Assembly (NCBI GenBank): GCA_033119305.1 | Contig: VSWD01000008.1 | Location: forward strand, 62,068,347 to 62,132,346 | DNA from: Pinctada imbricata | Lineage: Eukaryota | Length of the DNA stretch: 64,000 nt | Direction: 5' to 3' | Shown: positions 1-64,000 of the stretch, piece by piece | How the letters are laid out: each line of letters opens with the position of its first letter | Position numbering within the stretch: position 1 is the stretch's first letter | The notes under the pieces: generated by a model | Databases searched by the model: none | What the model was told of the DNA's origin: nothing | The model's input: only the letters and a program-made list of their open reading frames with translations | Program-made: the position numbers and the translations under genes

Positions 1-127
1 TGTTCAAATATTACATCGCCAGTTTTGAACTTGTAAATCAACAATGCTAAAATGATGTCAACTGAAAAATAAACTACATAATTAGATAGTAATTTACTCA
101 AATTATAAGAAATGACTGTAATACTTT

Positions 128-238
128 TTTCTATCTGTCAGTATATAGACAAAAACCAATGCACAAACTATAATCCATGATTTTGTTTGTGCATCGGTTT
201 TTGTCTATAAATTTTGTACATCGATAGACAGAAACATA
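128..238. repeat. Palindromic hairpin: a ~25-bp near-perfect inverted repeat (tatagacaaaaaccaatgcacaaac / gtttgtgcatcggtttttgtctata) around a 16-bp loop
   Basis: Read directly; the second arm is the reverse complement of the first with one mismatch. Confidence 0.5.
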
Positions 239-299
239 GTGTAATCAAAGATTACGAAGCTCACCTCGTGGCAGCAAAGTTCAATTTAAACATATCTCT

Positions 300-840
300 A
301 AGTACATGTATATTAAGATAATCACTCAAGTGGAAAAAAGTAGGTCAAGGTCATTTCATGAAAGTTTGATCAAAGATACATCCAATATGCAAGTTTGGTA
401 CATGTAGCACTTATACTTTGCTCAATATTGGCCTTTAAAGGAAAATCACTCAAGCGGAAAAAGTAGGTCAAGGTCATTTTATGAAAGTTTGATCAAAGAT
501 ACATCCAATATGCAAGTTTGGTACATGTAGCACTTATACTTTGCTCAATATTGGCCATTAAAGGCAAAAATCACTCAAGTGGAAAAAGTAGGTCAAGGTC
601 ATTTTATGAAAATTTGATCAAAGATACATCCAATATGCAAGTTTGGTACATGTAGCACTTCTACTTTGCTCAAAATTAGCCTTTAAAGGCAAAATCACTC
701 AAGCGGAAAAAGTAGGTCAAGGTCATTTTATGAAAGTTTGATCAAAGATACATCCAATATGCAAGTTTGGTACATGTAGCACTTATACTTTGCTCAATAT
801 TGGCCTTATAAGGCAAAATCACTCAAGCGGAAAAAGTAGG
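300..840 (+). repeat. Satellite A: ~123-bp unit, ~4.4 copies (gtaggtcaaggtcattttatgaaagtttgatcaaagatacatccaatatgcaagtttggtacatgtagcac...)
   Basis: Periodicity read directly: gtaggtcaaggtc at ~340, 463, 587, 709, 833. Confidence 0.85.
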
Positions 841-1600
841 TCAGATGCTGCATCCGATGCATGGGTTCACCTCAGCCTCCCAAGATGAATCCCTTGTTCA
901 AGTTTGGTTACTGTAGCATCAGTACTTTGTCAGATATTGAACTACCCCAAAAACTTTAACCAGACATTGACAAAGTCATTCAACCAGAAAATGTAGGTCA
1001 GATGCTGCATCCAATGCATGGGTTCACCTCAGCATCCCAAGATGAATCACTTGTTCAAGTTTGGTTACTGTAGCATCAGTACTTTGTCATATACTGAACT
1101 ACCCCAAAAACTTTAACCAGACATTGACAAAGTCATTTAACCGGAAAATGTAGGTCAGATGCTGCATCCGATGCATGGGTTTACCTCAGCATCCCAAGAT
1201 GAATCACTTGTGCAAGTTTGGTTACTGTAGCATCAGTACTTTGTCATATACTGAACTACCCCAAAAACTTTAACCAGACATTGACAAAGTCATTCAACCG
1301 GAAAATGTAGGTCAGATGCTGCATCCGATGCATGGGTTTACCTCAGCATCCCAAGATGAATCACTTGTGCAAGTTTGGTTACTGTAGCATCAGTACTTTG
1401 TCAGATACTGAACTACCCCTAAAACTTTAACCAGACACTGACAAAGTCATTCAACCGGAAAATGTAGGTCAGATGCTGCATCCGATGCATGGGTTCACCT
1501 CAGCATCCCAAGATGAATCACTTGTGCAAGTTTGGTTACTGTAGCATCAGTACTTTGTCAGATACTGAGTTACCCCAAAAACTTTAACCGGACGCGGACG
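836..1600 (+). repeat. Satellite B: ~155-bp unit, ~5 copies. Related to satellite A (shared aaatgtaggtca and caagtttggt.a.tgtagca motifs) and directly abutting it
   Basis: gtaggtcagatgctgcatcc at ~836, 994, 1149, 1305, 1460. Confidence 0.85.
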
Positions 1601-1640
1601 GGGACGGGGACGGGGACGCGGACGCGGACGCCGGGGTTAT
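1598..1640 (+). repeat. Hexanucleotide microsatellite (GGGGAC/GCGGAC)n just before the F1 3' hairpin
   Basis: ggacgcggacggggacggggacggggacgcggacgcggacgcc. Confidence 0.9.
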
Positions 1641-2380
1641 AGCATAAGCTCATCTCAACTTCGTCGAGGTGAGCTAAAAATTATTAGTCATTTCTTAATG
1701 ACATGTCTGGTATTTCAATTTACCTATATCTGAATTGTTCGACAGTTTTTAGCGTAGCTTCGTCATCTGAGTCAGGGTCTTCATCCGGTGGGCGTCCAAT
1801 ATCCGTGGTGGGTAAGAACTTGCCCAGTAACCCAGTGTGAAGCTGTACCAAGCACGCTGTAGCTATAAATATCACCGACAGAGAAACCAACGCAAATACA
1901 GCTCCTGATTGAGAAAGAGAAGGAATTCATGATTAAGATGCTTCATGAAATCATATTACATCAATCTTTGACTTTTCCACAAGTCATAATCTGATTTTAA
2001 GAAGTTTCTTTCATAAGAAAAATCCTATAAGCTTTCAATGATTGAACTTACAGAACTTTTTTACTGATTATACACATGAATATCAATGCATTTTCATGAG
2101 CAAAGAAAATAGACCATTTTCCATTCTTGTAAGACGTCTAAGTCAACATCTTTTGGCATTGCTTTTCATTATGACATCAATGTTCCACAATTCCAAAAGT
2201 TCCTACTTTGGACATTTTTCTTCATTTTGTCAGCAATTATGAATTTCTGCAAGTGGTCTATTATGCAACTTCTCAAAATGGTGATTCTTTTTTTGTATGA
2301 ATATAAAGCTAAGGTTATCATTGAAAGGTTATGAAAGAAGGTAAACACTTATTCATTACTATATTTTTGTAACTTAAAAA

Positions 2381-3076
2381 AAAAATAGCAATCCAAGGTA
2401 TGCTTGTGTCGCCTGTGAAGCGGCTTATTTTTAAAAAGTGGATCAAATATGTAGGTTAAGGTCACTTGGTTCAAAATTATTGGTATCAGTAGGTAAGTCT
2501 TGTCAAAGGATATTCACATGTGAAATATCAGACCTCTTACTAGATATGGTGAATCTCAAATGTTCAACAAAGAAAGTCAATCATCCAGGTCAAGGTCACT
2601 AGGTAAAAAATTGTTGGTAACAATAGAAAGGTATCATCATAAGAAATACACATGTGGAATATTACAGTCCTACCTATCACTTACCAACAACCAGGTTAAA
2701 GTTTTGTCTACGGACAACGACAACGACGCTGCCGCCGAGGGTATGACATTAGCTCGTCGGACTTTCGTCCCGGCGAGCTAAAAATTATAATTTGTGTAGA
2801 AAGGTCTTGTCATAAGGAATACATGTGTGAAATACCATAGCCCTATCACTTACCAATAAAAAATATAGCCAATCTTGATTTTTTAAAGGTAGGTCAAATA
2901 TCTAGATCAAGGTCACTAGGTCAAAAATAATGGTATGTGTAGAAAGGGGTTGTCAAAAGGAATTCACATGTGAAATATCAAGCCCAATCACTTACCAATC
3001 AAAAGTTATGGGGTATGACACCCAAAGTGTGACAGACAGACGGACAACTTACAAAGTGCGCAGGCGACACAAAAAG
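2381..3076 (+). mobile_element. Family F2 satellite-bearing element, with an internal F1-type 3' module (GACAAC microsatellite + hairpin GCTCGtcGGACtttcGTCCcggCGAGC + taaaaattat at 2700-2789)
   Basis: The F2 5' terminus aaaatagcaatccaaggWatgctYgtgtcgcctgYgaagcggc matches those at 32186 and 43318. The F2 3' terminus aaagttatggggtRtgacacccaaagtgtgaca(GAC)n...gcgcaggcgacacaaaaa matches 33180-33302 and 44090-44190. Terminal inverted repeats gtgtcgcctgtgaagc / gcgcaggcgacac. Confidence 0.55.
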
Positions 3077-4417
3077 TGTTTAGTCACAAGTAAAAGTATT
3101 ACTCCTCACTCTAGGAAGAGGGCTTTATACAATGTTGGTAAAACTTGTTGCCCAATTCCTTTTTGTTTTATTGAAATAAAAATGCTTAAACTAAACTCCT
3201 CACTCTGCTAATACATGTTAGAGATAAGAAATAATCAATTAATATATTTACATTTAATTCAAACAAAATTATAAACTCAAATGCTACAGAAAACAAAATT
3301 AAATATACATGTTTCATACAAGTAAAAATGATAACAATTACTGGTAATCTCTTTAAACAAATACTGAATTCAAATTCTTCCTTCCTGTTCTTGAATTTAA
3401 CAGTATTTATAAGCTTAAAACCTTACTATAAAGACTGTAAGGAAGGACATATTAGTAATATAAGGTGATTATGATTATTCAAATTTAATATACCGGTAAG
3501 TACATGAAGAACAAGAAGTTTCTATTGACACTATAGCTCTACTGGTTTATCAAAAGTATATTTTGATATACCTCTGCTATGTTCCTTACATGTATATTAA
3601 AGGGTTTCTTAATAACACTGAGATCATTTTCAAAATGTGAAGATTAGATTAGAGATGGTAAGAAAATTCTTGTATGTTTGATATTAGCTGAGATGAGTAC
3701 ATGGTTCCCACAGGTGACCATATATAAACAAATGAAGAATTAGCAATCTACATACCTTTGGTTAAGACTAGGCTAGCAATATTGCACAACAACCATAAAA
3801 TCAAAGAAAAAATTGGATATTTCCATCTGGAAAGAAACAAAACAAATATAAGCAAGAGTTCCATAACTGCATGATTCATTTTGTTTTTAAATGAAGAAAG
3901 ATAATTCTCCTACACAAATTTTCAGCTTACATACATGTATACATGTATTACATGTACACGTAGAGTGAACGAAATACTAACGGAACTATGTGAAGTAACT
4001 GGTATAGTACATCCATGTTACATTGATAAATTGATATAAAAATTAAGGAGCTGCATGTAGTATAGTCTGTTCTTACCTTCGTATATCCTCTAGACAAGTA
4101 TATCAGGAAAGAAACTAGGCTCTATCAGGCGCGAAAATCTCTCTACTTCAAAGACAAAATCAGCGAGGTCCATGCGTCCATACTTGGAGTTCTTTTTACT
4201 ATCCACTTTACCATTAGTGAGATCATCAGTCTTTGTATCCTTGACAAAACAATACCATGATAAAATGATAATAAGCTATTATGTTAAAAGCAGTTCTATA
4301 ATGTACACTACAGATACTGTACGCTTCTCATGTACTGTAAATTCTAAAAGAATCTTAACAAGAGTATTACAAAAACTTAAAAGCATACTGATCACCAACA
4401 TGTATAACAATTACAAT

Positions 4418-4725
4418 AAAAACATTAACACAAATGCCCCCGTCGGCATCTTTGTCAGTAAAAATTCTAAAATGGTCAAACTCAAAGGTCAAGGGGTCAA
4501 ATATTTTGGCATCCATGGAAAGGTCTTGTTACAAGGAATACACATGTGAAATATCAAAGCCCTATCCCTTACCACTCATGGCCAAGGTAAAAGTATTTTG
4601 AAAGTATCCTTTACCATTCAAAAGTTATTAGCAAGGTTAAATTTTTTGCAGATAAACAGACAGACAAACCAACAGAGCAAAAACTACATGCCCCCGAATC
4701 TTTGAATACGGGTGCATATTAAAAA
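4418..4725 (+). mobile_element. Short family F3 element (~1.3 satellite units). 5' aacacaaatgcccccgtcggcatctttgtcagt, (CAGA)n, and 3' hairpin atgcccccgaatctttgaatacgggtgcat
   Basis: Both termini match the F3 copies at 6143, 24581, 34606, 49861 and 55639. Confidence 0.55.
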
Positions 4726-4845
4726 TAAACCCTAAACTACTACAGGCAATAAGGCCAAATCGAGACTTTGAGATGCGTCAGTTTTAGTTGAAGTTTACTT
4801 TATCTACCAGTATCTAAGGAATTATTACAATTTTAATTGTTTTGG

Positions 4846-5905
4846 AATGTAGGTCAAAGTTCAAGGTCAATGTCATGATCTAAAATGAAAGGTCTTGTAA
4901 CCTTGTAACTCTTTTCATAAAAATCAAATTCAAGGAATTGTGATCCCCAACTTTTGGGCGTTTGTCTTTCAAGAAATGCTTACAGGGCCCCCCAACCCCC
5001 ACCCCTATTCTTAGGTTTTCATAATATATCTAATGTATTATAAAAATTCTATGTATTATAAAAATTCTATGTATTGTAAAAATTCTAAATATCAAAAGAA
5101 AAGGTCAAAACTTTTGTTACCAAGGGTAAGGTCTGGTGAAAAGGGATGTACATGTGAAATAGGAAAGTCCTATCATTTACCATCCAAAAGTTATGGTCAA
5201 GGTTGAAGATTTTAAATGAGTATCAACCTCCAAGGATGAGGTCACTAAGTCGGAATGTCTTGTCACAAGGAATACACATGCGAAATATGAAAGCTGAACC
5301 ACCAACCATTCAAAAGTTATGGTCAATGTTAAATTTTCTGAAAAGTAGGTCACACTCCAAGGTCAAGGTCACAAAGTCATAACTTTTGGTATCCATGGAA
5401 AGGTCTTGTCACAATGAATACAAATGTGAAATATGAAAGCCCTATCACATACCACTCAAAAGTTACAGGTCAAGGTTAAAGTTTCTGAAAAGTAGGTCAA
5501 ACTCCAAGTCAAGGTCACCAGGTCAAAACTTTAGTATCCATGGAAAGGTCTTGTCACAAGGAATAAACATGTGAAATATAAAAGCCCTATCACTTCTCAT
5601 TCAAACGTTATGGACAAGGTTTAAGTTTTTGAAAAGTAGGTCAATCTCCAAGGTCAAGGTCACAAGGTCAAAATTTTTGGTATCCATTGAAAGGTCGTGT
5701 GAGAAGGAATACACATGTGAAATATGAAAGCCCTATCACTTACCATTCAAAAGTTAAAGACAAGGTTAAAGTTTTTTTCTATTTTTTATATCACTTGATA
5801 TAACATGTATGAAGGTTATCAAGAACAAGGTTTAAGTTTTTCTTACTGACTGACAGACACACAGACAGACAGATGGACCAGTTTTAATGTCCCCGCGCTT
5901 TCGTG
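4846..5905 (+). repeat. Array of ~140-bp AAAGTAGGTCA satellite units (~7, some degenerate). It ends with (GACA)n and a variant 3' hairpin gtccccgcgctttcgtgaaaacaggggac. An embedded 19-bp triplication lies at 5040-5095
   Basis: Units read directly (ggtcaaggtca...ggaatacacatgtgaaatatgaaagccctatcac); terminal hairpin stem GTCCCC/GGGGAC. Confidence 0.6.
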
Positions 5906-6142
5906 AAAACAGGGGACAAAAAATATTCATGTAAAATATGAAAGCTATACTGCTTATGGTTTAACTTCAAGAGATACATGTATGGTCAACTTTAAGTTTT
6001 TGAAAAGTATGCAAAATTTCAAGGTCAAGGCCATTAGGTCAAAGGTCAAGGTTTCACATGAAAGGCCGTGTCATAAGAAATCTTCAAGAAGATTAGGAAT
6101 AACAAAGCTGTATCCATTACTGCTGAAAGATATAAACAATAA

Positions 6143-6718
6143 AATCTGTGTTTGTGAAACACGATCCCCCGTTGGCATCTTTGTCAGTAAAACAGATGAA
6201 AAGAAGTTCACATTTGAGGTCCAGGTCACAAGGTCAAATTTAGTATCCTTGGAAACATCTTGCCACATGGAATTCATATGTAAAATATGAAAGCCCTATC
6301 ACTTACCATTCAAAAGTTAAGGCTAAAGTTTAAATTTTCGAAATTAGGTCAAATTCCAAGGTCAACATCACAAGGTCAAAAATTTTGGTATCCATGGAAA
6401 GGTCTTTTAACAAGGAATACAAATGTGAAATATGAAAGCCCTATCACTTACATGTACCAGTACCATTCGAAAGTTATGCCCAAGGTTAAAGTTTTTCAAA
6501 AGTAGGTCAAACTCCTAGGTCAATGTCACAAGGTCAAAAATTTTGGTATCCATGGAAAGATCTTGTCACAAGGAATACAAATGTGAAATAGGAAAGCCCT
6601 TTCACTTACCATTCAAAAGTTATTACCAAGGTTAAAGTTTTTGCAGGACAAACAGACAGACAGACGGAAAGACCAAAAACTATATGCCCCCGAATCTTCG
6701 ATAACAGGGGCATAAAAA
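6143..6718 (+). mobile_element. Family F3 element: 5' tctgtgtttgtgaaacacgatcccccgttggcatctttgtcagt, 4 satellite units, (ACAGAC)n and 3' hairpin atgcccccgaatcttcgataacaggggcat
   Basis: Termini match the other F3 copies; the internal ~142-bp units carry AGGTCA direct repeats. Confidence 0.65.
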
Positions 6719-6719
6719 G

Positions 6720-6990
6720 TTAATGTTATCGAAAAGTAGATCAAATGTCAAACTTCAAGGAAATGTCACTAATTCAAAAGTCAAGTACATGTACTCAAAT
6801 GAAGATTATGCCACAACGAATTCACACGTGAAATACAGAATCCCTGCCCCTTAAGGTTCAAGAGATTTACTGAAGGTTTTAAGATTTTTTAAAAGTAGGT
6901 CAAACTTCATGGTCAAAGTCACTAGTTCAAACTCAAAGGTTGAGGCAAAAATAATACGCTGAAAACACGTAGTATACCATACATGTAGGT
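6720..6990 (+). repeat. Degenerate copies of the same ~140-bp satellite
   Basis: aaaagtaggtcaaa...ggtcaaagtcact motifs, diverged. Confidence 0.45.
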
Positions 6991-7959
6991 GGGTGAATGG
7001 GTCTTTGTTCTGTTTGGGGGACCGGGACTACATGTATATAGGAAAAAACAAAATTTTAACGACTATTTTTCACTGATTTTTTTTCTGAATTAGGATTGTT
7101 CTACCGTTTTAAAGTTGTGTTTTGCTGATATTTTTGCAATCTCCTACACATGCGTACTGATTTCAGTTCCACTTTTCTTCACTTTGAAATCTACCTCTGC
7201 CGTCATCGCCTATTGTTTATCTGCATGATTCTTGCAGACTGGAACTGGGGCTTCATATTTGTAAATAAAATACTGCAAGTATATATCATCAGGTTTGACT
7301 ACATTCATGAGGTATACAGTGTACATGCAATGCTTTTTTTTCAATGAAATACGATGCATTATCAGGGATTCTTTCTTCATTTGTACGTTGCCAACACGAT
7401 CAGCTGAGCGAGAAGTCTCCGATAAAAATACAAATTCTGGCCATAAATCGAAACCTACCGTGATTCTTGTAAATTTTCCTACATCATGACAAGAATCTTT
7501 TCATTCATTGCCAATTTACTTGCCCCTAAACATTCAAATATGTGCCTCTACCTTTGAATCCTTTGCAATGTTTAGGTCAGAAGTCCGAATGACGTCACTG
7601 TGACGACATGCCGTACCTGCGTTGCCTCTCAGGTTTTATTATTGCGTGAAACGGCGTAGGAAAATAGCGATGACGGCAAGGTTATATTGCAAGCCTGTGC
7701 CGCCTATGATCTTGTTGCAAGTTGATATTTTTGTACTTGGAGATACAAATGTACCGGTACATAGGGTGAAACTTTAAGCGCACTCCTCAGAATAATCTCG
7801 TTTGAGATTTGTGCACACGTCTATTTCCTATGCTGTGTTTTACAACTACTGTATACTTGCTACAATTAAAACTGCATAGTAAAAAGAGGCGTGCACAAAT
7901 CTCCAACAAGATTATCCTTGGAGGTTCGTGTTGTTCTGACTAAAACAGTGTAGTGGTGA

Positions 7960-8540
7960 CCGGTAGTTGCAGGTATCGATTGTTCAGTACAAGCCATCTA
8001 TGAGCATTGCAACCCAACCATTACCCATAGACAACGAGGGCGTTTGTTTTTATCCTGTTTTTAATGAGAGCCTTCCCTGGCATGTTTTTAAACTCATGTG
8101 CGATAATGCCCCACAAGGAGCCCAGCACATTACCGGAAGAAGAAGAAGAAGAAGTTCTAAGACTGAGCTATTAGGATGTCCCTTTAGCTCACTCGGCAAT
8201 GAGTCTGAGACTCTGACTATCACGGCCAGGAATCGAGTCCCGGACCAGGCACCTGCAAACTACTTCATTAGCGATGAGGTGAAAAATTGGTGTGTGTGGG
8301 CCAGCTTGATCTGCAGGAGTGGAGGCAGAACCCTGCCAGGGGTTGGAGGGTGGCCACACAGCGGGGTACACCCACAGCCCTCAACAAAAGGGGGAAGGGT
8401 GTAGTGTTTTCAGGTAGTTGCAGGTACCGATATTTCAGTACAGGTACAAAGACTGAGCTATCGGGATTTCCCTTTAGCTCACTCAGCAACGAGTCTGACT
8501 ATCACCCGGACAGCCAGGGTTCGAGTCCTGAAAGTTACTT
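7960..8540 (+). repeat. Tandem duplication (~445-bp period) of a GC-richer unit with a tRNA-like A box (tagctcactcRgcaaYgagt) and B box (gGttcgagtcc). A candidate tRNA-derived SINE head
   Basis: The unit agactgagctatYRggat.tccctttagctcactc.gcaa.gagtctga...cgagtcc occurs at 8160-8250 and 8448-8530. Both copies are preceded by gtagttgcaggtaYcgat. Confidence 0.35.
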
Positions 8541-10181
8541 TGATTATTCTGTTTACATGATTCAAAATAAATTGTAAGGTGTCTGCGGGCTTTTTAAATT
8601 GTGCCCTGTTTGACGTCCACGATTCTTTAGCCCTCCTCTGATCAGAGGAAACTAGAACTATATTTATCTCACTCTAACGCTTACTGTCATTTTTGGAATG
8701 CCTGGCAGGTATGTATGTAATGATTATTTTAATAACGTTGGAATCACATCATTTAACGAAAAGAAAGTGTCAATTTTAATACATTGAGCCAGCCAGTTTG
8801 TTTATTTTTACCACTTCCGCTTTGGACAAGAGCAGACAACTCTATTTTTCTGCGAGGTTTTTTTTTTTGGGGGGGGTGTATGTGCTACAATAACTCAATT
8901 TCATTGAAATGAAATAAACGAAGATAGTGTAAAAGATCTCCAATGCTCATAGATGGTTCTTATCTTTATATTCATTAAAGCACTGATATGTCCCCCATCC
9001 CAAATAAAAATAAGTTTCTTTGGGAGGGAGGGGGGGCTTTTTATCCCATTTTTATATCTTTTTTTCGCTCGTCAGATTCATAAATTGTTGAAAGGAAATA
9101 TTCTGAATCTTGAACTCATTATATAAATGATAATCGGTCGGCTCTGTGTTGAACTTGACAGTAACAAAAATATCAACCCCCTCCCTCCATCGGAATAAAA
9201 TAATCGTCCCCGTGTTTAAATATTCAAGTTGACAACGCATATATTGTATAAAAACAAAGATATAAGAATTGAAAATCAAGGAAAGTCTTATGTAAATTTC
9301 TCTTCGTAACGTGCATACTCTTCCAATGTGTCACTGTTCACAACTTGAGTGAGAAAGTACAATCCAGGAACTCCGCTCTCCTTTTCCTTTTAATAGAAGA
9401 TACAAACTACATTTTTTAGGTTTACAAAGCGTAAACTTGTATAGTTTATTGTAACCTTGAGAACATACATCTCATTGGTACAGTACATGATAATTACATT
9501 AATCAATTGAATATACAAGTGAACGGGGACGAATACATCGTTCCCTTTCACACAATATAGAGGATGGTCAAGCATATAGAAATGGTGTATACAGCAATAT
9601 TTTCATACAAAACTTAAGAATGCAATTGCCTGTCTCTAAGAGTTTTACCCAGTATTTCAAAATTTTTTTTTTCTTTTTCTAACAATATGTAAATGCAATC
9701 TTCCCACTTATGATAACACAATTGACGTTCTCTTTTTAATATGCATATATACAAAGTTAGGTTTTTATTACTAATTAAATATTAATTACCTCTTTGTGGG
9801 AATAATCACCGATAAATTTTCTATTATCACGTGTTGTGTTTTCATATAATAAATAAACATGCGTCGCTTTGAATACATAATAAGAATATAATTGGATAAG
9901 ATTTAAATTAATGTGTTTTGACTTTACCCTATTCATTTAGAAATATTACTTCAAACCGGAGTATCAATATTAAACTTTTTCCCATATAAATAAGGGTCCT
10001 TCAAATCATTTCAATTCAGCATCGGCCTCTTAGTTCATATTATCTGGTCACATACCTTATATTGTTAAATATCACTCAAACCATATATTTTAGTTTAAAA
10101 TACTTAGATAAAGAAATAGAGAAGATAAAAAGTATACTGAAGATTTAATTTTTTCATAAGACTTCAAAATAAATTAAAGCT

Positions 10182-10656
10182 ATGTCTAAGATAAGTGAAC
10201 TGAAAGATCGTCTGAGAGAACAGGAAGCATATTACGCTTCCGCTTGTGTCCAGTTGTCCGCACTCAACATCCAGATGGAACAGCTGGCGAAGAGATTTGA
10301 AAGGGCTGAAGAAAAGGGACAAAAATCGTTCCGCTATTCTTTGCGCATGCGTATGGCTGTCTTGGAAGGAGTACGCAACATGTTCTATGAATTCGCCTCA
10401 CTCAAGGCCAACGTCATCAGCCGATTACGTCACGAAATTCTAATCGAACACGTCTTTTCTGAGGCTAATATGGCCGACTTGAATGACTCCTATCCCATAT
10501 TTGGAAGATACGGTTTGCCTCTCTTCATGGTAGGTAATAACAATGAAGACGAGGAAGAAGACGGAGAATTAGATGAAGAGGAGGAAGATGATTACTTGAC
10601 AGAAACAGACGAAGAATTGCCTAGAGAGCGGAGACGTGGAAATTACTACATCTTGA
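10182..10656 (+). CDS. Candidate first coding exon of an unidentified gene. The product is coiled-coil N-terminal (MSKISELKDRLREQEAYY...) with a poly-acidic stretch (NEDEEEDGELDEEEEDDY); the exon ends at a GA|GTGAGT donor at 10656
   Basis: 176-codon ORF in a locally GC-richer segment. Start context aaagctATGtct. Consensus donors at 10528 (G|GTAGGT) and 10656 (GTGAGT). No homologue recognised. Confidence 0.35.
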
Positions 10657-11618
10657 GTGAGTACTATTTGATTTTATATTCATTGCTCGAACTTGGTGTG
10701 TCAGATATTTAATGTAAAAAAAAATAGATTACAAGCGGAAGAAAGAAAAATCGGATTTCCAGAAAATTGTTAACAACTCAGCCATTATAATGGTTTCACA
10801 CATCTCCATTTCAGATTCTGCTTCACCATGATGTATACCAACAGTAGTAACTACCACACAAGGGAGTATACCATTCTATTTTAACAACAATGTGAGGGCT
10901 TGTCCCGTTGAAATGTTCTGACGGAAGAACCCATCATCCATTCATATTAATGTAAACCCCTTATCCGAGAAAAATGTTCTAGGAATATCCATCGAAAAAG
11001 TTATGCAATAAAAACAGAAAACCTCTTTCGAACGATATAAACAAGGGGGAGCGATGTACAAATCAACACAGGTATCAATTAAAAAAAAATATATATATCA
11101 AAAATTTACCATGGTTAACTTCAGTTTCAGATGCTCTTCTGACAACCATTATCCATCATCCAACGACAAAGGTCCTCAAAGAGAAGAGGAGTGTGCGACC
11201 GGTACCACATAAGAACTGAATGCTGTGTAATGGTTTCATTTTTATAAGACACTTCTTACGTTAAGATTGTGTTATGAGACGACAAGCCCAAGAGTCAACA
11301 TTGAAGTAAAATACATGAATACTGTGAGAATCTTACTAGTTTTGTTTATTCTGATCAAGCGTGAATAATTAAAGTTTTGTGAAAATATTTATTTGTTGAC
11401 AATCTTTTAATGGAAAATATGTCTGGAAGCTATAAATGCATGTACAAAGGTAAGAGGGTGATGCGAAATGAATACACATAAGTTTGTTTGAGAATGTGAT
11501 CGCATTTGCACTTTAAATGTTGGAATACACGAAACATTTGCTATTTCAAATCCTGTAATGAACAACAGCAAGGCAAAGATTTCGAACGAAAATTGTCACG
11601 CTGCTCAAGTATAATTTT

Positions 11619-11711
11619 CTACTTGACTTTGGTGGAGCTAGTCATGTAGTTTATCTTCAAGTCTTTGACCAGCGACAAGTGATCAAGACGACGTACTTTG
11701 GCTTCCAATGC
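11619..11711 (-). CDS. Terminal coding exon of SPEF1-like paralogue A: ALEAKVRRLDHLSLVKDLKINYMTSSTKVK*. It follows a tatttcag acceptor. The C-terminal coiled-coil motif is diverged
   Basis: Paralogous to the exons at 19762, 20004, 60640 and 61109. Human SPEF1 C-terminus ..VLQMKVRRLEHLLQLKNVRIEDL recalled from memory. Confidence 0.5.
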   Translation of the reverse strand, partial: ALEAKVRRLDHLSLVKDLKINYMTSSTKVK

Positions 11712-12005
11712 CTGAAATATAAGATAGATACATTATGGTGTGTCCCGGTTACTTTACGTATCACAGCAGTATATTCCTACTCCTTCCGGAAACCTTACTT
11801 TGGAAAGGTACGAGGAACTCTTATTAGCCGATACAGGAATGACTTCAGCTTTTCATGTCGCCCCGAATTAATAAAGTAACATTCGTTTTGTTAATAAATA
11901 TTCCTCTCCAAACATATTTTCCGCCTTCACTGCAGTGACTACTTATAAAGTAGTATTAAATACCTAAAGTCTCTAAGGGAAAGTCAACTTCTGAAAGAAA
12001 CTGAC

Positions 12006-12157
12006 CTCTATGACATCATCTTTGGATTCAGAACTCTGGACCATATTTTTGTACATGACCGCCTCTACATTGTCGCCGTTGTGTTGTTCCATGGGGTGTC
12101 CCCCGTTACCATGTGTATGGTATGACGGCAGTGCTCTGCTGCTGCTGCTGGAACCTG
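12006..12157 (-). CDS. Penultimate exon of paralogue A (..GSSSSSRALPSYHTHGNGGHPMEQHNGDNVEAVMYKNMVQSSESKDDVIE), ending at a GAG|GTCAGT donor at 12006. The acceptor position is uncertain
   Basis: The open frame joins in phase to the terminal exon (..KDDVIE|ALEAKV..). Parallels ..AKDDTIR|MLNAKI (62525) and ..KDETIK|ILEAKV (21885). Confidence 0.4.
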
Positions 12158-13020
12158 CTAGAGTTTTGCAAAACAAAGAGGCTCTCAAAATTAGCATGAT
12201 GATTATATGTGCGTTTCATATCACACCGGATTAACATCGTTTGAAATTCTTATACCAGATGAAAGTTTAAATCAAGTCTACGGGAAGAGTTATAACATGT
12301 ACCGTTCATTTCCTGGGAAAATGTTGCGAAAGATCACCCTTTATATTCTATTATGCAAATTGGTCAATTTGAAAGTTTTCAGCATAAATTATTTTTATTA
12401 ACAAAAAAATTAAGTTTTAGTTTACAAATATGTCTTCAGGAGATGCAATCTACTATTAATTAATTAAAATTTAACTCTATGCTAAGCTAAGAGAATATTA
12501 ATTCACCTCATGTTTCTGGTTTAGAAAACAACAAAACAAAACAAACATCAAACAGTCAAAAGAAAGAACTTATAAGTTCGCATTCTATATACATGTAATT
12601 TGTCGAAAAGCATATGAACCCCTTGAGTGAATCGTCTAGATCGCCTTTTATATCGCCATGACAAAACTCGAGACATGTGAATATGAAATAGACAATTACC
12701 AAGAAGTATGTGGTACCTAATCCAGCTTACTAGTACTATATCTCTATCTTTCCAGGTTATTTCCACAGGAGCTCGATGCCAACAACCCTCAATGACACCC
12801 CCTTTCCCATCTCTCTCTAGTCAAAGTTATATAAGGAAAAGTAGGGCGGATATTCTTGTGGATCATTGGCATCGAGCTCCTGAGACTATTTCAAATAAAG
12901 AGGAACTTTACAGTTTCTGGATCAGAACGCTCGATAAATACAGGAAGGAGCATAACTGATGGTACATGGTTTGTTGAAATGCGCAAATACATGTATGATG
13001 CACTATAAAATTTGTAATCT

Positions 13021-14270
13021 TTTGGTATCTGTGATAAAACTTTATCTCGGTGTTACTCGTACTTGCAAGATAGATCACAATGTGTGATGTGGAAAGGTGT
13101 TCTATCTGAGCAAAGAGAGGTTTCTATTGGAGTCCCGCAGGGCTCGATTTTAGGGCCTTTGTTTTTCATTTTATTTGTTAACGACTACCCCAATGTCTTC
13201 AACTCTTCCGTTACAATATATGCTGACGACACCACACAAGGTGTCACTGACAAATCATTAGATGTTATAGAATGTAAGTTAAAAGAAGATTTATTAAACA
13301 GTGTGAAATGGATGAGGGATAACAAACTTACAATGAATCTAAAGAAAACACAATGTCTTTTAATTGGAACATCACAGAAATTGTTAAAATGTAGAGAGTT
13401 ATGTGTTAAAGTTGGAGAAACTGTGATAGAAAATGTGAAATGTGCAAAACTTTTAGGTGTTTATATTGATGAATGTCTTACTTGGTCCTATCATACAGAT
13501 GTTTTATACAAGAAATTAAGCCAACAAATAGGTGTTTTAAAGAGGCTAAGTACTTTTATGTCCAAAACGGCATTACTCAGAATGTATAATTCTATAGTTT
13601 TTCCACATTTTAATTATTGTTGTACTGTGTGGCATAATGCAAAGAACAAGACACACATAGAAAAGCTTTTTAGATTGCAGAAGAGGGCAGCAAGAATCAT
13701 TTTAGATATAAAAATACCTAGGTCTGTGTCAACATCTAGTTTGTTTGAACATCTTAAATGGATGCCTCTGTCTGATTACTTTATTTATAGAGAGTCTATT
13801 CTTGTTTTTAAAGTTTTACATGGGCTCACACCTGAATATTTGAATGTTTTTAGCTTTGTAAATGAAATACATACAAGAAACACAAGACAGAGAGCAGTAA
13901 ATCTTATTTATGTCAAGAGAGCAAGAACAGAATATTTTAGAAGATCTTTTATCATTTCGGGTGCATCTTTATGGAACTCTTTGCCTGATTTTATTAGAAA
14001 CTCTACAACATTGTCATCTTTTAAAAACGGGTATCTGAAGCATTACTTTGACTCCTAAATTATTACATGGATATTGATGTTGTTTTACAGGTATGTATTT
14101 TTGTAAATGAACTGTGATATTTAGGTTTTATTTCATTAAGGTGATACAATGGACTTAATTTACTTAATATGTACATATTTTTAAGACAGGACCACATTGT
14201 AAACTAGTTCATTTTATAGCTAGATGTGCTATCCTGTATAAATAAAGGAAACAATTAAAAAAATAATAAT
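13021..14270 (+). mobile_element. 5'-truncated non-LTR retrotransposon (LINE), CR1/L2-like. It carries the RT C-terminal half plus the downstream conserved domain, a 3' UTR and an A-rich tail (aataaaggaaacaattaaaaaaataataat)
   Basis: RT motifs GVPQGSILGPLFF and YADDT. Downstream LRMYNSIVFPHFNYCCTVW...LQKRAARII is typical of CR1/L2/Jockey-group elements. Upstream frames are broken. Confidence 0.7.
13063..14058 (+). CDS. Reverse transcriptase ORF fragment (331 aa) of the LINE above
   Basis: Supplied ORF; the PQG..LGP and YADD boxes are read in the translation. Confidence 0.75.
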   Translation: MQDRSQCVMWKGVLSEQREVSIGVPQGSILGPLFFILFVNDYPNVFNSSVTIYADDTTQGVTDKSLDVIECKLKEDLLNSVKWMRDNKLTMNLKKTQCLLIGTSQKLLKCRELCVKVGETVIENVKCAKLLGVYIDECLTWSYHTDVLYKKLSQQIGVLKRLSTFMSKTALLRMYNSIVFPHFNYCCTVWHNAKNKTHIEKLFRLQKRAARIILDIKIPRSVSTSSLFEHLKWMPLSDYFIYRESILVFKVLHGLTPEYLNVFSFVNEIHTRNTRQRAVNLIYVKRARTEYFRRSFIISGASLWNSLPDFIRNSTTLSSFKNGYLKHYFDS

Positions 14271-14649
14271 TACGATAGAACATATATTTCAACATTGATT
14301 TTCAGCCACTACGGGCACTATTTTGGTATCTCGTTAGCCTCCGAAGATATCGTTCGCTTATAGTTTTACTGTTATGTGTATTTGCACTGACTTGAAATAT
14401 ACATGATTGTATCTGTCAATTTCCTGATACTTTTAAAATTGTTATCTTTCTGAAACTAAGACCATACCAAATTAATTAAAATTTAATGTTCTTTGGATTT
14501 TTGTCAAAATTCAAAAAATTACATGAAAATCTGTCCTTCTGAATCATCCCCCCCCCCAAATGCTACCGCACAAAAACAAAATAGAAAAGGAGAGTAGAGT
14601 TATTCATTTATTGAACTAAATTCTGTATGAATGGGTGTACTCTATTGAT

Positions 14650-15145
14650 ACCCCAAAACATATGCACTCACGCAGAAATTATAGGTCATGAACGTAGATT
14701 TGCGATCTACTCATAAAGACGCATCATCTGTGCAAATTTGACCCTCCTAGCACTTGTAATAGAGAAATAAAACTTCTTAACATTGATACCCAAATCTTCC
14801 TAACATGTTCACATCAAGCAGAAAATGTAGGTAATGACCTAAATTTGAACGTAGATTTGTGATCTACTCATACAGATTCATCATCTGTGCAAGTTTGGCC
14901 TTCCTAGCACTTGTCTTTTTCTGACTTTAAATTTTGAGAAATCTTCATGTTCTTTTCTCAAAATTTAAATAAAGGAATAAAACTTCTTAACATTGATACC
15001 AAAATCTTCCTACATGTACCCTAAAGTGGAAAATGTAGGTCATGACCTTTATTTGAATGTAGATTTGTGATCTACTCATAAAGACGCACATCACCTGTGC
15101 AAGTTTGACCTTCCTAGCACTTATAATAGAGAAATAAAACATATT
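14650..15145 (+). repeat. ~180-bp satellite, ~2.7 copies (aaatgtaggtcatgacc...gtagatttgtgatctactcataaagacgcatcatctgtgcaagtttgaccttcctagcactt). Related to satellites A/B of F1
   Basis: Three copies read directly; shares the aaatgtaggtca and tgcaagtttg..tagcac motifs. Confidence 0.7.
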
Positions 15146-17710
15146 AGGTTATGTTTACAATTTCGCTCTCCATATAATCACTACTTGGATTTCCATTCAG
15201 TCTCGAGAATCACTGATGATACATTTTTTATAGAATGCACATATGGTACATTAAATTACTACTATAGAATATACATATCAATATGATAAACTAATCTGAC
15301 AATGAGAACTCTTGTCTGGCGAAGAAAACACAATATACAAACTTCCTTCCGGTCAAAATCACAATTTTTCAATTTTGGTCGAGAAGTTCGAGTATTTGCT
15401 TCTTGAAAGGTTTGCTGAAATTTTGCTAACTGCAATAGCGTCGGTCAAGAAGAATCTGGTTTGATGGATATTGTAGCAGAAGTATCGGAGTACTTGTCTT
15501 CTGCAGATACGGGTAGTAAACTCTGGGCGGCCGTGAATGATTGTTAGAAAACTTAATTTGGGACATTAATTGTTGCTTGGACCCCTTGTGTTATGCTGTC
15601 TTGTTTGTATGGTCACTTTACACCACTATTGTGCGTTCTTCGAGACATATGGATAACTCGAAAAGTGGGAAGGTTGTGCACACGTAATCCGGATAACCTA
15701 CATCATTTGCTACCGGCGTAGCAGATGGCCATCCTAAGTCGGTACCGGTTGCACATTGGTCTCGATGGTTTATGTACAGAACATGCTTCAATAGTGCGAT
15801 CAACACAAACCACAGATTTGGGTATAAACAAGATACATAGGCCAATTATTCAGAATATATTTCTGGTCTGGTAGCATATAAGTACGAAGTGACTTCTGTA
15901 GCATATAAGTACGAAGTGACTTTCTGGGTTCCAAATTCTCAACTTTTTGTCTATGCATCGTGATATCATTTTAGGTTTGATATCATTAAGTGCAGTAGTT
16001 AAAAGGTAGCGGAAAACAAATGCTTGATTAATGTTTTGTGTTTGTTACCAAAAGAAATTTCAAGAGGAAAACAAATGAAAATTCAAAGCTTATTATTGAA
16101 CAGCTGTAAGTTATAGACATGAACGCACAAAGACAACCCCCATTTAGAATCACTAGACTACGTGTAAACCAATTACTGCTTGAAAAAAAAGTTGTCAAAA
16201 AAGCGAGTTCTAAAACAAGAAAATACAAAAGTGCAGCATCCCCTTGCATACCATTTGTATTCATATATGTAATAATACTCAATAAGCCTTCAACTTAAAA
16301 GCCAATATAATTTTCTAATGACCCTTTGACTCGTGACCTTCAAAATAGTGTTATTGTAGTGTTAAATACAAGTTCTGTTGGAAAATACACAAACTTGAGT
16401 GTATAATATGATCTTGGCAAATTCCAAACTCTAATGACCTAAAAAAATCCATAGGATTCTGCTTTTATATGAGAACCCATAACTATAAAAAGTTCAAAGA
16501 ATTTCATTCAATGTTCCGTCTAGGAGCATATTAAAGACTTCTCCTTGATAGGTTCTTATTGATGGCATTGACTTTTTTAGTCCACGATCTTGAATATCAA
16601 AGGTATTCTTTCTTGTACCATAATTGATTACATTTTTTATGAAATTTATAGAAAATGTGCCCTCTAGAATGTATACAAAGATTTTGATATGAAGTCCCAT
16701 CTTTGATGACCTTTACCCCCGTAACAATCAATAAAGTTCTGATGAAAAAATATGCCCTCAAGAGTGATTACCAGATTTTGAAAAATTCTAAATTATGACC
16801 TTGCCCGTTGACATTAGTTTTCCAATACATCATAACCATTTCTGACAAAGTTCTGATGATAAACATGCCTCCTCCAATGTATATACAAGGACTTTGACTA
16901 ATCACCATCATGGTCGACCAGTTTAATGAATGAAGTTCTATTGAAAATGTGACCTCCAGAATTTTGGTGAAGTCCATTCTGCGACCTTGCTCTATGACCT
17001 TGAAAAGCAAATTCCTTTCCAGGGTGGTTTCTCAGGTTCATATTAGTCTGAACAATTCTGATAATAAAAATTTCTCCCAAGACTGTCCAAAAGAAAGTGT
17101 AATACACACATCAACTCATGGCACACATCAAATTTCGTATGAACAATGGCTAAGTTACCATATTACCCTGTACATGTACATATATATTTTGCTATTATTT
17201 TCAAAATAGAAGATCCCTCTTGACCAGTCATTTAGTCTAAGCTTTTCCCATAGAGATTCACCAGTACATAACCTTGTTGTTTGGCCTTGAAAACTCAAGT
17301 GCTATTGTGATCCTTTGGACAATTCTGCTATACAAAGATTACATGAAGACAATAAGACTAACAGTGTCCTATTGTTAAATTGGTATATTCATACCAATAA
17401 TGATAAAAGCATATGCGTAAAAAAAAAATGTATATACAGTTGTATATAGAAAAAGGGGTAGGGCCACAAAGCCGGATACGTTGGCCCTATTTTTGAACAT
17501 TGTACTTCAGGAATATCTATTTGTGATTTGACACTTTTATACATTCTCTACTGAATATTGAATCTATATTTTGTAAACAATTTGTTTATCATTCGCATTT
17601 AGTCCTCTGAAAACACCAAAACCTGCAATATTCTGGAAATTGTTGAAAAATCTATTATTTTTCAATAAAATCAGCAGTGGTTGCATGCTTTAACTAACTT
17701 AAAACATAAG

Positions 17711-18531
17711 GTAATCAAAGATGACAGCGCTTACCTCGAAGGCATCATTGTCCCATGACCAGCATCTATACCTACATTGCACAAAGTATTTCCAGATGCA
17801 TCATCCACATAAGTTTGGTTGATAAAAAATTCAAAGAAGGCTGGAAATGAAGATTCTAATTTTACCATACCTGGCAAATCAAGTGTGAAATATTGGTCAG
17901 ATGCAGCATCTGTACAGTGCATTGCAGTAAGCATCCTCAGATACATCACCAACACAAGTTTTTTTTTATTGATCTAGGATTTAAAATAGGCTGGAAATGG
18001 ACCTGTCCCATTTTACTTAACCTGATTGCTCAAGCATGGAATGTGGACAAGTGCAGCATCTGTACCATGAATTGCATTAAGCATCCTCAGATGCATCATC
18101 AATGCAAATTTGGTTGATGTACTCGACTTATAGTAAGACTGGAATGGACCTGCCCCATTTTACCTAACCTGCTCACTCAAGCATGAAATGTAGGTCAGAT
18201 GCAGCCTCTGTACCACGCAGTGTTATAAGCATCCTCAGATGCATCATCCATGCAAGTTTGGTTGATGTAGGACTTATAGTAAGGCTGGAATGGACCTGTC
18301 AACTTTTACCTACCCTGCTCTCTCAAACATGAAATGTAGGTCAGATGCAGCCTCCGTACCATGCTTTGTTGTAAGCACCCTCAGATACATCATTCATGCA
18401 AGTTTGGTTGATGTAGGACCTATAGTTTGGCGGGAATGGACCTGTCCCGTTTTGCTTAACCTATGTTGCAGATGCCGACGACAGGCGATAGCATAAGCCT
18501 CCCTCTACTTTGCGAGGTGAGCTAAAATTAT
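17711..18531 (+). mobile_element. Family F1 element: 5' gtaatcaaagatgacagcgcttacctcg, ~6 copies of a 124-bp satellite (17760-18470), a short GACGAC microsatellite, a 3' hairpin and gagctaaaattat
   Basis: Termini match the element at 241-1684. The satellite is related to satellite B (aaatgtaggtcagatgcagc...catgcaagtttggttgatgtag). Confidence 0.65.
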
Positions 18532-19648
18532 ATGTAAAAGATTATCACTGTATCTTCTTGTTATAAAAGTTTTATCTTAACGCATGTGACCAAATCAAAT
18601 TCTTACTCAAAATGCAAATTTTCCAGCAATTTTTGCCACCTTTTGTCAATAACGTCACTTGATGATGTCATAATACTTCCAATCATGCTTAGTTGGGTGA
18701 TTTGTTCTTTTCATTAAAAGAGGGAAACATTCATGAATTTTCATGAGAGATACAATTATCAAGAATTTTTTATCATATTAAAGTTCAACGAAAATTGTAG
18801 GGCCGATTTAGGGGTCTTGTGACCCTACCCCTTTGTTATGCTCTTCTATGCATAAATCTAAAGAAACACAAAGCAGATTAATTGAATGATAAATTCCTTA
18901 TATTTTCTGAGTATATACAGAGACATGAAAACATAAATATAAAATTCTCAACAAGAAAATGAATAAAATGGTCCCTGCTCAATAAATAATTTCAATATAT
19001 ACAATATTTAAAAGGACGGAACACATCGGAACCAGCTCAGATTTAAACGGATACATTACATCTAATTCATTGTATACAATACTAATATGATAATTGTGAA
19101 AATAACAACCATGTAAAAGCCATTCAAATGAGGACAATGGACGGAAACATGATTCCTGCGACACTGAAAAATAATCTGTTTGTACAAATGTCAGGAAAAA
19201 GGGTAAGAATACCATTATAATATAACTAAAATTTGACAACACATAGTTTCTACTGAACCAGCAGATTTTTGTTTATCTTTACAAGAGTAAACAAGCAGAA
19301 GACTTGTAAATGAAACAAGATATACTTTAGTAATGCAGATAAATTAGGTGGAATGTTACAAGAATCTTTGGTGTAATGCTGAAAATGACAAAAAATATAT
19401 AAACAAAAATCATTGTTAAATCATGAAATTTGATTTTTTTTAAGTAAGCTTCAAAATTTCCAATATCATGTAGTAACAAAGCTGTGAATACACTGGCTCC
19501 TAGTGGAATATACTCTTATTGCAGTGAAGAGATATTAGTTAAGCTCAAAAACGGCTTAAAAATGTGCACTGTGTAATTGTCCAAGCACAGTCACAATATC
19601 TATACATCGATACTAGATACAGTACTAGAATAGACTCAGTGAGAATAA

Positions 19649-19762
19649 TTACTTCCTGTAACCAGTCGGCCTGTTATATTCCACTTGCTTTTGTAAATCA
19701 TCTATACGAAGGTCCTTTAAGTGTAGCAAATGTTCCAATCTGTTCACTTTGGCTTCTAAAAT
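19649..19762 (-). CDS. SPEF1: SPEF1-like gene B, downstream alternative terminal exon: ILEAKVNRLEHLLHLKDLRIDDLQKQVEYNRPTGYRK*. It follows an atttcag acceptor
   Basis: 38 codons. Matches the human SPEF1 C-terminal coiled coil (..QMKVRRLEHLLQLKNVRIEDLSRRLQ.., from memory). Tandem paralogue of 19891-20004. Confidence 0.55.
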   Translation of the reverse strand: MLEAKVNRLEHLLHLKDLRIDDLQKQVEYNRPTGYRK

Positions 19763-19890
19763 CTGAAATTATAAGCAAGGAAAACTTCTGTTTATCTTGA
19801 TTATCGCACCTTTCCTAATAGATCCTAACAATACAGAACTTTATGTCAGAAGTGCTGTAGGAATTTTGTCTAGTTAGCACAAACACTATT

Positions 19891-20004
19891 CTAACGTCGA
19901 AATCCCGTTGGTCGCATTTCTTCGACACGATTTTGTAGATCGTCTATCCTCATGTCTTTAAGATGAATAAGGTGCTCCAGTCGGTTACATTTTGCTTGTA
20001 AAAT
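19891..20004 (-). CDS. SPEF1: SPEF1-like gene B, upstream alternative terminal exon: ILQAKCNRLEHLIHLKDMRIDDLQNRVEEMRPTGFRR*. It follows a ctttcag acceptor
   Basis: 38 codons. In phase with exon 22011-21885 (..DETIK|ILQAKC..). Confidence 0.6.
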   Translation of the reverse strand: MLQAKCNRLEHLIHLKDMRIDDLQNRVEEMRPTGFRR

Positions 20005-20699
20005 CTGAAAGAAATGACAAGTTTGGAAGGAATGAAAGTATGTGATACTTGTTATTGAGGAAAAAAGAGTGACACTTTAAGTGTTATACATGTATTTGTA
20101 TATAAGATACTATATTCATTTTAAAGAAATATTATGCTTAGAATCCCTTCTCCAAAAGAATGTATCCAAATTGTCAGGAAAACAAGAGAAATTCTAACAC
20201 TGCCAGATGTGTCAATTAGGATTTATTTGTTACAACTTTAAACTAAGAATAATTACAAATTCCAGAAACGGAAAATTACTCAAAACTCATTGTTTATGTT
20301 CAAACATTTTTAAAGAAAATTAACAGTACAAAACCATGTGCCCCCAAATTTCTTATACAATATAAGTACATGTATATCTTATATTAAATGGGGGCATGAA
20401 AATATAATGTAACACCTTAAATGTGGGCATGAAAATATAACATAACACCTTCAATACATGTATAATATTGTATATTGCTTTAAATACAACAAACAAAAAT
20501 GTATCCTTTCACCTATCACTTACAACTTATACCAATGTGAGTATCAAAGTGAGAAAGTACATGAGGCCCTTTCCCCAAAAGCCTTTATGAAATAAATACT
20601 AGCCTCAAATTAGAAGATAAAGAAGCTCATTGAATTTTAATTTTCTGATTTAGTACAATTTTCTGTATCTTTAAAAATAAATCCTCTCGAAGTTTTCAA

Positions 20700-21240
20700 T
20701 ATTTAGTATGAGACCAAGGTCAAGGTAACAAAGTCAACAATCATGGTGCCAAATGAAAGCTATTGTCAAAAGGAATCCTGGTGGGAAAGATCAAAACTCT
20801 ATTCCCTTATGGTTCATATTAACCCAGATTATTTTATTTATAGAGTTGGCAAAGTCCAAGGTCAAAGGTCATGGTGTCAAACAAAAGCTCTTGTCACAAG
20901 AAACTTGTATGAAACATCAAAGCCCCGTCCCTTATATTTCAAGAGATATATAAAACATCAAAGCCCCCCCCCCTCCTCTAAATCATCCCGTCCCTTATAG
21001 TTCAAGAGATATACATACAGCTTGAGTTAAAGTTTCTAAAAGTATGTCAAAGGTCAAGGTCATTAGGTCAAATGTCATGAATTCAAATGAATTTTTGTGC
21101 CACAAGGATTTATGTGTAGAATATCACAGCAATATCTTCAATTTTCCCCAGTTATAGGTTTTGTCTATACATCCAATTCGTACTCTAGGGGTGATACTTA
21201 AAGTAAATTCTTTTTGGTGAGCTAAAAAGTTCAAGATAGT
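20700..21240 (+). repeat. Degenerate AGGTCA-satellite copies ending in an F1-type 3' end (ggtgagctaaaaagttc)
   Basis: Diverged units; the terminal motif matches GAGCTAAAAWTT. Confidence 0.4.
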
Positions 21241-21884
21241 GCATTGAAAATGTTAAACGAAACCAGTGAATCTAGAGGATAGATGAAAACAGAAAGCATT
21301 CAAAGGATTGTTGAAACTAGAAAGAGATGGACAAGGTGCTTAATCTTTGTGATATTATGTCTTATTATAGTGCTCTCAAATCACAGATTTAGAAATCTGA
21401 TCAAAAGTCAATGCTAACACACATCTAACAACATCCTGTTTATGGAAACATTATTGGAGTATCTGTCTTCCGTTTAGAACAGTATGTAAGCCGATAGCAT
21501 CTTCCATTATATTGACCCAGTGCACAAGCACATTCAAATAGTATATATAGCACTAGTCAGTCTATTTCTGGCACATACATATATCGATAAACTTGTCTTA
21601 AATGCAAAATTCTTAAAGACTTCTTTGAAATAACTTTACTAGGGCAATTTACTTCGATAATGGTAGATGTATAATATCAGAAACATTAGTATTCTACACT
21701 TTTTTCTCCCCTTGATTTTCTTATTATGAGAACAGTCCATTTGAATTCTTAATCTTGAAAATTAAGTGAAGTCCCAAATGGCAAACATTTTTAAAAGAAT
21801 TCATTTTTCTTCCTTAAGCTTAGAAATACTAAATGTACTTAGTCTATTTATATGATACATAGGAGTATATGGAATTTTACATAC

Positions 21885-22011
21885 TTTGATTGTTTCATCT
21901 TTTGCAAGGTTTTCCTGAGCTTTTTCCTCGAACACTAATCTGGGTACGACATCGGCCTCCATGGGATCTCTGATGGTTCTACCTTTGGTAGGCTCCTGCC
22001 ATAACTCCGGT
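21885..22011 (-). CDS. SPEF1: SPEF1-like gene B internal exon: (R)PELWQEPTKGRTIRDPMEADVVPRLVFEEKAQENLAKDETIK. Acceptor ttttattacttcag; donor AAA|GTATGT
   Basis: Both splice sites are consensus. Aligns to the human SPEF1 pre-coiled-coil segment DPSFVLQIAEKEQELLASQETVQ (memory). Phase 0 exit matches the terminal exons. Confidence 0.6.
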
Positions 22012-22387
22012 CTGAAGTAATAAAAATTCATCATTTACACTTAAAATTATCAAAATTTAAGAACTAATCATATAAGTGATAGTTTTCGAAAAAATTTAAA
22101 CTAAGAGCAATTTAACTCAATAATTTTAAAATCAACAAATAGACATGAAAGATTTTATGATACTCAAATGATTAATGTGCATAATACTGACTTGTGCCTT
22201 TGTGTTTGTTGCTAGTCACCAGAAACACACATGATTGAGCTATTATTCATAAAACACACAAGTTTGCTATATATAGCTTCAAGATAAAAGAACAGTGAAA
22301 AGGGGAATACAATTCATTATGCTTTAGGTTGAACGGGGGATAATGGGGAGAGATATATCATTACTCATATGGAAATGTCAAATGTAG

Positions 22388-22470
22388 ATTTAAGATTAAA
22401 CATGTTTTATTGCGAGAAATCCTTTTGCTTTTTTGCAATAAAACATGTTTAATCTTAAATCATACGGAAA
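22388..22470. repeat. Perfect 27-bp inverted repeat (gatttaagattaaacatgttttattgc ... gcaataaaacatgtttaatcttaaatc) with a 25-nt loop, followed by (ATGGC/ATGACATGGC) repeats
   Basis: Read directly. Confidence 0.6.
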
Positions 22471-24193
22471 TGACATGGCATGGCATGACATGGCAATCAC
22501 ATGACAAAGATCTGATAACAGAAAAGATGTGATGATAAATCCACTATTTGAATATAAATATTCAAATAATATAAAAGTCTATGGACAATTCACAAATGGG
22601 AAATGTGACGAATGGACAGGTGGGCTCTACTGAATGTGGGACTTTTTTTCTGTCTTCTATAATTCTATACACTTAAATGTTGACATACAGTCTGCCAGTT
22701 ATGCTGAATGAGTAAGATATTTCATAATGTATTTTATATAAGAATGTTATAGAACATGCAGTCATTTTTGAAAGAATATACATTTATGAGGAATATGATT
22801 CCGCGAGATTATTTCTTTTTTAGATCTAACATGCTGTATTCAGATCAACTTTATGATCTGTATTCCATGCAAATAATTCTTTTTTTTAATGGTTCGCTAC
22901 TGTACTAACAAGGAGATCAAATAAGCTTTTTCAGTTGAACTTCAGGACAAATCCAAATTTCATACGACTTTTAAAAGAGGAATTTCAGACCCTCTAAATT
23001 CGAACATTTATCAGATAAAAGATCAGTATTTCAAAGCAACAATTTGAAAAAAATAATCTTATACATCATTACTTGGCATACAAATGTATTTCTTGTAAAC
23101 CTTCAATGATGGTACATGTACCATCCAAAACAAGCAGACTTCCAACCTTGAAGCATGAATTATACAACTATTTTGGCATTACCTAAGCCACTGACATTGT
23201 TACCCCTTTTCAAAGCACCAAACAGACTGAGGAAGAAAGGTTTAAAAGTGAAAATGACAATTTTCAAAATCAGAGGACCTACAAAACTCAATTCTAAAAG
23301 CCAAATCCCAGAATACCAGATGAGTATCTAGCACTTCTGCTAAATAATGTTCCAAAGACTTCCTCAAAATATGGCCTAGTTCTGATTATTTGTATTAAGA
23401 CAAATTCATGCTTATGTCTACTAGAAAAGAGAGTAGGTTACAGGTAATGTAAAGGTTAATATAAACTGTAGGGAGGTCAAACAAGGACACAATATCCTGT
23501 CATACAGTAGTACCTTGGCAGATTATTGGTACCGATAATTTCCTTTTGGTTATCTACACCTTGACGGAAAGTTGCCCTGAAAATTGAATTTTCATTAATT
23601 TCAACCAAAAAAAAAAGGATTCATACTTCATGATTTTCAAAAAAATAAAAAGTAACACATGAGACATAATGTTCGCGGTCAAAATGCACAATGTCGTGTT
23701 ATTTTGTTTTGTATGTAAAATGATGCAGCAATGATGTGAATTGGCTTGCACTGAAATTCCATTAAGCTCTTTATTTTGACAGACCTGCAGCCTGTTTCAC
23801 AAAAATTCTCATGAAAAATCTCTGGAATTTTCGTAACTTTTGATTGCTTAGTTTTACTTTATAACTTAAGATTAAGCAAAGTTTTGTTTCTGAATGTATA
23901 TCTAGTATGTAGAAATGATATTCGAAAACATCATACAACATTAATAAACTTTAAAACTTTATTCAATGGAGAAAGTTACGAAAACTCCTGATTTTTTTGT
24001 AAGAACTTTTGTAAAACATGCTGATGCATTGCAACAGTCAAAAGAAGCTAGCAATAAAATCAATTTAGTTCCTAACTGACAATAGTTATGTTAATAGACT
24101 TTTTTTCTAAAACAAATTCTTTTCAACTCAAAATATAATACAGTGTTGTTTAAGATTAAGCACTGCTGGCTGCTTTAAGATTCTTTCTTTATC

Positions 24194-26191
24194 GGGTACC
24201 TGTAAAGTGCGAAACGAAACAAAAACGAAACGAAACGAAACGAAACAAATCGAAACAAATTGAAACGAAACGAAACGAAACGAAACAGATCGAAACGAAA
24301 CAAAACAGATCGAAACGAAACGAAACAGATCGAAACGAAACAAAACAAAACATAAAACTTAAAGAAAATGAGAAAAAGAGGAAAAATCGCCGAAAACGAA
24401 TATTTCAAGACAAGATCTTATTGAAGGGTCAGGGGGTACCACTCTCCTCCTGCCGCCTCCCCCCTCCCCGTGGGGGGAGGGGGTCTTGGGCGGTCAAGAC
24501 AAATGTTTAAACTTTAAAGTGTAAATTGGTGCAATAGTGAAGTTATTTGGGTTATTTCCTTTTTTAAACCTTGAATAAAGCCTGTGTTTGTGAAACACGA
24601 ATGCCCCCGGTGGCATCTTTGTTAGTATAAACGCCATTTTCTGTTAAGTACGTGAAAAGTCAAAGTCAAGGTGACGAGGACAAAACCTTTTGCTAACAAT
24701 GAAATGGTCTTCTCACAAGGAATACACATGTGAAATATGAAAGCCCTATCACTTACTATTCAAAAGTTATGCCCAATGTTAAAGTTTTTGAAAAGTAGGT
24801 CAAAGGTCAAGGTCAGGGGGTTAAAACTTTTGGTATCAATGGAAAGGTCTTGTCACAAGGAATACACATGTGAAATATGAAAGCCCTATCACTTACCATT
24901 CAAAAGTTATGCCCAATGTTAAAGTTTTTGAAAAGTAGGTCAAAGGTCAAGGTCAAGGTCACAAGGTCAAAAATTTTGGTATCAATGGAAAGGTCTTGTC
25001 ACAAGGAATACACATGTGAAATGTGAAAGCCCTAACATTTACCATTCAAAAGTTATGCCCAATGTTAAAGTTTTTAGTTCGGACAAACAGACAGACAGAC
25101 AAACAGACGGACAGGCCAAAAACTATATGCCCCCGAATCTGTGATTCCGAGGGCATAAAAAAGAAATAGACCTGTTTAGATGAAAAACTAAGGTGAGCGG
25201 AGCGAGCCTGAAGTATTTGAAAAATGAATTGAAAATTGTGGCGAGCGAAGCGATCGGGAAAAAATTTTAAGGTATATATAGATGAATTTCGTGGTAATTT
25301 TTAGAATTGAGATTATGTACATGAACGCATAAGAGCAAGATTATTTATATTAAGAGTAATTTTCTAATTTTTTTGGGTTACTGTTACCCTCCCAATCATC
25401 TGTCCCTCCTCTCGCCCCCTTTCCTCTCCTCCCGCCCCCTTTCTCTCCCCTCCCTTTGTCCCTGTCCACCCCCTCATTATTGCCTTCAACCGTTAGTTCT
25501 TGTGGCTGGAGGGTTTTTTAAAGAATCAAAGTTGACGATTAAAACATAATATATACGGTATATAGCACAATTGCATTTTAAAGGAGAGTGATTGGGATGA
25601 ATAACCTCGTCACAGACGGAAAAATATTATTTAGCAGGGAGGAGTCTAGCGCAGAGGAAACGGAACTGTTCCGTTATGTGTATTTGAAAATTTTATCAGA
25701 AAAATGAGAACAATTAAAAACTGGGGGGCAGATTTCGTTTAAAAAGGATAAGATTTTTTCCTGAAATATGCCCCCACCCCGTTTTATGATCTCATTACGG
25801 TGTCATAGCGTGGTTTTCTATCCCCTCCCTTTTATTCCACTTAAATACATGAATGGCATTTGACATTTACTTTTTTTAATTGTCAACTTTGACTCTTTCA
25901 AGAAACCCTCTCTGCACTAGTTACAAATGTAGAACTCTTGGATTAAGGCAATATTACATGCTGCTCTTGTCTTGAAATATTCGTTTTCGGCGATTTTTCC
26001 TCTTTTTCTCATTTTCTTTAAATTTTATGTTTTGTTTCGTTTCGTTTCGATCTGTTTCGTTTCGTTTTGTTTCGTTTCGATCTGTTTCGTTTTGTTTCAA
26101 TTTGTTTCGTTTCGTTTCGATTTGTTTCGTTTCGTTTCGATTTGTTTCGTTTCGTTTCGTTTTTGTTTCGTTTCGCACTTTACAGGGACCC
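24194..26191. mobile_element. Non-autonomous DNA transposon with ~235-bp terminal inverted repeats (GGGTMCCTGTAAAGTGCGAAAC...; each contains a (GAAAC/GTTTC)n array) and a perfect 9-bp TSD, TTCTTTATC. MULE/Merlin-like by TSD length. It carries a nested F3 element
   Basis: TSD at 24185-24193 and 26192-26200. Arm 24194-24425 is the reverse complement of 25965-26191 at ~95% identity. No ORF. Confidence 0.6.
24581..25162 (+). mobile_element. Family F3 element nested inside the long-TIR element
   Basis: 5' cctgtgtttgtgaaacacgaatgcccccggtggcatctttgttagt, 3 units, (ACAGAC)n, 3' atgcccccgaatctgtgattccgagggcat. Confidence 0.65.
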
Positions 26192-26374
26192 TTCTTTATC
26201 ACATTTTTTCTGATACAAAAATTTGGTTTTTATATATATGAGGGCTGATTGATGTGTTGTGAGCCTCGTATTTAAGGATTTGAATCTTATTAGACATTTT
26301 GAATTACTTTTCTACATAATCCCCTTTAGTATCTATGCAGTTTAAGGGCCTCAATACCACTTTTAAAGAACTCC

Positions 26375-26912
26375 TTATCTGGTCAGAAAGCCATCCACTG
26401 CAAGTATGACATCATCATTGGACTGAAAGTGGGTGCCAGAAATAGCTACTTTCAGTTTTGGGAATAGATGAAAGTCTGATGGAGCAAGATCAGGTGAATA
26501 AGGCGGATGCTCAATCAAATTAAAGCCACAATCATGTATGGCAGCCATGGCAGTGACAGACTTGTGAACACGAGCATTGTCCTGATGGAGCAACACACCA
26601 TTAACTGGTGAGCTTTCCGCTTAAGTTTAATATTTTCCCGTAACTGTGTCAGAAGTGACGCATAGTATGTGTCATTGATTGTTTGTCCTTTTTAGAGATA
26701 ATCTATTGGCAGAATACCTTCTGCAACCCAATAATCCAAGGCTCACAACAGATCAGCCCTTGTAGCAAAAGTTTCGAATGAATATTTCCAATACTGAAAC
26801 AGTACAAAGATGCAAATTTAATTCCTACTAGTTTTGACGATTGGAAAAAAACCCCAGACATATCTGTACTGATAAATTGTAAGCTTATGGCAAATATTAT
26901 CAGAGAAATCAT
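26375..26912 (-). pseudogene. Mariner-like (Tc1/mariner, DD34D) transposase remnant with a frameshift and an internal stop
   Basis: LLHQDNARVHKS...HPPYSPDLAPSDFHLFPKLK signature. An upstream frame gives INDTYYASLLTQLRENIKLKRKAHQL (stop and frameshift near 26600). A further frame gives ..LICCEPWIIGLQ. Confidence 0.7.
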
Positions 26913-27844
26913 TACTGGCTTAAAGATAAAAAAAATTTAAAAACTAAAATAAAAAAAAATCACACATCAAGAGATGATATCAAAAATACGAATATTTCCA
27001 ATTACCTAAATACTTACACTAAGACAAGTGGTCTTCTTCAATAAAAAAAAATTGATAAATTATAGTTTTGTACCAATGTAATTCTCACCCTAACTATCTA
27101 AACTTGACATTTAAAGAAAGATGAGGTAAAGCGTAGTATAAACCCCAGGATCACAGATTCAGAAACTAATATTACATTCAGCATTTCACCCAACATGATT
27201 TGGAGGGGGGGGGGGAGGAGGGCTGGCTAACTTGTTTTTAGGATCTTGAATCACTCTTGTGGCAACTATCAAAGGAGAATATTATCTTGACTCTAATTTG
27301 ACAAAGGAGTTATATTTCAGTAGTGTAAGATTTTCACCCTCAGTGGGTGGTGGTATAATTTCAAAGTAATGAGAGGATATATAGTAGGTAGTTGATATAG
27401 AACAATGTAATGGTCTGACAGTTCAATAAAAGGGATAATGAATAATTCTGAAAATTAATCCATTTTTTAGATTCATTTATTTCTCAATAAACCAACAGGC
27501 ATAAAAAAGGGAAATAATTTTGACTGTTGTTTTATAATACTTTTATTGCATGGTCTTGAAGTGTCCACATGAGTTGTCGCGTTTTCTAATTTGTGAAATC
27601 ACCATGAAGTTTTACTTAATATTGTGATGTCTGGCTTGTTTATTGGAAAGTTGGTAGGTAAGTTACAGGAGGAGTCTAAACTAGGACACCAACAAAGTCA
27701 TGAAAGGCCCAGTCAAGGATTTTTTTGTTTTAGTGGTGCTTTTTATGAATCAATCAATTGATATCTAGAAAGTTGAATGCTCAACAGAAAATTTGCTCAC
27801 ATCATATATGACTTTTATAAATAAATTTCACGGCTAAAGTTTAT

Positions 27845-28550
27845 TTTTACTTTTCACATGTAGGTCAAACTGCAAGGTCAAGGTCATGAGGTAAAAGTGT
27901 GGTATTCATAGAAAGGGTGTACAAAAGGAATTTGTTTTAGATTTTACATATTCTATTGATAATAATATCAAAGGGATCGGAAACAAGTTATCCAATTTAG
28001 AAGTATTCTTCTCCCAAAAGGAATACACATGTGAAATATTAAAGCCCTCTCATTTTCCTTTCAGAAGTTAATGCTAAGATAAGATTTTAGATTTTCAAAA
28101 TTAAATCAAACTGCAAGTTCGGGTCACAGGTCAAAACATTGGTAGTCATGGATACGTCTTGGTACAATGAATGCAAATGTGAAATAAAACAAAAATTGAA
28201 AGCCCTATCACTTACAGTTCTAAAGTCATGATCAAGATTAAAGTTCTTTTCAAAAGTAATACAATTTCAAAGTTAAAGAAAGACAACAAGGCCAAAAATA
28301 AGTTACAAAGAATACAAATGTCAAAATAAAATTTTATATCACTTGCCTTTCAAAAATTAAGACAGTCAAACTTCAAGATTAAAGTGAACAGTTTAAAACT
28401 TTTGTACCAAGAGAAAGGTCTTGCCACAAAGAACACTCACTAGAAATCCGAAATCTCTATCACTAATCATTCAAAAGTTATGCTGAAAGTTCAAGTTTTG
28501 GTCACTGATTGGAAGACAGACAGAGGGACAAGTCTCTTTTTGTGACCATG
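27845..28550 (+). repeat. Degenerate AGGTCA-type satellite copies ending in (GACA)n
   Basis: Recognisable ggtcaaggtca / cacatgtgaaata..aagccct.tca motifs, strongly diverged. Confidence 0.4.
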
Positions 28551-28856
28551 TGCTTTTGGAAAAGCAGGGATCAATTAAAGTGCATTGCAAGAATAGAAAT
28601 GCATGTATCATCCTTTTTCACTGGTGATACAAAATCATGATCAAAATCAATAATAGAGCACTGAACTAATCTTGATTTTTTTCACAGTATATCTTTTTAT
28701 CTCTATGATTGTATATTTACAAGTCAATGCATCCTCCATTGAAATACTAGTTCCTCTGAAGGAGTTAAAAAAATCAAAACACCACATGCATGTAAACAGG
28801 ACACAGATAAGGACATTTTTGTGTATATAACACAAAACATTGAAGAATATATGTCG

Positions 28857-28936
28857 TCAGACCCGTAATCTTGGTGAGGCTTGAACCAGCAACCTTATGG
28901 TCACTGACCTGATGCCTTAAGCACTAGACCAAGGCG
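28857..28936 (-). pseudogene. tRNA-like sequence (A box TGGTCTAGTG, B box GGTTCAAGCC, ~50 nt apart) without a pairing acceptor stem. A tRNA pseudogene or SINE head
   Basis: Minus-strand read: gtcggcgccttggtctagtgcttaaggcatcagg...ggttgctggttcaagcctcacc. No cloverleaf closure. Confidence 0.3.
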
Positions 28937-29338
28937 CCGACAGAAGGATTTATACAGGCAACGTTTTTGTGTTAACAACTAAATGACGTAGAGAGTATCA
29001 GGAAAATGCATGTTCACAACGTCTTTTACAATTTTTTGGATTATCTATAAAAGTAAAAAGAACAAAACTTCCAAAATGGCCTCTAATTAATCTAATACAC
29101 AAATTAAGTTATACATACCCTTTCGTGTGACCTTTAGTACCCTTTACTTGACCTTTGCTTCTGCCAGGAGTCCCTGAAAGACATACTCAATTAATGATGT
29201 TTACAGATAATTGACGTCGAACTTCCTGTTACACCAAAACAAGTTTAATTTTCAGATTTTTTTCTAAGTATCTAAGTTGTATGGTGGCATTCTTCTGCCT
29301 CCTACATGCGAGATATTTTCTGTAGATTATGTCGTCAT

Positions 29339-29450
29339 GAGACTTATTTGTGTCAACATACAAGATAATTATGTTGACATGCAAGATAATTATGTTGACA
29401 TACAAATTAATTATGTTGAAATGCAAGACAATTATGTTGCATGTTGACAA
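29339..29450 (+). repeat. Minisatellite with a ~22-bp unit (tgttgacatRcaagataattat), ~4.5 copies
   Basis: Read directly. Confidence 0.7.
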
Positions 29451-30819
29451 AATAAGTTGCATTTTATATATTGTACCCTTTATATTTGCGAACTTTATAT
29501 GTTGCATTTAGCTTTTTCAGTATACAAACATCACATAAACAAAATTCATAAAACAAATGAGACAAAAGTTAAGTATTCATATGAGTATAGCATATAAAAA
29601 TAAAGAGATAATATGAACAAGTTTGCTTTTTTTTAATGTACTCAGTCTTCACGAAAACTTAAACTCGCCCAACAGCTTGGGCTACCAGAAATTCTGCTGT
29701 ACTAGTATAATTTGTCTAACAAACTATACAATTTACCAGTAGGATTTGTAATCTGATTAAATCAGGCTGGTTGTTTTTAAAAATATTTTTGTGAAAACTG
29801 TTTAATAGTAAATATCTTACAACAAAAAATCTAGAATAAAGTTAATACATGTATTTTACAAATTATTTGATAGAATTCCCTTGTTGGCTTTAGGATATAT
29901 AAGGTTACACAGCCTGGTTCATGTTGAAATAGAACTAAAACACCCTGTATAATCCTCATATTTATTATGTCCTGCTTTCCTATGCAAAGAAAAGCTACAG
30001 TTTTTTCACTTTCTACCCAAGGTTAAAAAATGATTTCTTCTTGACATGAAAAGATGCAAACTTATTAGTGATTGTTCAAGAATAGTTAAATCAGAAATCA
30101 CACCAAATTATCCAAACAATAAATCTGAGACATAGCCTGTTAAATGGAATGTATATGTGTTAATGGACTCAGAGGGGGCATTAAGTCAAGACCTGAACGG
30201 ATATACTTATCATCAGTTACACCTTACCATCATAAGTGTAGGAACCTGCAAGCATAATTCACATCTTCTTTATCATCAAACTTACAGACTTACTTCATAA
30301 ACTTAGAAGTAAGCAACAAGTAGTTACAGATGGGGATATTCATGCCCTGAAAGTAGCATGCAATCAGACTGTGACTTTGTGAATATAACTGGCGATGTCA
30401 AGAATCAATAATCCCTCAACTAAGGCGTCAAATCAATGTTCTGATTGTGCAACCATTACCCTTACACGCAATCTGCTATTTGTAGTCCCATTTAAGGAAA
30501 GTATGCGTATTAGGAAAAACACGTCCTGCTTAAGATGGATCTGTTTAATCAACTTTCATTGATCAGTTTCAGCATTTGGACAAAGTTTGGATAATACCTA
30601 GATTCTAAATTGTAAATGGCAACCTTAATTCAAATAAAACAAATAAGAAAACGATGTGCACCCAGCTAGTAAGCCTTTTATTCTACATCTATTGGTGGCC
30701 CTTAACAAGACAACATTCATTAATAATGTTACTTCCATGTAGGAATCTATATCCTAAAGGCCAATCTACAAGAAAATAATCATACAAGTAAACAAAATGT
30801 TTTTCATAAAAAAAGATGT

Positions 30820-33800
30820 CTCCCCCCTCCCTCTAAGTTACTTTGACCTTAGGCCAAAATGCAAAATGATGTGAAACCTTTGAGTCATGGGCAACATCAT
30901 ACTAAAACATGAAAGTAATTCATTACATTGTTTGAGGTAAAGCCCAAACATGATTGGCATATATAATTTCATTATAAGCATATTTAAAGAAATTGACTTT
31001 GGTCACATGACCTTGGATATAGGTGATCTGAAATCTACACTCACTGACGAAGATTAAGTACCCGAAACATGCATGTCTGGTCCATGCTGAAAACTTATCT
31101 GTTTTTAAATGATGCTATTGAATTTGAAGACGTTTAGCATTGTATGGATCATGAGCATCAAAAAACTGAATTAGTGATTGGATACACAGTTCAAAATATA
31201 AAGCCTAAACGTTATTAGCATAGACAATTTCAGCCTGGACATGCTTAGCATATACAATTTCATTACCAAAGTAAGAAGCTACCTTAACCATGTGACCTTG
31301 GGACAATGTGATAAGAAACATTCAGTCCTTAGAAATAACATACTAAAATATGAAAACAATTGTAAGAAGGGTTCAGGAGATATAGCCCAGACAATATTAG
31401 TACGTACAATTTCATTAAAAAGAACTAAATGATCTTGACCTTGGGCACATGACCTTGGGTCAAGATGATAAGAAACCCTCCAATCCTGAGCAACAGCATA
31501 CTATAGTATAAGAGTGATCCAGTATACGATTCCACAGATATAGCCCAGACTCAATAGCATTTACAATTTCATTAAAAAATGTAATACTTGACCTTAGTCA
31601 TATGACCTTGGATCAAGAAGGTGTGAAACCTTTGGGTCATCAGCACCATCATACTAAAATATGACGTGATCTGATCACGGTTCAAAAGATTAAGCCTGGA
31701 CATAATACATGTAACAAATACAATTTCATTTAAAATATACTAATTGACCTTGACTTTGGTCACATGACCTTGAGTCAATGTGATGTGAAACCTTTACGTG
31801 ATAAGCAACAACATACTAAAATATGACGGTGATCTGATAAATAGTTCAAAGAGATACAGCCCCAATGGGATAGCATATACAATTTCATTTAAATGTACTT
31901 AGTAACTTTGACCTTAATCAAATGACCATGGGTCCAGGTGAAACCTTTTGGTCATGACTAAATACATTCTTAAACTTGAAAGCAATCCAGTATGCAGTCC
32001 AAGGGATAAAGCCTAAACAAGAATGTATCTACAATTTCATTAAAAATGTAGTAAGTGACCTTGGCCTTGGGTCAAGGTGATGTAAAACCTTCCGGTCATA
32101 AGCAAAAACATACTTAAATATGAAAGTGATCCGGCAAACGGTTCAAGAGATATAGCCCGGACAAGAATGTATGCACAATATCATTAAAAATAGCAATCCA
32201 AGGAATGCTCGTGTCGCCTGCGAAGCGGCTTGATTATTATTCTAGAAAGTGGATCAAAATTATTGGTAACAGTAGAAAAGTTTTGTCAAATGAAATTCAT
32301 TTGAAATATCAGACCTCATAATTACAAATTAAAAGATATGGTCATTCTCAAATTTTCAGAAAATAGTGTCAATCATCTAGGCAAAAGTCACTATGTAAAA
32401 ATTTGTAACGAAAAGGTCTCATCATAAGAAATATCAAAGACCTATCACTTACCAATTAAAAAATATACACAACCTTAATTTCTTAGAAAAGAAGGTCAAA
32501 CAGTTAGGTCAAGGTCAAACATTATGGTATGTGTAGAAATGCATTGTTACGAGGAAAATACATGTGAAATAGCAAAGCCCTATCACCTACCAATCAAAAG
32601 ATATAGCCAATTTGAATTCTCTTGAAAAGTAGGTCAAATATCTAGGTCAAGATCACAAGGTTAAATATTATGGTCTGTGTAGAAAGGTCATGTCACAAGG
32701 AATACACATGTGAAATATCAAAGCCCTATCACTTACATGTACCAATCAAAAGATATATACAATCTTAATACTTTTGAAAAGTGGGTCAAATATGTAGGTC
32801 AAGGTAAATAGGTCAGAAATTATGGTATGTGTAGAAAGGCGTTGTTACAAGGAATAAACATGTAAAATATCAAAGCCCTATCACTTACCATTAAAAAGAT
32901 ATAGTGAATCTTATCTTTTTTTCAAAAGTAGGTCAAATATCTAGGTCAAGGTCACAAGGTCAAAAATTATGGTGTGTGTAGAAAGGTCTTGCCACAAGGA
33001 TTGCATGTGTGAAATATCAAAGTCCTAACCCTTACCAATCAAAAGATATATCAATTCTTAACTTTTTTGAAAAGTAGGTCAAATATGTAGGTCAAGGTCA
33101 CTAGGTCAAAAGTTATGGCATGTGTAGAAAGGTCTTGTCACAAGGAATACACATGTGAAATATCAAAGCCCTATCACTTACCTTTCAAAAGTTATGGGCT
33201 GTGACACCCAAAGTGTGACAGACAGATGGACTGACTGACGGACGGACGGACAACGGACAAAGTGATCCCTAAGTGTCGCTATGCTTCGCAGGAGACACAA
33301 AAATGCACTAAGTGACCTTGACCTTGGTCACATGACCTTGGGTCAAGGTGATGTGAAACCTACGGGTCATAAGCAACAACATGCTAAAATATGAAAGTGA
33401 TCGGGCCAACGTTTCCAGAGATATAGCTTGACAGGAATGTATTCATAATTTCATTAAAAATGCACTAAGTGACCTTGACCTTGGTCACATGACCTTGGGT
33501 CATGGTGATGTGAAACATTTGGGTCATAAGCAACAACATACTAAAATATGAAAGTGATCGGGCGAACGGTTCAAGGGATATGGCACAGACTGGAAAGTAT
33601 GCACAGTTTCATTAAAAATGCACTAAGTGACCTTGACCTTGGTCACATGACCTTGGGTCAAGGTGATGTGAAACCTTCGGGTCATAAGCAACAACATACT
33701 AAAATATGAAAGTGATCCGGCATTCGTTCAAGAGATATAGCCCGGACAGGAATGTATACATAATTTCATTAAAAATGCACTAAGTGACCTTGACCTTGGT

Positions 33801-34150
33801 CACATGACCTTGGGTCAAGGTGATGTGAAACCTTCAGGTCATAAGCAACAACATACTAAAATATGAAAGTGATCCGGCAAATGGTTCAAGAGATATAGCC
33901 CGGACAGGAATGTATGCATAATTTCATTAAAAATGCACGAAGTGACCTTGAACTTGGTCACATGACCTTGGGTCAAGGTGATGTGAAACCTTCGGGTCAT
34001 AAGCAACAACATACTAAAATATGAAAGTGATCGGGCTAACGGTTCAGGCGATATAGCCCGGACACGATGTGTGACAGACGGACAGACAGACAGACAGACG
34101 GACGACGAAGGCAAAACCAATATGTCTCCTCTCTGTTGGGGGGGAGACAT
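30820..34150 (+). repeat. Family F5 array: a ~158-bp unit (gcactaagtgaccttgaccttggtcacatgaccttgggtcaaggtgatgtgaaacc...). There are ~9 diverged copies, then a nested F2 insertion, then 5 near-identical copies. It ends in (GACA/GACGGACA)n plus the hairpin atgtctcctctctgttgggggggagacat
   Basis: Periodicity and the terminal 8-bp-stem hairpin (ATGTCTCC/GGAGACAT) read directly. Confidence 0.75.
32186..33302 (+). mobile_element. Complete family F2 element (~8 x 120-bp units) inserted into the F5 array between aaaaat and gcactaag, with at most a 1-bp duplication
   Basis: F2 5' and 3' termini are present. Flanks are tcattaaaaat | element | tgcactaagtgacc. Uninterrupted F5 units read cattaaaaatgcactaagtgacc. 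Confidence 0.7.
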
Positions 34151-34270
34151 AAATACATGTATATAAACAATAAAATATGAAATATCCAACTGTAACTCTT
34201 CTAAATGTCTCCTTGACAATGTGTATGGAGGAAAACAAATACTTAAGCATAGAAAATATAGGATTCTTAC

Positions 34271-34479
34271 CGACATATTGGTCAGCCTCAGGTTTATCAC
34301 TTTCTGGCCTACCATGTTTCTTTTTTACAGGTGGTGGTTGTCGCTGCCGTTCCCATTCCGCTCTATTCAGTTTGATTCTCAGATATATAAGAAATTTTTC
34401 TATGAGACCAGGTTTACAGGCGACAATACCTTCGATCAAATCATTGTCAACCTCAAAATTGAATCTTTTGAAAACTTTC
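34271..34479 (-). CDS. SPEF1: SPEF1-like gene B exon 3 (end of the CH/DUF1042 domain): (R)KVFKRFNFEVDNDLIEGIVACKPGLIEKFLIYLRIKLNRAEWERQRQPPPVKKKHGRPESDKPEADQYV. Acceptor ttctgtatttcag; best donor G|GTAAGA at 34270 (alternative donors at 34329 and 34313)
   Basis: Aligns with human SPEF1 KVLKRLNFSVPDDVMRKIAQCAPGVVELVLIPLRQRLEERQRRRK (memory). Phase matches exon 2 (AG+G=R). Confidence 0.65.
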
Positions 34480-34605
34480 CTGAAATACAGAAAATTTTCT
34501 CAGTTAACTAAGCGATATTGCTCACAGAAAGGTAATGAACTAAATACTAGTATTGTGAAAGAAGAAAACACTATGGTGTGGTTGTGAAACACTGCATAAT
34601 AAAGC

Positions 34606-36100
34606 CAGTGTTTGTGAAACACAAATGCCCCCGGTGGCATCTTTGTTAGTATGAACACTAATTTCTGTTAAGTACATGTATGTGAGGTCACTGGGTTAAA
34701 AGGTCAAAGGTCAAGGTCACGAGGTCAAAAATTTTGGTATCAATATAAAGGTCTTGTCACAAGGAATACACATGTGAAATATGAAAGCCCTATCACTTCC
34801 CATTCAAAAGTTATGCCCAATGTTAAAGTTTTTGAAAAGTAGGTCAAAGTCCAAGGTCAAGGTCACAAGGTCAAAAATTTCGGTTTCCATGGAAAGGTCT
34901 TGTCACAAGGAATACACATGTGAAATATCAAAGCCCTATCACTTTCCATTCAAAAGTTATGGTCAAGGTTAAAGTTTTTAATAAGTAGGTCAAAGGTCAA
35001 GGTCAAGGTCACGAGGTCAAAAATTTTGGTATCAATGGAAAGGACTTGTCACAAGGAATACACATGTGAAATATGAAAGCCCTATCACTTCCCATCCAAA
35101 AGTTATGTCCAATGTTAAAGTTTTTGAAAAGTAGGTCAAAGGTCAAGGTCAAGGTCACGAAGTGAAAAATTTTGGTATCAATGGAAAGGTCTTGTCACAA
35201 GGAATACACATGTGAAATATGAAAGCCCTATCACTTCCCATCCAAAAGTTATGCCCAATGTTAAAGTTTTTGAAAAGTAGGTCAAAGGTCAAGGTCAAGG
35301 TCACGAGGTCAAAAATTTTGGTATCAATGGAAAGGTCTTGTCACAAGGAATACACATGTGAAATATGAAAGCCCTATCACTTCCCATTCAAAAGTTATGT
35401 CCAATGTTAAAGTTTTTGAAAAAGTAGGTCAAAGGTCAAGGTCACGAGGTCAAAAATTTTGGTATCAATGGAAAGGTCTTGTCACAAGGAATACACATGT
35501 GAAATATGAAAGCCCTATCACTTCCCATTCAAAAGTTATGCCCAATGTTAAAGTTTCTGAAAAGTAGGTCAAAGGTCAAGGTCAAGGTCACGAGGTCAAA
35601 AATTTTGGTATCAATGGAAAGGTCTTGTCACAAGGAATACACATGTGAAATATGAAAGCCCTATCATTTCCCATTCAAAAGTTATGCCCAATGTTAAAGT
35701 TTTTGAAAAGTAGGTCAAAGGTCAAGGTCAAGGTCACGAGGTCAAAAATTTTGAAATCAATGGAAAGGTCTTATCACAAGGAATACACATGTGAAATATG
35801 AAAGCCCTATCACTTCCCATCCAAAAAATATGCCCAATGTTAAAGTTTTTGAAAAGTAGGTCAAAGGTCAAGGTCAAGGTCACGAGGTCAAAAATTTTGG
35901 TATCAATGGAAAGGTCTTGTCACAAGGAATACCCATGTGAAATATGAAAGCCCTATCACTTCCCATTCAAAAGTTATGTCCAATGTTAAAGTTTTTCGGA
36001 CAAACAGACAGACAAACAGACAAACAGATAAACAGACAAACAGACGGACAGGCCAAAAACTATATGCCCCCGAATCTTTGATTCCGGGGGCATAAAAAAA
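34606..36100 (+). mobile_element. Family F3 element: ~10 x 142-bp units, a long (ACAGAC)n and the 3' hairpin atgcccccgaatctttgattccgggggcat
   Basis: Termini and units read directly. A partial duplicate of the 5' terminus (gttgtgaaacac) lies 25 bp upstream. Confidence 0.7.
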
Positions 36101-36944
36101 CCCCTTGTTTGTGTACAGATTTAAAAGACATATTGCAAGTAAGCATCAGACATACAGATTGACTGACAAACTGACAAACTTACTTATTGACTGACCAGAG
36201 TGTTCACACTAGGCAATTACAGGGTAGTGGTTAAGTAGTACATTTAGGCCCACATCATGATGATGTGGACCTTCAGCATTGTTCAAATGATTGATGTTTG
36301 TAATTTTAGTCTTTGCTCATTGGGCAGATCAAAGTACCAATAGTACTTATATGCTCTGGAGGTCAGGATTCTACCTATTCCTCCCATTCCCAGGTTCAGA
36401 TTCCAACTTTGTGAAACCCAGATGCACAGCTACAAGTCACACCCTAGCATACTGTATGATACCATAAAACGTTTTGTTACCCAACCTTTAAGGAAGAAAA
36501 GCCTACACAACATTTACGAACTAAACCCATATTTTCCCCAACTCAGGGGCCATACCTACACTTTGATACCCTGGTGCACCACTCACTAGAGTCACATCCT
36601 ACCACATCATCTTAAGTTTTGAAATATATCTGTTCAGAATTTTGAGTTGGTCAATTCTGTAACTGTGACTTTTGACCTAACCTAATATTGATAAGTAATA
36701 AATCCTAAACCACTAAAGACAGTAATTCTGGGTTGCAAAGCACTATTAAGTATTAGTTGATCAACTTGATGTTTACTTTATTAATTGAAGGTATTGTTAA
36801 AAGTAATCTATACATGTGAAATAGCAAGGCCCCACCCTTTATAGTTTAAGACACATTGTCAATTTCATTGGGGGGGGGGGGGTTAAAACTCAAGGTCAAG
36901 GTCAAAGTCCCAAATAAAGCCTAGGCAATGCATAGCATAGCATC

Positions 36945-38645
36945 CCCTCGCACTGCCCCCTCTAGGCTGTATAAAAAGATTTTGACCTTTTCCAATCTGT
37001 GACCTTGACCTTTGGCCTTTTAAAAATCAATAGGGTTCTTCCTCTTTTTAAAAGCTATCATTGTATGAAGTTTGGTTAAGGTCCAATCAAAACTGCGTCC
37101 TCTAGGCTGTATACAAGGATTTTGATCTTTTCCAATCTGTGACCTTGACCTTTGACCTAAAAAAGTCAATAGGGTACTTCCTCTTATAAACTATCAAGAG
37201 TATGAAGTTTGGTTAAGACCCAATCAAACCTGTACCCTCTAGGCTGTATACAGGGATTTTGACCTTTTCCAACCTGTGACCTTTGATCTTTGACCTAAAA
37301 AAATCAATAGGGTACTTCCTCTTATAAACTATCAAGTGTATGAAGTTTGGTTAAGACCCAATCAAACCTGCACCCTCTAGGCTGTATACAGAGATTTTGA
37401 CCTTTTCCAACCTGTGACCTTTGATCTTTGAGCTTGAAAATCAATAAGTTTCTTCCTCTTATAAACTATCAAGAGTATGAAGTTTGGTTAAGACCCAATC
37501 AAACCTGCACCCTCTAGGCTGTATACAGGGATTTTGACCTTTTCCAACCTGTGACCTTTGATCTTTGACCTAAAAAAATCAATAGGGTACTTCCTCTTAT
37601 AAACTATCAAGAGTATGAAGTTTGGTTAAGACCCAATCAAACCTGCACCCTCTAGGCTGTATACAGAGATTTTGACCTTTTCCAACCTGTGACCTTTGAT
37701 CTTTGAGCTTGAAATCAATAAGTTTCTTCCTCTTATCATAAACTATCAGTGTATGAAGTTTGGTTAAGGCCCAATCAAAACTGCACCCTCTAGACTGTAT
37801 CCAAGGATTTTGACCTTTTCCAATCTGTGACCATGACCTTTGACCTAAAAAAATCAATAGGGTACTTCCTCTTATAAACTATCAAGAGTATGAAGTTTGG
37901 TTAAGACCCAATCAAACCTGCACCCTCTAGGCTGTATACAGGGATTTTGACCTTTTCCAACCTGTGACCTTTGATCTTTGACCTAAAAAAATCAATAGGG
38001 TACTTCCTCTTATAAACTATCAAGAGTATGAAGTTTGGTTAAGACCCAATCAAACCTGCACCCTCTAGGCTGTATACAGGGATTTTGACCTTTTCCAACC
38101 TGTGACCTTTGATCTTTGACCTAAAAAAATCAATAGGGTACTTCCTCTTATAGAACTATCAAGTGTATGAAGTTTGGTTAAGACCCAATCAAACCTGCAC
38201 CCTCTAGGCTGTATACAGGGATTTTGACCTTTTCCAACATGTGACCTTTGATCTTTGACCTTGAAAATCAATAGGGTTCTTCCTCTTGTCATAAGCTATT
38301 AGTGTATGAAGTTTGGTTAAGGCCCAATCAAAACTGCACCCTCTAGACTGTATCCAAGGATTTTGACCTTTTCCAATCTGTGACCTTGACCTTTGACCTA
38401 AAAAAGTCAATAGGGTACTTCCTCTTATAAACTATCAAGAGTATGAAGTTTGGTTAAGACCCAATCAAACCTGCACCCTCTAGGCTGTATACAGGGATTT
38501 TGACCTTTTCCAATCTGTGACCTTGACCTTTGACCTACGACCTTGAAAATCAGTAGGGTTCTTCTTCTTGTCATAAGCTATCAGTGTATGAATTTTGGTT
38601 AAGATCCAATCAAAACTGCACCCTCTAGGCTGTATACAAGTATTT
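36945..38645 (-). repeat. Family F4 array: a ~120-bp unit, ~14 copies (ctctaggctgtatacagggattttgaccttttccaacctgtgacctttgatctttgacc...). It is the reverse-strand counterpart of the AGGTCA satellites, ending next to an imperfect palindrome atccccctgcaactatgttgcaaggggata
   Basis: Units contain tgaccttgacctttgacc, the reverse complement of ggtcaaaggtcaaggtca. Confidence 0.75.
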
Positions 38646-38699
38646 TGTGACACACACACTCACTTGCACACGAACGAGGGCGTTACTATATCCCCCTGC

Positions 38700-39100
38700 A
38701 ACTATGTTGCAAGGGGATAATGAAAGGCCATGTCACACAGAATCTTCATGTTTTTGGTTCAAGAGATATAGTCAAGCTTAAAGCTGTTGAAAAGTATGCC
38801 ATACTTCAAGGTCAAGACCACTAGGTCAAAGCCAAGGTTATAAGGAAACTACAAGTGAAATATGTAAGCTCTACCCATTACGATTCAAGAGAAATAGCCA
38901 AAGTTAATGTTTCTGAGGTTAAACTTCAAGGTCAAGGTCATTATGTAAAAAATAAAGGTATCAAATGAAAGGTCTTGTCAAAAGGAATTTACATGTGAAA
39001 TATGAAAGCCCTACCCCCTACTATTCAAGAGATTTTCCAAAGGTTGATTTTTTTTTTAAAGTTTGTCAAACTTCAAGTTAAAGGTAACAATTCAAAGGTC
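38700..39100 (+). repeat. Degenerate AGGTCA-type satellite copies
   Basis: Diverged ggtcaaggtca...catgtgaaatatgaaagccct units. Confidence 0.4.
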
Positions 39101-42100
39101 AAGTCAAAAATTTATTTATAACATCATAATCCATAGTTCATGTAAATTAACTTGTCAATACTACTCATAGTTTTCTCCCTATTGCCTTACACACAAGGAT
39201 CAAGTTCAAAATCAAAAGTTTTTGCTGTGTTGAATTCGCCTCATAATGGTCTTTCACCATGTAAAAGTTACAAGTAGCTACTCCAAATAGTTTTCTGCCA
39301 ACAAACTTAAATGCAAAAGCTTAACCAAAATGTTGACAGAGACAGAAAAAACAATGGACTGACGAATGGGCTGATGGACTGGACAAACTTTGCCATTTCC
39401 TTTAACTCATTTGGTCATAAGCAACAAGTGTGAAGTCCCTTTTATATTATATTCCAGTAAGCATGAGGAACAAACACATTCCTATATGATGTTGCTATTA
39501 ATAAGTATATCATTAGGGTATAAAAGTTCTTTTTGCTTATGAATGTAGAAGGAATTTTTTTAAACAGACAGGCAGTCAGGACAAAAGCAGTATGCTCCAT
39601 AATAAGATTATATAAATAAGGATGTCTTTCTCTACTAGGCCATAACTTTATATACATATATATACATTTACTACAATCAAAACATAAATTTCTACACTAA
39701 AGGATACGATATGTATACCTGAAATATCTAGGTCTAGCAACTATCCTATGCTTAATAAATAAAGCAGTTGTGGTTGCAAACATTTTTTCAGTGAAACAAT
39801 GTGAAGAAAAATATAGATAAGGCATATATATTTAGGTAATACAGTAGAAGATAAACAAGTATAACTGAACTTTTAAAAAAAGAAGGTTAATCAAAATTAG
39901 ACGGTAGAAATGAATATGCTGTGTACCAAATACATTTTCACTATTTGGCCAACACTATGATGTTTATATCAAGAGTGAAAAAAGAGGGTGAGTCAATGAT
40001 ATGTGTAGAGGTAAAGGATGTTAACTATTAATCAACCGTACAAAACTCTTGGTTTTCATGCCTCTGAGATGACAAATGATTACATGAACACAATCTTTAT
40101 AGTGATATTTAATCTATCTTCGATGATCTTATAATGTTCTCCTTTACAATCTTATCTTGAATTTAAATAGAAGGATAATATGTTTTTTATAAGAAAAATT
40201 CAAAGTCCCTTACGAAAAAGGGCGCTTTTTTATGCTTGATCTATTATAAATACAGATTTGGTTGCGGACTAAAACAATTTTCAAATTCATAAAAGAGTTT
40301 TCTCAAAATATTTCAAAATTTTTACCTTTCATGGTAGATTTTGTACCTTATCATAGTCGCTCCCTTTGATATCAGATATGACAACGGATGCTGGAAAGAC
40401 ACTTGGTCACTGCACTATGATAATGGCTCACTTGAGCCTTTAGCTCTAGTGAACTGACAAAAGGGGAATGCGCTCTAAGATAATAATTACCTGTTAAGTG
40501 TTCTCCAGTTATTTGTCTTTTTGTCCGCAGCACTACATGGAGAAAAATTATGCATTTCCACTGCTTGGGGGAAAACATTTTTTACAATTTCAGCGACAGG
40601 AACTGCAAAATGAAGTAATTTATTCAGCCATTGCCCTATTCAGATACTAACTCAGACCTAAAACAATCTAACTGCTGTGTCAAAGCTTTAGTCACAAAAA
40701 AAAATTATATTTAACATCAAATCTGTTCTGAATTCTTGACGATGTTTTTTATTTTGTGTTTTCAGAATACATTTGTGTCTTTTCAATGAAAAACATTGCA
40801 GAAAGAAGTTAACTCAGAAACGATATGTTGAATCAGGTCTGTACATATCATAGCCTTAGTACATGTATAGAAAAACTGACAGATAAAGGTCTATGTAATC
40901 CTTTACATATGTTCATACGCAGCACTTTTAACTAGCAATGTGTTACTTTAAAAAGTACTTGACGGCTATTATGCAGACAGGGGAATTTAGGGAAAGCATG
41001 CTCAATATTGGGATTGACATATTCCCAAACATCCCAAGGGGAAATGAACAAGAATTCTCTGAGGAGACTGAAGCTCTTCTGGTTGTTTGGATTAAAGTCA
41101 CCATAGTGAATGAAGTACTTATACCCTTTATATAGGGCTCTAGCTCCTCAATTGTGTTTTGCTGACATCTAAAGCTAACCTTTTAGTTAGAAATGGAAAA
41201 AAGAAATTCAGCATGGATTTTGTTGAACATCATGAAATAAGGCGTAACAGTCAATTTTAGGTAAAACTGCAGAAAAAAACTCGATTAATTCCTAAATATG
41301 ACTTAAATAACACAATATGCATTACAAAATATGTATGATATTAACCCAAATGGTCTAGCTTGTAACAATCAGGAAAGATGAGAAAAATATCAAAGCTTTG
41401 TCTCTTGCACATCTCTTTTGTGTCTTGAAAGAAATTTCAAGTAAAATTTTGAATTTTTGAAAGGTCAAACATCAAGACCATTAGGTTAAAAACCTTTGAT
41501 TGATGGACAAACAGACAAAAGTCACCAATCTTCATGTATACACAGGTAATAAGGTAATAAACTCTAGGCTTGAGTATTGTCAGGTACCCTACGATACCAT
41601 ATGGTATCACAATATGAGGTTGCGATATGATAGTAGCACGATACTTCCAACTTTATATTTCTTTCATTATTATTTTTTAGGCTAATGTAATTTGTTTGGG
41701 ATCTTTGTTCAGATAATATTGATTGTCTGATAAAGATGAAAGAATGATCTTAAATTTGGTGAAAGAAAAAAAAAAACATTGAATTTGATGCCTATTTCCA
41801 GGTTTTTACCTTTCAAATCTCAAATAATTTAAGGAAGGTGAAAAAAAGTCATTAAATGTTGTTTTGAAGTAGATATTAACCTTTCCAATTTGAATTAACC
41901 ATTGTTGCAATATTGTGATACCTGGGTCACAATACAATACGCGTATCGTACAACCTCGTGATCAATACTATCAATATATTGTTACAAGCCTAATAAACAC
42001 CAATGACCGTTAGTGACACTCAGGAGTAAAGAGGTAGTTTGTGAATTGTAACAATGAGAACGAAAATCAAATTAATGCAAAGTATATCATTAGAACGATA

Positions 42101-43317
42101 TAAATGAATTGAAAGAATTAAGATTCAGAAAAAACATAGATGTGCAACCTTTTTTGTAGATTTACTTTTTTTATTTATTTTTATCAAAATGATATCCTTA
42201 GTAGTTATTTGATTTTTAGAAAGAATTTCCTGAAATTTGGATGGGACTTGCACCATATATACTAGCTGCAGATCATATTATATATGATATTACTACAATG
42301 TATTTATATACATGTATTATTTATAAATCTTCCATATCATGCATTAAAATGAATAATTTCTCAAGAATTAAAAGGTTCATTAGCTGAATAAAAGCAGCTG
42401 GACAGTTGACTTTTATAGATTTTATTTTCATTTTTCAAACTTCCCTATACCCGGAGGTTAAAGTATGATTAAACGACTCACAGAAAGTGATTGCTTGTTA
42501 CAGAAAAATATTTTAAATGTTTGCAACCAACAAAACCACAATAAAACAACACAAACTGAATCAACCTCATTGTTTTGATCAGCTAATTAAACTTTGATTA
42601 GCTAATTAAACTATCTAGATCATGTAACATTATGACAATGAAATATCTATCATGCAACAAACACATCCACAAATTAATGGTGACAAAAATGTCATAAAAA
42701 GACAAAACTACGTACAATAACAACAGCAAATATCTTTGTTAGCTATCATATTAACTTTTTGTAGCTGTAAAAATGATGCGCAAATATGCAGAGCTTATGA
42801 AGTTTTTATGCATTTCAGTCATCCTTAATGTAGATATAAATTATAATCATAGTGAAATGTATCGAATCATTGGCATTATCGAGGTATAGTAATGAATGGT
42901 AATGTCCTTAAAGTTAACATAGCTAGATGAGTGGAATGAATTTAATGTCAGATTGTGTATGTATAGTAAATTCTCGTTAGCTTTACTCAAGATTAATAGG
43001 CAGTTGAAACCTGGCCAGAAATTAAATTCTTTTGTTGACAAGGTCACTTTGTTACCACAATAAAAACAAGTGATTTCATAAGCTCTGCATTTTAACACAC
43101 TTCAAGAGCTACAATGTCATCCTTAAATATTTACATATTTGCTGCAACCCCATTACATCTCAAGCAAGCTCTATGTTAATAAAACTTCCTTTTATAATTC
43201 TTTTTATTTTGCTGTTTTCTGAACAAGTTTTTCATTTCTTGAAATAGTTTTATGGACAATGAACCTATGTCACTAGATTCAAATTTTACTATTTGAAAAT
43301 TACTGCAGTTCAAACAT

Positions 43318-44190
43318 ACAAAAATAGCAATTCAAGGAATGCTTGTGTCACCTGCGAAGTGGCAATTTCTTCTTTTTTTTTTTTTAAAGTAGGTCAAATA
43401 TCTATTTCAAGGTCATTAGGTAAAAAATTATGGCATGTGTAGAAAGGTCTTGTCACAAAGCATACACATGTGAAATATCAAAGCCTTATCATTTACCAAT
43501 CTAAAGACATAGCTAATCTTAGTTTTTCAAGAAGTAAGCCAAATATCTAGGTCAAGGTCACTAGGTCAAACATTATGGTAAGTGTAGAAAGACCTTGTTA
43601 CAAGGCATACACATGTGAAATATCAAGGCCTTATCCCTTACCATTCAAAAGATAAAACCAATCTTAGCTTTTTTTAAAAGTAGGTCAAATATCTAGGTCA
43701 AGGTCACTAAGTCCAAAAAAAAATTGTAGGTGTAGAAAGGTCTTGTCACAAGGAATACACATGTGAAATATCAAAGCCCTATTCCTTACCATTCAAAAGA
43801 TAAAACCAATCTTAGCTTTTTTGAAAAGTAGGTCAAATATCTAGGTCAAGGTCACTAATTCCAAAAAAAAAAAAAAAATGGTAGGTGTAGAAAGGTCTTG
43901 TCACAAGGAATACACATGTGAAATATCAAAGCCCTATCACTTACCAATTAAAAGATATACAAGTAGTCAATCTTAGCTTTTTTGAAAAGTAGGTCAAGGT
44001 CACTAGGTCAAAAATGTTGGTTTGTGTAGAAATGTCTTGTCACAAGGAATAAGCATGTGAAATATCAAAGCCCTATCACTTACCAATCTAAAGTTATGGG
44101 GTGTGACACCCAAAGTGTGACAACAGACGGACAACGGACAATGAGATCCCTAAGTGTTGCTATGATTTGCAGGCTACACAAAAAGACAGC
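43318..44190 (+). mobile_element. Family F2 element (~6 units; poly-A slippage inside the units)
   Basis: 5' aaaaatagcaattcaaggaatgcttgtgtcacctgcgaagtggc; 3' aaagttatggggtgtgacacccaaagtgtgacaacagacggacaa...gcaggctacacaaaaa. Confidence 0.65.
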
Positions 44191-44260
44191 TTGTAGAGGC
44201 ATGAATACAATGTCTGTAACTGATTACAGCATGAGTAAACATTTATAAGGATGGCTGTAC

Positions 44261-44372
44261 CTGTTTAATTCATGCCAATTTTCCTTCTTTTGCTTCATGT
44301 TGTTTGCAGGAGGGTAGTTATGCATATGTATCAAATGTGGGAAGCGATCCTTAATCATTTCTGCCACCATTA
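44261..44372 (-). CDS. SPEF1: SPEF1-like gene B exon 2 (CH/DUF1042 domain): (V)MVAEMIKDRFPHLIHMHNYPPANNMKQKKENWHELN(R). Acceptor ttgtttttgatgtag; donor AG|GTACAG
   Basis: Aligns with human SPEF1 VLVAEVIKFYFPKMVEMHNYVPANSLQQKLSNWGHLNR (memory). Enters in phase 1 and exits in phase 2, consistent with exons 1 and 3. Confidence 0.7.
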
Positions 44373-46584
44373 CTACATCAAAAACAAGCAACATGCAGCA
44401 AATCGTTAAAAAGCAAAACCAAGGGACAAGATGCATGCATGTCAGTGTTAAACAAACCTGGGAATCAATATACAGTTCATTAAAATGTACATAAACATTT
44501 ATATTATTACCGAACAAATTACAGATACATTTTAATATTGGGAATGTTAGGGAGGATGAACAGATCAAGAGGTCTGGTCCCTGAACCTCCTTTGGGGTTT
44601 CTGATTATTTTTTCTTTAAATGTCAGAGATACAAATTTACATCATGGTCAAATAAGAAATATGCCTTACAGAAGCAAAATGCTACGTTGCAGTAGCCAGT
44701 AGATTCACGACTTTGACCTATGACCCAATTCTCAGCCCAGGGTTTCTTGGGATTGCACTATACCTCTGTCAATGCTACTTTATAGAAATACAGCAGACAA
44801 TTCTAAGCTTTTTACATATATGTAATTAAAAATTATCATATGAAACTATACTCATATACCCTGTACAATCAAAGTTAAATCAAACTTTTGTCTAGCAAAC
44901 AACTGCTCATTTTTTTTAAGGCAATCAACAGCAATTCTCTGTAAGAACCAAAGAATTTCAAGACATATTGGCACGGCATGTCATGGATTTTTGAAATTTT
45001 TGGTTTGGAAGTTCAATATGAAGCACTAGTATGTAAATCAACCCCAGTTTTTTCAAAAAGGTTGCCGTTGCCATGGTAACCATGTCTGAAGTTTCAAAAA
45101 TAGGGAAAATCTATAGGACGAGGCATATTTGTAGGCTTCGTTACCATGGAAACAGGTACTTTTTTAATCTGAAATTGCTTTGATTATTTTCTTTTAATCC
45201 TTATTATTATGCATATTTGTAAAGTTTTTTACATTCATCTCGGATGCCTTTTGTATACAAGATGAAAAATTGGGCCTAAAAAGGGTATCAAAAGGCTCTG
45301 TTTTGGGCACTTAAATACCCTTTTTTGCATGTTTTTACTGTTTTACAAGGTTGAAAATTTCATAAAAGCACCAATTTTTGAAGTCCAAATTCTAATTATC
45401 TAATTAGTATCATCTCTGAACTTTACATTAATATGAAAAATTAATTGGGCTAATTTGTCCTTTTATATGCAAAGCAGCATCAAATTTAGTTGCTATGGCA
45501 ACAACCGGCTGAAAGGTTTCCATACGATAGATTTAAACACAACCTCTATCAAACTATCTACACATGATATTGGAACAGAAGTTCATGTATACATCTATCA
45601 GAGGGGTTTTAATATAAAAATGACCTTGAAATTATTTCAAGGTCACCCGCTGAATTTCCAAGGTCGTTAAACTTTAAGTGACCAGATTTGACGAAAAATT
45701 CTGATTTTTCATAAAATTAAGGTGCCAATATTTTAGAAACCTTGAAATATTGAACTTAACAGTTATTTGCCATAAAATGATAAACGTATCACTTATTTCT
45801 TAGAACTATTGATAATGTTTCTTCACATCTTCGAATATCTAAATTCTTGGTGAGTATTTTGATAAAAAAGGGACGAAATCTGTATTTTCTTGTTTTTTTG
45901 ACGAAAAAAAATTTTCCCATTAAATTTCTCCAGTTCAATGAATTCTAAGATTTTTCTTTCTTATATTCATTTGCTTTCATAAAATATATGACCTATGAAA
46001 ATATTCAAATAAAAGATAATTAAAATCGGTAACAAAAACTTTAAAAAATCAATATTTTATGCAAAATTTGAGTCTCAAAGTATAAATGACCTTGAATATC
46101 AAGCCAATGACCTTGAACATTTTAATTGTTCTTATGTAAAAGATTTAAGTCATATCTATACATGCATACATTTTGACAATCTTATGTAATTCTAAAGAGG
46201 AATAAAATCAATTTCAAAGATAATATGAAACAAGCAAAAAGGTCTAATGTTGCCATGGCAACGGTCTTTGGCGACAGAATTTAGGTAAAACTCTTAAAAT
46301 ACCCACTCCAATTTTTTGTTCATTTTATTTGTCAATAAACATCTATTTCCTTTGATGAAAATCATTGGTCTCCTATTGGTGCCTTATGTGATATATAAGA
46401 TTGAAAATGGTCAAAAACACACTAAATTGGCCCTTATTTTCACCTCTTTTTTTCGCTTCATTTTGACTTATTTTGACTTAATACAATAAGCTTCCTGTAA
46501 TAAATATCACATTACTAAGTGTACTAAGTAAGAGTGGAAGTAAGGAAGAATAGATTATAAAATGTTATGATCGCTGAGCGATAT

Positions 46585-47600
46585 AGTCCCCTACCGGCGG
46601 CATATATTTATGTCCTGCAACTCTGGCTATGAATTACTCTTCAATTAAACATATACATGTATGAGTTTAAATTAAACTTACTGTCTGTGCAGCTCAGTTC
46701 TGAGGTTTTATCTGCTTTATCGATTCGAAAAAGAGGTCAAGTGTGACGAAAGTTGAACTTGTTCTGTAACTATCCAAGACTAAGCTGAGTATCAAATTTC
46801 ACCTGAATATCTCTGTTTGTTGCAGAAAAAAGTCTGGAAAACTGACAAAAACTGAATTTTCCAAGTCATAAAGGGGCATAACTCCTCGAAAAATAGGTCA
46901 AACGTGACATAAGTCGAACTTGCTCTGTAACTATCCTAGACCAAGCTGTGTATCAAATTTCATCTGAATATCTTCATCCGTTGCAGAAAAAAAGTACAGA
47001 AAACTGACAAAAACTTAATTTTCCAAGTTATAGAGGGGCATAACTCCTTGTAAAATAGATCAAGCCTGACAAAATTCAAACTTGCTCTGTAAGTATCCAA
47101 GACCAAGCTGTGTATCAAATTTCATCTGAATATCTCCATTCGTTGCAGGAAAAAGTCCGGAAAACAGACAAAAAGTGAATTTTCCAAGTCATCAAGGGGC
47201 ATAACTCCTCGAAAAATGGGTCAAACGTGATGAAGGTTAAACTTGCTCTGTAACTATCCAAGACAAAGCTGTGTATCAAATTTCATCTGAATATTTCCAT
47301 TCGTTGCAAAAAAAAGTCCGGAAAACTGACAAAAACTGGATTTTCCAAGTCATCAAGGGGCATAACTCCTCGAAAAATGGGTCAAGCGTGACGAAAGTCG
47401 AACTTGCTCTGTAACTATCCAAGACCAAGCTGTGTATCAAATTTCATCTGAATATCTCTATCCATTGCAGAAAAAAGTCCGGAAAACTGATATTCGGACA
47501 GACGGACAGACGGAGGGACAGACGGACGGACAGACAGACAGACGGACAGACAGACCGAGAGGAAACTAAGAGTCCCCTTCGGCGTTGCCGGTAGGGGACT
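46585..47600 (+). mobile_element. Family F6 element: 14-bp terminal inverted repeats AGTCCCCTACCGGC, an internal ~160-bp satellite x6 (46720-47490), (GACAGACGGACA)n, and the 3' hairpin agtccccttcggcgttgccggtaggggact
   Basis: 5' tagtcccctaccggcggcat (46587) against the reverse complement of 3' ...ccggtaggggacta (47586). Satellite units read directly. Confidence 0.6.
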
Positions 47601-49860
47601 AATAAAGATGAACAAGCTGTTACAGTGGTATCCATGGCAATGAAGTCTCCGGAGATGGCTTATTTCATAGTCCCAACAGTGCTATAAATAGAATGACCTC
47701 GTTACCATGGCAACAAGAGGTCACATTGGCCAAAAAGTGTCATTTTCATGGTCAGTACTTAATATATACCCATTATACCGAAATTCATCAAAATCCATGT
47801 CATGCCGTGCCGATCGATTTTGGTCCTTACAGAGAATTGCTATTAAATATTTGATAATACTGTAAACTGTTTTTTATTTGCGGCGTCTTATGTCCACGAA
47901 CACCAGTGAGGTGACTGCTTCGCGGTGTTTTATTTTCGCGACATCGTATGTACCTTACTTACTACATGTATATACATTTTAGGATATTTTCGCACCGTTT
48001 TATTGTCAGGAATTCAAGGATCTCGTGAATATTGCGAAAATTAAACGCGAATAAAAGACGGTTTATAGTATCACCAAATTTCGACACCATGGTATCATGT
48101 ATGCAGCTGCTGGTGTTACGTGTATAGTACCATTTCAGAATGACTCAACAAAATCCATGTGATATTCTGTTTTGCAGTAGATACGAAATGTTCTAAAATG
48201 TCATAGGATTAACTAAATTAAAAAAATTAAAGCCTAACCCATTCGTTTACATTTATGGTTTCTGTCACATTAGCTAAACAGACCCACTGTCATAAGAAAT
48301 TCTGACATGCATCACGATTAACAATTGTTGTCAAAGTGAACAATATGACTGTAATCTGCATTGAATTTTATCTCTTCTTGGAATACCTAACCTTTATCCT
48401 ATAGGAGTGTTCCTAAAAAAGGAGGGATTTAGTTACTGGTACTTCGTAGGAGTTTGACAACTGATTTCATTGGTTAATTGCAATGTGACGTCACAAACTG
48501 CCCCCTATTCAGATACACAACAAGTCTTAGAAGGGGCAGTTTGTAACATTGCAGTGCAATTTAACTACAAATTATCCTATGGTTACTGTATACATCATGT
48601 ACATTCATTCAAATGACAGCAGTCTGAAATTAAAATGGGAATATCCTGTAAATATTTTCATTTTTCTGTTTAGTGGATAGGGTGCATGAGTTGATGAAAA
48701 TTTTCAGTTTCATGTACGTTTTGAACAACCTACCGTAAGTTCAACCTACCAAGACATTTAAATTAATAGAAAAATTTAAAGTTAAGACAGCAGAATACAT
48801 CTTCAAAATATGGTGCTCTAGATTTATTGAATATACTTGCTTTTGGTATTCTAGAAGAGGGCTGTTCCATTACATGCATCTGCCATTGACTATTGCCTGT
48901 CACTAGATTGAGAAATTTGAGGGGCTGCGATAGTCAATGGCAACATTATGATTTAAAAATACAGTCCTATTACAGAATCTCAAAACTTGTAAAAAAGGAT
49001 TAATGTCCTCATGGCTCATATTGGAAACTGTAAAATCATGATTTTGTCCAAAGTTAATATAATTACATATACATGTATGTGGCTAGCCTTGTCAATTCTC
49101 GTTTAGTTGCAACTTTTTCTGGCATACATTTTCTATAGATAAAAATAACATACCAGATGGGGACATTTAACATGGAGCCTTAAGAAAACTTTGCAACATT
49201 AGAGGAAAAATTAACATTGAAAATGCTTCATCTTAACATATTTTTCTTATTTAACTTGATTGCGTGCTTCTTATAGTCCTATCACTAGAATGATCAGTTA
49301 TGACAAGACAAGATCTATTGGTCAGTATACTGGTGTTAGAACTGTTTCCAGACAGTAATAGTTTCTGGACAATCGTCCCTTTCAAGTATTTTGAAGAAAT
49401 TTTCTTCCAAAATTTTATGACAATTTTGTACTTCATTTTTAATTTAAATGGAGAATTCAAATTCAAATCATGAATATCATAACAAAATTTTGCATCTAAG
49501 TAACTTTACCACACAACCTTTTAACCCCTCTCTGTCCTGTTTGATATTGCACATCAGGAGAAATTGCAGAGAACCATCCATTTCCACTGAACCCTGATTT
49601 TTTTAAAACTATTATTTAAAGGTGCCTTTCAATTTGGGAAAAATCAGTGACATAATCAAGAAAATTAGGAATAGTTTAAACAGTTTATTATCAGTCCTTT
49701 GATCATGGTCACGTAAAATTATTTCAGGTTGAATCAAACTGTACTCTCAATTTTTGGGAATTTAGGCACATGTAACTTTTTTTGGAAAAATAGTAGTTAA
49801 TTCAGCATTGAGAAAGGGCCGAAATTCGGCCCCAAATTACAAGTATAATAAAATAAAAAA

Positions 49861-49914
49861 TGTGTTTGTGAAAAACAAATGCCCCCGTCGGCATCTATGT
49901 CAAATTGTATAATG

Positions 49915-49946
<32 letters not shown>

Positions 49947-50409
49947 ATATTTTGGTATCAATGGAAAGGTCTTGTCACAATGAATACACATGTGAAATAT
50001 CAAAGCCCTATCCCTTACCATTCAAAAGTTATGGCCAAGGTTAAAGTTTTTCAAAAGTAGGTCAAACTCTAAGGTCAAGGTAACAAATTTTGGTATCCAT
50101 GGAAAAATCTTGTCACAAGGAATACACATGTGAAATATCAAAGCCCTATCCCTTACCATTCAAAAGCTATAGCCTGCAAGGTTAAAGTTTTTCAAAAGTA
50201 GGTCAAACTCTAAGGTCAAGGTAACAAGGTTAAAAATTTTGGTATCCATGGAAAGATCTTGTCACAAGGAATAAACATGTGAAATATCAAAGCCCTATCT
50301 CTTAAATTTGTACCATTCAAAAGCTATGGCCAAGGTTAAAGTTTTTGCAGACAAACAGACAGGACAAATACTATATGTCCCCGAATCTTTGATTACCGGG
50401 GCATAAAAA
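49861..50409 (+). mobile_element. Family F3 element (3 units)
   Basis: 5' tgtgtttgtgaaaaacaaatgcccccgtcggcatc; 3' (ACAGAC)n...atatgtccccgaatctttgattaccggggcat. Confidence 0.65.
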
Positions 50410-50663
50410 TCACTGTTGAATGACAAAGGAGCTATCACAGAAAAACCTTTAAAATTGTCTGGAAACTGTTCCGACAACAGTAAATTGAATTCAAAGTTGC
50501 TCAAGTCAAGGTGGACAAATTTCATGTTTTGTGCAGTTCCCATAATTTGGGCACGACATTTTATTATGCTGTCGTTGACTGAGGTCCCTTACCCGAGGCT
50601 TGTCAGCAATTCATAAGTTAATTCCGGGAGTAGGCCCTGATCGAACTGCCCGCTTTGCGGGCT

Positions 50664-51070
50664 GCTGATGATTGTGACATAAATGCCATTGCATAGGTAG
50701 AAATTGGGTCATTCCCCGCTTCCTTAAATTACATATTTTTACTTCCATCTGTGACATTAATTGTTTAAAATCCCTCTTAAAACGGAGACATTACACAGTT
50801 TTCAATCCAAAGCCATCTACATTGTTGTTGTGACACACTGGAAAGACCGATGCTTGCGATTAGAGCGGAGACCATGTCACATCACAACAACCGATTTAGG
50901 TGGAATTTGAGTGATAGATATACAAGGTGATTGAAAACTATCATCTCACCATTTTTAAGAGAGACTTTAAGCCATGAATGTCGTAGATAGAAGTAAAAAT
51001 ATGTCAGAAAGCTGGGAATGACCTAATAATACCCATGCAATGCAATATGGTATTCATGTCACAATCATGA
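50664..51070. mobile_element. MITE-like element with ~100-bp imperfect terminal inverted repeats (ATGATTGTGACAT...GGTCATTCCC...). It has an internal palindrome and no ORF
   Basis: Left arm 50664-50780 against the reverse complement of 50945-51070. TSD not resolved. Confidence 0.35.
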
Positions 51071-51157
51071 CCACAATACGGGTAGTTCTATCGGCAGGCA
51101 GGTCCATCTCCCTAAATAAACTTATGAATTGCCGACAAAGGATTTTGGTAAGGGTAT

Positions 51158-51634
51158 CAGTCAATGTAGTCCGACTTGCAGACCTACGACGGTGTTATCT
51201 GTCTTTTCGTCTTCGGTCTGACTGCTATGCATAGGCAAAACTTGAGAATTTCGGTGCGAAATTAATTTCGGCAAGTCGTCCTTTTTTTTTTGGACAAATT
51301 CCAGTCTCTTCAACCAAAAAAGAAGTCACCCAGTCCTCCTGTCCCTAAAATGTCCCCTCCAAGCCTAGTTTCGCCTCTTCCTCTCTTCCGATTTTCCTCT
51401 GATCGACTACATTTTGTCATACGCACAGAGGTGAAACCAGGCCTAGAGGGAATTTTTTAGGGGCTGGAGGACTGGGTGACTTATTTTTTGGTTGAAGAGA
51501 CTGGAATTTGTCAAAAAAAGGACGACTTGCCGAAATTAATTTCGCACCGAAATTCTCAAGTTTTGCCTATAGATAGCAGTCAGACCGAAGACGAAAAAAC
51601 AGATAACACCGTCGTAGGTCTGCAAGTCGGACTA
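51158..51634. mobile_element. Foldback-type MITE. Its ~185-bp arms are ~97% identical (TAGTCCGACTTGCAGACCTACGACGG...). The loop is ~110 bp and the perfect 9-bp TSD is CAGTCAATG
   Basis: TSD at 51149-51157 and 51635-51643. The arms were read and compared base by base. Confidence 0.6.
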
Positions 51635-51963
51635 CAGTCAATGGCACATAATACATGTAAAACTGCCCTTGCTTGAATCGCAAGAAGGATTTCAGTTTCC
51701 AAAATGAGCTGCAGACTGTGGTGGATTTTTTATATGCAACATACATCATACTTTATGTGATAATTGACCCTTCCGATTGCGGAGAAAAAATGCAAAATTT
51801 TGTGTCGTCACAATACTTTTACCTCGGACAAACAAGCTTCGAACCTCGGTCAAACATCAAAAGTGCATTGTGACGTCATGGAATTTCTCAAATTTTTCCC
51901 GCGTTCGGAAGGGTCAATTGATTCTGCATGGAATGAAAATAAAAGTCTCAAAGTATCATATAC

Positions 51964-52105
51964 CCCCATCTGCAAAGTCTCTCGATAGATTTTTTTTAGG
52001 TCTTGTCAGTGGGAAAGTATCAATCCAACTGTATAACTCCTCCAGTTCTGCATCGTCATACTGATCATCGTTTTCTGAAACTGTAAGTTTGTCCAATGAT
52101 GCCAT
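51964..52105 (-). CDS. SPEF1: SPEF1-like gene B exon 1 (start codon at 52105): MASLDKLTVSENDDQYDDAELEELYSWIDTFPLTRPKKNLSRDFADG(G). Donor G|GTATAT
   Basis: Matches the human SPEF1 N-terminus MASSVDEEALHQLYLWVDNIPLSRPKRNLSRDFSDG (memory). Phase-1 exit is completed to Val by exon 2. Confidence 0.7.
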
Positions 52106-53936
52106 CTGAGTTGAAGTACTGTTTAAATTCGTTTCTTTCAGTACACACGAAAAATAAACAGCTAGGGCCCTTTCTTCTTTCCGCCGAGGAGTGTTGTTGT
52201 CGCAACGGGATCCCACAATGCACCGCAATTGTACTTTACCGGAAGTGCTTTTCCAAGTACAGTCGTAATAAATAAATTTCTTCAGGTGATATTATCATCT
52301 CTTTGTCACTCTCTCTTTCTTTTTCGACACGAAACCTATTATGTTTGTTTAATTCTTATTAAGACTGAAATCTCGGTGTGTTTTAATTAACCTGTAAGTA
52401 CAGTCATATCGCCACACTCTAGATGCCAGTTGAAATGTGGACCACGGCGCATTTGGCCTCCGTTAAAGTTTAAAACTTATAGTATGAAGTTCTTATGAAA
52501 ATACAATTCCTGTAGTTACTTTCAGCAAAATACATATATCTATAAGAACTCTTATTTCCTTCTAACCATTGTCCAGTGGAATAGACTCCCTTGCAGTGTT
52601 GTCTCACTTCCAAAAATGGAACAGTTCCATTTTGCGCCAGTCTGCTTTATTTTGCTTTTTGCTTGCATTCTATGCATTTTCTTTTAGCTTGTTGCATTTA
52701 TGTTGCTGCATGCTTTAGATGTAGTCTATTTTAGTTTGCTTGTTGGTGCATGCCTTTTAGTTAGAGCTTATGGCTTTTTTTTAAATTATTTGTGATATTT
52801 TCTATATGTCTGCTTTGTGTTTGTGTGCATGCTTTTTAGTCTGTTAATTGTTACTTTGTACAGTTTTATATATTTGTTTGTCGAAATACAAGCTCTTCTG
52901 AGCTTATGTTTGTAGTTAAAATATTCGACACAAAATAAAGATTCTGTATCTGTATCTGTTGGAAGTGAGCATGCTGTACCACCTTAGACCGCGGTTTAAC
53001 AACTTGCTTTTATCTTTTAATTGTGAATACTATTCCATCTGAACAGAACTTTAAACTCTTACTAATTTTTAAACCATGCTTTTGAATTCTTTTTTATACC
53101 TATCTGCTAAATCTGTTAACTTGCAGCGCACCCTGTAAAAATAATATGAATCAAGGCAAAGCCTTTTTGTGCGAGCGGAGAGAAAATAGATATGATTATA
53201 TAAAATAAAAAAAGATCTTTCTTTTTTATTTTGACTATGATAGTTTATCTTATCTTACAACACTTTCTGTTTGATGATTGCCAAAAAAGGTAGTATAAGG
53301 CGAGTGGAAACACGGAAGCATTTGTAAAATTGATCTAGACCAGCAGATGAACATTTTAAGGGGGGGGGGGGGGGGCTTAAAATATGGTTCTTTATAATTC
53401 ATTTTTATTTTGTAAGAATAATGTTTAGGCTAGCTGAAAATAAATTACTTAAGAACAAAAGAAAAAACAAATATATTCATACTTCTGACAGTACGAAACC
53501 GCCCGAGACGAGAAAAGCAATCAGAGCGAAACGTCTCGTTTAAAACCGGAAATGTCGGATTTCCCGTGGTTACGCCGTCTTGTTGGTGCTTTATCGTTAC
53601 CTGATTTACGAAAAATGTTTTCAATAAATTTAACTTATAAACAAAAATTGAGTATAACATATACGTCTACTTGGAGTCGAAAAAAAAATAAATTAAATCG
53701 AAATATCCAGCATCTCCGCAGCAACTCTGTCTGCGAGGGGACGAAAGTTTTTGAAAGCATAGTAGTACATTCTCATTCTTTGATTCAGCATATTTTCTCA
53801 ATAAGATATGTGTATACACGTTACCATAAGGGCGAGCTTCGCTCGCTACTAAGTCCAGATATTGTGATGTGAAAATTGGGTACTTGAAATACCCCATCAT
53901 TTCTGTAGTAAAACGTACAGGTCTACCTTTAATTTA

Positions 53937-54047
53937 ATTTCAATGGAAACTGAGCTCGAGGAGCTTCTTTAATTTTTGTCTAGCGCAACCTCAGGTTGCG
54001 CAAGACAAAAATTAAAGAAGCTCCTCAGTTTCCATTGAAATTACCTT
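53937..54047. repeat. Near-perfect palindrome of ~110 bp (caatggaaactgag(ctcgag)gagcttctttaatttttgtctWgcgcaacc mirrored around tcagg)
   Basis: Read directly; the arms differ by a 6-bp indel and one substitution. Confidence 0.55.
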
Positions 54048-55244
54048 TAATTATTCCGAGTTTACTTGTTTTATTCATACATAAAAGTTTCGAAATTAAA
54101 AACAGATTTCAAAATGGGTCATAGATAACATCAATTTCCTCCCAGTGTGTGAATTTGTCCTAAACGTATTTGAATTTTTCAAAAAAAGCCAGAGGAAAAC
54201 GTTGCATACATAAAAAAAGCAATGGAAATGGCGCCGACAACACCGGTGCGAAGGGACGTTACTCTGGGTGGAGAATGATGCTTGTTTGTGTAGTTGTTCG
54301 CATGATTTTACTGATATTTTTTATGCACGTGTGAGATTCGCTGTTTACATTAAGTCAGAAATATCCATGACATCCATTTATAGAATTTTAGATGCTTATA
54401 TTTATGTCGTTATTTACATTTTATCCATAAATACACAACTGAAATAAAGCGTGGTTCGTATTTTTCATATCACTGAAATGAAACATAAAGGAAAAAGTGA
54501 TGAAGATCCAGACCGTGCTACCTTTATATTGTCTTGAAGCGACACGAAAAAAAAGATAGTGATCGTTCTATTAAAAAAAAAAAAAAAAACTGTCGCACGT
54601 CAAATATATGATATACTTTTTACACTAAGAATTAAATAAAGCTAGGCTACAAAAAAGGTACGTATATATTTTATATACATTGCTGGTTCATAAAAGTTTT
54701 GAGGATTTTTTTTTTATTTCCACGAAACAATACTGCAATCCAAATATCAGCCCCCTTTCCATTCAAAGCTACAACAATTTCTCCCAGATTCACCGATTTT
54801 CTCCGTGCAGCATATTGAATCGGCGGGAAATCGTTGTACAGAGCTGATTGAATGGAAAGGGGTGAGGGTGCTGGGACTTTGCTTGCAGTATGATTTCATG
54901 CAAATAAAAATAAAGTCATTATCCTAGCAACCAGCCCCCTGTGGTACTTGCTAATTACGTGCAGCGGAGTTTGATCGGGTTGAAAATCCACAATTTTGGT
55001 TAAATGACCTATTAGTATTAATTCAGTATACTTTAAAACTCCGTTAAGAAATTGACAAGAGTACATGTAAGTGTACATGCAGTGCTTGTGGAGAAAGAAC
55101 AGAAATGAGTCAGAGCCAATTAGACCAGTCTGCGGTACAAGTTTGGCTCAAAACTTGCTCTCTGTGATATTGAAGTGAAATTCCGAGCGCATGTCGTAGA
55201 GATGTCAAAAATTTGTCAGACGGATCAGAGCGAAAAACACAACT

Positions 55245-55430
55245 AGGGAACCTTGAAAAAAAAACCCACTACTAAGGGACATTGAAAAACACAACTGTAG
55301 GGGGGACCTTGAAATACACAACTATAGGGGGACCTTGCAAAACACAACTACATGTATTGAGGGACCTTGAAAAACAGAATGGACCTTGAAAAACACAACT
55401 AAGGGACATTGAAAACACAACTATAGGGAG
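55245..55430 (+). repeat. Minisatellite with a ~27-bp unit (gggaccttgaaaaacacaactataggg), ~7 copies
   Basis: Read directly. Confidence 0.7.
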
Positions 55431-55638
55431 CATGCACTTGCTTCACATATACGAGTATTACATGAAATTTAGTGAAATGCTGTGTGACGTTTGCGGAAGA
55501 AAAGTCGAAAAATTTGCGACAGTCTTGCTTACCGAATCACCCCATAATTTTGGCGAAAGACATTGAGTAATTCATCGAAATTCCGTGCAGTGATTTAATG
55601 CGCAAGTCACTTGACGGATAGATCACTAAAAGAAAAAA

Positions 55639-56109
55639 TCTGTGTTTGTGAAACACGAATGCCCCCGTTGGCATCTTTGTCAGTAAAACAGATGAAAAGT
55701 AGTTTCACATTTGAGGTCAAGGTCACAAGGTCAAATTTAGTATTCATGGAAAAGTATTGCCACATGGAATTCATATGTGAAATATGAACGCCCTATATAT
55801 CACTTACCATTCAAAAGTTATGGCTAATGTTTAAATTTTCGACACCGTATTAGGTCAAACTCCAAGGTCAAAAATTTTGGTATCCATGGAAAGGTCTTGT
55901 CACAAGGAATACACATGTGAAGTATGAAAGCCCTATCACTTACCATTCAAAAGTTATGCCCAAGGTGAAAGATTTTCAAAAGTAGGTCAAACTCTAAGGT
56001 CAAGGTAACAAATTTTGGTATCTAAGGAAAGGTCTTGTCACAAGAAATGTGAAATATGAAAGCCCTATCCTTCACCATTTAAAAGTTACGCCCAATGTTA
56101 AAGTTTTTC

Positions 56110-56142
<33 letters not shown>

Positions 56143-56316
56143 ATGTCAAAAATTTTGGTATCCATGGAAAGGTCTTATCACAAGGAATACACATGTGAAA
56201 TATGAAAGCCCTATCACTTACCGTTCAAAAGTTATGGCCAAGGTTAAAGATTTTGCAGACAAACAGACAGACAGACCAAAAAGTATATGCCCGAATCTTT
56301 GATTACGGGGGCATAA
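55639..56316 (+). mobile_element. Family F3 element (4-5 units)
   Basis: 5' tctgtgtttgtgaaacacgaatgcccccgttggcatc; 3' (ACAGAC)n..tatatgcccgaatctttgattacgggggcat. Confidence 0.65.
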
Positions 56317-56614
56317 TAAAAATATTTGCTCAGATGAGGTCATTAAAGCAGGGACTTCGATTTCCTCACTTTACCGTCATTCAAAGGAAAACAAAGTAAA
56401 ATTGTCCCCGGCGGAAAACCGAGCCAAAAGTGGAAAACTGGATCAAACACACATCCAACAAAATTCCTTAGATGAATCCCCACTGGATGATATAAAACCA
56501 AACGCATTGTTTTTCTTACCGACAAAGATACGAACATACGTACACCGAGAACTATTCAGTTCCTTCTAAGCTCGCAGAAGAATCCAATAAGAAGTTTATC
56601 CTTGAAAATTACCT

Positions 56615-56810
56615 GATTTGATCAACCTCAGCATCTTTGATATTGATCAACCTCAGCATCTTTGATAGATTTGATCAACCTCAGTATCTTCGAAGGATTG
56701 ATCGACTTCAGCATCTTTGATAGATTTGATCAACTTCAAACCTTAGCATCTTTGATAGATTTGATCAACTTCAAACCTTAGCATTTCTTACATATTTGAT
56801 AAACTTGGGC
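56615..56810 (+). repeat. Minisatellite with a ~30-bp unit (gatttgatcaacctcagcatctttgata), ~7 copies
   Basis: Read directly. Confidence 0.7.
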
Positions 56811-59800
56811 ATTTTTGTAGCAAGATGACCGTGTGATGTTTCTTCCTGCAATAAGATCTTGTTCCATTCCATGCAGTGACTGTGTAAGAGAAACCGTTTA
56901 CAGACGACAGACGGGATGACTTTGACATTAACTTCAGGTAAGTAATGAATAACAAATCTGATTCTATAGGTCATATATTTAATTCAAAATGAGGTCAAAG
57001 GAAATGACAACAAAACTGGAAATTATAAGATGATATGTGGGCAGGTCGGTATAATGATTTTTGTTAAATTATAGAAGTCAGAGTTCATACAATTCTTTAC
57101 ATTTCAGTATTCAACAAAATAATAATCTATTACATGAGTACGTAAGTGCTAATGGAAATTATTCTTTTTCTAAACAGTTGTTGTTTATTGATCTACATCT
57201 AGGGCAGTGAGTAATGCTTTTTGATTTCCATTACTAGGGTCGGTCAATAAAATCTTAATCACATTTCAGACTGTAAGTTACAAAGCTGACACTCTAATCT
57301 TTAAATCACCCTCGCAACCCCGAGTGTTCCCTCTTAAAGAATGACACAGAGTTGGGTGGGTTGAATATCTTATAATAATAATAATGTTTATAATCTATGT
57401 TATGACTAGAAAAATAGGATTTAAATGAAAATAAATACATGTATGTTATAAGAGAAATGGTCAGTACAATGAGAGGAGATGACTGAACAAGGGAAAACGA
57501 GGGTTTTATTTTATAATTCAAAACATGTAAACCAATAACCAATAGTAACCAATGACATTAACAACGAGTTAATAACAGATAATATTGTATACATATACAA
57601 TTTTGGTAAAATATTTTTGAGAATGTTATAAAACAATATGAAATCCCCCATAACCAAGAGGAGAAAAAAATCCTCACTCAAATGATGTATACATTAACCA
57701 AAATTACATAAACATGGTTGTGCAGCAGCACATTGTGCTAAAAATTAGATCATCAGAGTTGTCAGTGATGATGTCAGTATCGATAGATATTGAAATTCGA
57801 TACATCGAAGTTCGATAGGATTTTCTTTAATAAATATTTGTTGTTTTTTAATAAACTTTTACTTGTCTTATTTCACATTGACACAAGTACTTTTTTCACT
57901 TCAAAGCGAGATTCAAGTTTCTGTACACACAGCACATGGATAAATAAATTAACATATCTCAAAAGTATCGAGGGAAAACTGTTCTTACTTCTGTTTCGTA
58001 TTCAGTTTGAATTTATGTACATTAAGCAAACTTATTTTAATACGTAAAATCATCAACAACTTCTTCTCACCATAAGAAGGCCGATGTATGAACATGATTT
58101 ACATCAGTGACAACTCTTCAACTTTACCACATTAATCAATATTACAACCTATGGATTCTATCATGCTTATGTTATAATTCGAAACATCCTTAACTTTGTA
58201 GGCCAAACTAATTAAGGAAAGACTATACTAATTCTTCCCAGTTAAAGAAATGTAGTAACTGAAACAATAAAGACTCAAATTTGAGTTTTCATGTTATTTT
58301 CTAGATATATAGCAAAACAGAAAGGTCAACAGGCTCCAAATAATATTCATTATCACTTATTTTACTTTTAATTAATGATTATAGGAATATTGAAATATTC
58401 AAAATAAATACATTCAAATGAAATGGAATAAGAGTATATGCGACAAAAAAATCCACAACTTGCATGTATAGATTTACGGACAATTCCTTTCAAACATTTG
58501 AAACAACCAATCATTCCCTGAGATTGATTTGGTGCAATATGCATAAAGTATTCTGAAGAAAAATATTTTCCGTTGTTTATAAAGACCCCGAATAATTCAT
58601 TTGTATATCTCCGTTTCTATGGTTAAATTTCTATTGCTGGTGTCAATCCTATTTTTTTCTTAAATACCATGTCATTCTCCGTATGTTCTTTATTAGTTGA
58701 TTTGTACATTTTAAAATACAGCATTTTAAAATAAATTCTTTAGCATCTATACAGCAACAAAGCATCGAAATGGACGATATAAAAACCCCTTCAGAAAATG
58801 AAGAGGAATAGTAACAAAGAGAGAAAAAAAAACCATAAATTCAATAGAAATTTCACAGAGTCCTTTCTTTCATTATAAATACAATATGTACAGTAACACG
58901 GAATTATTCGTTTATGTACAACATGTTGACACTTGTATTAATGAATATTAAAAGAACACATTTTTTTTAAATCTGACAACAAATAAATATATAATTTTGG
59001 CGTACTAATATACCTATACTAGTATTTCTCTCTTTTTAATACAATGCCATTCTTATTAGCAGTTTAGTAGGTAAGCTTGCCAAAAGACAAAACGAAAATC
59101 AAGCAAACCTGTTCAGAATGAATACCTGAAACATTAGACCGAAACAGGCCAACTTGATTTTTGGGGGGTGTAAAATCAAGTTGACCTGTTTTGGTGTACC
59201 GAAATATGTGCAAATTCAAGGAAGAATTCTCTTGCATGTAAGATTGAGCTTTTTATTGTTGACCCTCCCCCTTTTTAAGAGACATAATTACATGTACATT
59301 GTCCTTCCAGATTACAAAAAAAAAAAAAAAATCCAGATCTGCACATTTCAAAGAAAGAGAGCAACAAATGTTTATATATTTTAAAACATAAGATGCCTCA
59401 CTTTTTCGATTCCATCTTTACATAAACATTTGGCAATTCTATATTCATAGTACCATCAATGTCACACAATACTGATTCGTAAGATTTGTTCACATCTAGA
59501 ACACAATCGTCGTAAGACCTATTGAAGAAACTAAACTGATATTTCTACACGTGCAAAGTAACATCATACAGTGCTGTGCATCCACGATGTTTCATCTCTT
59601 ATAGAACAGCATAATTTTAGAATCACGAGGGCTTGCAAATACTGAAATATTACAAAAAATAGACTTTATTACTAATCCAAAAGAGAAATTAGCTTTGTAT
59701 TTTTGACTGATTCTGGTGTTTGATGTCATATTAAGGAGCTCATCCCCCCTATTTTGATTTGACTCAAAAATATTATGCTAATAATGAATTTCTATGACGA

Positions 59801-60505
59801 CGTTTATTCTCAGCGTGAATCCTCTTGTCCCCGTAGCCTCCACTTATGACTGCAAACAAAGTATAACACGCTTTATTAAGGTACATCGTTTATATATGTT
59901 TGTACAAGATACCTTCAAAGCAGATAGATCGACATGCATATATATACAAAATTGTGATTTAAGAGTAAGGACAAGTATTCGATGAGTATTATTAGCTACC
60001 ATGTGCAATGTGGTGACGAAAAATTGCACCATCACCGCTGAACTTGGGTCGATTCAATGAGAAAGATGCAAAGCACAGCTTTTTTTTTGTGATTCCTTGT
60101 AACAACTACTAGTATGAGTATTAAGGGACGATTCTGATGAAATTCTGACTCAAAATACATTGTTTTCTAGCTTTTCTAGTTTTTATATATCAAGAAGATC
60201 ATTTTAGCTGCAGCAACAAAGATTTGATTTCAGCTCCATGCATTTAAAACATCCGAAAAAGCCTGACAAAATAAAGCGTTCTAAGAGTTGAAGTATGAAT
60301 ACTTATTTCATTAAATGGATTCAAATTTGAATTTAACAGCGTCAAATTAAAATATGTGACCTCTGAACTCGCATCATCTTCGTTGAATTGATAATGATAT
60401 AAAAATCTCATCAAAATCCAACTATCTCCTATTACAGACAAAAACAGCGAATGAATAAAGCCTTTCTAATTTTAAAAACAGCGAATGAATAAAGCGTTTC
60501 TAATC

Positions 60506-60640
60506 TTATCTAAGATAGTGTCGTCTGGAAACCAAGCTCAACATGCCTTGTTCTCTGGCCATTTGGTGTTGTAGATCATTTATCCTGGTATCCTTCAGAT
60601 GTAACAGGTGTTCAAGTCGACGAATTTTTGAATTGAGCAT
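60506..60640 (-). CDS. SPEF1-like paralogue C, downstream alternative terminal exon: MLNSKIRRLEHLLHLKDTRINDLQHQMAREQGMLSLVSRRHYLR*. Acceptor tttatag. An AATAAA signal follows the stop
   Basis: 45 codons; paralogue of the exons at 19762, 20004 and 61109. Confidence 0.55.
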   Translation of the reverse strand: MLNSKIRRLEHLLHLKDTRINDLQHQMAREQGMLSLVSRRHYLR

Positions 60641-60968
60641 CTATAAATGACAGGAAAGGAAACAAGATCAAGAATCAATGAGAGTACACAAATCGGCTAA
60701 CTAGTAATGTTCAATTGATATTTCACATATAAGTGATTCACTATGTTCCCTCTAAGATTCTTCAGTTGAATATCACTTGAACAAAGTGAGCTCGCCAGGA
60801 GCTGCGAAATACGTTTCAAAAACTAAACCACTATAGGGAAAGATCGATAGCTTGAACCGTGGTTTAATCCGTCCTTCTCCAAAGGCAAGTAGCTTTCGTA
60901 AACTAATAGTACGACTTCTATATCTGAGATACGTTTTCTTTTTATTTCGGTCAGTACATTTGATCCCA

Positions 60969-61109
60969 CTAGTATCTAATAAAACGTTGTTTTCGTGGTC
61001 CTACATAGTAAAGACCATGTTCGCGCGCTAATTGTTCTTGAAGATCAACAAGTCTGTTGTCCTTAAGTTGCAATAACTGCTCGAGACGTCGAATTTTCGC
61101 ATTTAGCAT
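60969..61109 (-). CDS. SPEF1-like paralogue C, upstream alternative terminal exon: MLNAKIRRLEQLLQLKDNRLVDLQEQLAREHGLYYVGPRKQRFIRY*. Acceptor tttgtag
   Basis: 47 codons; in phase with exon 62657-62525. Confidence 0.55.
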   Translation of the reverse strand: MLNAKIRRLEQLLQLKDNRLVDLQEQLAREHGLYYVGPRKQRFIRY

Positions 61110-62524
61110 CTACAAACGAGAAGAAAAAAATATGTGAGAAAAGAAGGTGGTAGTGATGGGAACTGATCAGTCAAATCTTATCAACTTATTTTTATTCATT
61201 TATTTACTTATCTTCGCGTTAAACAAGCATTTTGTGTGTAGTATGTGCATTACAAAGAACCTCCTTCGGCAGTAAATTTTCTTAAGATGAACTCTTGAAA
61301 TATTTAAGACCAAGACGAGAGGAAACTAATGACCTCATTCGGTTGTAACAGTAGGGTACTAGAATCAGTAAGATGTGCTGATGATAACATTTGACTGATA
61401 AATTACACGAATGAAAAACAATTACTCGTGACATAATTTGTACAAAAACACAAATAAAGTGTTAGCATGAACAAAAATGTTAGATTTCAGAAACATGGCA
61501 GCTGGCGTTCACTATAGAAATTTTAGTACTAGGCCTATTTCAGAAACGGTAGTAATTCTCCACTTTATAAATGCCAGCATGCCATAGTCGGTACAAGGTC
61601 ATTTTTTTAGAAATAGCATTGAGTGTAAGCTTCATTTATGAATTTAATACTGAACTGTACGTCAAAGTCCAAACTAAAAATTTGAAAATGGTAGTGGATG
61701 CCCCCTTCAAAAACGACACTATACCAAAATCTTAAATTGAAAAGAATCCAACGCACGAAATATGTCAATACATTACATGTACTTTTGGAATGTAATCACA
61801 TGACAACTAATAGCATAAAGTCACCAATAAAGATGTCAAAACATCTTTATTTGCAGCCTACCCTTACCACACCCTATATTTCTTTGATGTTGTAGAATGG
61901 CAAGTCTGCAACATTCGGTAGATATGAAATAGTTATTTTGGTTACAGCAAACAGAAAATATAGGTGCATGTGCAAAATGGAAGGTAGTCGTATTTTTGAT
62001 ATACATTTAACAATCGACTCGCGATTGAGGAGAAAAGAACTTGCGGCGAACCATCTTCATAAATCGCGGGTCCGATACGTCCGTCGTCCTACGGAGAGTA
62101 GGACGACGGACGTATTGGACCTGCGATTTATGGAGATGGCGGCGAACATGATTCACGATAATCTAATATAGTCACGATGCAGATTTTCTCTGAGGACCTA
62201 CGCGATATAACATCGGGAGAATGTAGCTAGAGGTTGTTGCTGAAAATGTTGTCTATCATATTAGTTTCCTTCAACTAAACTGGAAGTTTTCATTGATTTG
62301 TACCGAAATTAGGCTTACTTCTTGACGTTTTTCATCCTTTTACGATTTTTTGGTGTTTTTGTAGCCGTATATTTCAGTGCAATGCTTTAAAATCGAAAAG
62401 TTTATTTGATATTTCAGACAGCCATACATTTGACCTCTTATCGAAATCTGAACCACTTGAAAAATTGGGCCTATTTTCCAGCTATCCGAACCTTCTCCTT
62501 TCCTAGATTCTGAATGTTACTTAC

Positions 62525-62657
62525 CCTTATAGTATCGTCCTTGGCCATGCACTCCATCTGTTTTTCTTCCAGGTAACTTCTTGGCACATTGTCTATATGA
62601 GGGTAGATGTACAGTGGTGGATTTTCTAAGTAGTTCTTCCCATCAAAATGGTACGAT
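62525..62657 (-). CDS. SPEF1-like paralogue C penultimate exon: (.)SYHFDGKNYLENPPLYIYPHIDNVPRSYLEEKQMECMAKDDTIR. Acceptor gattttgcag; donor AGG|GTAAGTAAC
   Basis: Consensus splice sites on both sides. Paralogous to 21885-22011 and 12006-12157. Confidence 0.55.
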
Positions 62658-64000
62658 CTGCAAAATCACATGAAAATATTTAGAAAATAAACAAAAACCC
62701 ACAAAATTAACAAAGAATAGATAAGACATTAAACTGACATCATCTAATTCTAATAGCTCAAGAATACACTAAGGGCTTTGATGGAATTATTTTTAACGTC
62801 TTTTTTGTCTCTTTCCCATTTCATGCTTGTAATATTCACCCATATTAAACAAAAAAATATGTAAACATAAATGTTGTCACTAGAATTGTGAAATGAAAAA
62901 CTGTTCGATGTGAAACTCCGGACATAAAGCACGACAACATTATTACACTGGCATATAGTCGTGTTAACTTCCACAAGTTATAAAAGGCTGAAAAGCTAAT
63001 GCAAACTTTCACTTCAAAGAAATCTACAACACATCGAAATGGCTATGTAAAATACCTGGTTTATGACGTGACAAATTAGAATGTATAAAGTAGTTTAATT
63101 CGTACGTTTGAAGAAGGGGTTATCAAAAGCTGTTATCGCCAGTAATGTTACTTTCAGACGTTATTGGAGCATTTGTCAAATTCTACAGTAATAACTTGTA
63201 ACGGCCGTGACGAAATGAAAAGGAACGAGTTGTAATATATTTTGTCTAAACAATGCGATTTTCTTACGTATTGGTGTTCTTTTATACTCATAAAACTCTC
63301 AAGGAACACATATTCCATTCGTTTCCCAATTTCTTTGTCACTTCGTTACAAAATCATTGGTCAAATTCAAGTCTATAAATTTATAATAAAACATGAACAG
63401 TAAATGTATTCGGTTGAATTCTTGTCAAGATAAAGATAACCATGGATTGTTCTATGACATCGGGGTTTTTCACCATGTTCTATGAGCATGCATGACCCTC
63501 CATTCACAATGTACGTACGGCGAATACTAGACGATGTCAACCAAACCAAAGGATTATAAGAGCCCACTTTCCTTCTTCGTGTATGTAAACTATTTTCGAC
63601 AAATCAAACCACTTATGCCCTTCAAATTTACCGATCGAGTGAACTTTGTTGAGATGGTTTAACCAACTAGGGAAGCCTGAAGATTGCTCGAAATGCCAGA
63701 ATCTAGCTAGTGTCGGATACCTTAAATACCATTTTATTTCGTCTGGGGTCAGATATAATAGTACTTTTCAATTGTCTTTTTCATACGAAATAGAAAAAAA
63801 AAAGTACACTAAGTACGTAAATGGAGATACCAAATAAAACCAACGGAGACTATACTAGTGTTTTACAGAATTCAATATTGGCATGGTCTTTCATTCAAAA
63901 TGAATAATACACGTGTATATTCATATTCATTACTGGTCAAACACACTTTATTTGTTCTACCAAAGGTTAAACATCGTTGAAAATGTCTTTCACGAGAAAT

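What the first reader, a model, noticed from the sequence alone, without database searches (positions are those of the whole stretch)
241..1684. Satellite-carrying non-autonomous elements: 5' terminus, satellite, microsatellite, 3' hairpin (Helentron/HINE or pearl-like), in at least six terminus families
Across the window the 120-180-bp satellites are not free arrays. Each is bounded by a conserved 5' terminus and by a 3' module made of a short microsatellite (GGGGAC, GACAAC, ACAGAC or GACGGACA), a hairpin and a short A/T tail. In F1 the termini are gtaatcaaagatKac..gctYacctcg (5') and hairpin+GAGCTAAAAWTTAT (3'). In F3 the 5' terminus is ctgtgtttgtgaaacacgaatgcccccggtggcatc, which itself contains the hairpin GTGTTTgtgAAACAC. 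In F2 it is aaaatagcaatccaagg...gtgtcgcctg. The architecture is known from DINE-1 and from Helentron-derived elements (pearl and similar) described in bivalves and Drosophila. Here at least six distinct terminus pairs (F1-F6) carry satellites that all share the AAAGTAGGTCA core. One element (241-1684) carries two different monomer types (123 bp and 155 bp) joined head to tail.
Basis: partly seen in the sequence, partly recalled or inferred. Interest (0 to 1): 0.7.

Follow-up and report, generated by a model that had tools for sequence, protein, structure and literature searches.

The report
Satellite-carrying non-autonomous Helentron transposons (HINEs)
The short satellite arrays in this window are the cargo of non-coding rolling-circle transposons of the Helentron type, a kind already described in oysters, clams, mussels and Drosophila, so the finding is real and correctly classified but ordinary.

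Summary
The element is real. It runs from about 232 to 1684, 9 nt further left than reported. It carries a 124-bp array (x4.2) joined directly to a 157-bp array (x5), then a (GGACGS)n microsatellite, a 10-12-bp hairpin and an AAAAATTAT tail. Its other end has a 6-bp-stem palindrome followed by an 11-nt inverted copy of the hairpin arm.

Six terminus families in the window show the same anatomy. It matches the published definition of HINEs (DINE-1, Cg_HINE, pearl). By the Helentron convention the elements lie on the minus strand.

Mobility is shown by an in-window empty site and by 39 independent flanks of a related family in metagenome contigs from another host. No Rep/helicase gene is in the window.

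Two generalisations are overstated. One array has no termini and three others lack a recognisable left end, and only four of six families share the AAAGTAGGTCA core.

The 157- and 146-bp monomers are 61-70% identical to C. gigas CgiSat37, the repeat of Cg_HINE_7. Two-array HINEs are also already published.

Unexpected extra: all 17 insertions (28% of the window) point the same way.

The parts
232..240 (-). E1 (family F1): short tail at the Helentron 3' terminus. It reads AAACATAGT on the + strand and ACTATGTTT-3' on the element strand.
   Evidence: AAACATA is shared with the second F1 copy at 17702-17710, and sequence upstream of it differs.
241..255 (-). E1 3' palindrome GTAATCaaaGATTAC (6-bp stem, 3-nt loop).
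   Evidence: Folds as predicted, although it is not significant on its own (z -1.4). An equivalent palindrome sits at the same position in F2, F3, F4 and F6.
258..268 (-). E1 3' subTIR AGCTCACCTCG.
   Evidence: Exact 11-nt inverted match to 1665-1675; 0 of 1000 shuffles reach it.
269..319 (-). E1 unique linker between the 3' module and the arrays.
   Evidence: Not part of any TRF array.
320..843 (-). E1 array of 124-bp monomers, 4.2 copies.
   Evidence: TRF: 95% matches, score 953.
844..1593 (-). E1 array of 157-bp monomers, 5 copies. The switch from the 124-bp array lies inside the homologous block 814-843.
   Evidence: TRF: 96% matches, score 1413. Junction block is 25/30 identical between the two monomer types. 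The monomers are 66% identical overall.
1589..1631 (-). E1 microsatellite, (CGGACG/GGGGAC)n on the + strand and (GTCCSC)n on the element strand.
   Evidence: TRF: period 6, 7.2 copies. This is the GTCC/GTCY type reported for Cg_HINE (PMC7492417).
1647..1659 (-). E1 IR, the partner arm of the 5' subTIR.
   Evidence: Hairpin -7.1 kcal/mol, z -3.7.
1664..1675 (-). E1 5' subTIR (TCGAGGTGAGCT on the + strand).
   Evidence: GGYGAGCTAAAA is conserved in four F1-type ends.
1676..1684 (-). E1 A/T tail at the Helentron 5' terminus (AAAAATTAT on the + strand).
   Evidence: Conserved in E1, E9 and the internal F1-like end at 2700-2778; the sequence after TTAT differs in each.
17702..18531 (-). E9, the second F1 copy: 146-bp monomers x4, eroded microsatellite.
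2378..3075 (-). E2, family F2 (subTIR GTGTCGCCTG). It contains an internal F1-like end module at 2700-2778.
32186..33303 (-). E14, family F2, inserted inside a 158-bp monomer of E13.
   Evidence: Its joined flanks align across four intact monomers at 86-91% identity. subTIR match score 13 in a 16-nt alignment; 0 of 1000 shuffles reach it.
43320..44184 (-). E17, family F2.
30790..34155 (-). E13, family F4: 158-bp monomers, subTIR ATGTCTCCCCC, hosting E14.
   Evidence: Exact 11-mer at 30816 (+) and 34140-34150 (-). Hairpin z -3.9.
34600..36100 (-). E15, family F3: 146-bp monomers x8.9, subTIR ATGCCCCCGG, palindrome GTGTTTgtgAAACAC.
   Evidence: (hairpin z -4.6).
6140..6718 (-). E6, family F3, inserted in an older array (5936-6960).
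24576..25162 (-). E11, family F3.
49854..50409 (-). E19, family F3 (diverged copy).
55634..56322 (-). E20, family F3.
4420..4729 (-). E3, degenerate F3 copy whose palindrome is lost.
36912..38720 (-). E16, family F5: 138-bp monomers x12, 14-bp-stem hairpin TATCCCCCTGCAAC/GTTGCAAGGGGATA. It is inserted in an older array (36790-39100).
   Evidence: (z -5.6).
46557..47606 (-). E18, family F6: 161-bp monomers x4.8, 15-nt subTIR TAGTCCCCTACCGGC, palindrome ATCGCtgaGCGAT.
   Evidence: z -4.9; 0 of 1000 shuffles.

Best explanation
Region 232-1684 is one copy of a non-autonomous Helentron (a HINE, the class that includes Drosophila DINE-1, oyster Cg_HINE and pearl, Donax DTC84 and Mytilus MgE). At least 16 further copies from six terminus families lie in the same window.

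Anatomy, read on the minus strand (shown):
1. a T-rich 5' terminus;
2. a 10-15-nt 5' subTIR with a complementary IR 3-13 nt away, which together form a hairpin;
3. a (GTCY)n-type microsatellite;
4. a cargo of 2-12 tandem monomers of 124-161 bp, always in the same orientation;
5. a short linker;
6. the 3' subTIR;
7. a 5-8-bp-stem palindrome;
8. a 6-13-nt tail ending in Ts.

Mechanism (inferred from the family): the elements encode nothing. They would be mobilised in trans by the Rep/helicase/endonuclease protein of an autonomous Helentron that recognises the subTIRs and the 3' palindrome. That protein would nick at the T-runs, copy or peel off one strand by rolling-circle replication, and integrate it into oligo-T without a target-site duplication.

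Array dynamics (inferred): the arrays ride along passively and change length by unequal exchange or slippage. The two-array structure of this copy most likely arose by recombination or template switching between two related monomer variants, inside the 30-nt block they share.
For: - Anatomy of 241-1684.
- The same layout in six families, with intact subTIRs: F1 11 nt, F2 12-13, F3 10, F4 11, F6 15, each reached by 0-5 of 1000 shuffles; F5 11 nt with one mismatch, reached by 43 of 1000.
- End hairpins have z -3.7 to -5.6.
- The microsatellites are of the GTCY/GTCC type, as in Cg_HINE (PMC7492417).
- No ORF longer than 346 aa. Pfam finds only RVT_1, CH_2 and DDE_3, and nothing Helitron-like.
- Discrete insertion: the joined flanks of E14 align across four intact 158-bp monomers at 86-91% identity. 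E6 and E16 likewise split older monomers.
- All element flanks in the window are unique, so these are separate insertions and not a local duplication.
- A related family in 40 metagenome contigs has 39 different left flanks. Information content falls from 1.07 to 0.25 bits exactly 13 nt outside the palindrome.
- Five complete copies of that family show the same layout and no flank duplication.
- The flank next to the terminus is A-enriched on this strand: 46% A at positions -20 to -14 against 37% further out.
- The F1 monomers are 61-70% identical to C. gigas CgiSat37 (E 1e-17), which is CL7, the repeat of Cg_HINE_7.
- The published definition of the class matches point by point.
Against: - No autonomous Helentron, and no Rep/helicase remnant, was seen in the window or in 139 kb of related contigs. 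Mobilisation by a Helentron protein is therefore inferred from structure only.
- The TT target and the absence of a TSD cannot be proven here. Both ends carry A-runs, so the E14 empty site is compatible with a 0-5-bp poly-A duplication.
- For F1 itself only two complete copies and two partial copies are available, and the flanks of the copy at 232-1684 (..acag | tagt..) do not show an obvious TT.
- The small 3' palindromes are not thermodynamically significant taken one at a time (z -0.4 to -1.7).
- The F5 palindrome is weak: GCCTAGGC, with no loop, 15 nt from the subTIR.
Confidence: 0.88

Rival explanations
1. On this view the inverted repeats serve as TIRs for a DDE transposase and AA is a 2-bp target-site duplication.
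For: Every element has As at both outer edges. The E14 empty site (CATTAAAAATGCAC intact; A5 on both sides when occupied) fits an AA duplication as well as it fits none. DTC84 and pearl were first described this way (PMC3879986).
Against: - The ends are asymmetric. One inverted repeat is about 25-35 nt from the terminus behind a palindrome and a tail; the other is 4-9 nt from the terminus and paired with a local IR.
- The number of terminal As varies from 4 to 7 between copies. This is the behaviour described for Helentron T-runs (PMC4067079).
- Empty-site studies of DINE-1, HINEs and Cg_HINE found no target modification.
- Five full copies of the related family show no duplication beyond As.
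Confidence: 0.05
2. Non-autonomous canonical Helitrons: 5'-TC, 3'-CTRR, a hairpin 10-12 nt from the 3' end, insertion between A and T.
For: Repbase files the corresponding C. gigas elements under DNA/Helitron. Rolling-circle elements with a 3' hairpin and no TSD are the general Helitron pattern.
Against: On the element strand the 3' ends read ..CTATGTTT (F1)..GGCTTTAT (F3) and ..ATCTTGTT (related family, 39 copies). None is CTRR. The 5' ends begin with T-runs, not TC. SubTIRs, which are present here, are a Helentron trait and not a Helitron trait (PMC4067079).
Confidence: 0.03
3. Ordinary dispersed satellite arrays whose flanks look alike because of local segmental duplication or chance.
For: One array (14689-15140) has no termini, and several arrays are degenerate.
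Against: Flanks outside the termini match only themselves. Each terminus pair is specific to its family, and the intact subTIRs exceed the shuffles. Thirty-nine unrelated flanks occur in another host. There is an exact in-window empty site.
Confidence: 0.01

Closest known systems
Cg_HINE elements of Crassostrea gigas (Vojvoda Zeljko et al. 2020, PMC7492417), especially Cg_HINE_7 and the two-array elements Cg_HINE_10_13 and Cg_HINE_11_12
   Same: - Identical module order: 5' subTIR + IR + microsatellite (GTCY/GTCC/GTCK), arrays of 2-12 monomers of 138-181 bp in fixed orientation, then 3' subTIR + palindrome.
- Oligo-T ends and several unrelated terminus families in one genome.
- Nested insertion into other repeats.
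[quoted passage not shown]
- The F1 157- and 146-bp monomers are 61-70% identical to CgiSat37 (= CL7), the repeat of Cg_HINE_7.
   Different: - Monomer lengths differ: 124, 157 and 146 bp here against 178 bp for CL7.
- Sequence identity is low. The dominant 146-bp monomer of F2/F3 was not found among the 52 C. gigas satellite consensus sequences by motif search.
- The host is therefore probably another species, or these are undescribed families.
- The flank consensus sequences of Cg_HINE were illegible in the held supplement, so the termini could not be compared.
- Cg_HINEs are reported in both orientations; here all 17 share one.
pearl family (C. virginica, Anadara), MgE (Mytilus galloprovincialis) and DTC84 (Donax trunculus)
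   Same: L flank + core repeats + microsatellite + R flank, with an ~11-bp inverted motif that is subterminal in L and terminal in R, and As at both ends (PMC3879986). This is exactly the + strand view of the window elements.
   Different: The sequences of pearl, MgE and DTC84 were not available, so only the architecture could be compared. DTC84 uses an (ACGG/ACGA)n microsatellite and has a fixed order of monomer variants.
DINE-1 and HINEs of Drosophila, mosquito and mite (Thomas et al. 2014, PMC4067079)
   Same: 12-15-bp subTIRs, an IR 3-22 nt from the 5' subTIR, a microsatellite, central repeats, a 5-10-bp palindrome 8-35 nt from the 3' terminus, variable T-runs at the termini, a T-rich target and no coding capacity.
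   Different: There is no DINE-1 core sequence. The 3' subTIR lies about 25-35 nt from the terminus, against 38-60 nt in the mite. No autonomous partner has been identified here.
Canonical Helitrons
   Same: Presumed rolling-circle mobilisation, a hairpin near the 3' end, no TSD, and capture of host or tandem-repeat DNA.
   Different: No 5'-TC or 3'-CTRR ends, and subTIRs are present.

Membership tests
HINE (non-autonomous Helentron; Thomas et al. 2014, Vojvoda Zeljko et al. 2020) | Subterminal inverted repeats of about 11-15 nt | tested here: met
   F1 11 nt, F2 12-13, F3 10, F4 11, F6 15 (0-5 of 1000 shuffles reach them); F5 11 nt with one mismatch (43 of 1000). Older copies are eroded.
HINE (non-autonomous Helentron; Thomas et al. 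2014, Vojvoda Zeljko et al. 2020) | An IR complementary to the 5' subTIR a few nt away (DINE-1/Cg_HINE type) | tested here: met
   Hairpins at the microsatellite-side end have z -3.7 to -5.6 in F1, F3, F4, F5 and F6. F2 is weak at z -0.7.
HINE (non-autonomous Helentron; Thomas et al. 2014, Vojvoda Zeljko et al. 2020) | A short palindrome (5-10 bp) after the 3' subTIR, 8-35 nt from the 3' terminus | tested here: met
   Present 0-3 nt from the subTIR in F1, F2, F3, F4 and F6, with tails of 6-13 nt. F5 is doubtful. In the related family the terminus lies 8 nt beyond the palindrome in 39 copies. The single palindromes are not significant by energy alone; the argument is their recurrence at the same position.
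HINE (non-autonomous Helentron; Thomas et al. 2014, Vojvoda Zeljko et al. 2020) | A microsatellite next to the 5' module and central tandem repeats in constant orientation | tested here: met
   TRF arrays and microsatellites. The GTAGGTCA core occurs 43 times on the + strand and once on the - strand.
HINE (non-autonomous Helentron; Thomas et al. 2014, Vojvoda Zeljko et al. 2020) | No coding capacity | tested here: met
   No ORF inside the elements matches any Pfam family.
HINE (non-autonomous Helentron; Thomas et al. 2014, Vojvoda Zeljko et al. 2020) | Insertion into oligo-T/TT with variable terminal T-runs and no target-site duplication | tested here: inconclusive
   All ends carry A-runs of 4-7 on the + strand, and flanks are A-enriched. 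Five full copies of the related family show no duplication. The one in-window empty site lies in an A5 run, so a 0-5-nt duplication cannot be told apart.
HINE (non-autonomous Helentron; Thomas et al. 2014, Vojvoda Zeljko et al. 2020) | An autonomous Helentron (Rep/helicase/endonuclease) sharing the subTIRs and the 3' end | not testable with these tools
   None in the window or in the 40 related contigs. The host genome is not in any searchable collection. The partners of Cg_HINE are also still unidentified.
HINE (non-autonomous Helentron; Thomas et al. 2014, Vojvoda Zeljko et al. 2020) | Many copies with unrelated flanks | tested here: met
   F3 has 6 copies, F2 has 3 and F1 has 2 complete plus 2 partial in 64 kb, all with unique flanks. 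There are 39 distinct flanks in the other host.
Canonical Helitron | 5'-TC and 3'-CTRR termini, insertion between A and T | tested here: not met
   Termini read T-run...GTTT, TTAT or TTGTT.
TIR-type MITE | Terminal inverted repeats with a fixed 2-10-bp TSD | tested here: inconclusive
   The inverted repeats are subterminal and the ends are asymmetric. No duplication of non-A bases was seen. An AA duplication cannot be formally excluded.
pearl / DTC84 architecture | L flank + core repeats + microsatellite + R flank; an ~11-bp inverted motif subterminal in L and terminal in R; As at both ends | tested here: met
   Matches the + strand layout of all six families. Sequence relatedness to pearl itself was not tested because no sequences were available.

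The most novel reading that the evidence does not exclude
All 17 HINE insertions across 56 kb point the same way. This could reflect strand-specific integration of the single-stranded rolling-circle intermediate, coupled to the direction of replication-fork movement or of transcription. Such coupling is known for bacterial HUH transposons of the IS200/IS605 type (own knowledge). The alternative is selection after insertion. If strand-specific integration were real, HINE orientation would record fork polarity in a metazoan genome.
Probability: 0.1. Interest if true: 0.65.

Novelty: new member of a known kind. Interest (0 to 1): 0.3.

Why it matters
The result confirms, in a genome other than those described, that short 'satellite' arrays in gene-rich DNA are transposon cargo and not free tandem repeats. 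That matters for repeat annotation and for models of how satellites arise and spread.

The window supplies clean teaching examples. These include a two-array element whose junction lies in a shared monomer block, a nested insertion with its own empty site, and termini conserved between two hosts whose monomers are only about 75% identical.

None of this changes the current picture. What is not described in the papers read here is the uniform orientation of all copies, at a density of 28% of the window.

Tried and rejected
- **Species identification failed.** A protein search with the SPEF1-like exons returned nothing. An exact look-up of the 176-aa ORF found no record. Full-text searches for monomer strings hit only unrelated papers. 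The Ostreidae satellitome paper holds no supplements, and the Limnoperna satellite supplements have no match.
- **Cg_HINE flank consensus sequences could not be compared.** The table is illegible and the spreadsheet is cut off after CL1.
- **Viral contig scans** with F1 and F3 termini found nothing.
- **No autonomous partner was found** in ORFs of the window or of the 40 loci.
- **No tRNA or Rfam family** is present, so a SINE reading has no support.
- **A strict hairpin-plus-A-run scan** missed the imperfect hairpins and was replaced by manual tables.
- **A regional orientation bias in the other host was not seen.** Contigs L009 and L028 carry arrays in opposite orientations, but the data are too few to conclude anything.
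- **The nuclear-receptor idea was demoted.** I considered that the conserved core is a nuclear-receptor response element. AAAGTAGGTCA, AATGTAGGTCA and AAAATRGGTCA all fit WAWNTRGGTCA, the ROR/Rev-erb site, and TCAAGGTCA fits the NR5A/ERR site (both consensus sites from my own knowledge). The core is not more conserved than the rest of the F2/F3-type monomer. By eye, it is absent from the homologous C. gigas CgiSat37 consensus (sequence).
Full report

Yes. TRF reports a 124-bp unit x4.2 at 320-843 (95% matches) abutting a 157-bp unit x5.0 at 814-1593 (96%). A 6-nt microsatellite follows at 1589-1631. The sequence then reads AGCTCATCTCAAC-ttcg-TCGAGGTGAGCT-AAAAATTAT, ending at 1684.

As single-stranded DNA this folds at -7.1 kcal/mol, with z = -3.7. 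The 3' arm of that hairpin is an exact 11-nt inverted copy of AGCTCACCTCG at 258-268, and none of 1000 shuffles gives as good a match. Just left of it lies the palindrome GTAATCaaaGATTAC (241-255).

A second copy of the same family is at 17702-18531, with 146-bp monomers. The two copies also share AAACATA upstream of the palindrome, so the element starts at about 232 rather than 241.

**2. Inventory of the window**

Self-comparison and reading of every array give 17 insertions plus three arrays without ends. Together they cover 18.0 kb, or 28% of the window.

Six families have both ends:

| Family | Copies | subTIR | Monomer |
|---|---|---|---|
| F1 | E1, E9 | AGCTCACCTCG | 124, 157 and 146 bp |
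| F2 | E2, E14, E17 | GTGTCGCCTG(CG) | 146 bp |
| F3 | E3, E6, E11, E15, E19, E20 | ATGCCCCCGG | 146 bp |
| F4 | E13 | ATGTCTCCCCC | 158 bp |
| F5 | E16 | ATCCCCTYGCA | 138 bp |
| F6 | E18 | TAGTCCCCTACCGGC | 161 bp |

- The youngest copy of each family keeps an intact subTIR. It is reached by 0-5 of 1000 shuffles, and by 43 of 1000 for F5. Older copies are eroded.
- On the + strand every family has the same order. An A-rich tail of 6-13 nt comes first, then a short palindrome, the subTIR, a linker, the monomers, a GAC-rich microsatellite, the IR, the subTIR and an A-run.
- Three further elements (E4, E10, E12) have only a recognisable right end.
- The array at 14689-15140 has no termini at all.
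- Two older arrays are split by later insertions.
- 'Each array is bounded' is therefore an overstatement.

**3. Monomer relationships**

- The three F1 monomers (124, 157 and 146 bp) are homologous, at 66-83% identity.
- F2 and F3 monomers are 86% identical to each other.
- F4, F5 and F6 monomers cannot be aligned with the others.
- The core WAAAGTAGGTCA or a close variant links F1, F2, F3 and F6. It is absent from F4 and F5.
- In E1 the 124-to-157 switch lies in a 30-nt block where the two monomers are 25/30 identical. This points to recombination or template switching between related variants.

**4. What it is**

The published definition of HINE/DINE-1 elements is:
- 12-15-bp subTIRs;
- an IR 3-22 nt from the 5' subTIR;
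- a microsatellite and central repeats;
- a 5-10-bp palindrome 8-35 nt from the 3' end;
- T-runs at both termini;
- a T-rich target with no TSD and no coding capacity (PMC4067079).

The Cg_HINE description for C. gigas is the same (PMC7492417). All structural features are met here.

In the Helentron convention the elements lie on the minus strand. The big hairpin beside the microsatellite is the 5' subTIR plus IR.

Canonical Helitron termini (TC...CTRR) are absent.

**5. Evidence of mobility**

- *Empty site in the window.* E14 (F2) interrupts a 158-bp monomer of E13. Its joined flanks align across four intact monomers at 86-91% identity. The intact site reads CATTAAAAATGCAC and the occupied site CATTAAAAAT[AGCAAT...GACAC]AAAAATGCAC.
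- *Other nested insertions.* E6 and E16 similarly split older monomers.
- *Unique flanks.* All flanks in the window match only themselves, which excludes local duplication.
- *A related family in another host.* A scan of metagenome contigs with the F3 palindrome plus subTIR returned 40 contigs from two ENA sets, OBLZ01 and OCZB01.
  - Their monomers are only 72-78% identical to those of the window, so they probably come from a different host.
  - The 39 distinct left flanks lose all similarity exactly 13 nt outside TGTGAAACAC. Information content drops from 1.07 to 0.25 bits.
  - On the element strand the terminus is therefore ...GTGTTTCACAAACACATCTTGTT-3'.
  - Five complete copies show monomers, a microsatellite, the hairpin ATGCCCCCGATCTTCGATCTCGGGGGCAT and A4-7. 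None shows a flank duplication.
- *F1-type ends in that host.* Ends of the form (GACRAC)n + hairpin + AGGTGAGCTAAAAA also occur in those contigs.

**6. What remains inferred**

- No Rep/helicase gene or remnant is present in the window. Pfam finds only an RT fragment, the CH_2 exons of a SPEF1-like gene and a DDE_3 fragment. None is present in the 139 kb of related contigs either.
- Trans-mobilisation by a Helentron protein rests on structural membership only. The same gap exists for Cg_HINE.
- Because both termini are A/T runs, the one in-window empty site cannot separate 'no TSD' from a short poly-A duplication.

**7. Relation to known elements**

C. gigas CgiSat37 is 177 bp long. It corresponds to cluster CL7, the repeat of Cg_HINE_7 (PMC8268682). 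It aligns to the F1 157- and 146-bp monomers at 61-70% identity, with E down to 1e-17.

Elements with two consecutive arrays are already described: Cg_HINE_10_13 with related monomers and Cg_HINE_11_12 with unrelated monomers.

The dominant F2/F3 monomer was not found among the 52 C. gigas satellite consensus sequences, and the species could not be identified. The families here are best called new members of a known kind.

**8. Extras**

- *Uniform orientation.* All 17 insertions share one orientation. The GTAGGTCA core occurs 43 times on the + strand and once on the - strand. A two-sided binomial probability for 17 of 17 is about 1.5e-5.
- *A likely cause.* The recognisable genes lie on the minus strand: three SPEF1-like CH_2 exons and a probable exon at about 1735-1940. 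The elements carry 35 AATAAA/ATTAAA hexamers on the + strand and 5 on the minus strand. The surviving orientation keeps poly(A) signals off the sense strand. Selection is therefore the most economical explanation. Strand-specific integration is not excluded.

Noticed in passing
window 232-56322 (all elements): All 17 HINE insertions have the same orientation: the GTAGGTCA core occurs 43 times on the + strand and once on the - strand. The elements carry 35 AATAAA/ATTAAA hexamers on + and 5 on -. The recognisable genes are on the minus strand, so the poly(A) signals sit antisense to them. Cg_HINEs are reported in both orientations.
   Followed up: partly
whole window: HINE-derived sequence makes up 18.0 kb, or 28% of this genic window. 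The 13 main clusters in C. gigas make up only 0.85% of that assembly.
   Followed up: partly
window 2378-3075, internal module 2700-2778: E2 has F2 ends but contains a complete F1-like end module in its middle: (GACAAC)n, hairpin CTCGTCGGAC/GTCCCGGCGAG and GAGCTAAAAATTAT. No matching left end is present. About 75 nt of the expected F2 monomer is replaced, as if two elements had recombined through their homologous monomers.
   Followed up: partly
window 34578-34592 and 36101-36215: A second, orphan copy of the F3 palindrome (GTGGTTGTGAAACAC, 14/15 identical) lies 15 nt outside the left end of E15. Beyond the right end of E15 comes CCCCTTGTTTG followed by a degenerate GACA/GACT microsatellite. 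E15 seems to sit inside the 3' module of an older, repeat-less F3-like element.
   Followed up: partly
window 14689-15140: This short array has about 2.7 monomers with the AATGTAGGTCA core and a TGCAAGTTTG box, but no recognisable termini. It is interrupted at 14926-14969 by a perfect 16-bp-stem palindrome (TTTAAATTTTGAGAAA/TTTCTCAAAATTTAAA).
   Followed up: partly
window 144-209: A 25-nt foldback, 96% complementary with a 16-nt loop, lies about 20 nt upstream of the left end of E1. It may be a small hairpin MITE.
   Followed up: no
window 24210-24415 and 25965-26170: Inverted arms of 206 nt (88% complementary) built of (CGAAA)n/(GTTTC)n bracket 1.5 kb that includes E11. They may be the long TIRs of another transposon or a foldback element.
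   Followed up: no
window 52291-51959, ~44420-44300, 34499-34240 (minus strand); 13018-14055 (+); 26378-26620 (-); ~1735-1940 (-): Exons of a SPEF1-like gene (Pfam CH_2, E 1e-22) lie on the minus strand, with HINEs in its introns. Also present are a non-LTR reverse-transcriptase fragment, a mariner-type DDE_3 fragment, and a probable exon encoding a transmembrane segment with an acidic tail just right of E1.
   Followed up: partly
monomer cores, e.g. window 337-353, 990-1000, 34836-34865, 46890-46900: Every variant of the conserved core (AAAGTAGGTCA, AATGTAGGTCA, AAAATRGGTCA, TATSTAGGTCA) fits WAWNTRGGTCA, the ROR/Rev-erb (HR3/E75) half-site. The adjacent TCAAGGTCA is the NR5A/ERR half-site (consensus sites from own knowledge). 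There are 55 and 63 matches against about 2 and 1 expected, but that excess follows simply from the repeats. The core is not specially conserved within the monomer, and by eye it is absent from C. gigas CgiSat37.
   Followed up: partly
L001-L040 (ENA metagenome sets OBLZ01 and OCZB01): Two metagenome assemblies contain host-derived contigs, apparently from a bivalve. They carry a HINE family whose 3' palindrome and subTIR are identical over 21 nt or more to F3 of the window, while the monomers are about 75% identical. L001, L017 and L040 also carry a repeat with GGTCATGAAATTCACAATTTTGG, which resembles the C. gigas Cg170/CL1 monomer (GGTCATGATTTTCACAACTTTG).
   Followed up: partly

Follow-up and report, generated by a model that had tools for sequence, protein, structure and literature searches.

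Gene B and its duplicated terminal exons

The window analysed here, a 64,000-nucleotide stretch of Pinctada imbricata contig VSWD01000008.1, holds on its minus strand a gene (hereafter gene B) that its sequence identifies as SPEF1/CLAMP-like. SPEF1/CLAMP (sperm flagellar protein 1) is a microtubule-bundling protein of the ciliary central pair. The parts of gene B are listed below in window coordinates.

52105-51964, minus strand: exon 1 (e1), in the exon chain of KAK3094411.1
44372-44261, minus strand: e2a, alternative second exon, 112 nt
40602-40491, minus strand: e2b, alternative second exon, 112 nt, in KAK3094411.1
34479-34271, minus strand: exon 3 (e3), in the exon chain of KAK3094411.1
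29173-29119, minus strand: micro-exon, in the exon chain of KAK3094411.1
21885..22011, minus strand: penultimate coding exon, 127 nt, encoding ..PELWQEPTKGRTIRDPMEADVVPRLVFEEKAQENLAKDETIK, the predicted acidic N-terminal half of the coiled coil
19891..20004, minus strand: terminal exon a, 114 nt including the stop codon, encoding ILQAKCNRLEHLIHLKDMRIDDLQNRVEEMRPTGFRR and stop, used in the deposited P. imbricata model
19763..19890, minus strand: spacer from the a stop to the b acceptor, 128 nt, its 3' end being the pyrimidine tract and AG of b
19649..19762, minus strand: terminal exon b, 114 nt including the stop codon, encoding ILEAKVNRLEHLLHLKDLRIDDLQKQVEYNRPTGYRK and stop, candidate alternative C-terminus

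The exon chain that ends in a translates exactly to the P. imbricata protein KAK3094411.1 (P0001, hypothetical protein FSP39_001445), which ranked first in a database search that returned about 100 entries from molluscs named 'sperm flagellar protein 1-like'. This protein is the single deposited model and was the sole Pinctada entry from the search with the full gene; it contains terminal exon a and second exon e2b. When b is swapped for a, the frame is kept and the protein length is unchanged at 252 aa. A chain of e1, e2a, e3, the micro-exon, the penultimate exon and b carries a CH_2 domain (PF06294) at residues 24-118 (E=1.3e-30, 105.7 bits with a cut-off of 27), and PF06294 is also precomputed on P0001.

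The two terminal exons lie in tandem and each has its own stop codon. Their coordinates, translations, stops and pyrimidine-cag acceptors were reproduced exactly as the initial annotation had described them. It had placed the exons 240 bp apart, which is correct as a start-to-start distance (242 nt) but not as the gap between the a stop and the b acceptor, which is 128 nt. The penultimate exon ends in ...AKDETIK at phase 0 with the donor AAA/GTATGT at 21885, so that a or b can each extend the open frame, in agreement with the earlier claim that both exons continue the frame after ..KDETIK. At the sequence level, both acceptors consist of a pyrimidine-rich tract followed by tttcag, and the tract of b (14/18 pyrimidines) is judged similar to that of a (13/18). 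The encoded peptides share 27 of 37 residues (73%), and each of them matched oyster SPEF1 C-termini in tblastn (E ~1e-11 to 1e-14). Judged from these sequences, the similarity of a and b lies far beyond chance. Between 22011 and 19649, no other SPEF1-like exons were detected besides the penultimate exon of gene B, a and b.

Exon 2 of gene B is likewise duplicated. Here, inclusion of both copies or of neither would shift the reading frame. The same exon-2 pair is carried by genes 1 and 2 of the oyster Magallana gigas (locus L001), and both exon-2 versions occur in products, as seen in P0007 versus P0009 and in the Ostrea isoforms X8 versus X9.

Splice and polyadenylation signals around the exon pair

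Neither AATAAA nor ATTAAA occurs in the 128-nt Pinctada spacer by pattern scan; its only similar motifs are CATAAA and GATAAA, both weak variants. A canonical signal is first met further downstream.

17965..17970, minus strand: candidate shared poly(A) signal, the first AATAAA downstream of a and b, identified by pattern scan only

As the spacer lacks a canonical poly(A) signal, the arrangement resembles a competition of two 3' splice sites. The 3'UTR of a-using transcripts may hold b, and a and b need not be two independent terminal exons. In a second species (locus L005, see below) an AATAAA overlaps the end of the a-type reading frame, and in the paralogous gene C an AATAAA at 60946 stands directly past the stop of copy 1. 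Coupling to poly(A) site choice is thus possible and may vary by locus. No donor was found at the end of exon a, where aatagtgt directly follows the stop codon. The sole donor-like site noted by eye in the spacer, AAG/GTGCGA, lies about 37 nt from the b acceptor, a distance that is too short for an intron.

Database searches did not recover a b-containing transcript, EST-like contig or predicted protein from any species, a weak negative in that Pinctada RNA-derived proteins were absent from the matches. A search with the joined penultimate and b peptide matched only a-type or other-species sequences, and its word index did not pick up even P0001. We infer that b is in use, and it is probably a genuine alternative coding end of gene B. 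Two other readings would make b non-coding. It could be a dead duplicate, that is, 3'UTR or intergenic DNA that still resembles an exon. This would agree with a deposited model that uses a alone, with database products containing b not being found, and with the position of b in the a-transcript 3'UTR when a canonical poly(A) signal before it is missing. Alternatively, if the poly(A) site at ~17970 is used, b in this 3'UTR could be conserved as an RNA-level element (a 3'UTR regulatory or splicing-control structure) and not as coding sequence. Both readings make predictions about how b has changed, and are taken up with the substitution data below.

Substitution pattern between copies a and b

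Of the 111 nucleotides compared between a and b, 43 differ, with a 14/5/24 distribution over the three codon positions. Just 10 of the 37 residues are changed, and 18 codons carry synonymous changes only. We placed 43 random substitutions on a and asked for so few amino-acid changes and no stop; none of 200,000 such trials was as conservative as the observed pair. The proportion of synonymous differences (pS) was ~0.97, so that synonymous sites are saturated, with a pN of ~0.19 and a pN/pS of 0.20. Synonymous saturation together with low pN argues that the duplication is old and that the peptide was constrained along the entire path between the copies. By this pattern, a and b are both under purifying selection as coding sequence. 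The initial annotation had proposed a test of neutral substitution in the second copy; neutrality fails, both in the codon-position counts and in the random trials, and the coding pattern is found in L005 as well.

For a dead duplicate one would have to explain why the peptides are still 73% identical although the synonymous divergence of a from b has reached saturation. The comparison has less to say about recent events, since the constraint integrates over long branches and a recent loss in Pinctada alone leaves no such trace. Exon b may have been functional for most of its history and then been silenced recently in the Pinctada lineage, or it may be used at trace level. Such a loss could not be dated from the long-branch signal, and transcript support for b is absent. 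However, stop, frameshift and acceptor lesions are all absent from Pinctada b, and its pyrimidine tract matches that of a. We regard a recent silencing, or use at trace level only, as unlikely.

Conservation of the exon pair in a second species

With the 37 residues of b as query, 1.84 billion representative proteins were scanned in full with HMMER. The best match was P0159, a 49-residue open reading frame (...LQ/ILEAKINRLEHLTHLKDIRIESLQNDVEANRPTGVGYRK) on a 28.6-kb contig of ENA assembly ERZ26168041, here termed L005. The layout of this contig corresponds to that of Pinctada, with penultimate, a-type and b-type exons in the same order and with comparably tight spacing.

L005 8487-8613: penultimate exon, ...EADTVPRIMFEEKAQECLAKDETIK, donor GTACGT, counterpart of the Pinctada penultimate exon at 21885..22011
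L005 9766-9894: a-type exon, ILQAKVNRMEHLIHLKDVRIDDLQQRVESLRPTGGFQQIKRH and stop, orthologue of a
L005 10031-10150: b-type exon, ILEAKINRLEHLTHLKDIRIESLQNDVEANRPTGVGYRK and stop, orthologue of b, 136 nt beyond the a-type exon

Both terminal exons of L005 keep their AG acceptors (tttcag and ttgcag) and their stops. The b exons of the two species are identical at 75 of 102 nt; the 27 differences split 9/3/15 by codon position and cause 8 residue changes (pN/pS 0.23), and none of 50,000 random trials was as conservative. The a exons are identical at 72 of 102 nt, with 19 of the 30 differences at third positions and a pN/pS of 0.16. Judged by this difference of 30/102 nt between the a copies, the L005 species is distant from Pinctada. 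In global alignments of Pinctada with L005, scored against shuffled sequences, exon a reached a z of 13.4 and exon b a z of 15.2. The flanks gave z values of 1.3 (100 nt upstream of a), 2.6 (spacer, marginal) and 0.3 (100 nt downstream of b). Collinear blastn matches in this region were restricted to the penultimate exon, the block of a, spacer and b, and a block that corresponds to a module further downstream. Exon b is, on this sequence comparison, a conserved coding island amid otherwise saturated DNA and is kept as well as a.

These data weigh on both non-coding readings. A dead duplicate would not be expected to be conserved in L005 as strongly as a, with differences mostly at third positions and with frame, stop region and AG acceptor intact, in a place where the flanks no longer align. 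We consider this reading highly unlikely. The RNA-level element fares worse still. A three-base periodicity is evident between the species (9/3/15) as well as between the copies (14/5/24), and the open frame, the stop position and the chemistry of the coiled-coil core residues are preserved. A constraint on RNA would not yield such a coding-type pattern, which makes this explanation extremely improbable.

Gene C and the order of the duplications

A second SPEF1-like gene (gene C) enters the window near its end.

62525..62657, minus strand: penultimate exon of gene C, ..DNVPRSYLEEKQMECMAKDDTIR, phase 0, donor AGG/GTAAGT
60969..61109, minus strand: terminal exon copy 1 (Ca), MLNAKIRRLEQLLQLKDNRLVDLQEQLAREHGLYYVGPRKQRFIRY and stop
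60506..60640, minus strand: terminal exon copy 2 (Cb), MLNSKIRRLEHLLHLKDTRINDLQHQMAREQGMLSLVSRRHYLR and stop

The rest of gene C extends past the window end. A two-copy terminal arrangement had been claimed for this paralogue and was confirmed at 61109-60969 and 60640-60506. The codon-position split of the differences between Ca and Cb is 7/2/19, a pattern that random trials never equalled in conservatism and that indicates coding constraint on the gene C copies as well.

Three SPEF1-like genes lie in the Magallana gigas locus L001. Of these, gene 1 is likely the orthologue of gene B, being its closer relative by N-terminal sequence. A b-like segment was absent from 940 nt of 3'UTR in a Crassostrea-type gene-1 transcript. 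Gene 2 of M. gigas has one terminal exon, and no similar segment was found in the 7.6 kb downstream of it. A single terminal exon within 10 kb was also found in a third species (L006/L007, P0161). Since the oyster orthologues show one terminal exon in the available sequence, b appears lineage-restricted. From the loci compared, the a-b pair is common to Pinctada and the L005 species and not general to bivalves. The question raised in the initial annotation, whether orthologous species have one or two terminal exons, thus receives a mixed answer, with two in L005 and one each in the available oyster sequence and in L006. A further cluster member, P0196 (430 aa), is an enzyme without relation to SPEF1 that had been clustered through an artefact.

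In the oyster C-type gene (L001 23731-26111), terminal exons stand in tandem at 24694, 24237 and 23865. All three are intact, with ttttgtag acceptors and own stops. In the Logan transcripts P0111 and P0112, ...KDETIR is joined directly to the most distal of these exons, with the two upstream acceptors skipped. These junctions demonstrate that upstream terminal-type acceptors do get skipped in the SPEF1 family.

According to the initial annotation, the exon duplication predates the gene duplication. This was not borne out. In a neighbour-joining tree, weak in that it is built on 34 columns only, the C-type exons group together with 57% bootstrap, and the groupings Ba+Ca or Bb+Cb were recovered in 0 of 300 bootstraps. 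The exons thus group by gene, the two oyster B-like genes showed a single terminal exon in the DNA or transcript sequence at hand, and the oyster C-type gene has three. Gene-wise grouping and single-copy oyster B-like genes are fitted better, and more economically, by independent duplications in each gene, and the terminal duplication of gene C and the oyster C-type gene appears independent of that of gene B. Pinctada b and L005 b grouped weakly in the same tree (30% bootstrap); their orthology finds support in the nucleotide distances and in the shared NRPTG..YRK tail.

A divergent module downstream of b

A third, divergent pair of a penultimate-like and a terminal-like segment is situated ~8 kb downstream of b, with splice signals that are also present in L005.

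12089-12006, minus strand: penultimate-like block, donor GAG/GTCAGT, recurring at L005 16101-16184, pN/pS 0.36
11711-11619, minus strand: terminal-like exon, ALEAKVRRLDHLSLVKDLKINYMTSSTKVK and stop, recurring at L005 18226 onward, pN/pS 0.57

The segment 11711-11619 had been considered as a decayed pseudo-exon control and was dropped for this use, as it is conserved with its partner and splice sites in L005. The module could provide gene B with a further end, or it could belong to another paralogue as its 3' end. Its presence indicates that the 3' region is more complex than a single gene with a single end.

This complexity, and the conservation of the module in L005, give some ground for a reading in which b codes in another transcript, with a different upstream exon, from an internal promoter or as one unit with the module at 12089-11619. 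We consider this quite unlikely. Exon b starts at phase 0 like a, only 128 nt past it, and this tight spacing is kept in L005. Moreover, the nearest upstream phase-0 donor is that of the gene B penultimate exon, and no other SPEF1-like exon was detected in 22011-19649. These observations are better accommodated when b is taken as an alternative end of gene B itself.

The terminal exons encode half of a coiled coil

The peptide of the penultimate exon joined to b aligned to PDB 9ijx, 'Sperm flagellar protein 1' (E=8.8e-11). Together with the CH_2 domain, this match upholds the earlier interpretation of a and b as paralogous, alternative C-terminal coiled-coil exons of a SPEF1-like gene. The 9ijx entry comprises 69 residues in six chains and fits the crystal form of a recent study of mouse Spef1 (bioRxiv 10.1101/2025.07.31.667833). 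According to this study, the Spef1 coiled coil is a parallel dimer whose core includes L201, V205, L208, L212, I219, L222 and L226. Its basic patch consists of K204, R207, K215 and R218, and E186, E188, E190 and E196 make the N-terminal half acidic. The coiled coil dimerises and drives the phase separation that is needed for assembly of the ciliary central pair; ciliary function of Spef1 needs dimerisation, and the charge pattern tunes phase separation (bioRxiv 10.1101/2025.07.31.667833).

We transferred these residues by means of the 9ijx alignment, in which exon residue n equals mouse residue 199+n. The core then maps to exon positions 2, 6, 9, 13, 20, 23 and 27 and the basic patch to positions 5, 8, 16 and 19. 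By this mapping, the acidic half of the coil falls to the penultimate exon, and its basic half is encoded by the terminal exon. The segment that is exchanged between the two models is the last 37 residues, comprising the basic coil half and the RPTG tail.

Conservation of the heptad residues in both copies had been put forward in the initial annotation as an argument for the use of both. Both versions do retain the dimer core and the basic patch: L2, L9, I20, L23 and V27 are common to a and b, as are the basic residues K5, R8, K16 and R19. Differences are found at positions 6, 13 and 30. At core position 6, a has C and b has V. Core position 13 is occupied by Ile in the a exons of both species and in the oyster exons; in b, it is Leu for Pinctada and Thr for L005. 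Position 30, the next and last core d position, is Met or Leu in a-type exons and Asn in b of both species. By general coiled-coil rules, we would expect these core differences to alter pairing preference or stability.

Proposed use of the two ends and comparison with known systems

An ancient tandem duplication of the last coding exon of gene B produced a and b, and both copies were retained as coding sequence. In the mechanism that we propose, one donor serves both copies. The donor at 21885 would be joined either to the acceptor at 20004 or to that at 19762. If the acceptor of a is used, translation would end in a, and b would be untranslated 3'UTR or be removed by use of a weak upstream poly(A) site. 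If the acceptor of b is used, a would leave with the intron. The outcome would be two isoforms of equal length that differ in their last 37 residues and are likely altered in dimer stability, pairing preference or condensate behavior. The sequences themselves show the anatomy, the homology, the coding-type constraint on each copy and the presence of the a-b arrangement in L005, and we consider the anatomy and the evidence for selection solid. We infer the splicing of b to the penultimate exon, the regulation of the choice and its biochemical consequence.

Tandem-duplicated and alternatively spliced homologous exons are the subject of Kondrashov and Koonin (2001), Letunic, Copley and Bork (2002) and Abascal et al. 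(2015), as these are cited in PMC9882654. The pair in gene B resembles such exons in that a and b are adjacent and homologous, 114 nt each, in the same phase and with separate acceptors, and in that they are under purifying selection and conserved across species. Unlike the classic internal pair that is flanked by shared exons, a and b are terminal, carry their own stops and are served by one donor and two acceptors. The exclusivity of a and b would accordingly be due to the stop codon and the terminal position, and not to frame incompatibility, steric hindrance or RNA-structure mechanisms.

For alternative last coding exons, the closest named analogue appears to be KRAS 4A/4B. In KRAS, use of the upstream exon leaves the downstream one untranslated. 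As proposed for gene B, tandem homologous 3' coding exons with stops give rise to isoforms that differ in a short C-terminus and have long been conserved. The likeness has limits, as KRAS 4A has been proposed to be an NRAS exon inserted by exon shuffling, and is an internal cassette that is spliced onward to 4B (PMC9882654). The gene B exons, in contrast, look like a local tandem duplication, and there is no donor directly after the stop of a. Furthermore, KRAS exchanges a membrane-targeting tail, whereas a and b exchange half of a dimerising coiled coil.

Within its own family, the gene B product shares with SPEF1/CLAMP a CH_2 domain at the N-terminus and, at the C-terminus, a coiled coil homologous to the parallel dimer. 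To our knowledge, the vertebrate SPEF1 gene has been described with a single coiled-coil end. The oyster C-type paralogue is similar to gene B in its tandem intact terminal coiled-coil exons with own stops, but differs in having three copies and a tail of the ARE(Q/H)G type instead of RPTG. Our literature search did not find papers that pair SPEF1 with mutually exclusive exons, or Pinctada SPEF1 with splicing. The exon duplication is of an ordinary kind and is new for SPEF1 in the literature searched.

A maintained pair of this sort in the basic coil half would amount to a natural experiment on which residues may or may not vary, and it suggests that bivalves tune microtubule bundling via splicing and not by gene duplication alone. 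One speculation, which we regard as doubtful, is that the two coil halves form a pairing code, in which Asn30 and position 13 would favor a-a and b-b homodimers and alter the charge pattern that drives condensation. If this were true, one gene could, in combination with the obligatorily exclusive second exons of its CH domain, produce a small matrix of microtubule-bundling proteins. The variants could suit different cilia (gill, larval, sperm) in pteriomorph bivalves, and the third, divergent 3' module 8 kb downstream might supply another end.

With respect to annotation, the deposited Pinctada model appears to lack an isoform. Terminal exon duplicates that lie within an apparent 3'UTR can be missed by gene predictors. 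The bivalve SPEF1 family consists of expanded tandem paralogues, each with internally duplicated exons.

Two copies of gene B exon 2

The SPEF1-like gene B carries a duplicated exon within its CH domain:

44261-44372 and 40491-40602, minus strand: two copies of gene B exon 2, 112 nt each

Both copies have equal phase and good splice sites. Since the gene B frame is broken when both are included and likewise when neither is, they must be mutually exclusive. The second copy is the one used in the deposited gene B model. Two paralogues in oyster have the same exon 2 pair, and oyster transcripts or isoforms contain each of the two versions.

A word-indexed protein search with a 65-residue query missed the deposited gene B model (KAK3094411.1) despite 28 exactly matching residues, and negatives from short queries in this kind of search are consequently weak. 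One 90% cluster also held an unrelated 430-aa enzyme.

Terminal exons and polyadenylation signals

In Magallana gigas, the C-type SPEF1 paralogue possesses three intact tandem terminal exons:

Oyster locus L001 23731-24694, minus strand: three terminal exons of the C-type paralogue

In Logan transcripts of this paralogue the penultimate exon continues into the terminal exon that lies farthest downstream. The two copies in Pinctada gene C show its tail types LYYV.. and ML.L..RRHYL again, but in a different order. In gene C and in the a exon of the second-species contig (L005), an AATAAA stands directly after, or overlaps, the stop codon that ends the upstream terminal exon:

60941-60946: AATAAA after the upstream terminal copy of gene C
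L005 9879-9884: AATAAA at the a exon

Exon a of Pinctada gene B has no AATAAA at this position, so how the choice of exon is coupled to polyadenylation may vary from locus to locus.

A divergent SPEF1-like module downstream of exon b

Some 8 kb past exon b, in the downstream direction, there is a further, divergent exon pair, which has a counterpart in the second species:

12006-12089 and 11619-11711, minus strand: divergent SPEF1-like penultimate and terminal exons
L005 16101-16184 and 18226-18348: second-species counterpart

Donor and acceptor signals are present, and the pair is kept in the second species, with 73% nucleotide identity in the first block. A search for CH-domain exons belonging to the pair found none. 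The module may serve gene B as a third alternative 3' end, or it may be the tail belonging to another paralogue.

Other open frames and repeats

Two plus-strand open frames were noted in this part of the window:

13018-14055, plus strand: 346-codon frame with a reverse transcriptase match (RVT_1, E=2e-11)
10173-10709, plus strand: 179-codon frame (IKAMSKISELKDRLREQEAYY...) of coiled-coil-like composition

The former is probably a piece of a retroelement; it sits in the stretch that separates the end of gene B from the SPEF1-like module downstream. The latter gave no Pfam match and may be an exon from a plus-strand gene that is unrelated.

The window also contains a family of repeats whose units measure about 146 bp. 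Copies are arrayed in tandem within an intron, and others are scattered:

~34700-36000: tandem array
near 5300-6600, 24650-25100, 32400-33200, 43400-44100, 49900-50300 and 55700-56250: scattered copies

The family is shared with the second species' contig (L005 7267-7601) at 65-78% identity.

Follow-up and report, generated by a model that had tools for sequence, protein, structure and literature searches.

A non-autonomous foldback-type DNA transposon insertion, probably of the Mutator superfamily, carrying a nested HINE-type element in Pinctada imbricata

Foldback-type elements and the Mutator superfamily

[quoted passage not shown] An active animal MULE, Muta1 of Aedes aegypti, belongs to the Phantom clade and has been described as a “type 2 foldback” element (PMC5225508, PMC5499845). 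The 145-bp TIR of Muta1 consists of a terminal motif, GGGTCTACCC, which is an imperfect palindrome, and nine 12-bp repeats; the TSDs are 8–9 bp long (PMC5225508, PMC5499845). The subterminal repeats of Muta1 enhance transposase binding, cleavage, and excision (PMC5499845). In non-autonomous derivatives of Muta1, the number of TIR repeats is variable, and Muta1NA1 has three and seven of them at its two ends (PMC5225508, PMC5499845).

Tm1 of Meloidogyne, Tetris of Drosophila virilis, and Drosophila FB have composite TIRs with tandem repeats and unequal arms, 9-bp (8–10-bp) TSDs, and mostly non-coding copies (PMC3169594, PMC4079207), all of which are shared by the element described here. [quoted passage not shown] Most foldback elements of the Tm1 and Tetris sort have been assigned to Mutator (PMC3169594, PMC4079207). 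The foldback architecture itself arose in more than one superfamily, with Galileo belonging to the P superfamily (PMC3573991, PMC3169594).

Extent of the element and structure of its arms

The sequence analyzed (the window) is a 64-kb stretch of DNA, in which a 1,998-bp transposon insertion occupies positions 24194–26191. The terminal sequences of the element are GGGTACCTGTAAAGTGCGAAAC and GGGTCCCTGTAAAGTGCGAAAC, and a search of the window with the 22-mer of the termini, with up to three mismatches allowed, returned just these two matches, the chance expectation being 0. An exact 9-bp direct duplication, TTCTTTATC, adjoins the element at 24185–24193 and 26192–26200, in agreement with the original prediction. 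The duplicated sequence directly touches GGG... on the left and ...CCC on the right. Immediately outside the arms, the flanking bases C and T do not pair, so that the inverted repeat ends there. For a fixed offset, two 9-mers would match by chance with a probability of ~9e-6, and at the offset of the element an identical 9-mer was found at one of 61,900 window positions, which is the TTCTTTATC pair.

An inverted segmental duplication or a replication-error palindrome, flanked by an identical 9-mer by chance, would be a non-transposon origin of the same structure, and the recovery of a single copy from the window and from the contig collections scanned could be taken to favor it. The coincidence of the exact 9-mer with both ends of the inverted repeat (p ~9e-6), the sharp ends of the arms at GGG/CCC with unrelated sequences on both flanks, and a composite TIR anatomy known from an established class of transposons all argue against such an origin, which we regard as highly improbable. 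We conclude that the locus is a genuine insertion of a transposon, the type of which has already been well described.

No second copy with the termini of the element was found in the window, either by the tip search with up to three mismatches or by BLAST with the whole element. The 22-nt tip CCTGTAAAGTGCGAAACGAAAC had 0 exact matches among contigs from metagenomes, prokaryotic genomes, and viruses; a 26-nt inner-TIR string likewise had 0 in metagenome contigs, and an Rfam search over the whole window returned no match. Before the insertion, the empty site would have read GATTCTTTCTTTATCACATTTTTTCTG, with a single TTCTTTATC. The flanks of the insertion are not repeated elsewhere in the window, so that a check for a paralogous empty site gave nothing; a neighboring mariner remnant could not be used as such a site, because it ends 48 bp from the insertion.

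In a gapped local alignment, the left arm (24194–24415, 222 nt) pairs with the reverse complement of the right arm (25965–26191, 227 nt) with 205 matches, 12 mismatches, and 15 gap columns. The arms are thus reverse-complementary, as had been predicted, and are ~225 rather than 235 nt long; their identity is 94.5% over aligned columns and 88% with gaps counted, and the predicted value of ~95% is true only when gaps are ignored. When folded, the arms form a hairpin of −232.7 kcal/mol (z = −37). The difference in their length is due to two indels of 5 and 10 nt, which fit a change in the number of repeats, since both are pentamer multiples. The repeat arrays of the arms are dynamic, as these repeat-unit indels demonstrate.

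Each arm is composite, and consists of a 17-nt tip (GGGTMCCTGTAAAGTGC), ~29 degenerate CGAAA pentamers, and a 64-nt unique inner part. The left tip, GGGTACCTGTAAAGTGC (24194–24210, plus strand), starts with the heptamer GGGTACC, which contains the perfect palindrome GGTACC, while the right tip, GGGTCCCTGTAAAGTGC when read inward (26175–26191, minus strand), has GGGTCCC, which is palindromic around the central T (GGG-T-CCC); the motif is short, and its resemblance to that of Muta1 may be due to chance. The left subterminal array (24211–24351, plus strand) was detected by TRF with periods 5 and 20 over 24210–24351, and the right one (26029–26174, minus strand, reading GTTTC on the plus strand) with periods 5, 20, and 30 over 26029–26175. 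There are 16–17 CGAAA units per arm, and their interruption by CAAAT, CAGAT, or CAAAA leads to the 20- and 30-nt periods. Parsing into pentamers grouped them, in each arm, as higher-order units of 15–25 nt. Pentanucleotide arrays are therefore present in both arms, as anticipated, and are degenerate rather than clean. The unique inner parts lie at 24352–24415 in the left TIR (plus strand) and at 25965–26028 in the right TIR (minus strand), and differ by one mismatch in the gapped alignment of the arms.

Two other views of the arrays were considered. An ordinary microsatellite was ruled out by the regular higher-order structure. An ISRE/IRF-like regulatory array, suggested by the (GAAAC)n reading, was rejected, as the spacing does not appear to fit. 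The presence of a microsatellite in TIRs had initially been thought uncommon, a view that does not hold: repeats at this position are typical of the foldback class, and subterminal tandem repeats are found in 10 of the 12 long-TIR MULE families of Aedes (PMC5225508).

Interior of the element and the nested HINE copy

The interior of the element consists of two segments separated by a nested repeat. The first segment (24416–24562) contains a G/C-rich palindrome (24453–24464/24472–24483), the presence of which had been noted previously, and an internal recurrence of the terminal heptamer GGGTACC at 24434–24440. The second segment (25163–25964) is non-coding and has no other copy in the window by BLAST; it contains a C-rich 20-bp repeat at 25406–25454 and an inverted-repeat pair at 25478–25544/25874–25953.

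Open reading frames in the element reach at most 89 aa, and the longest ones are translated repeat arrays. A Pfam search with its open reading frames of at least 70 aa, and with a six-frame translation of the interior, returned no match, and no remnant of a transposase. Likewise, none of 5.8 billion proteins matched 16 selected stop-to-stop frames (TIR-derived and unique-interior, concatenated) at E ≤ 0.001, and exact look-ups of junction, host, and satellite open reading frames found no record. The element is without protein-coding capacity, and the earlier claim that it has no ORF stands in this sense. MULEs are mobilized by a DDE transposase of their own type (Pfam MULE or Transposase_mut), often with a FLYWCH or SWIM finger, which autonomous copies with matching TIRs carry. 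In the entire 64-kb window, no MULE transposase domain was found by Pfam.

The ~600-bp segment at 24563–25162, on the minus strand, was delimited by BLAST, TRF, and comparison with the HINE plan (PMC7492417), HINEs being non-autonomous Helentron-like elements. Read on the minus strand, it comprises ATGCCCTCGGAATC ... GATTCGGGGGCAT (the 5' subTIR with its complementary IR), followed by a (TGTC)n microsatellite, three copies of a 140-bp repeat, the 3' subTIR CGGGGGCAT, and the palindrome GTGTTTCACAAACAC. TRF reported repeats within it at 24646–25075 (period 140) and 25082–25114. When the whole element was compared with the window by BLAST, this segment was the sole part repeated elsewhere, with at least four further copies (6138–6718, 34598–36099, 49852–50409, and 55640–56320) that have both boundaries in common. 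No flanking duplication was evident around the copies in the window. The segment, which had been predicted to be a later-inserted satellite element, is an independent repeat family and a separate HINE-type element, since it has both the structural plan and dispersed copies without TSDs; it may have entered after the host element transposed, or have been carried along as cargo.

This nested element, and not its host, resembles the non-autonomous Helentrons of bivalves (Cg_HINE, pearl, DTC84, and MgE) in having an IR complementary to the 5' subTIR, a microsatellite of the GTCY type, a few tandem repeats of ~140–170 bp, a palindrome after the 3' subTIR, and no TSD. Bivalve HINEs often insert into other transposable elements (PMC7492417). 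None of six short strings from the subTIR/IR and palindrome regions of the copy was found as such in the supplementary files for C. gigas Cg_HINE, where the sole 8-mer match was to an unrelated sequence; because the strings are missing from this supplement, the nested HINE is of a different family or species from Cg_HINE. String searches of the literature with its satellite monomer returned nothing. A satellite-carrying HINE nested in a DNA transposon illustrates how short satellite arrays can be dispersed.

Superfamily assignment and genomic setting

The features of the element correspond to those of MULEs. Its exact TTCTTTATC duplication, seen in one copy, falls within the 8–10 bp range of MULE TSDs and has their typical length of 9 bp, and its arms, at 222 and 227 nt, are in the range of long MULE TIRs, which are often >100 bp. 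The element also has the organization of a type 2 foldback, in which the 17-nt tip precedes an array of ~29 pentamers (periods 5, 20, and 30) and the arms fold into a hairpin. The most likely reading, to which we assign a probability of roughly 0.65, is that a non-autonomous DNA transposon of the foldback type (type 2), belonging to the Mutator superfamily and similar to Muta/Phantom MULEs, has inserted here. The initial view of the locus as a non-autonomous TIR transposon with a 9-bp TSD is supported, and the MULE assignment may be refined to the foldback type, as the short palindromic terminal motif, the subterminal tandem repeats, and the unique inner TIR part appear to match it.

Muta1 is the closest example, with TIRs of >100 bp in which many short subterminal repeats lie next to a palindromic terminal motif, and an 8–9-bp TSD. 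Its motif GGGTCTACCC has GGGT (four identical bases) in common with the tips of our element and, as far as such short tips allow, palindromy, with no similarity beyond. Non-autonomous Muta derivatives have heterogeneous interiors and unequal numbers of repeats in their arms, and the two arms of our element likewise differ. There are also clear differences: the palindromic tip is 7 nt long here and 10 nt in Muta1; the repeat unit is a CGAAA pentamer with 15–25-nt higher-order units, whereas Muta1 has 12-bp repeats with 3–4-bp linkers; the 64-nt unique inner TIR part is extra in our element; and the hosts differ. Compared to the other foldback elements, the end motifs of Tm1 are asymmetric and 7 bp long and its repeats measure 14 bp, in contrast to the symmetric ends and pentamer-based repeats found here, while the repeats of Tetris are 220 bp long; the sequences of Tm1, Tetris, and Drosophila FB are unrelated to that of our element. 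Rehavkus, a MULE-related group in Repbase, shares the 9-bp TSD, TIRs of 26–412 bp, and an associated minisatellite (PMC6446971), but this minisatellite is located before the 3' TIR rather than within both TIRs, and the known elements are autonomous, 5–18 kb long, and come from insects and annelids.

The assignment to Mutator over Merlin is our best guess, drawn from the structure of one copy together with literature priors. Elements of the Merlin superfamily have 24–462-bp TIRs with a conserved terminal 5'-GG and TSDs of 8 or 9 bp, and some Merlin families have internal or subterminal tandem repeats (PMC8101967). Our element displays all three of the former features, so that a non-autonomous Merlin element, mobilized by an IS1595/IS1016-like DDE transposase, is a live alternative that was already named in the original prediction. 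However, Merlin is not defined by a palindromic tip with an extended repeat array next to it, and Muta1, a MULE characterized by experiment, has the GGGT start, the palindromic terminal motif, and the long array of subterminal repeats together (PMC5499845), as does our element. Moreover, Merlin is scarce in bivalves, with three curated families versus 39 of MULEs, and in automated libraries is almost confined to cephalopods (PMC10294476). A Pfam search of the 64-kb window found no IS1595-type domain (DDE_Tnp_IS1595), the kind of transposase expected of a Merlin partner. We therefore consider a Merlin origin unlikely.

The polyphyletic nature of foldback architecture (PMC3169594, PMC3573991) also makes conceivable an element of another or undescribed superfamily (P/Galileo-like, hAT-like, or unknown), with a real TSD of 8 bp and an asymmetric terminal base. 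An 8-bp TSD (TTCTTTAT or TCTTTATC) is formally possible if the element is taken as 24193–26191 or 24194–26192, and in Tm1 the inverted repeat is indeed bordered by asymmetric bases (PMC3169594). Such a delimitation needs an extra unpaired terminal base, and 9 bp around a perfect GGG...CCC boundary is the most parsimonious solution. hAT elements have short TIRs, typically starting with YAG, and 8-bp TSDs; P-type TIRs start with CA, with a TSD of 8 bp in the P element, and 7-bp TSDs are produced by Galileo-type elements. With a TSD of 9 bp and TIRs of ~225 nt, the element departs from the 7-bp TSD of Galileo-like members of the P superfamily, and from the 8-bp TSD and short TIRs of hAT. Membership in another superfamily appears less probable still than a Merlin origin.

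If the element is a Muta-like MULE, its mobilization may be pictured by analogy with Muta1. The short palindromic terminal motif (GGGTMCC...) would be recognized by a putative DDE transposase of the MULE type, the gene for which would lie at another genomic locus. This enzyme would load cooperatively onto the ~140-nt CGAAA-based subterminal array of each arm, the repeats serving as candidate binding sites. The element would then be excised through double-strand breaks and re-inserted at a staggered 9-bp cut, repair of which would lead to the TTCTTTATC duplication. Other copies probably exist, and the termini can be used as seeds for a genome-wide search for them and for the autonomous partner. 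A bolder reading, in which the element is the first to be recognized from a foldback/MULE lineage of molluscs, or from an unclassified TIR superfamily, with a (CGAAA)n transposase-loading array, perhaps still mobile and perhaps ferrying HINE/satellite cargo, seems to us doubtful, somewhat more so than the Merlin alternative.

The element is probably intronic, because it is located between exons of a SPEF1-like gene. A search with the peptide of a SPEF1-like exon returned no candidate host. The arms, as inverted repeats of 225 nt spaced 1.5 kb apart within what is probably an intron, are able to pair as hairpins. Their transcription, should it occur, could yield small RNAs, and they could also promote rearrangements. 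The value of these findings, which will not surprise transposon specialists, is chiefly in annotation, as both the termini and the architecture of a foldback-type DNA transposon become available for an invertebrate genome with little annotation.

The repeat landscape of the window points to a host that is probably a bivalve. The window also contains a LINE reverse transcriptase. Two ENA contigs (ERZ26168041) have this reverse transcriptase alone in common with the window, at ~70% nucleotide identity, the satellites of the window being missing from them. The closest protein matches of the reverse transcriptase are at most 73% identical to it.

Ends and arms of the foldback element

In a gapped local alignment, the left end of the 1,998-bp foldback element at window positions 24194-26191 (24194-24415, 222 nt) paired with the reverse complement of its right end (25965-26191, 227 nt); 205 positions match, 12 do not, and there is one indel of 5 nt and one of 10 nt. 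Identity between the arms was 94.5% over aligned bases and 88% when gaps were counted. The 22-nt termini, GGGT(A/C)CCTGTAAAGTGCGAAAC, were found in the window at these two sites only (up to three mismatches allowed; zero sites expected by chance). When the arms were folded as DNA with a short loop between them, a free energy of -232.7 kcal/mol was obtained, compared with -75 +/- 4 kcal/mol for shuffled sequences (z = -37).

The 9-mer TTCTTTATC is present at 24185-24193 and again at 26192-26200, directly abutting the GGG... and ...CCC ends of the element. Given the base composition of the window, two 9-mers at a set spacing would be identical with p ~9e-6, and among 61,900 positions scanned at this offset, an identical 9-mer was seen only in the TTCTTTATC pair. 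Because an exact 9-bp duplication adjoins sharply ending 225-nt inverted repeats, 24194-26191 is a real cut-and-paste DNA transposon insertion. A palindrome unrelated to transposition is very unlikely, since the inverted repeat carries the 9-mer at its exact boundary on either side. A foldback element of P/Galileo-like or hAT-like type is also unlikely: it would call for a target-site duplication (TSD) of 7-8 bp, with one asymmetric terminal base of the element counted in the 9-bp repeat. The flanks of the element have no second occurrence within the window, which therefore contains no paralogous empty site.

Each arm consists of a unique 17-nt tip (GGGTMCCTGTAAAGTGC), ~140 nt of degenerate pentamers (16-17 CGAAA units, with CAAAT, CAGAT, or CAAAA as punctuation), and a unique 64-nt inner part, in which one position is unlike between the arms. 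In addition to the pentamers, TRF gives periods of 20 and 30 for these arrays, because the CGAAA units are punctuated by the other pentamers. The left and right arms differ mainly in the number of CGAAA units between punctuation pentamers, and both inter-arm indels are multiples of 5, which points to repeat-number change via slippage or unequal exchange, not random decay. The original prediction of inverted arms, a perfect 9-bp TSD, and arms prone to instability agrees with these data, with the two indels (5 and 10 nt) as support for the last point. The predicted arm length of 235 nt has to be corrected to ~225 nt, the ~95% identity holds only if indels are ignored, and the pentanucleotide arrays, found by TRF in both arms as proposed, are degenerate, with punctuated CGAAA units.

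The first 7 nt of the tips are palindromic (GGTACC within GGGTACC; GGGTCCC as GGG-T-CCC). The heptamer GGGTACC recurs at 24434-24440, 20 nt inward of the inner border of the left terminal inverted repeat (TIR), and of the four GGGTMCC sites across the 64-kb window, three fall inside the element. The internal copy may mark an ancestral end or an alternative one, or have arisen by chance.

Relationship to foldback MULEs

Foldback-type elements are defined by TIRs in which subterminal tandem repeats follow a terminal motif and lead into a unique part, and the element belongs, as one more member, to an already known kind of transposon. Several such systems have been described. In Meloidogyne, Tm1 carries 14-bp tandem repeats in composite TIRs, its TSDs are mostly 9 bp, the TIRs within a single element are on average 93% identical, and its transposase is of Phantom/Mutator type (PMC3169594). 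Tetris, from D. virilis, makes TSDs of 8-10 bp and was placed in Mutator because of its structure (PMC4079207). The 145-bp TIR of Muta1, an active Aedes Mutator-like element (MULE), is made up of an imperfect palindrome, GGGTCTACCC, and nine 12-bp repeats, whose number varies in non-autonomous derivatives (PMC5225508). Experimentally, binding of Muta1 transposase needs the terminal palindrome, the subterminal repeats increase binding and excision frequency, and donor cleavage in vitro depends on these repeats; excision proceeds through a hairpin on flanking DNA (PMC5499845). The suggestion that repeats inside TIRs are uncommon was thus mistaken, since the foldback class is defined by such repeats, which have an important function in Muta1.

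The element and Muta1 have in common a GGGT start, a long subterminal array, a 9-bp TSD, and unequal arms, and the element's short palindromic tips may correspond to the terminal palindrome of Muta1 or resemble it by chance; an array built from pentamers departs only slightly from subterminal repeats of the usual 9-15 bp. These features lead us to read 24194-26191 as a probable non-autonomous type 2 foldback MULE (probability roughly 0.65). The MULE/Merlin-like reading put forward earlier was reasonable, and the TIR architecture sharpens it to a foldback-type MULE. Membership in the Merlin superfamily is unlikely: the element does have the 8-9-bp TSD, TIR of 24-462 bp, and terminal GG of Merlin (PMC8101967), but MULEs were found in every mollusc genome examined and bivalves have few Merlin families (3 curated, against 39 for MULEs; PMC10294476), and the arrangement of tip plus array fits Muta1. 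The element is still less likely to represent a new foldback lineage of molluscs or an unclassified superfamily, possibly still active and carrying HINE cargo. By analogy with Muta1, the putative foldback MULE would be mobilised by a transposase encoded elsewhere, and its CGAAA-based array may serve as a multi-site transposase loading platform. In collections without the host genome, the 22-nt terminus had no match among metagenome, prokaryotic-genome, and viral contigs, and an inner-TIR string had none among metagenome contigs.

Interior and nested HINE unit

A BLAST search of the element against the window returned repeats only for element positions ~381-969. Alignment of five copies with their flanks placed the boundaries of this nested unit at ~24563 and ~25162, in line with the satellite element originally noted in the interior. 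On the minus strand, it consists of a 5' subTIR (ATGCCCTCGGAATC) with a complementary inverted repeat (GATTCGGGGGCAT), a (TGTC)n microsatellite, three copies of a 140-bp repeat, a 3' subTIR (CGGGGGCAT), and a palindrome (GTGTTTCACAAACAC), which is exactly the published plan of HINEs, non-autonomous Helentrons known in bivalves as Cg_HINE, pearl, DTC84, and MgE (PMC7492417). Short strings from the flanking (subTIR/inverted-repeat and palindrome) regions of this HINE copy were absent from the C. gigas Cg_HINE supplementary files. HINEs lack a TSD and often insert into other transposable elements (PMC7492417), and it is plausible that the unit was inserted later than the foldback element.

The remaining interior (24416-24562 and 25163-25964) is non-coding. 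As had been predicted, the element has no substantial ORF: none exceeds 89 aa, and the longest are translated pentamer arrays. Pfam gave no match for element ORFs of at least 70 aa, nor, with the threshold relaxed to E <= 10, for the interior translated in all six frames, and a concatenated multi-frame query of selected element reading frames had no homologue in the protein database. The expected G/C palindrome was seen at 24453-24464/24472-24483, and a C-rich 20-bp repeat lies at 25406-25454. A second inverted-repeat pair, 25478-25544/25874-25953, has arms of 34 nt (85% complementarity) and 23 nt (78%) with TA on either outer side, and could be a nested Tc1/mariner-type MITE of ~470 bp or a part of the element's own middle domain.

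Genomic context

The window is AT-rich (~35% GC) and densely filled with HINE-like arrays of 124-161-bp units (320-1593, 5257-5774, 17879-18462, 32428-34064, 34699-35996, 36952-38647, 43378-44093, 46725-47555, 49914-50346, and 55732-56254). At least five arrays belong to the family of the nested unit, and (ACAG/CGGACAGA)n microsatellites follow several of the window's arrays, which indicates multiple HINE-like families. This repeat landscape suggests that the host is an invertebrate animal, probably a bivalve mollusc.

In the window, Pfam matched part of a LINE reverse transcriptase, a CH_2 domain of SPEF1 type, and, weakly, a mariner-type DDE fragment just right of the foldback element. Using human SPEF1 as the tblastn query, we located minus-strand SPEF1-like exons at 52057-51965, 44379-44260, and 34481-34341, and C-terminal-like exons at 20007-19918 and 19765-19679, with repeat-rich introns of roughly 8-14 kb. 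Since these exons map on either side of the foldback element, it is probably intronic. Further copies at 40627-40481, 60640-60560, 61109-61029, and 11714-11652 (C-terminal coiled-coil exons and an exon 2 bearing a stop codon) suggest exon or gene duplication, or pseudo-exons. In protein collections without the host genome, exact look-ups of window ORFs returned no record; the SPEF1-like peptide had no match in collections likewise lacking that genome.

The LINE fragment (13018-14055, plus strand; RVT_1, E = 4.6e-10) has best database relatives of at most 73% protein identity. Two ENA contigs (ERZ26168041, 3-4x coverage; 71-72% identity in the reverse transcriptase) share nothing else with the window, satellites included, and look like eukaryotic host DNA within a metagenome assembly. 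A 176-aa ATG ORF at 10182-10712 (plus strand), whose N-terminal half resembles a coiled coil and whose tail is acidic (D/E-rich), had no Pfam match and no exact record in the protein collection, and could be an exon from a host gene that lacks annotation. A mariner-like element of ~530 bp with an internal deletion (26240-26768, minus strand) lies 48 bp beyond the right end of the foldback element. Its TIR, GAGGGCTGATTGATGTGTTGTGAGCC, is at 26240-26265, an inverted counterpart, AGGGCTGATCTGTTGTGAGCC, is found near 26766-26746, and it retains a C-terminal transposase fragment at 26378-26620 (...HPPYSPDLAPSDFHLFPKLK...; DDE_3 E = 0.0034, below the family cut-off). A hairpin-like MITE of 472 bp, unrelated in sequence to the foldback element, lies at 51165-51636, ~330 bp downstream of the first SPEF1-like exon; its ~220-nt arms are 88-95% complementary with ~48 nt between them, and the direct repeat GTCAA is present on both flanks (51160-51164 and 51637-51641).

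Follow-up and report, generated by a model that had tools for sequence, protein, structure and literature searches.

Location and Anatomy of the Nested Element

The repeats were analyzed across a stretch of 64,000 nucleotides, hereafter the window. An F2-family element splits one unit of the F5 tandem array precisely at a unit junction, and both elements are located in an intron, with a CH_2/SPEF1-like exon ~117 bp upstream. Helentrons are the endonuclease-encoding branch of the rolling-circle Helitron-like transposons. F2, F5 and most of the tandem arrays in the window were assigned to Helentron-derived HINEs, and the boundaries of the elements were corrected. The features of the nested element and its host are as follows.

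32191-33303, minus strand: F2 copy B, read as a full-length non-autonomous Helentron (HINE), 1,113 bp, canonical 5'-TTTTTGTGTCTCC...GGATTGCTA-3'
32192-32209, minus strand: F2 3'-terminal palindrome, imperfect, canonical AGCATTCC TT GGATTGCT; in copies A, B and C
32211-32226, minus strand: F2 3' subTIR, plus-strand GTGTCGCCTGCGAAGC; 16 nt, 94% complementary to 33283-33298
32254-33195, minus strand: F2 central tandem array, ~6.5 units of ~146 bp (TRF period 146)
33217-33259, minus strand: F2 microsatellite, plus-strand (GACA/GGAC/GACT)n, canonical GTCY-type
33273-33279, minus strand: F2 short IR GCGACAC, 3 nt from the 5' subTIR, the start of which it complements
33283-33298, minus strand: F2 5' subTIR, canonical GTGTCTCCTGCGAAGC, from the inverted-repeat comparison; in copies A, B and C
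33299-33303, minus strand: F2 T5 run (plus-strand A5) marking the 5' boundary on the canonical strand, kept in 3/3 F2 copies
30816-34153, minus strand: F5, second HINE in the same orientation as F2, ~2.2 kb without F2, 3' end uncertain
30867-32190, minus strand: F5 RF-side array, its units diverged except for the interrupted unit 32047-32190
32186-32190, minus strand: F5 host oligo-A run (canonical oligo-T), the target tract bordering the 3' end of F2
33304-34063, minus strand: F5 LF-side array, 4.8 × 157-158 bp units with a mutual identity of 89-97.5%
34073-34104: F5 microsatellite
34122-34129: F5 IR

The modules of F2 were arranged from 5' to 3' as T5, a 16-nt 5' subTIR, the IR, a (GTCC/GTCA)n microsatellite, ~6.5 × 146 bp of tandem repeat, the 3' subTIR and the palindrome, with oligo-T beyond. 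The canonical termini were TTTTTGTGTCGCCTGCGAAGC...GCTTCGCAGGCGACAC-palindrome, and the sequence conserved across copies A, B and C began with AAAAATAGCAAT and finished with ACACAAAAA. The subTIRs, a pair found in all three copies, were separated from the 5' and 3' ends by 5 and 20 nt, respectively. In HINEs, subTIRs measure 11-16 nt; the 5' one is a few nt away from the terminus, and the 3' one lies inward of a terminal palindrome. The microsatellite-plus-tandem-array arrangement, in a fixed orientation, was common to all of the elements examined. In F5, the subTIR pair comprised ATGTCTCCCCCC at 30816-30827 and GGGGGGAGACAT at 34139-34150. No convincing 3' palindrome was found for F5, nor any palindrome to the left of 30816; the 3' boundary of this element is insecure because it has no recognizable palindrome and is represented by only one copy. 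No autonomous Helentron (Rep/Hel ORF) was found within the window.

The stability of the predicted hairpins was also explored. The F2 palindrome, which occupied the expected position in all three copies, contained an internal mismatch, and its fold of -5.1 kcal/mol (z = -0.3) did not exceed shuffles in stability. The F2 5' subTIR/IR hairpin was weak (z = -0.65), and the F2 folds overall had z = -0.3 to -0.7 versus shuffles. Hairpin stability was dropped as support for F2, since the folds did not surpass those of shuffled sequence. The 5' subTIR/IR hairpin had z = -3.9 in F5 and z = -4.5 in the 146-bp sister family, whose palindrome was clear (z = -2.2).

Junctions of the Insertion

Excision of F2 copy B in silico restored ...ATATCATTAAAAATGCACTAAGTGACC... 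at the host site. The restored site was identical to three intact junctions (33461, 33619 and 33776) over CATTAAAAATGCACTAAGTGACC, the junction at 33934 differed by 1 base, and no F5 bases were lost at the insertion. An earlier note, which had placed F2 exactly at an F5 unit junction by comparison with four uninterrupted copies, was right about the position. Every intact F5 unit junction read CATTAAAAATGCAC with one A5 run, which was the only A/T run of at least 5 within the unit.

The inserted length, measured from one AAAAAT copy to the other, was 1,113 bp rather than the 1117 bp given previously. The interval proposed at that time (32186-33302) took in the host A5 from its first A onward and stopped one base before the end of the right A5; its boundaries were off by several bases, an outcome that the note itself had named as speaking against its reading. 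The best placement of F2 copy B was 32191-33303 with the minus strand canonical, one of seven equivalent registers, and the exact ends can shift by up to 5-6 nt inside the run.

The hexamer AAAAAT was the same at both junctions of copy B and single at the intact F5 unit junctions. The claim that at most one T was duplicated did not hold, in that all six bases were identical at the two junctions and AAAAA flanked the ends of all three F2 copies. An empty allele would be predicted to read CATTAAAAATGCACTAAG with a single A5, and the filled site had gained exactly five T's relative to the paralogous empty sites. By itself, the nested site is compatible with a duplication of up to 5-6 bp, and a TSD call from this single site is ambiguous because the shared 5-6 bp lie inside an oligo-A/T run. 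The locus is a clean paralogous empty-site example, and one filled/empty comparison inside an oligo-T tract is insufficient for the TSD question in the Helentron/HINE class.

Oligo-T Context of F2 and Its Sister Family

Two further F2 copies were located in the window.

2386-3075, minus strand: F2 copy A, chimeric, the 5' end of another HINE family joined to an F2 repeat unit
43325-44184, minus strand: F2 copy C, older, with subTIRs matching at only 11/16 positions

The foreign part of copy A consisted of a microsatellite, AGCTCGTCGG...CCCGGCGAGCT and A5; it ended at 2785 and abutted the F2 unit at AAAAA/TTAT. The F2 sample comprised three old copies, which were ~70-80% identical to each other, and A5 (canonical T5) was present on both sides of 3/3 of them. 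The oligo-A on the left of the copies was A10, A5 and A5, and AAAAA precedes only 0.8% of the window positions (0.008 per site). The AAAAAT on both sides of the nested copy, together with the A5 on both sides of all F2 copies, would also fit a duplication of 5 bp (AAAAA) if the target were strictly AAAAA. At the right junctions of copies A and C, the T of AAAAAT was not shared, and the base 5' of the run in these copies was C, not A.

In the sister family, the five two-ended copies carried 5, 6, 7, 5 and 2+5 A's on the element side and 4, 2, 3, 6 and 6 on the flank side. These end runs were unequal, which speaks against a fixed-length TSD. All of the F2 and sister-family copies were in an oligo-T context, and their runs fit T's carried by the element and an oligo-T target without a fixed-length TSD. 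Judged from the sister family, the T5 run at the F2 boundary is most likely element-borne.

Comparison with Known Elements

Helentron and HINE elements insert within TT or oligo-T (PMC4067079, PMC7492417). The closest layout was that of Cg_HINE of Crassostrea gigas (Vojvoda Zeljko et al. 2020, PMC7492417), catalogued in Repbase under Helitron-N*_CGi, which lacks a TSD, prefers oligo-T and inserts into other TEs (PMC7492417). Cg_HINE and F2 have the same module order, namely a left flank (LF) with the 5' subTIR, the IR and a GTCY/GTCC-type microsatellite, a satellite-like array of ~150-170 bp units, and a right flank (RF) with the 3' subTIR and the palindrome (imperfect in F2), a likeness that refers to the published layout description and not to a sequence match. 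Cg_HINE and the window elements also have in common the preference for oligo-T/TT, the lack of a TSD (probable for the window elements), and insertion into other TEs and gene introns, and the Cg_HINE type with two consecutive arrays occurs in the window at 250-1685. Cg_HINEs were reported in both orientations (PMC7492417), whereas the window elements are all co-oriented.

The DINE-1/HINE elements of Drosophila, Culex and mites (Thomas et al. 2014, PMC4067079; Yang & Barbash 2008, PMC2374699) combine subTIRs with an IR at the 5' side, a microsatellite, repeats in the center and a stem-loop at the 3' side, a layout comparable to that of F2, whose palindrome is weak. They insert at TT or poly-T, and the 2-5 T's at their boundary are part of the element and differ in number. 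Their empty sites present the same ambiguity between a TSD and element-borne T's as F2. However, F2 has no sequence relationship to DINE-1/HINE and lacks the DINE-1 'core' block, and its palindrome is 1-2 nt from the terminus versus 8-35 nt in mite HINEs. The elements pearl (C. virginica, Anadara), DTC84 (Donax trunculus) and MgE (Mytilus) (PMC3879986) resemble F2 in their flanks with terminal or subterminal inverted repeats and up to ~5 core repeats of ~160 bp beside a tetranucleotide microsatellite. They have A's at both ends ('putative TSD AA') and repeat variants in a fixed order. The papers on these elements classed them as MITEs and took AA to be their TSD, whereas F2 has five A's and the evidence favors element-borne T's. 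More generally, AA/TT was called a TSD for pearl, DTC84 and DINE-1 by earlier authors (PMC3879986, PMC2374699), with the same ambiguity.

Mechanism and Alternative Explanations

F2 copy B is very probably a HINE, i.e., a Helentron derivative, which was put by rolling-circle transposition, without a TSD, into the oligo-T at a unit junction of the older, co-oriented HINE F5. The rolling-circle reading is preferred because of the full HINE anatomy, the oligo-T at every copy, and the variable and unequal A-runs of the sister family. The earlier note had also proposed rolling-circle transposition, and this is upheld in the form of a Helentron by the HINE anatomy and the oligo-T context; its argument from a missing TSD at an A-T dinucleotide fails. 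From what is published on Helentrons and Helitrons, an autonomous Helentron would provide in trans the Rep/helicase(-endonuclease) that nicks the donor at its T-rich boundary. A single-stranded copy may then be moved and joined to a nick in the oligo-T of the target. This would leave no target-site duplication, and the five extra T's would arrive with the element.

Mobilization of F2 as a MITE by a cut-and-paste transposase of the DDE type, with a short TSD of 5 bp (AAAAA) or 2 bp (AA/TT), would account for AAAAAT being found at both junctions and once in the empty site, as well as for the A5 on both sides of 3/3 F2 copies, and the earlier TSD calls for pearl, DTC84 and DINE-1 are in its favor. 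DDE elements require terminal repeats at both ends. The inverted repeats of F2, however, are asymmetric, one lying 5 nt from its end and the other 20 nt inside, behind the palindrome. Moreover, the same TSD in three independent insertions would demand a target of AAAAA only, and the unequal run lengths of the sister family are incompatible with a TSD of fixed length. The TSD reading has also been re-examined and rejected for this class of elements (PMC4067079). A DDE origin is very unlikely.

Insertion at a host A/T dinucleotide is the hallmark of canonical Helitrons, which also have 5'-TC...CTRR-3' ends and a hairpin ~10 nt from the 3' end and are devoid of inverted repeats. If all five T's are given to the element, the junction becomes GTGCA^TTTTT, an A^T site, and F2 could be a canonical (Helitron1-type) Helitron between host A and T. 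This explanation is likewise very unlikely. F2 has no 5'-TC...CTRR-3' in either direction; its ends are TTTTTGTG...TTGCTA, or TAGCAAT...CACAAAAA on the other strand. The subTIRs, IR and microsatellite are features of Helentrons/HINEs rather than of Helitron1, and C, not A, stands 5' of the run in copies A and C. Least credible is a plus-strand, SINE-like retroposon with a short A-tail, placed by target-primed reverse transcription at TT/AAAA with an A-rich duplication. The plus strand of F2 does end in A5, the target catt^AAAAAT is similar to an L1-type endonuclease site, six bases are present in duplicate, and a non-LTR reverse-transcriptase ORF is present at 13063-14058. A SINE is expected to have a pol III promoter or a head derived from tRNA, 5S or 7SL, together with an A-rich tail and TSDs that vary. 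However, tRNA and Rfam scans of 30000-36500 gave no match, and F2 has no tRNA-, 5S- or 7SL-like head. The supposed tail is a constant A5 across the F2 copies, the subTIRs, IR, microsatellite and palindrome are arranged as in HINEs, and the T of AAAAAT is not common to the right junctions of copies A and C.

As a Helentron event, the insertion of one HINE into the oligo-T of another is ordinary behavior that is already known from bivalve-like genomes, where HINEs are known as a principal origin of dispersed satellite-like repeats. The significance of the nested site beyond annotation is small.

Divergence along the Arrays

The upstream F5 units had identities of 61-77% among themselves and of 65-83% to the downstream units, whereas the interrupted unit (32047-32190) was 85-92% identical to the downstream units. 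Therefore, the divergence step was located one unit upstream of the insertion and not at the insertion, and the stronger divergence described for the upstream copies was real only in part. The downstream side, previously reported as five near-identical copies with 3% divergence or less, comprised 4.8 units that diverged by 2.5-11%.

A similar gradient was found inside F2. In the unit matrix of copy B, the first unit had 66-72% identity and the LF-proximal units 79-86%, so that the most diverged repeats were near the 3' (RF) end. The RF-proximal unit of copy A best matched the RF-proximal unit of copy B (74%, versus 70% or less for the others). This diverged unit was common to the copies and was therefore inherited rather than gained after insertion. 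The suggestion of a one-sided homogenization linked to the insertion is not sustained, as the interrupted unit falls in the homogeneous group and F2 has the same gradient. The stronger divergence on the RF side of F5 is the inherited polarity of an ordered array, with the younger units beside the microsatellite, and not an effect of the insertion. The fixed order of the core-repeat variants in DTC84 parallels this polarity.

Relatives Elsewhere and Orientation of the Elements

The CH_2-like exon beside F5 had a single match, at 63% identity, in a collection of 5.8 billion proteins. The match was on a contig of a different species (L001), and the protein search with this exon gave no allele of the nested locus. 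Only one exon was recovered in the comparison with L001. One F2-like 5' end was present at 5598-5650 of that contig (...GCGACACAA|TTAC); it had two A's only, which fits a variable number of T's, and was too diverged to count. A metagenome scan with the F2 3'-end motif GCAATYCAAGGWATGCTYGTGTC gave 0 matches. The commonest repeat 20-mer gave four contigs, none with F2 termini, and only two of these (L002 and L004) carried related 146-bp arrays, ~80% identical to the sister family.

The strict co-orientation of the HINEs is the only aspect that is perhaps worth a genome-wide look. The HINE loci in the window had the same orientation in ~19/19 cases, the nested F2 and F5 included, and 271/271 off-diagonal HSPs of the self-BLAST were plus/plus. 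The canonical HINE strand was the sense strand of the only recognizable exon, and the six HINE fragments around the homologous exon of L001, a distant relative, kept the same relative orientation. The availability of oligo-T was ruled out as the cause, since A-runs and T-runs of at least 5 outside the elements were about equally frequent (196 versus 204). IS608 is a bacterial HUH transposon with single-strand target choice. A comparable choice, by which Helentron integration itself would depend on the strand of transcription or replication instead of being orientation-neutral and followed by selection, seems improbable here; co-orientation resulting from selection is the more mundane alternative. 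Poly(A)-signal-like hexamers (A[AT]TAAA) in the elements numbered 34 on the non-canonical strand versus 2 on the canonical strand.

Insertion of F2 into the F5 Array

F2, a repeat family of the HINE type (Helentron-associated interspersed element), was inserted precisely into the F5 tandem-repeat array, as the earlier note had claimed. Excision of the material between both AAAAAT copies yielded GCACAATATCATTAAAAATGCACTAAGTGACCTTGACC, and the restored site was identical over CATTAAAAATGCACTAAGTGACC to the intact F5 junctions at 33461, 33619, and 33776, with a 1-base difference from the junction at 33934. Hence, the insertion was real and exact. The insert measured 1,113 bp rather than 1,117 bp; the start given earlier, 32186, coincides with the point where the host A5 run opens, and the end placed at 33302 fell within the right-hand A5 run. 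Moreover, six bases (AAAAAT) were identical at both junctions, whereas a single duplicated T at most had been reported. Seven breakpoint registers fitted the site equally well. The insertion lay exactly at the F5 unit junction, and the orientation of F2 was also fixed, because A5 was the sole A/T run of at least 5 in the unit. In the best parse, the element spans 32191-33303 and entered the T5 tract of an F5 unit without duplication.

F5 array and F2 copies
~30867 to 34063, F5 array
2386-3075, minus strand (canonical), F2 copy A
32191-33303, minus strand (canonical), F2 copy B, nested in F5
43325-44184, minus strand (canonical), F2 copy C

Structure and Classification of F2 and F5

The three F2 copies in the window lay on one strand and were mutually only ~70-80% identical. 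The sequence conserved among them ran from AAAAA-TAGCAAT to ACAC-AAAAA, outside which the flanks were unrelated.

Copy B, read on the minus strand
5' part: T5, subterminal inverted repeat (subTIR) GTGTCTCCTGCGAAGC, ATA, short inverted repeat (IR) GCGACAC, short spacer
Middle: (GTCC/GTCA)n microsatellite, then ~6.5 units of 146 bp
3' part: subTIR complement GCTTCGCAGGCGACAC, G, palindrome AGCATTCC-TT-GGATTGCT, A; then the host T5 run

The 16-nt subTIR pair of copy B was 94% complementary. This layout matched, module for module, that of the Pacific oyster Cg_HINEs, in which the left flank (LF) consists of a 5' subTIR, an IR, and a GTCY/GTCC microsatellite and the right flank (RF) of a 3' subTIR and then a palindrome (PMC7492417), and was the same as that of DINE-1/HINE (PMC4067079). 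The F2 hairpins did not exceed shuffled sequence in stability, consistent with copies that are old and have decayed.

F5 features
34073-34104, microsatellite
34122-34129, IR ATGTCTCC (plus-strand reading)
34139-34150, GGGGGGAGACAT then AAA (plus-strand end)
30816-30827, ATGTCTCCCCCC, complement of GGGGGGAGACAT, immediately preceded by AAAAAAAG; the first recognisable F5 unit comes shortly afterwards

The paired ends, the microsatellite, and the IR indicated that F5, ~2.2 kb without F2, was a second HINE in the orientation of F2. Its 5' subTIR/IR hairpin was strong (z = -3.9). A fold test found no palindrome after the 3' subTIR, and F5 was represented by one copy, so the 3' end was insecure. 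F2 and F5 thus meet the structural definition of HINEs.

Other classes were considered for F2. A canonical Helitron was rejected by the lack of TC/CTRR ends and the presence of subTIRs. A DDE-MITE failed its test: one inverted repeat was 5 nt from its end and the other 20 nt inside, behind the palindrome, an asymmetry ill-suited to a DDE transposase. A SINE failed likewise, as tRNA and Rfam scans returned no tRNA-like or Rfam feature. The rolling-circle reading of the earlier note was broadly right on the superfamily, but its argument relied on an incorrectly stated junction and on the wrong hallmark.

The transposition of Helitrons and Helentrons involves an HUH Rep/helicase and a single-stranded intermediate. 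The insertion precision, the anatomy, and the target context were demonstrated directly, and we inferred the remaining mechanism from this established biology and the hypothesis of PMC4067079. A Rep/helicase(-endonuclease) acting in trans would introduce a nick into the T tract that bounds the element, and one strand would be transferred and ligated into a nick of the target oligo-T. Because the strand would be joined within this nick, the number of boundary Ts could vary and no target-site duplication (TSD) would be produced. An ORF and domain search found no autonomous partner within the window.

Target-Site Duplication

The F2-in-F5 site by itself does not settle whether a TSD was formed. 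The right ends of copies A, B, and C had exactly A5, followed by G, T, and G, and the left sides had A10, A5, and A5. AAAAA precedes just 0.8% of positions; therefore, either the target preference was strong or the run was part of the element. Both ends were visible in five copies of a sister family (146-bp units): on the element side, ...GGGGCAT was followed by 5, 6, 7, 5, and 2+5 As, and the opposite flank had 4, 2, 3, 6, and 6 As. Runs of such unequal length cannot be reconciled with a duplication of fixed length and suggest that the element brings along the A/T-run of its canonical 5' end.

Copy A was chimeric: an F2-type 3' end and two diverged units were followed by a (GACAAC)n microsatellite, then by a 5' end from a distinct HINE family (AGCTCGTCGG..CCCGGCGAGCT-AAAAA, ending at 2785), to which the 5' end at 1640-1680 is related. 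This foreign end abutted an F2 repeat unit (2785/2786) and met it at GGTCAAAAA/TTATGG, the AAAAA/TTAT site of the unit. A second HINE-in-HINE insertion, then recombination between homologous repeat units, is its likely history, and this second nested junction supports the no-duplication parse of F2 in F5.

TT or poly-T is the insertion target of Helentrons and HINEs, whose boundaries carry a string of 2-5 Ts (PMC4067079). According to Yang and Barbash, identical data give a TT TSD or no TSD depending on the 5' end placement (PMC2374699), and this boundary feature is also what was named an "AA TSD" in pearl and DTC84 (PMC3879986). Cg_HINEs prefer oligo-T, insert without TSD, and enter other TEs (PMC7492417); nested HINE insertion of this sort is an already described phenomenon.

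Divergence of the Repeat Units

The F5 units upstream of F2 were more diverged, as previously noted (61-77% identity among themselves; 65-83% to downstream units). The downstream units were 89-97.5% identical to one another, a wider range than the divergence of at most 3% proposed earlier. The interrupted unit had a 14-bp deletion and was 85-92% identical to the downstream units; hence, the step lay at 31894-32046 / 32047-32190, one unit upstream of F2 and not at the insertion. The F2 array had the same polarity (RF-proximal unit, 66-72% to the rest; LF-proximal units, 79-86%). The RF-proximal unit of copy A matched that of copy B best (74% vs at most 70% for others), indicating that the diverged unit was older than these insertions. 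This polarity parallels DTC84, in which core-repeat variants are in fixed order (PMC3879986). The best reading of the pattern is that the array was inherited with its units in order, the younger ones adjoining the microsatellite, and it is not one-sided homogenisation with the F2 insertion as its limit. Some duplication after insertion is likely (units 33619 and 33776, 97.5% identical).

Gene Setting and Orientation of the HINEs

The window was AT-rich (GC ~0.34), eukaryotic in character, and crowded with arrays of 124-161-bp units. On the plus strand, a (GGAC/GACA)n microsatellite and a short tail with a terminal A-run came after most of these arrays.

Coding features
~34271-34480, minus strand, CH_2/SPEF1-like exon (RKVFKRFNFEVDNDLIEGIVACKPGLIEKF...; Pfam PF06294, E = 1.7e-4, below the gathering score)
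13063-14058, plus strand, non-LTR reverse-transcriptase ORF (RVT_1, E = 4.6e-11)

The CH_2/SPEF1-like exon, the sole clear exon recognised, was 59-63% identical to an exon of an ENA metagenome contig from a different species, its only relative in the protein collection (63%), in which the species of the window is therefore not represented. HINEs flanked it on both sides. The canonical 5' end of F5 lay ~117 bp downstream of its splice donor, and the F5 and F2 pair was therefore intronic and in sense orientation; another HINE started ~120 bp upstream of the acceptor.

HINE loci in the window
250-1685, 2386-3075, 4427-4730, 5100-5780, 6131-6718, 17879-18462
24574-25162, 27841-28500, 30816-34153, 32191-33303, 34598-36100, 36870-38725
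38740-39100, 43325-44184, 46560-47600, 49850-50409, 55627-56322

The ~19 HINE loci, from several unrelated families, all had one orientation, with their canonical strand the sense strand of the exon. In a self-BLAST of the window, all off-diagonal HSPs (271/271) were plus/plus and none was plus/minus. The metagenome contig, from a distant relative, carried six HINE fragments (896-12639) around the homologous exon in the same relative orientation. Outside the elements, oligo-A and oligo-T runs were balanced (196 vs 204). In the elements themselves, A[AT]TAAA hexamers numbered 34 on the non-canonical and 2 on the canonical strand. The co-orientation may plausibly stem from selection against poly(A) signals on the sense strand, and a strand-specific integration mechanism could also be responsible.

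The units of the 146-bp arrays (34699-35996 and others) were built on AGGTCA half-site direct repeats (AGGTCAAAGGTCAAGGTCAAGGTCA), and in the F5 units at 33304-34063 this motif was inverted and palindromic (TGACCTTGACCTTGGTCACATGACCTTGGGTCA). We take these motifs to resemble nuclear-receptor response elements, and their dispersal near exons by HINEs might have regulatory consequences.

The HINE at 250-1685 had two consecutive different arrays (124-bp units, 320-843; 157-bp units, 814-1593), then a (GGAC/GCGGAC)n microsatellite, and resembled the two-array oyster elements Cg_HINE_10_13 and Cg_HINE_11_12. A long, nearly perfect inverted repeat at 130-235 (tagacaaaaaccaatgcacaaac ... gtttgtgcatcggtttttgtcta), adjoining its 3' end, could represent an independent foldback element or MITE. 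The (CGAAA)n and (GTTTC)n microsatellites at 24210-24351 and 26029-26175, mutual reverse complements ~1.7 kb apart, lay on either side of the HINE at 24574-25162; this arrangement suggests a larger element with the two repeats as its inverted termini. The ORF at 13063-14058 was what remains of a non-LTR retrotransposon, and it did not share the canonical strand of the HINEs but lay on the other one.

What the first reader, a model, noticed from the sequence alone, without database searches (positions are those of the whole stretch)
34271..52105. SPEF1/CLAMP-like ciliary gene (CH/DUF1042 domain + C-terminal coiled coil) spanning >=32 kb on the minus strand, with satellite-packed introns
Three minus-strand segments splice in phase: 52105-51964, 44372-44261 and 34479-34271. 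Together they encode MASLDKLTVSENDDQYDDAELEELYSWIDTFPLTRPKKNLSRDFADG / VMVAEMIKDRFPHLIHMHNYPPANNMKQKKENWHELN / RKVFKRFNFEVDNDLIEGIVACKPGLIEKFLIYLRIKLNRAEWERQRQ. This reproduces residue by residue the N-terminal CH domain of human SPEF1 as I recall it (..LSRPKRNLSRDFSDGVLVAEVIKFYFPKMVEMHNYVPAN..KVLKRLNFSVPDDVMRKIAQCAPGVVELVLIPLRQRLEERQ). Consensus acceptors and donors are present at every junction. Further downstream the same strand has an exon at 22011-21885 and coiled-coil terminal exons near 20004-19649. The introns are each 7-12 kb and consist largely of the F2-F6 satellite elements. At least one exon is still missing between 34271 and 22011: exon 3 exits in phase 1 and exon 22011-21885 enters in phase 2.
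Basis: partly seen in the sequence, partly recalled or inferred. Interest (0 to 1): 0.6.

Follow-up and report, generated by a model that had tools for sequence, protein, structure and literature searches.

The report
Pearl-oyster SPEF1 gene with swappable exons
This is the ordinary, already annotated pearl-oyster gene for the cilia and sperm-tail microtubule protein SPEF1; the one notable detail is that two of its exons come in duplicate copies that appear to be used as alternatives.

Summary
The three minus-strand segments join in frame with GT..AG borders. Their product is a CH_2 domain (Pfam E=5.6e-31) whose closest solved structure is human SPEF1 (E=2.4e-38). The window matches Pinctada imbricata protein KAK3094411.1 (252 aa) at 100% on five exons, so the gene is already in GenBank.

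- The annotated model uses a different exon 2 (40602-40491). The two are tandem duplicates that must be mutually exclusive, because including both or neither breaks the frame.
- The missing exon is 29173-29119 (55 nt).
- The two "terminal exons" are alternatives, not consecutive. 6a (20004-19891) and 6b (19762-19649) each have their own CAG acceptor and stop codon. Their differences concentrate at third codon positions (14/5/25).
- Repeats fill 12-59% of each intron, not most of it.

The exon-2 swap is seen across bivalves: in RefSeq isoforms of Mytilus, Ostrea, Dreissena and others, in two 112-nt copies at the Saccostrea locus, and in one mRNA contig. It is not Pinctada-specific. It replaces 4 of the 9 residues that contact tubulin in Tetrahymena SPEF1A. 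There is no Pinctada transcript evidence for 2a or 6b. Verdict: an ordinary known gene with a modestly interesting splicing architecture.

The parts
51964..52105 (-). Coding exon 1 (starts at the ATG; 142 nt; exits in phase 1). It encodes the N-terminus and the first part of the CH domain, including R35, K38 and R42, which correspond to the beta-tubulin contacts R25, K28 and R32 of Tetrahymena SPEF1A.
   Evidence: 100% identical to P0001 residues 1-47; contact mapping.
44261..44372 (-). It encodes VMVAEMIKDRFPHLIHMHNYPPANNMKQKKENWHELN. It is not used in the deposited gene model. Acceptor ...TTTTTGATGTAG, donor GTACAG.
   Evidence: Its nucleotide best match is the upstream exon-2 copy of Saccostrea (E=4e-8), which has the same length and the same GTACAG donor.
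40491..40602 (-). Exon 2b (112 nt), the downstream copy and the one used in GenBank protein KAK3094411.1. It encodes VPVAEIVKNVFPQAVEMHNFSPCSAADKKTNNWRTLN. Acceptor ...TTTTGCAG, donor GTAATT.
   Evidence: (100% identical to P0001 residues 48-85).
34271..34479 (-). Exon 3 (209 nt). It encodes the rest of the CH domain (K86 and R90 correspond to the alpha-tubulin contacts R76 and K80) and the start of the linker.
   Evidence: best profile match, 111.5 bits.
29119..29173 (-). It encodes (G)TPGRSKGQVKGTKGHTK(G), entering in phase 1 and leaving in phase 2.
   Evidence: (100% identical to P0001 residues 155-173).
21885..22011 (-). Exon 5 (127 nt). It encodes the linker and the start of the C-terminal helix (...VVPRLVFEEKAQENLAKDETIK) and exits in phase 0.
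19891..20004 (-). Terminal coding exon 6a (111 nt plus the TAG stop). It encodes ILQAKCNRLEHLIHLKDMRIDDLQNRVEEMRPTGFRR and is used in the deposited model. This is the dimerisation coiled coil.
19649..19762 (-). Terminal coding exon 6b (111 nt plus the TAA stop), a tandem duplicate 242 nt downstream of 6a with its own CAG acceptor. It encodes ILEAKVNRLEHLLHLKDLRIDDLQKQVEYNRPTGYRK and is not in the deposited model.
   Evidence: 61% nucleotide and 71-73% amino-acid identity to 6a; differences by codon position 14/5/25; no AATAAA or ATTAAA between 6a and 6b.
34699..38647 (.). The largest intronic tandem arrays (146-bp unit at 34699-35996; 138-bp unit at 36952-38647), lying in the 2b-to-3 intron. 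Further arrays are at 24646-25075, 32428-33195, 33299-34064, 43378-44093, 46725-47490 and 49914-50346.

Best explanation
The region is the Pinctada imbricata orthologue of SPEF1 (CLAMP), on the minus strand, with a CDS running from 52105 to 19891 (or to 19649). SPEF1 is a microtubule-binding protein of motile cilia and sperm flagella. The gene has six exon positions but eight exon bodies: 1, 2a or 2b, 3, 4, 5, and 6a or 6b.

Shown here: the exon coordinates, phases and splice sites; the family assignment; and the fact that 2a/2b are equal-length (112 nt) homologous tandem copies, so that joint inclusion or joint skipping gives immediate stop codons. Also shown: 6a/6b are homologous tandem copies, each with its own acceptor and stop, and their differences pile up at third codon positions. 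The same exon-2 swap occurs in isoforms of other bivalves.

Inferred: the pre-mRNA includes exactly one exon 2. Frame incompatibility, with nonsense-mediated decay, would remove the both-or-neither products. Exon 5 is then joined to either the 6a or the 6b acceptor. No poly(A) signal lies between 6a and 6b, so the two probably share one 3' end, and 6b would be untranslated sequence when 6a is chosen. This yields up to four 252-aa proteins.

The proteins would bind the microtubule seam through the CH domain and dimerise through the C-terminal helix, as established for Tetrahymena, mouse and human SPEF1. Exon 2 carries four of the nine tubulin-contact positions of Tetrahymena SPEF1A. Exon 6 is the dimerisation helix. 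The alternative exons therefore most likely tune microtubule binding and partner choice for different ciliary or cytoskeletal settings.
For: - Family: Pfam CH_2 E=5.6e-31. The best solved-structure matches are human SPEF1 CH (2ee7, E=2.4e-38) and Tetrahymena SPEF1A (9nw3, E=8.7e-28), well ahead of SPATA4 and FAP178 at about 4e-9.
- Identity: P0001 (KAK3094411.1, P. imbricata) is 100% identical on exons 1, 2b, 3, 4, 5 and 6a.
- Architecture: all four exon combinations give an open 759-nt CDS, whereas 1+2a+2b+3 and 1+3 hit stop codons at once. Only two exon-2 copies exist in the gene.
- Selection: differences by codon position are 17/11/25 for 2a versus 2b and 14/5/25 for 6a versus 6b. For 6a/6b, 19 codons differ only synonymously and 10 differ non-synonymously.
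- Conservation: the Saccostrea cucullata locus has two tandem 112-nt exon-2 copies, and the upstream one shares the GTACAG donor with 2a.
- Isoforms elsewhere: Mytilus edulis X4 and X3, and Ostrea edulis X9 and X8, are identical outside the exon-2 block and differ only there. Two exon-2 peptides per species also occur in Crassostrea, Dreissena, Mercenaria, Mya and Ruditapes.
- Transcript: a 907-nt contig from a Logan sequencing-run assembly has an uninterrupted 246-aa ORF carrying a 2a-type exon.
- Terminal exons: alternative terminal coiled-coil exons appear in Ruditapes, Mercenaria and Mya isoforms and in the upstream paralogue in this window.
- Function: the tubulin contacts H55, S62, Y68 and T72 of Tetrahymena SPEF1A (PMC11642885) align without gaps to Pinctada positions 65, 72, 78 and 82, all inside exon 2. 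These are H/N/E/E in 2a and H/A/N/T in 2b.
Against: - There is no transcript evidence from Pinctada for exon 2a or 6b. None of the three unannotated isoforms is in the 15-billion-protein collection as an exact sequence, and the P0001 cluster has one member.
- Saccostrea has no second terminal exon within 10 kb, so the 6a/6b duplication is not conserved there.
- The codon-position skew for 2a/2b is only suggestive (my chi-square on the counts gives p of about 0.06).
- Both exon-2 donors (GTACAG, GTAATT) are weak. That fits regulated exons but would also fit a poorly used one.
- Orthology of the 2b copies across bivalves is not resolved with only 37 residues.
- The functional consequence for tubulin binding and dimerisation is inference from a ciliate structure and was not tested.
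- No RFX X-box was found within 1.2 kb upstream of the ATG.
Confidence: 0.85

Rival explanations
1. Exon 2a and/or exon 6b are unused relics of old tandem exon duplications. Pinctada would then make only the deposited 2b/6a protein.
For: Only the 2b/6a form is deposited, and no 2a or 6b isoform of Pinctada is in the protein collection. The 2a donor GTACAG is weak. No 6b-like copy exists in Saccostrea.
Against: Both copies keep an open frame, the right phase, an acceptor with a pyrimidine tract, and (for 6b) a stop codon at the same position as in 6a. 2a keeps every family-invariant residue of the block and is closer to human SPEF1 (21/37 identical) than 2b is (18/37). 6a and 6b share only 61% of their nucleotides, yet their differences are concentrated at third positions (14/5/25), which is not expected of a drifting relic. 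The upstream exon-2 copy is retained at the same place in Saccostrea, and 2a-type exons are found in mRNA and in RefSeq isoforms of oysters and mussels.
Confidence: 0.1
2. One reading: one constitutive exon 2 (44372-44261), with the two coiled-coil exons at 20004-19649 translated one after the other.
For: The three N-terminal exons do splice in frame and give a complete CH domain.
Against: 6a ends in TAG before 6b begins, so the two cannot be translated in series without an extra splice. The only GT at the position used by a Mya gene model (after ...DDLQNR) is a poor donor, GTCGAA. The deposited protein uses 2b rather than 2a.
Confidence: 0.03
3. 2a and 2b (and 6a and 6b) belong to two overlapping or nested SPEF1-like genes, rather than being alternatives within one transcript.
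For: SPEF1-like paralogues are clustered here. A second gene's 3' end lies at 62657-60506, and a third C-terminal-like pair lies at 12107-11643.
Against: Between 52105 and 19649 there is only one copy each of exons 1, 3, 4 and 5, so neither exon-2 copy has a private set of partner exons. In Mytilus and Ostrea the two forms are identical outside the exon-2 block.
Confidence: 0.02

Closest known systems
SPEF1 / CLAMP (sperm flagellar protein 1), human, mouse and Tetrahymena SPEF1A; Pfam CH_2 (PF06294)
   Same: The domain order is the same: an N-terminal CH_2 domain, a basic or low-complexity linker, then a C-terminal helix with the motif RLEHL(I/L)HLKD.RIDDLQ. The basic tubulin-contact residues are conserved (R35, K38, R42, H65, K86, R90). 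The best structural-sequence matches are SPEF1 entries (PMC11642885).
   Different: The bivalve gene carries a duplicated, mutually exclusive exon inside the CH domain, and Pinctada also has a duplicated terminal exon. I found no report of this for any SPEF1 in the paper library. Within the top 120 hits, the gastropod, annelid, brachiopod and bryozoan proteins each show a single exon-2 form per gene.
RefSeq 'sperm flagellar protein 1-like' isoform sets of other bivalves (Mytilus edulis X2-X5, Ostrea edulis, Crassostrea virginica, Dreissena polymorpha, Mercenaria, Mya, Ruditapes up to X46)
   Same: The same block is swapped (37 or 39 aa between ...DFxDG and RKV...), with identical sequence on either side. 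Heterodont species also have alternative terminal coiled-coil exons.
   Different: In Pinctada only one isoform is deposited. Both Pinctada terminal exons are of the canonical '...RPTG.R(R/K)' type, whereas the second terminal exon of heterodonts encodes a long His/Gln-rich tail. The linker cassette exons seen in Mytilus and Saccostrea were not found here.
Tandem-exon-duplication mutually exclusive exons in general (for example oyster alternative oxidase, PMC5589949; human catalogue in PMC8373072)
   Same: There are two adjacent homologous exons of equal length and phase, the length is not a multiple of three, and one homologous segment of a folded domain is substituted for the other.
   Different: No docking or selector RNA pairing was demonstrated: a Pinctada-Saccostrea comparison found no conserved intronic element. 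The intron between the copies is long (3.7 kb in Pinctada, 0.5 kb in Saccostrea), so steric exclusion does not apply.
SPATA4 / FAP178 and other CH_2-domain ciliary proteins
   Same: They have the same CH_2 fold family.
   Different: They are much weaker matches (E of about 4e-9 against 2.4e-38 for SPEF1). The SPEF1-type C-terminal helix is present here.

Membership tests
SPEF1/CLAMP (CH_2 family, PF06294) | N-terminal CH_2 ('CH-like domain in sperm protein', formerly DUF1042) scoring above Pfam's gathering threshold | tested here: met
   106.9 bits against a cut-off of 27, E=5.6e-31, covering profile positions 1-94 of 96. P0001, which carries exon 2b, has PF06294 precomputed.
SPEF1/CLAMP (CH_2 family, PF06294) | Closer to SPEF1 than to the other CH_2 proteins (SPATA4, FAP178/CFAP) | tested here: met
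   PDB sequence search: human SPEF1 2.4e-38 and Tetrahymena SPEF1A 8.7e-28, against SPATA4 4e-9 and FAP178 4.9e-9. Every hit that its source names by function is called sperm flagellar protein 1 (or '-like').
SPEF1/CLAMP (CH_2 family, PF06294) | C-terminal coiled-coil (dimerisation) helix | tested here: met
   Exons 5-6 align to the C-termini of SPEF1 homologues from molluscs, brachiopod, annelid, nemertean and bryozoans, many named SPEF1 by their source. Invariant columns include R223, E225-H226-L227, H229-D232, R234-Q239 and R246-G249. Coiled-coil formation itself was not computed.
SPEF1/CLAMP (CH_2 family, PF06294) | Conserved tubulin-contact residues of the seam-binding CH domain (Tetrahymena R25, K28, R32, H55, R76, K80) | tested here: met
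   The gap-free alignment (offset +10) gives R35, K38, R42, H65, K86 and R90 (residues from PMC11642885). The less conserved contacts S62, Y68 and T72 correspond to N/E/E in 2a and A/N/T in 2b.
SPEF1/CLAMP (CH_2 family, PF06294) | Binds microtubules (the central-pair seam) and localises to cilia and flagella | not testable with these tools
   This needs localisation or binding experiments.
Mutually exclusive exon pair from tandem exon duplication | Adjacent homologous exons with the same length, phase and splice-site type | tested here: met
   2a and 2b are both 112 nt, both enter in phase 1, both are GT-AG, and they share 45% amino-acid and 52% nucleotide identity.
Mutually exclusive exon pair from tandem exon duplication | Joint inclusion or joint skipping destroys the reading frame | tested here: met
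   1+2a+2b+3 and 1+3+4 both run into stop codons within a few codons of the junction.
Mutually exclusive exon pair from tandem exon duplication | Mature transcripts contain exactly one of the two | tested here: inconclusive
   Met in relatives: Mytilus and Ostrea RefSeq isoforms differ only in this block, and one intronless contig from a sequencing-run assembly carries a 2a-type exon. Not testable for Pinctada itself, because no 2a isoform is in the collection.
Mutually exclusive exon pair from tandem exon duplication | Competing RNA secondary structures (docking and selector sites) | tested here: inconclusive
   No conserved intronic sequence between Pinctada and Saccostrea around the exon-2 cluster. 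No structure search was attempted in the repeat-rich introns.

The most novel reading that the evidence does not exclude
An ancient, bivalve-wide pair of mutually exclusive exons rewrites part of the microtubule-seam-binding face of the SPEF1 CH domain (three of the four contact positions in the block differ between the copies). In Pinctada it is combined with two alternative dimerisation helices. One gene would then make up to four SPEF1 forms specialised for different microtubule arrays, for example the sperm flagellum versus gill multicilia versus cytoplasmic bundles. This would be a natural isoform series for dissecting how SPEF1 recognises the seam.
Probability: 0.3. Interest if true: 0.45.

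Novelty: already known. Interest (0 to 1): 0.27.

Why it matters
For the genome scan, this finding resolves to a conventional protein-coding gene that is already deposited, so it needs no further screening effort. The residue of interest is small but concrete. The deposited Pinctada model misses an alternative exon 2 and an alternative terminal exon. The exon-2 alternative falls on residues that a 2024 cryo-EM study identified as tubulin contacts of SPEF1 at the microtubule seam. If the two forms bind differently, bivalves offer a ready-made evolutionary experiment on seam recognition and central-pair assembly. I found no paper that describes this splicing arrangement, although it is implicit in RefSeq isoform sets.

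Tried and rejected
- Exact look-up of the three unannotated Pinctada isoforms (2a/6a, 2a/6b, 2b/6b) in the protein collection: none is present. There is therefore no transcript-level support in this species.
- Fetching genomic loci for Pinctada, Mytilus and Dreissena proteins: 'not on record' for P0001, P0002, P0013, P0015 and P0008. Only Saccostrea (L001) and one Logan contig (L002) were obtained, so the genomic order of the two Mytilus exon-2 copies could not be checked.
- Search for further exon-2 copies, or any other SPEF1 exon, inside the introns using a profile of 15 homologues against all six frames: none beyond those listed.
- Search for homologues of the Mytilus, Saccostrea and Dreissena linker cassette exons in introns 3 and 4: only chance-level matches.
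- Orthology of 2a/2b with the copies in other bivalves by pairwise identity: too few sites to resolve. Only 2a matching the Saccostrea upstream copy is supported, by position, by the donor sequence and by nucleotide best match.
- Conserved intronic elements (possible docking or selector sites) between Pinctada and Saccostrea: none.
- RFX X-box (GTNRCC N0-3 RGYAAC, at most 1 mismatch) within 1.2 kb upstream of the ATG: none.
- Poly(A) signal between 6a and 6b, or within about 950 nt after 6b: no AATAAA or ATTAAA, so separate 3' ends for 6a and 6b are not supported.
- Protein search with the third C-terminal-like exon pair (12.1-11.6 kb): no homologue.
- Literature: 'SPEF1' with 'mutually exclusive' returned nothing about splicing. 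Bivalve papers on mutually exclusive exons concern other genes.

Full report

Yes. On the minus strand, 52105-51964 translates from an ATG to MASLDK...DFADG. Concatenating 52105-51964, 44372-44261 and 34479-34271 gives an open 463-nt frame. Each exon is preceded by a pyrimidine tract plus AG and followed by GT.

**2. What is it?**

The 154-aa product matches Pfam CH_2 (PF06294, 'CH-like domain in sperm protein') at E=5.6e-31, with 106.9 bits against a cut-off of 27. Among solved structures the best matches are:
- the human SPEF1 CH domain (2ee7, E=2.4e-38);
- a human SPEF1 fusion (9ntm);
- Tetrahymena SPEF1A (9nw3, E=8.7e-28).

These are far ahead of SPATA4 and FAP178, at about 4e-9.

A search of the large protein collection returned a Pinctada imbricata protein as the top hit: P0001, KAK3094411.1, 'hypothetical protein FSP39_001445', 252 aa, on a 71-Mb contig. 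The following hits, where named by function, are bivalve 'sperm flagellar protein 1(-like)' proteins.

tblastn of P0001 against the window gives 100% identity on 52105-51965, 40603-40490, 34481-34269 and 29174-29118. It is also identical on the exonic part of 22010-21885 and on 20004-19894. The window is therefore this very locus, or a near-identical genome, and the gene is already deposited.

**3. The full gene model**

| Exon | Coordinates | Length / note |
|---|---|---|
| 1 | 52105-51964 | 142 nt |
| 2a | 44372-44261 | 112 nt |
| 2b | 40602-40491 | 112 nt |
| 3 | 34479-34271 | 209 nt |
| 5 | 22011-21885 | 127 nt |
| 6a | 20004-19891 | includes the TAG stop |
| 6b | 19762-19649 | includes the TAA stop |

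A profile built from 15 homologues and run against all six reading frames found no other SPEF1-like exon between 52105 and 19649.

**4. The duplicated exon 2**

The reason is that there are two exon-2 copies. Both are 112 nt, both enter in phase 1, both are GT-AG, and they share 45% amino-acid identity.
- Because 112 is not a multiple of three, including both copies or neither gives stop codons within a few codons of the junction. That is the classic signature of a mutually exclusive pair.
- Both copies keep every residue that is invariant in the family alignment: V48, V50, A51, E52, H65, N66, K76, N79, W80 and N84.
- 2a, the unannotated copy, is actually closer to human SPEF1 (21/37 identical) than 2b is (18/37).

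**5. The exon-2 pair is not specific to Pinctada**

- The Saccostrea cucullata locus (L001) has two tandem 112-nt copies, at 12878-12989 and 13476-13587. The upstream one has the same unusual GTACAG donor as Pinctada 2a and is its best nucleotide match (E=4e-8).
- RefSeq isoforms of Mytilus edulis (X4 versus X3) are identical in residues 1-50 and from residue 82 on, and differ only in this block. Ostrea edulis X9 versus X8 are likewise identical in residues 1-50 and from residue 83 on.
- Two exon-2 peptides per species also occur in M. galloprovincialis, M. trossulus, Crassostrea, Dreissena, Mercenaria, Mya and Ruditapes.
- A 907-nt contig from a Logan sequencing-run assembly (SRR22312594) has an uninterrupted 246-aa ORF with a 2a-type exon, so it is a spliced mRNA.
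- Gastropod, annelid, brachiopod, nemertean and bryozoan hits in the listed set each show one form per gene. This is limited by what has been annotated.
- The arrangement is thus old, shared by pteriomorph and heterodont bivalves. It is implicit in RefSeq, but I found no paper describing it.

**6. The duplicated terminal exon**

6a and 6b lie 242 nt apart. Each follows a pyrimidine tract plus CAG, each enters in phase 0, and each ends in a stop codon at the same position.
- They share only 61% of their nucleotides but 71-73% of their amino acids. Differences by codon position are 14/5/25, with 19 codons differing only synonymously and 10 non-synonymously.
- My chi-square on those counts against an even spread gives about 13.7 on 2 degrees of freedom, p of about 0.001. 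This is a hand calculation.
- That pattern indicates long-term purifying selection on both copies, which argues against 6b being dead 3'-UTR sequence.
- There is no AATAAA or ATTAAA between them, nor for about 950 nt beyond 6b. The simplest mechanism is therefore a choice between two acceptors with a shared 3' end.
- Saccostrea has no second copy within 10 kb.
- Ruditapes, Mercenaria and Mya RefSeq isoforms do carry two different terminal coiled-coil exons.
- The paralogue just upstream in this window has the same layout: 61109-60969 and 60640-60506, with codon-position differences 7/2/20 and an AATAAA at 60946 just downstream of the first copy's stop.

**7. How it most likely works**

The following is established knowledge from papers, not tested here. 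SPEF1 binds the microtubule seam of the central pair through its CH domain and stabilises microtubules. Mouse SPEF1 homodimerises through its C-terminal helix (PMC11642885). A related preprint attributes phase separation of Spef1 to its C-terminal coiled coil (abstract listed).

The Tetrahymena SPEF1A contact residues are R25, K28, R32 and S62 (to beta-tubulin) and H55, Y68, T72, R76 and K80 (to alpha-tubulin). The gap-free alignment (offset +10) places them as follows:

| Tetrahymena residue(s) | Pinctada position(s) | Exon | Residue(s) in Pinctada |
|---|---|---|---|
| R25, K28, R32 | 35, 38, 42 | 1 | R, K, R (conserved) |
| H55 | 65 | 2 | H in both 2a and 2b |
| S62 | 72 | 2 | N in 2a, A in 2b |
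| Y68 | 78 | 2 | E in 2a, N in 2b |
| T72 | 82 | 2 | E in 2a, T in 2b |
| R76, K80 | 86, 90 | 3 | K, R (conserved basic) |

Exon 2 therefore carries four of the nine contact positions, and three of these four differ between the copies. Exon 6 is the dimerisation helix. 6a and 6b differ at 10 positions, including apparent core positions (C/V, I/L, M/L).

My inference, with roughly 0.3 confidence for the functional part, is that the alternative exons tune lattice or seam binding and partner choice for different microtubule arrays.

**8. Repeats**

Tandem Repeats Finder reports 138-161-bp arrays in most introns, totalling 7.4 kb of the 32.5-kb gene span. A self-comparison of the window shows that 12-59% of each intron, and 34% of the gene span, is repeated elsewhere in the window. 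No exon is repeated in this way. The introns are repeat-rich but not 'largely' satellite, and their true lengths are 1.9-7.6 kb (9.8 kb for the 2a-to-3 splice).

**9. What remains open**

- No Pinctada transcript or protein record contains 2a or 6b.
- The genomic order of the two copies in Mytilus and the heterodonts could not be checked, because those loci could not be retrieved.
- No RNA-structure mechanism for exclusivity was found.
- No X-box was found upstream of the ATG.

**10. Verdict**

This is a correct detection of an ordinary, already annotated ciliary gene. The predicted missing exon exists. The two terminal exons are alternatives. Interest is low to modest.

Noticed in passing
window 62657-60506, minus strand: This is the 3' end of a second SPEF1-like gene immediately upstream, whose CH-domain exons must lie beyond 64000. 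It has an exon-5-like exon (62657-62525) and two tandem alternative terminal exons: 61109-60969 (46 aa plus stop, with AATAAA at 60946) and 60640-60506 (44 aa plus stop). Differences between the two terminal copies fall 7/2/20 by codon position, so both look constrained.
   Followed up: partly
window 12107-12003 and 11714-11643, minus strand: A third, divergent pair of SPEF1 C-terminal-like exons (...GDNVEAVMYKNMVQSSESKDDVIE | ALEAKVRRLDHLSLVKDLKINYMTSSTKVK*), with a GT donor and a CAG acceptor, lies 7.5 kb downstream of exon 6b. No CH-domain exons are detectable between it and 19649. A protein search found no homologue. It could be a partial-duplication relic or an unannotated far-downstream alternative 3' end, since a phase-compatible (AGC)n acceptor exists.
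   Followed up: partly
window 13063-14058, plus strand: A 331-aa ORF with reverse-transcriptase motifs (...FILFVNDY...IYADD...), probably a LINE-type retrotransposon fragment. This was judged by eye only and was not scanned against Pfam.
   Followed up: no
window 24210-24351 and 26029-26175: Two microsatellite-like arrays, (CGAAA)n and its reverse complement (GTTTC)n, lie in inverted orientation about 1.7 kb apart. They bracket a 140-bp tandem array at 24646-25075. This looks like the two ends of a composite mobile element carrying a satellite.
   Followed up: no
window 24646-25075, 32428-33195, 34699-35996, 43378-44093, 49914-50346 (and, by its GACCTTGACC motif, probably the opposite orientation at 33299-34064): The 138-158-bp intronic tandem arrays share a core (GGTCAAGGTCA... 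CTTGTCACAAGGAATACACATGTGAAATATGAAAGCCCTATCACTTACC), so they belong to one dispersed satellite or mobile-element family present in several introns. From memory this resembles the satellite-carrying non-autonomous elements described in bivalves, but I did not check that.
   Followed up: no
window 10182-10712, plus strand: A 176-aa ATG-initiated ORF with a coiled-coil-like N-terminal half and an acidic tail (EDEEEDGELDEEEEDD). Its identity is unknown.
   Followed up: no
L001 (Saccostrea cucullata) 1-7416 minus strand versus 10001-19137 plus strand: In Saccostrea the two SPEF1-like paralogues are head to head on opposite strands. In Pinctada the neighbouring paralogue is on the same strand. The paralogue pair is therefore shared, but its arrangement is not.
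   Followed up: no
related proteins P0078 versus P0058 (Dreissena) and P0081 versus P0075 (Mercenaria): Heterodont RefSeq isoforms also swap a second homologous block, the exon-5-equivalent '...VPRI.LEE.EQE.LAKDE.IK', as well as many linker cassettes (up to isoform X46 in Ruditapes). No second exon-5 copy exists inside the Pinctada gene.
   Followed up: partly

Follow-up and report, generated by a model that had tools for sequence, protein, structure and literature searches.

The length of a target-site duplication (TSD) is set by the spacing of the staggered cut made by the transposase, and it is used for superfamily assignment (PMC4122938). hAT transposases produce duplications of 8 bp, PIF/Harbinger of 3 bp, Tc1/mariner of TA and Mutator/MuDR of 9–12 bp (PMC4122938). 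Among the described systems, the foldback-like Tm1 elements of nematodes, which include MITE-like members shorter than 0.5 kb, show 9-bp TSDs, are associated with a Phantom/MULE transposase and have been found nested with other inverted-repeat elements (PMC3169594). MULEs were present in all of the mollusc genomes surveyed, and MITEs accounted for a considerable share (PMC10294476).

The locus analysed here lies in a 64-kb window, which is the whole stretch of DNA under study and to which all positions refer. We interpret it as a copy of a hairpin-type, non-autonomous class II DNA transposon with a 9-bp TSD, nested in an older foldback within intron 1 of a SPEF1-like gene, and assign this reading a probability of roughly 85%. 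The features of the element, none of which carries a strand, are given below.

51167–51634: young foldback element, 468 bp, non-autonomous, with termini TAGTCCGACTTGCAG.../...CTGCAAGTCGGACTA
51167–51378: left arm of the young element, ~212 nt, from the inverted-repeat search and arm alignment
51379–51426: unpaired centre or loop, ~48 nt, 73% pyrimidine on the + strand
51427–51634: right arm, ~208 nt, from the inverted-repeat search and arm alignment
51158–51166: left TSD copy, CAGTCAATG, adjoining the first base of the left terminus
51635–51643: right TSD copy, CAGTCAATG

Compared with the Foldback/Phantom-type Mutator elements (Drosophila FB, nematode Tm1; PMC3169594), the young element is likewise nearly all long inverted repeat, as its arms make up ~212 + ~208 of the 468 nt around a 48-nt centre. 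Its 9-bp TSD falls within the ranges given for Foldback (8–10 bp) and Mutator (9–12 bp) elements (PMC3169594, PMC4122938). It further shares with Tm1 the 9-bp TSD, the small size (<0.5 kb), the lack of coding sequence and the nested position in another inverted-repeat element, and mobilisation in trans would apply to it as well (PMC3169594). The two systems differ in the composition of their arms: the TIRs of FB and Tm1 are composite arrays of short repeats, whereas the arms of the young element are unique sequence in which TRF found no tandem array of sub-repeats, so that classic composite Foldback arms are ruled out for it. The element at 24194–26191 of the same window fits the FB pattern much better.

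The young element also resembles typical MITEs, which are short, AT-rich and non-coding, carry TIRs and a TSD, and lie in genic 5′ regions or introns. Its length is 468 bp, the longest open reading frames overlapping it encode 50–66 aa, and its TIRs are flanked by a TSD. Typical MITEs, however, have short TIRs (10–40 bp) around an unrelated core, whereas ~90% of the young element is inverted repeat. MITEs are, moreover, defined by high copy number. The label implies a multi-copy family, and with one copy known from the 64-kb window the element is a candidate MITE. Hairpin-RNA (hpRNA) and other inverted-repeat small-RNA loci, as well as MITE-derived miRNA genes, share with it an intronic position and, if it is transcribed, a long near-perfect duplex; the likeness is structural only, and the Rfam scores are sub-threshold.

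Architecture of the 468-bp hairpin element

The order of the locus across 51158–51643 is CAGTCAATG / TAGTCCGACTTGCAG ... CTGCAAGTCGGACTA / CAGTCAATG. The repeat search resolved the structure into an outer inverted repeat (51158–51288/51513–51643; 131 nt, 95%) and an inner one (51286–51378/51427–51519; 93 nt, 88%) with a spacer of 48 nt. The termini TAGTCCGACTTGCAG and CTGCAAGTCGGACTA matched perfectly over 36 nt. In the gapped arm alignment, identity was 97.5% over the outer 122 nt, 96.1% over the outer 185 nt (7 mismatches; 94.1% once one 4-nt indel in a T-run is counted) and 93.8% over the outer 212 nt. The divergence of the arms corresponds to a K2P distance of 0.03–0.04, and the alignment of the full 468 bp with its own reverse complement gave 86.5% identity.

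These values refine what the sequence-only reading had proposed, namely a foldback at 51158–51634 with ~185-bp arms of ~97% identity and a 110-bp pyrimidine-rich loop. The place was correct and the description of the arms was close to the 96.1% measured over the outer 185 nt. The span was not, as it took in the left TSD copy and omitted the right one. The loop has to be revised as well: pairing continues at lower identity to ~212 nt, which leaves an unpaired centre of ~48 nt, and most of the supposed pyrimidine-rich loop consists of the inner left arm, with its purine-rich complement on the right. This inner, more diverged stem is 78% pyrimidine on its left side. TRF detected a weak 8-nt sub-repeat, CTCTTCCT, in three copies in the centre of the element.

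Folding of the element was highly stable. The calculated energy was −226 kcal/mol (z = −38) for single-stranded DNA and −364 kcal/mol (z = −37) for the gene-sense RNA, and in both cases none of 100 shuffled sequences was as stable.

Searches for relatives of the element were carried out at the protein, nucleotide and RNA-family levels. The open reading frame of the arm had no homologue among 5.8 billion proteins, and the two open reading frames that overlap the element had no exact match among called ORFs, in collections that lack the host genome. Exact-pattern scans with the terminus (20/22 nt) and with a 22-nt segment from inside an arm found no match among viral, metagenome and prokaryote-genome contigs, where the host genome is likewise absent, and a full-text search of the literature did not find the terminus sequence. 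Within the 64-kb window there was no second copy of the element (best non-self match, E = 0.024) and no other credible match to its 15-nt terminus. The collections searched lack close relatives, the best relative of the window's reverse transcriptase (RT) being 73–75% identical and the best SPEF1 relative 65%. Since the host genome is not in them, the absence of further copies says little. No Rfam family reached its gathering score over the whole window. A permissive scan of the element gave MIR6445 as the best match (31.3 bits, E = 7e-4; gathering score 100), and the sub-threshold matches as a whole (20–31 bits against 77–100) involved unrelated plant and animal miRNA models on both strands. 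Membership of the young element in an Rfam family was rejected, as all scores lie far under the gathering thresholds.

Nesting in an older foldback and the target-site duplication

The weak inverted repeats to the left of the young element are part of an older foldback. The young element sits ~25 bp inside the right end of this structure, and the nesting, which the earlier observation had missed, is an addition to it. The two features needed here, again without strand, are as follows.

50549–51668: older decayed foldback, ~643 bp without the insert (51167–51643), arms ~72% identical
50573–50581: internal empty-site counterpart, CGTTGACTG, in the uninterrupted left arm of the older foldback

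The 9-mer CAGTCAATG occurs exactly twice in 64 kb, at 51158–51166 and 51635–51643. The pair alone is weak evidence, as two or more copies were found in 17 of 100 shuffled sequences and six other chance 9-mer pairs lie within the same 1.6 kb. Both copies adjoin the inverted-repeat termini exactly, for which the chance at a fixed position is ~4^-9 = 4e-6. The direct repeat stops at 9 bp, with no further matching base on either side.

The element was then excised in silico together with one 9-mer (51167–51643). After excision, the arms of the host foldback paired in BLAST as 50562–50807 versus 50929–51166 + 51644–51653. In the local alignment the pairing reached 50549/51668 and crossed the junction 51166|51644, where it was free of gaps. 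The reconstructed right arm before insertion reads ...TATCAGTCAATGGCACAT..., with a single 9-mer. Its counterpart in the left arm, CGTTGACTG, is the reverse complement of CAGTCAACG, is present as a single copy and equals the target at eight of nine bases; the empty-site alignment (...TGTCGTTGACTGAGGT... versus ...TGCCATTGACTGATA...) is collinear on both sides. This empty site is paralogous, as it lies in the opposite arm of the same foldback (72% identity), and not an orthologous allele. The empty-allele sequence expected from the reconstruction is ...GGTATCAGTCAATGGCACAT... / ...GGTAAGGGTATCAGTCAATGGCACATAATAC..., with the 9-mer once.

The restored pairing of the arms and the single 9-mer in the empty arm favour transposition with a 9-bp duplication, which supports the earlier claim of a transposon insertion with a 9-bp TSD. 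The 8-bp and 9-bp TSD models give an identical reconstructed empty site. A TSD of 9 bp, rather than 8 bp with a coincident base, is the preferred reading because it would leave perfectly symmetric ends, TAGTCC.../...GGACTA. The TA duplication of a Tc1/mariner (Stowaway-like) element was also considered, as the element starts and ends with TA, but this model cannot account for the 9-bp duplication. The empty site would then be expected to read 9-mer-TA-9-mer, and the other arm of the older foldback has one 9-mer and no TA. This candidate was rejected.

The older foldback ends in GGGCACG (50549) .../... CTGCCC (51668), and no TSD was recognisable in its flanks (CCATAATTT versus TTGCTTGAA). A third inverted-repeat element at 51762–51919 (158 bp, arms ~71% identical) is situated 45 bp from the exon-1 donor; it ends in AATTGACCCTTCCGA.../...TCGGAAGGGTCAATT and is possibly flanked by GAT (3 bp) on both sides. 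The first 1.4 kb of intron 1 thus contains a stack of three inverted-repeat elements. Judged by arm divergence, the 468-bp element is clearly the youngest of the three, and the term "young" applies in this relative sense (arm K2P of 0.03–0.04 against ~72% arm identity in the neighbours). Self-comparison of the window revealed no similarity of the 468-bp element to the neighbouring foldbacks or to the element at 24194.

Superfamily assignment and competing explanations

The proposed course of events is that of a cut made by a transposase supplied in trans. Such an enzyme would have cut the target CAGTCAATG with a 9-bp stagger, the element ends TAGTCC.../...GGACTA would have been joined to the cut target, and gap repair would have produced the 9-bp duplication. 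At that time the target would have lain ~25 bp inside the right end of the older foldback, already resident in intron 1, and the insertion point lies 330 bp downstream of the exon-1 donor of the SPEF1-like gene. The transposase was probably Mutator-like (MULE or Foldback-Phantom type), the kind to which the 9-bp duplication and the foldback architecture point most, and a Mutator/Foldback-like superfamily is accordingly the one we favour for the young element. The 64-kb window contained no autonomous partner, MULE ORF, or hAT or Merlin transposase gene. One further element, at 24194–26191 and unrelated to the young one, also has a perfect 9-bp TSD, from which it follows that transposases making 9-bp TSDs have acted in this genome.

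The hAT end consensus is YARNG, and Merlin TSDs measure 8–9 bp. The young element might hence be a hAT-derived MITE, with a true 8-bp TSD AGTCAATG and an adjacent C that is due to chance or borne by the element, or a Merlin-derived one. Such an origin is possible, though we regard it as rather unlikely. MITEs of both groups are TIR-bounded and non-autonomous, as is the young element, and the empty site reads alike under the 8-bp and 9-bp models; the most parsimonious TSD is nevertheless 9 bp, which gives symmetric termini, whereas under the 8-bp reading one end would have an additional unpaired base and one base would have to match by chance (probability 1/4). The terminus TAG... is like the first three bases of the hAT consensus and TAGTC fits YARN, but the C at position 5 departs from YARNG. 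The TSD of another element of the window, unambiguously 9 bp long, also speaks against this alternative. Bivalves have hAT as one of their richest superfamilies of DNA transposons, and molluscs also possess Merlin, although the bivalve survey found the latter to be rare outside cephalopods (PMC10294476).

The remaining explanations dispense with a mobile element or treat its transposon features as secondary. A functional hairpin-RNA gene (a long hpRNA/endo-siRNA locus or a miRNA precursor), with transposon features that are incidental or ancestral, would agree with the ~210-bp stem of the sense RNA at −364 kcal/mol and with the weak matches to miRNA-precursor models centred on the loop (MIR6445, 31 bits, E = 7e-4), and MITE-derived miRNAs have reportedly been documented in plants. 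We consider it very improbable: these matches are far under gathering (20–31 versus 77–100 bits) and spread over unrelated families and both strands, the stem is much longer than an animal pre-miRNA, and transposition by itself fully accounts for the TSD and the nesting. A local palindrome that never moved, formed as an inverted duplication when replication or break repair switched template or primed from a folded-back strand, would suit the single copy within what was searched, and foldback inversion via hairpin formation is said to be a known repair outcome. However, such an event would copy adjacent sequence in inverted form, while the arms match neither the flanks nor the window; it would not create a direct 9-bp duplication adjoining both ends, and the clean excision that restores the host foldback arm also argues against it, which makes this origin exceedingly improbable. 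Long-read libraries can yield palindromic chimeras, so that a chimeric fold-back read or a mis-joined palindrome in the assembly has to be weighed too. Such chimeras are large, exact and found at contig or read ends, whereas the present structure measures 468 bp, its arms differ by 7 mismatches and one indel around an asymmetric centre of 48 nt, and it has a 9-bp TSD and interrupts another repeat precisely; we give an artefact next to no credence. The preferred reading thus remains a transposon insertion with a 9-bp TSD.

The SPEF1-like gene, the surrounding window and the meaning of the insertion

The ~2-kb element at 24194–26191 has a perfect 9-bp TSD, TTCTTTATC, at 24185–24193 and 26192–26200, and termini GGGTACCTGTAAAGTG.../...CACTTTACAGGGACCC. 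Its TIR (GGGTACCTG...) is unrelated to the young element, and its arms of ~200 nt are made of (GAAAC)n-type 5/10-nt sub-repeats. By this architecture it is a textbook Foldback-like element. The sequence-only reading had named it as a different element with a 9-bp TSD, which agrees with its own TSD and unrelated TIR, and the window therefore contains at least two such elements.

The interior of the 24194–26191 element includes three copies (24646–25075) of a dispersed ~140–146-bp repeat. This ~146-bp unit (…GGTCTTGTCACAAGGAATACACATGTGAAATATGAAAGCCCTATCACTTACC…AAGTAGGTCAAGGTCAAGGTCA…) forms dispersed short arrays of 3–9 copies each, and its reverse translation yields 'DRALIFHMCIPCDKTF', a spurious ORF motif that recurs. 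The unit resembles satellite-like repeats that bivalve mobile elements carry, and it was not found in the literature or in the supplements to two Crassostrea gigas satellite papers. Its arrays are located as follows.

5257–5774: ~146-bp repeat array
24646–25075: ~146-bp repeat array, inside the 24194–26191 element
32428–33195: ~146-bp repeat array
34699–35996: ~146-bp repeat array
43378–44093: ~146-bp repeat array
49914–50346: ~146-bp repeat array
55732–56254: ~146-bp repeat array

A 138-bp unit is repeated 12 times at 36952–38647, within an intron of the SPEF1-like gene, and more tandem arrays lie at 320–843, 814–1593, 17879–18462, 33299–34064 and 46725–47490 (units of 124, 157, 146, 158 and 161 bp). 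Short satellite-like arrays are unusually frequent in the window.

Immediately to the right of the 24194 element, a C-terminal fragment of a Tc1/mariner-type transposase (…HQDNARVHKS…IEHPPYSPDLAPSDFHLFPKLK…) was recognised at 26378–26620 (−), with a match to Pfam DDE_3 just under the cut-off (E = 1.7e-5). A LINE reverse-transcriptase ORF of the RVT_1 type (331–346 aa) is found at 13018–14055 (+). Its best relatives, 60–75% identical, are on the ENA metagenome contigs ERZ26168041 and ERZ27264496/458, which evidently contain animal DNA and have only the LINE in common with the window. Two short matches to L002 were dismissed as low-complexity chance matches. Two compact palindromes, at 62051–62139 (42-nt arms, 93%, 5-nt spacer) and 7789–7918 (51-nt arms, 82%, 28-nt spacer), may be further small hairpin elements. 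An ORF of 176–179 aa at 10173–10709 (+), whose N-terminus is coiled-coil-like and which has an acidic tract (MSKISELKDRLREQEAYY…DEEEEDDYLTETDEE…), had no Pfam match; it may represent a gene with a single exon or a piece of a transposon.

The young element itself belongs to the following gene context.

51964–52105 (−): coding part of exon 1 of the SPEF1-like gene, MASLDKL...ELYSWIDTFPLTRPKKNLSRDFADG (SRDFADG end), with donor GT at 51963–51962
51963–44373 (−): intron 1 of the SPEF1-like gene, ~7.6 kb, containing the young element
44261–44372 (−): exon 2 of the SPEF1-like gene, with AG acceptor, GT donor and compatible phase

Exon 1 by itself gave a partial CH_2 match, and the protein homology search found no homologues of it. 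When exons 1 and 2 were spliced, the product matched PF06294 CH_2 continuously over profile positions 1–61 (E = 1.1e-20, 73.9 bits against a cut-off of 27), and exon 3 (from 34479) matched profile positions 55–94 with 28 bits. The predicted exons 1–3 thus form a complete CH_2 (SPEF1-type) domain with canonical GT-AG sites. An exhaustive search with the SPEF1 CH domain returned 1577 relatives, the best of which were 52–65% identical; the nearest named ones are annotated as 'sperm flagellar protein 1(-like)', and the best are mostly from molluscs (Babylonia, Mactra, Haliotis, Batillaria, Plakobranchus, Lymnaea), with one nemertean. This points to a mollusc, or else another lophotrochozoan, as the probable host. 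The position first proposed for the insertion, in intron 1 of a SPEF1-like gene and 330 bp from exon 1, is confirmed, as exon 1 ends at 51964 and the CH_2 domain spans the splice.

Exon 2 (44261–44372, −) is duplicated: exon 2b, at 40490–40601 (−), encodes VPVAEIVKNVFPQAVEMHNFSPCSAADKKTNNWRTLNR, is 45% identical to it and covers CH_2 positions 24–61 (E = 2.4e-11). The two share their length of 112 nt and their phase, and 2b also has canonical AG/GT sites, which suggests that they are mutually exclusive alternative exons. Two top SPEF1 database relatives likewise match in two stretches.

As a nested transposon insertion, the event is ordinary and belongs to a known kind. It is most likely neutral within the intron, and nothing suggests a host function. 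A transcript through the element would form a ~210-bp double-stranded RNA stem within the pre-mRNA, and ideas of a regulatory role in the SPEF1-like gene (intronic dsRNA, small RNAs, an enhancer or alternative promoter) are speculative. We consider it improbable that the insertion is not inert, whether because the duplex is processed to endo-siRNAs or heavily A-to-I edited, or because foldbacks target the hairpin-prone ends of other foldbacks. If the endo-siRNA or editing version were true, a recent transposon insertion would be coupled to the regulation of a cilia/flagella gene; if structure-directed targeting were true, it would explain the three inverted-repeat elements stacked within 1.4 kb after exon 1.

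The significance of the finding lies mainly in annotation, which should mask the element and record it as a non-autonomous foldback DNA transposon. Should the insertion prove polymorphic, it would provide a clean presence/absence marker. The nested arrangement supplies a built-in empty-site control, which can be reused when no second genome is at hand, and the element documents the relatively recent activity, in this genome, of a transposase that makes 9-bp TSDs.
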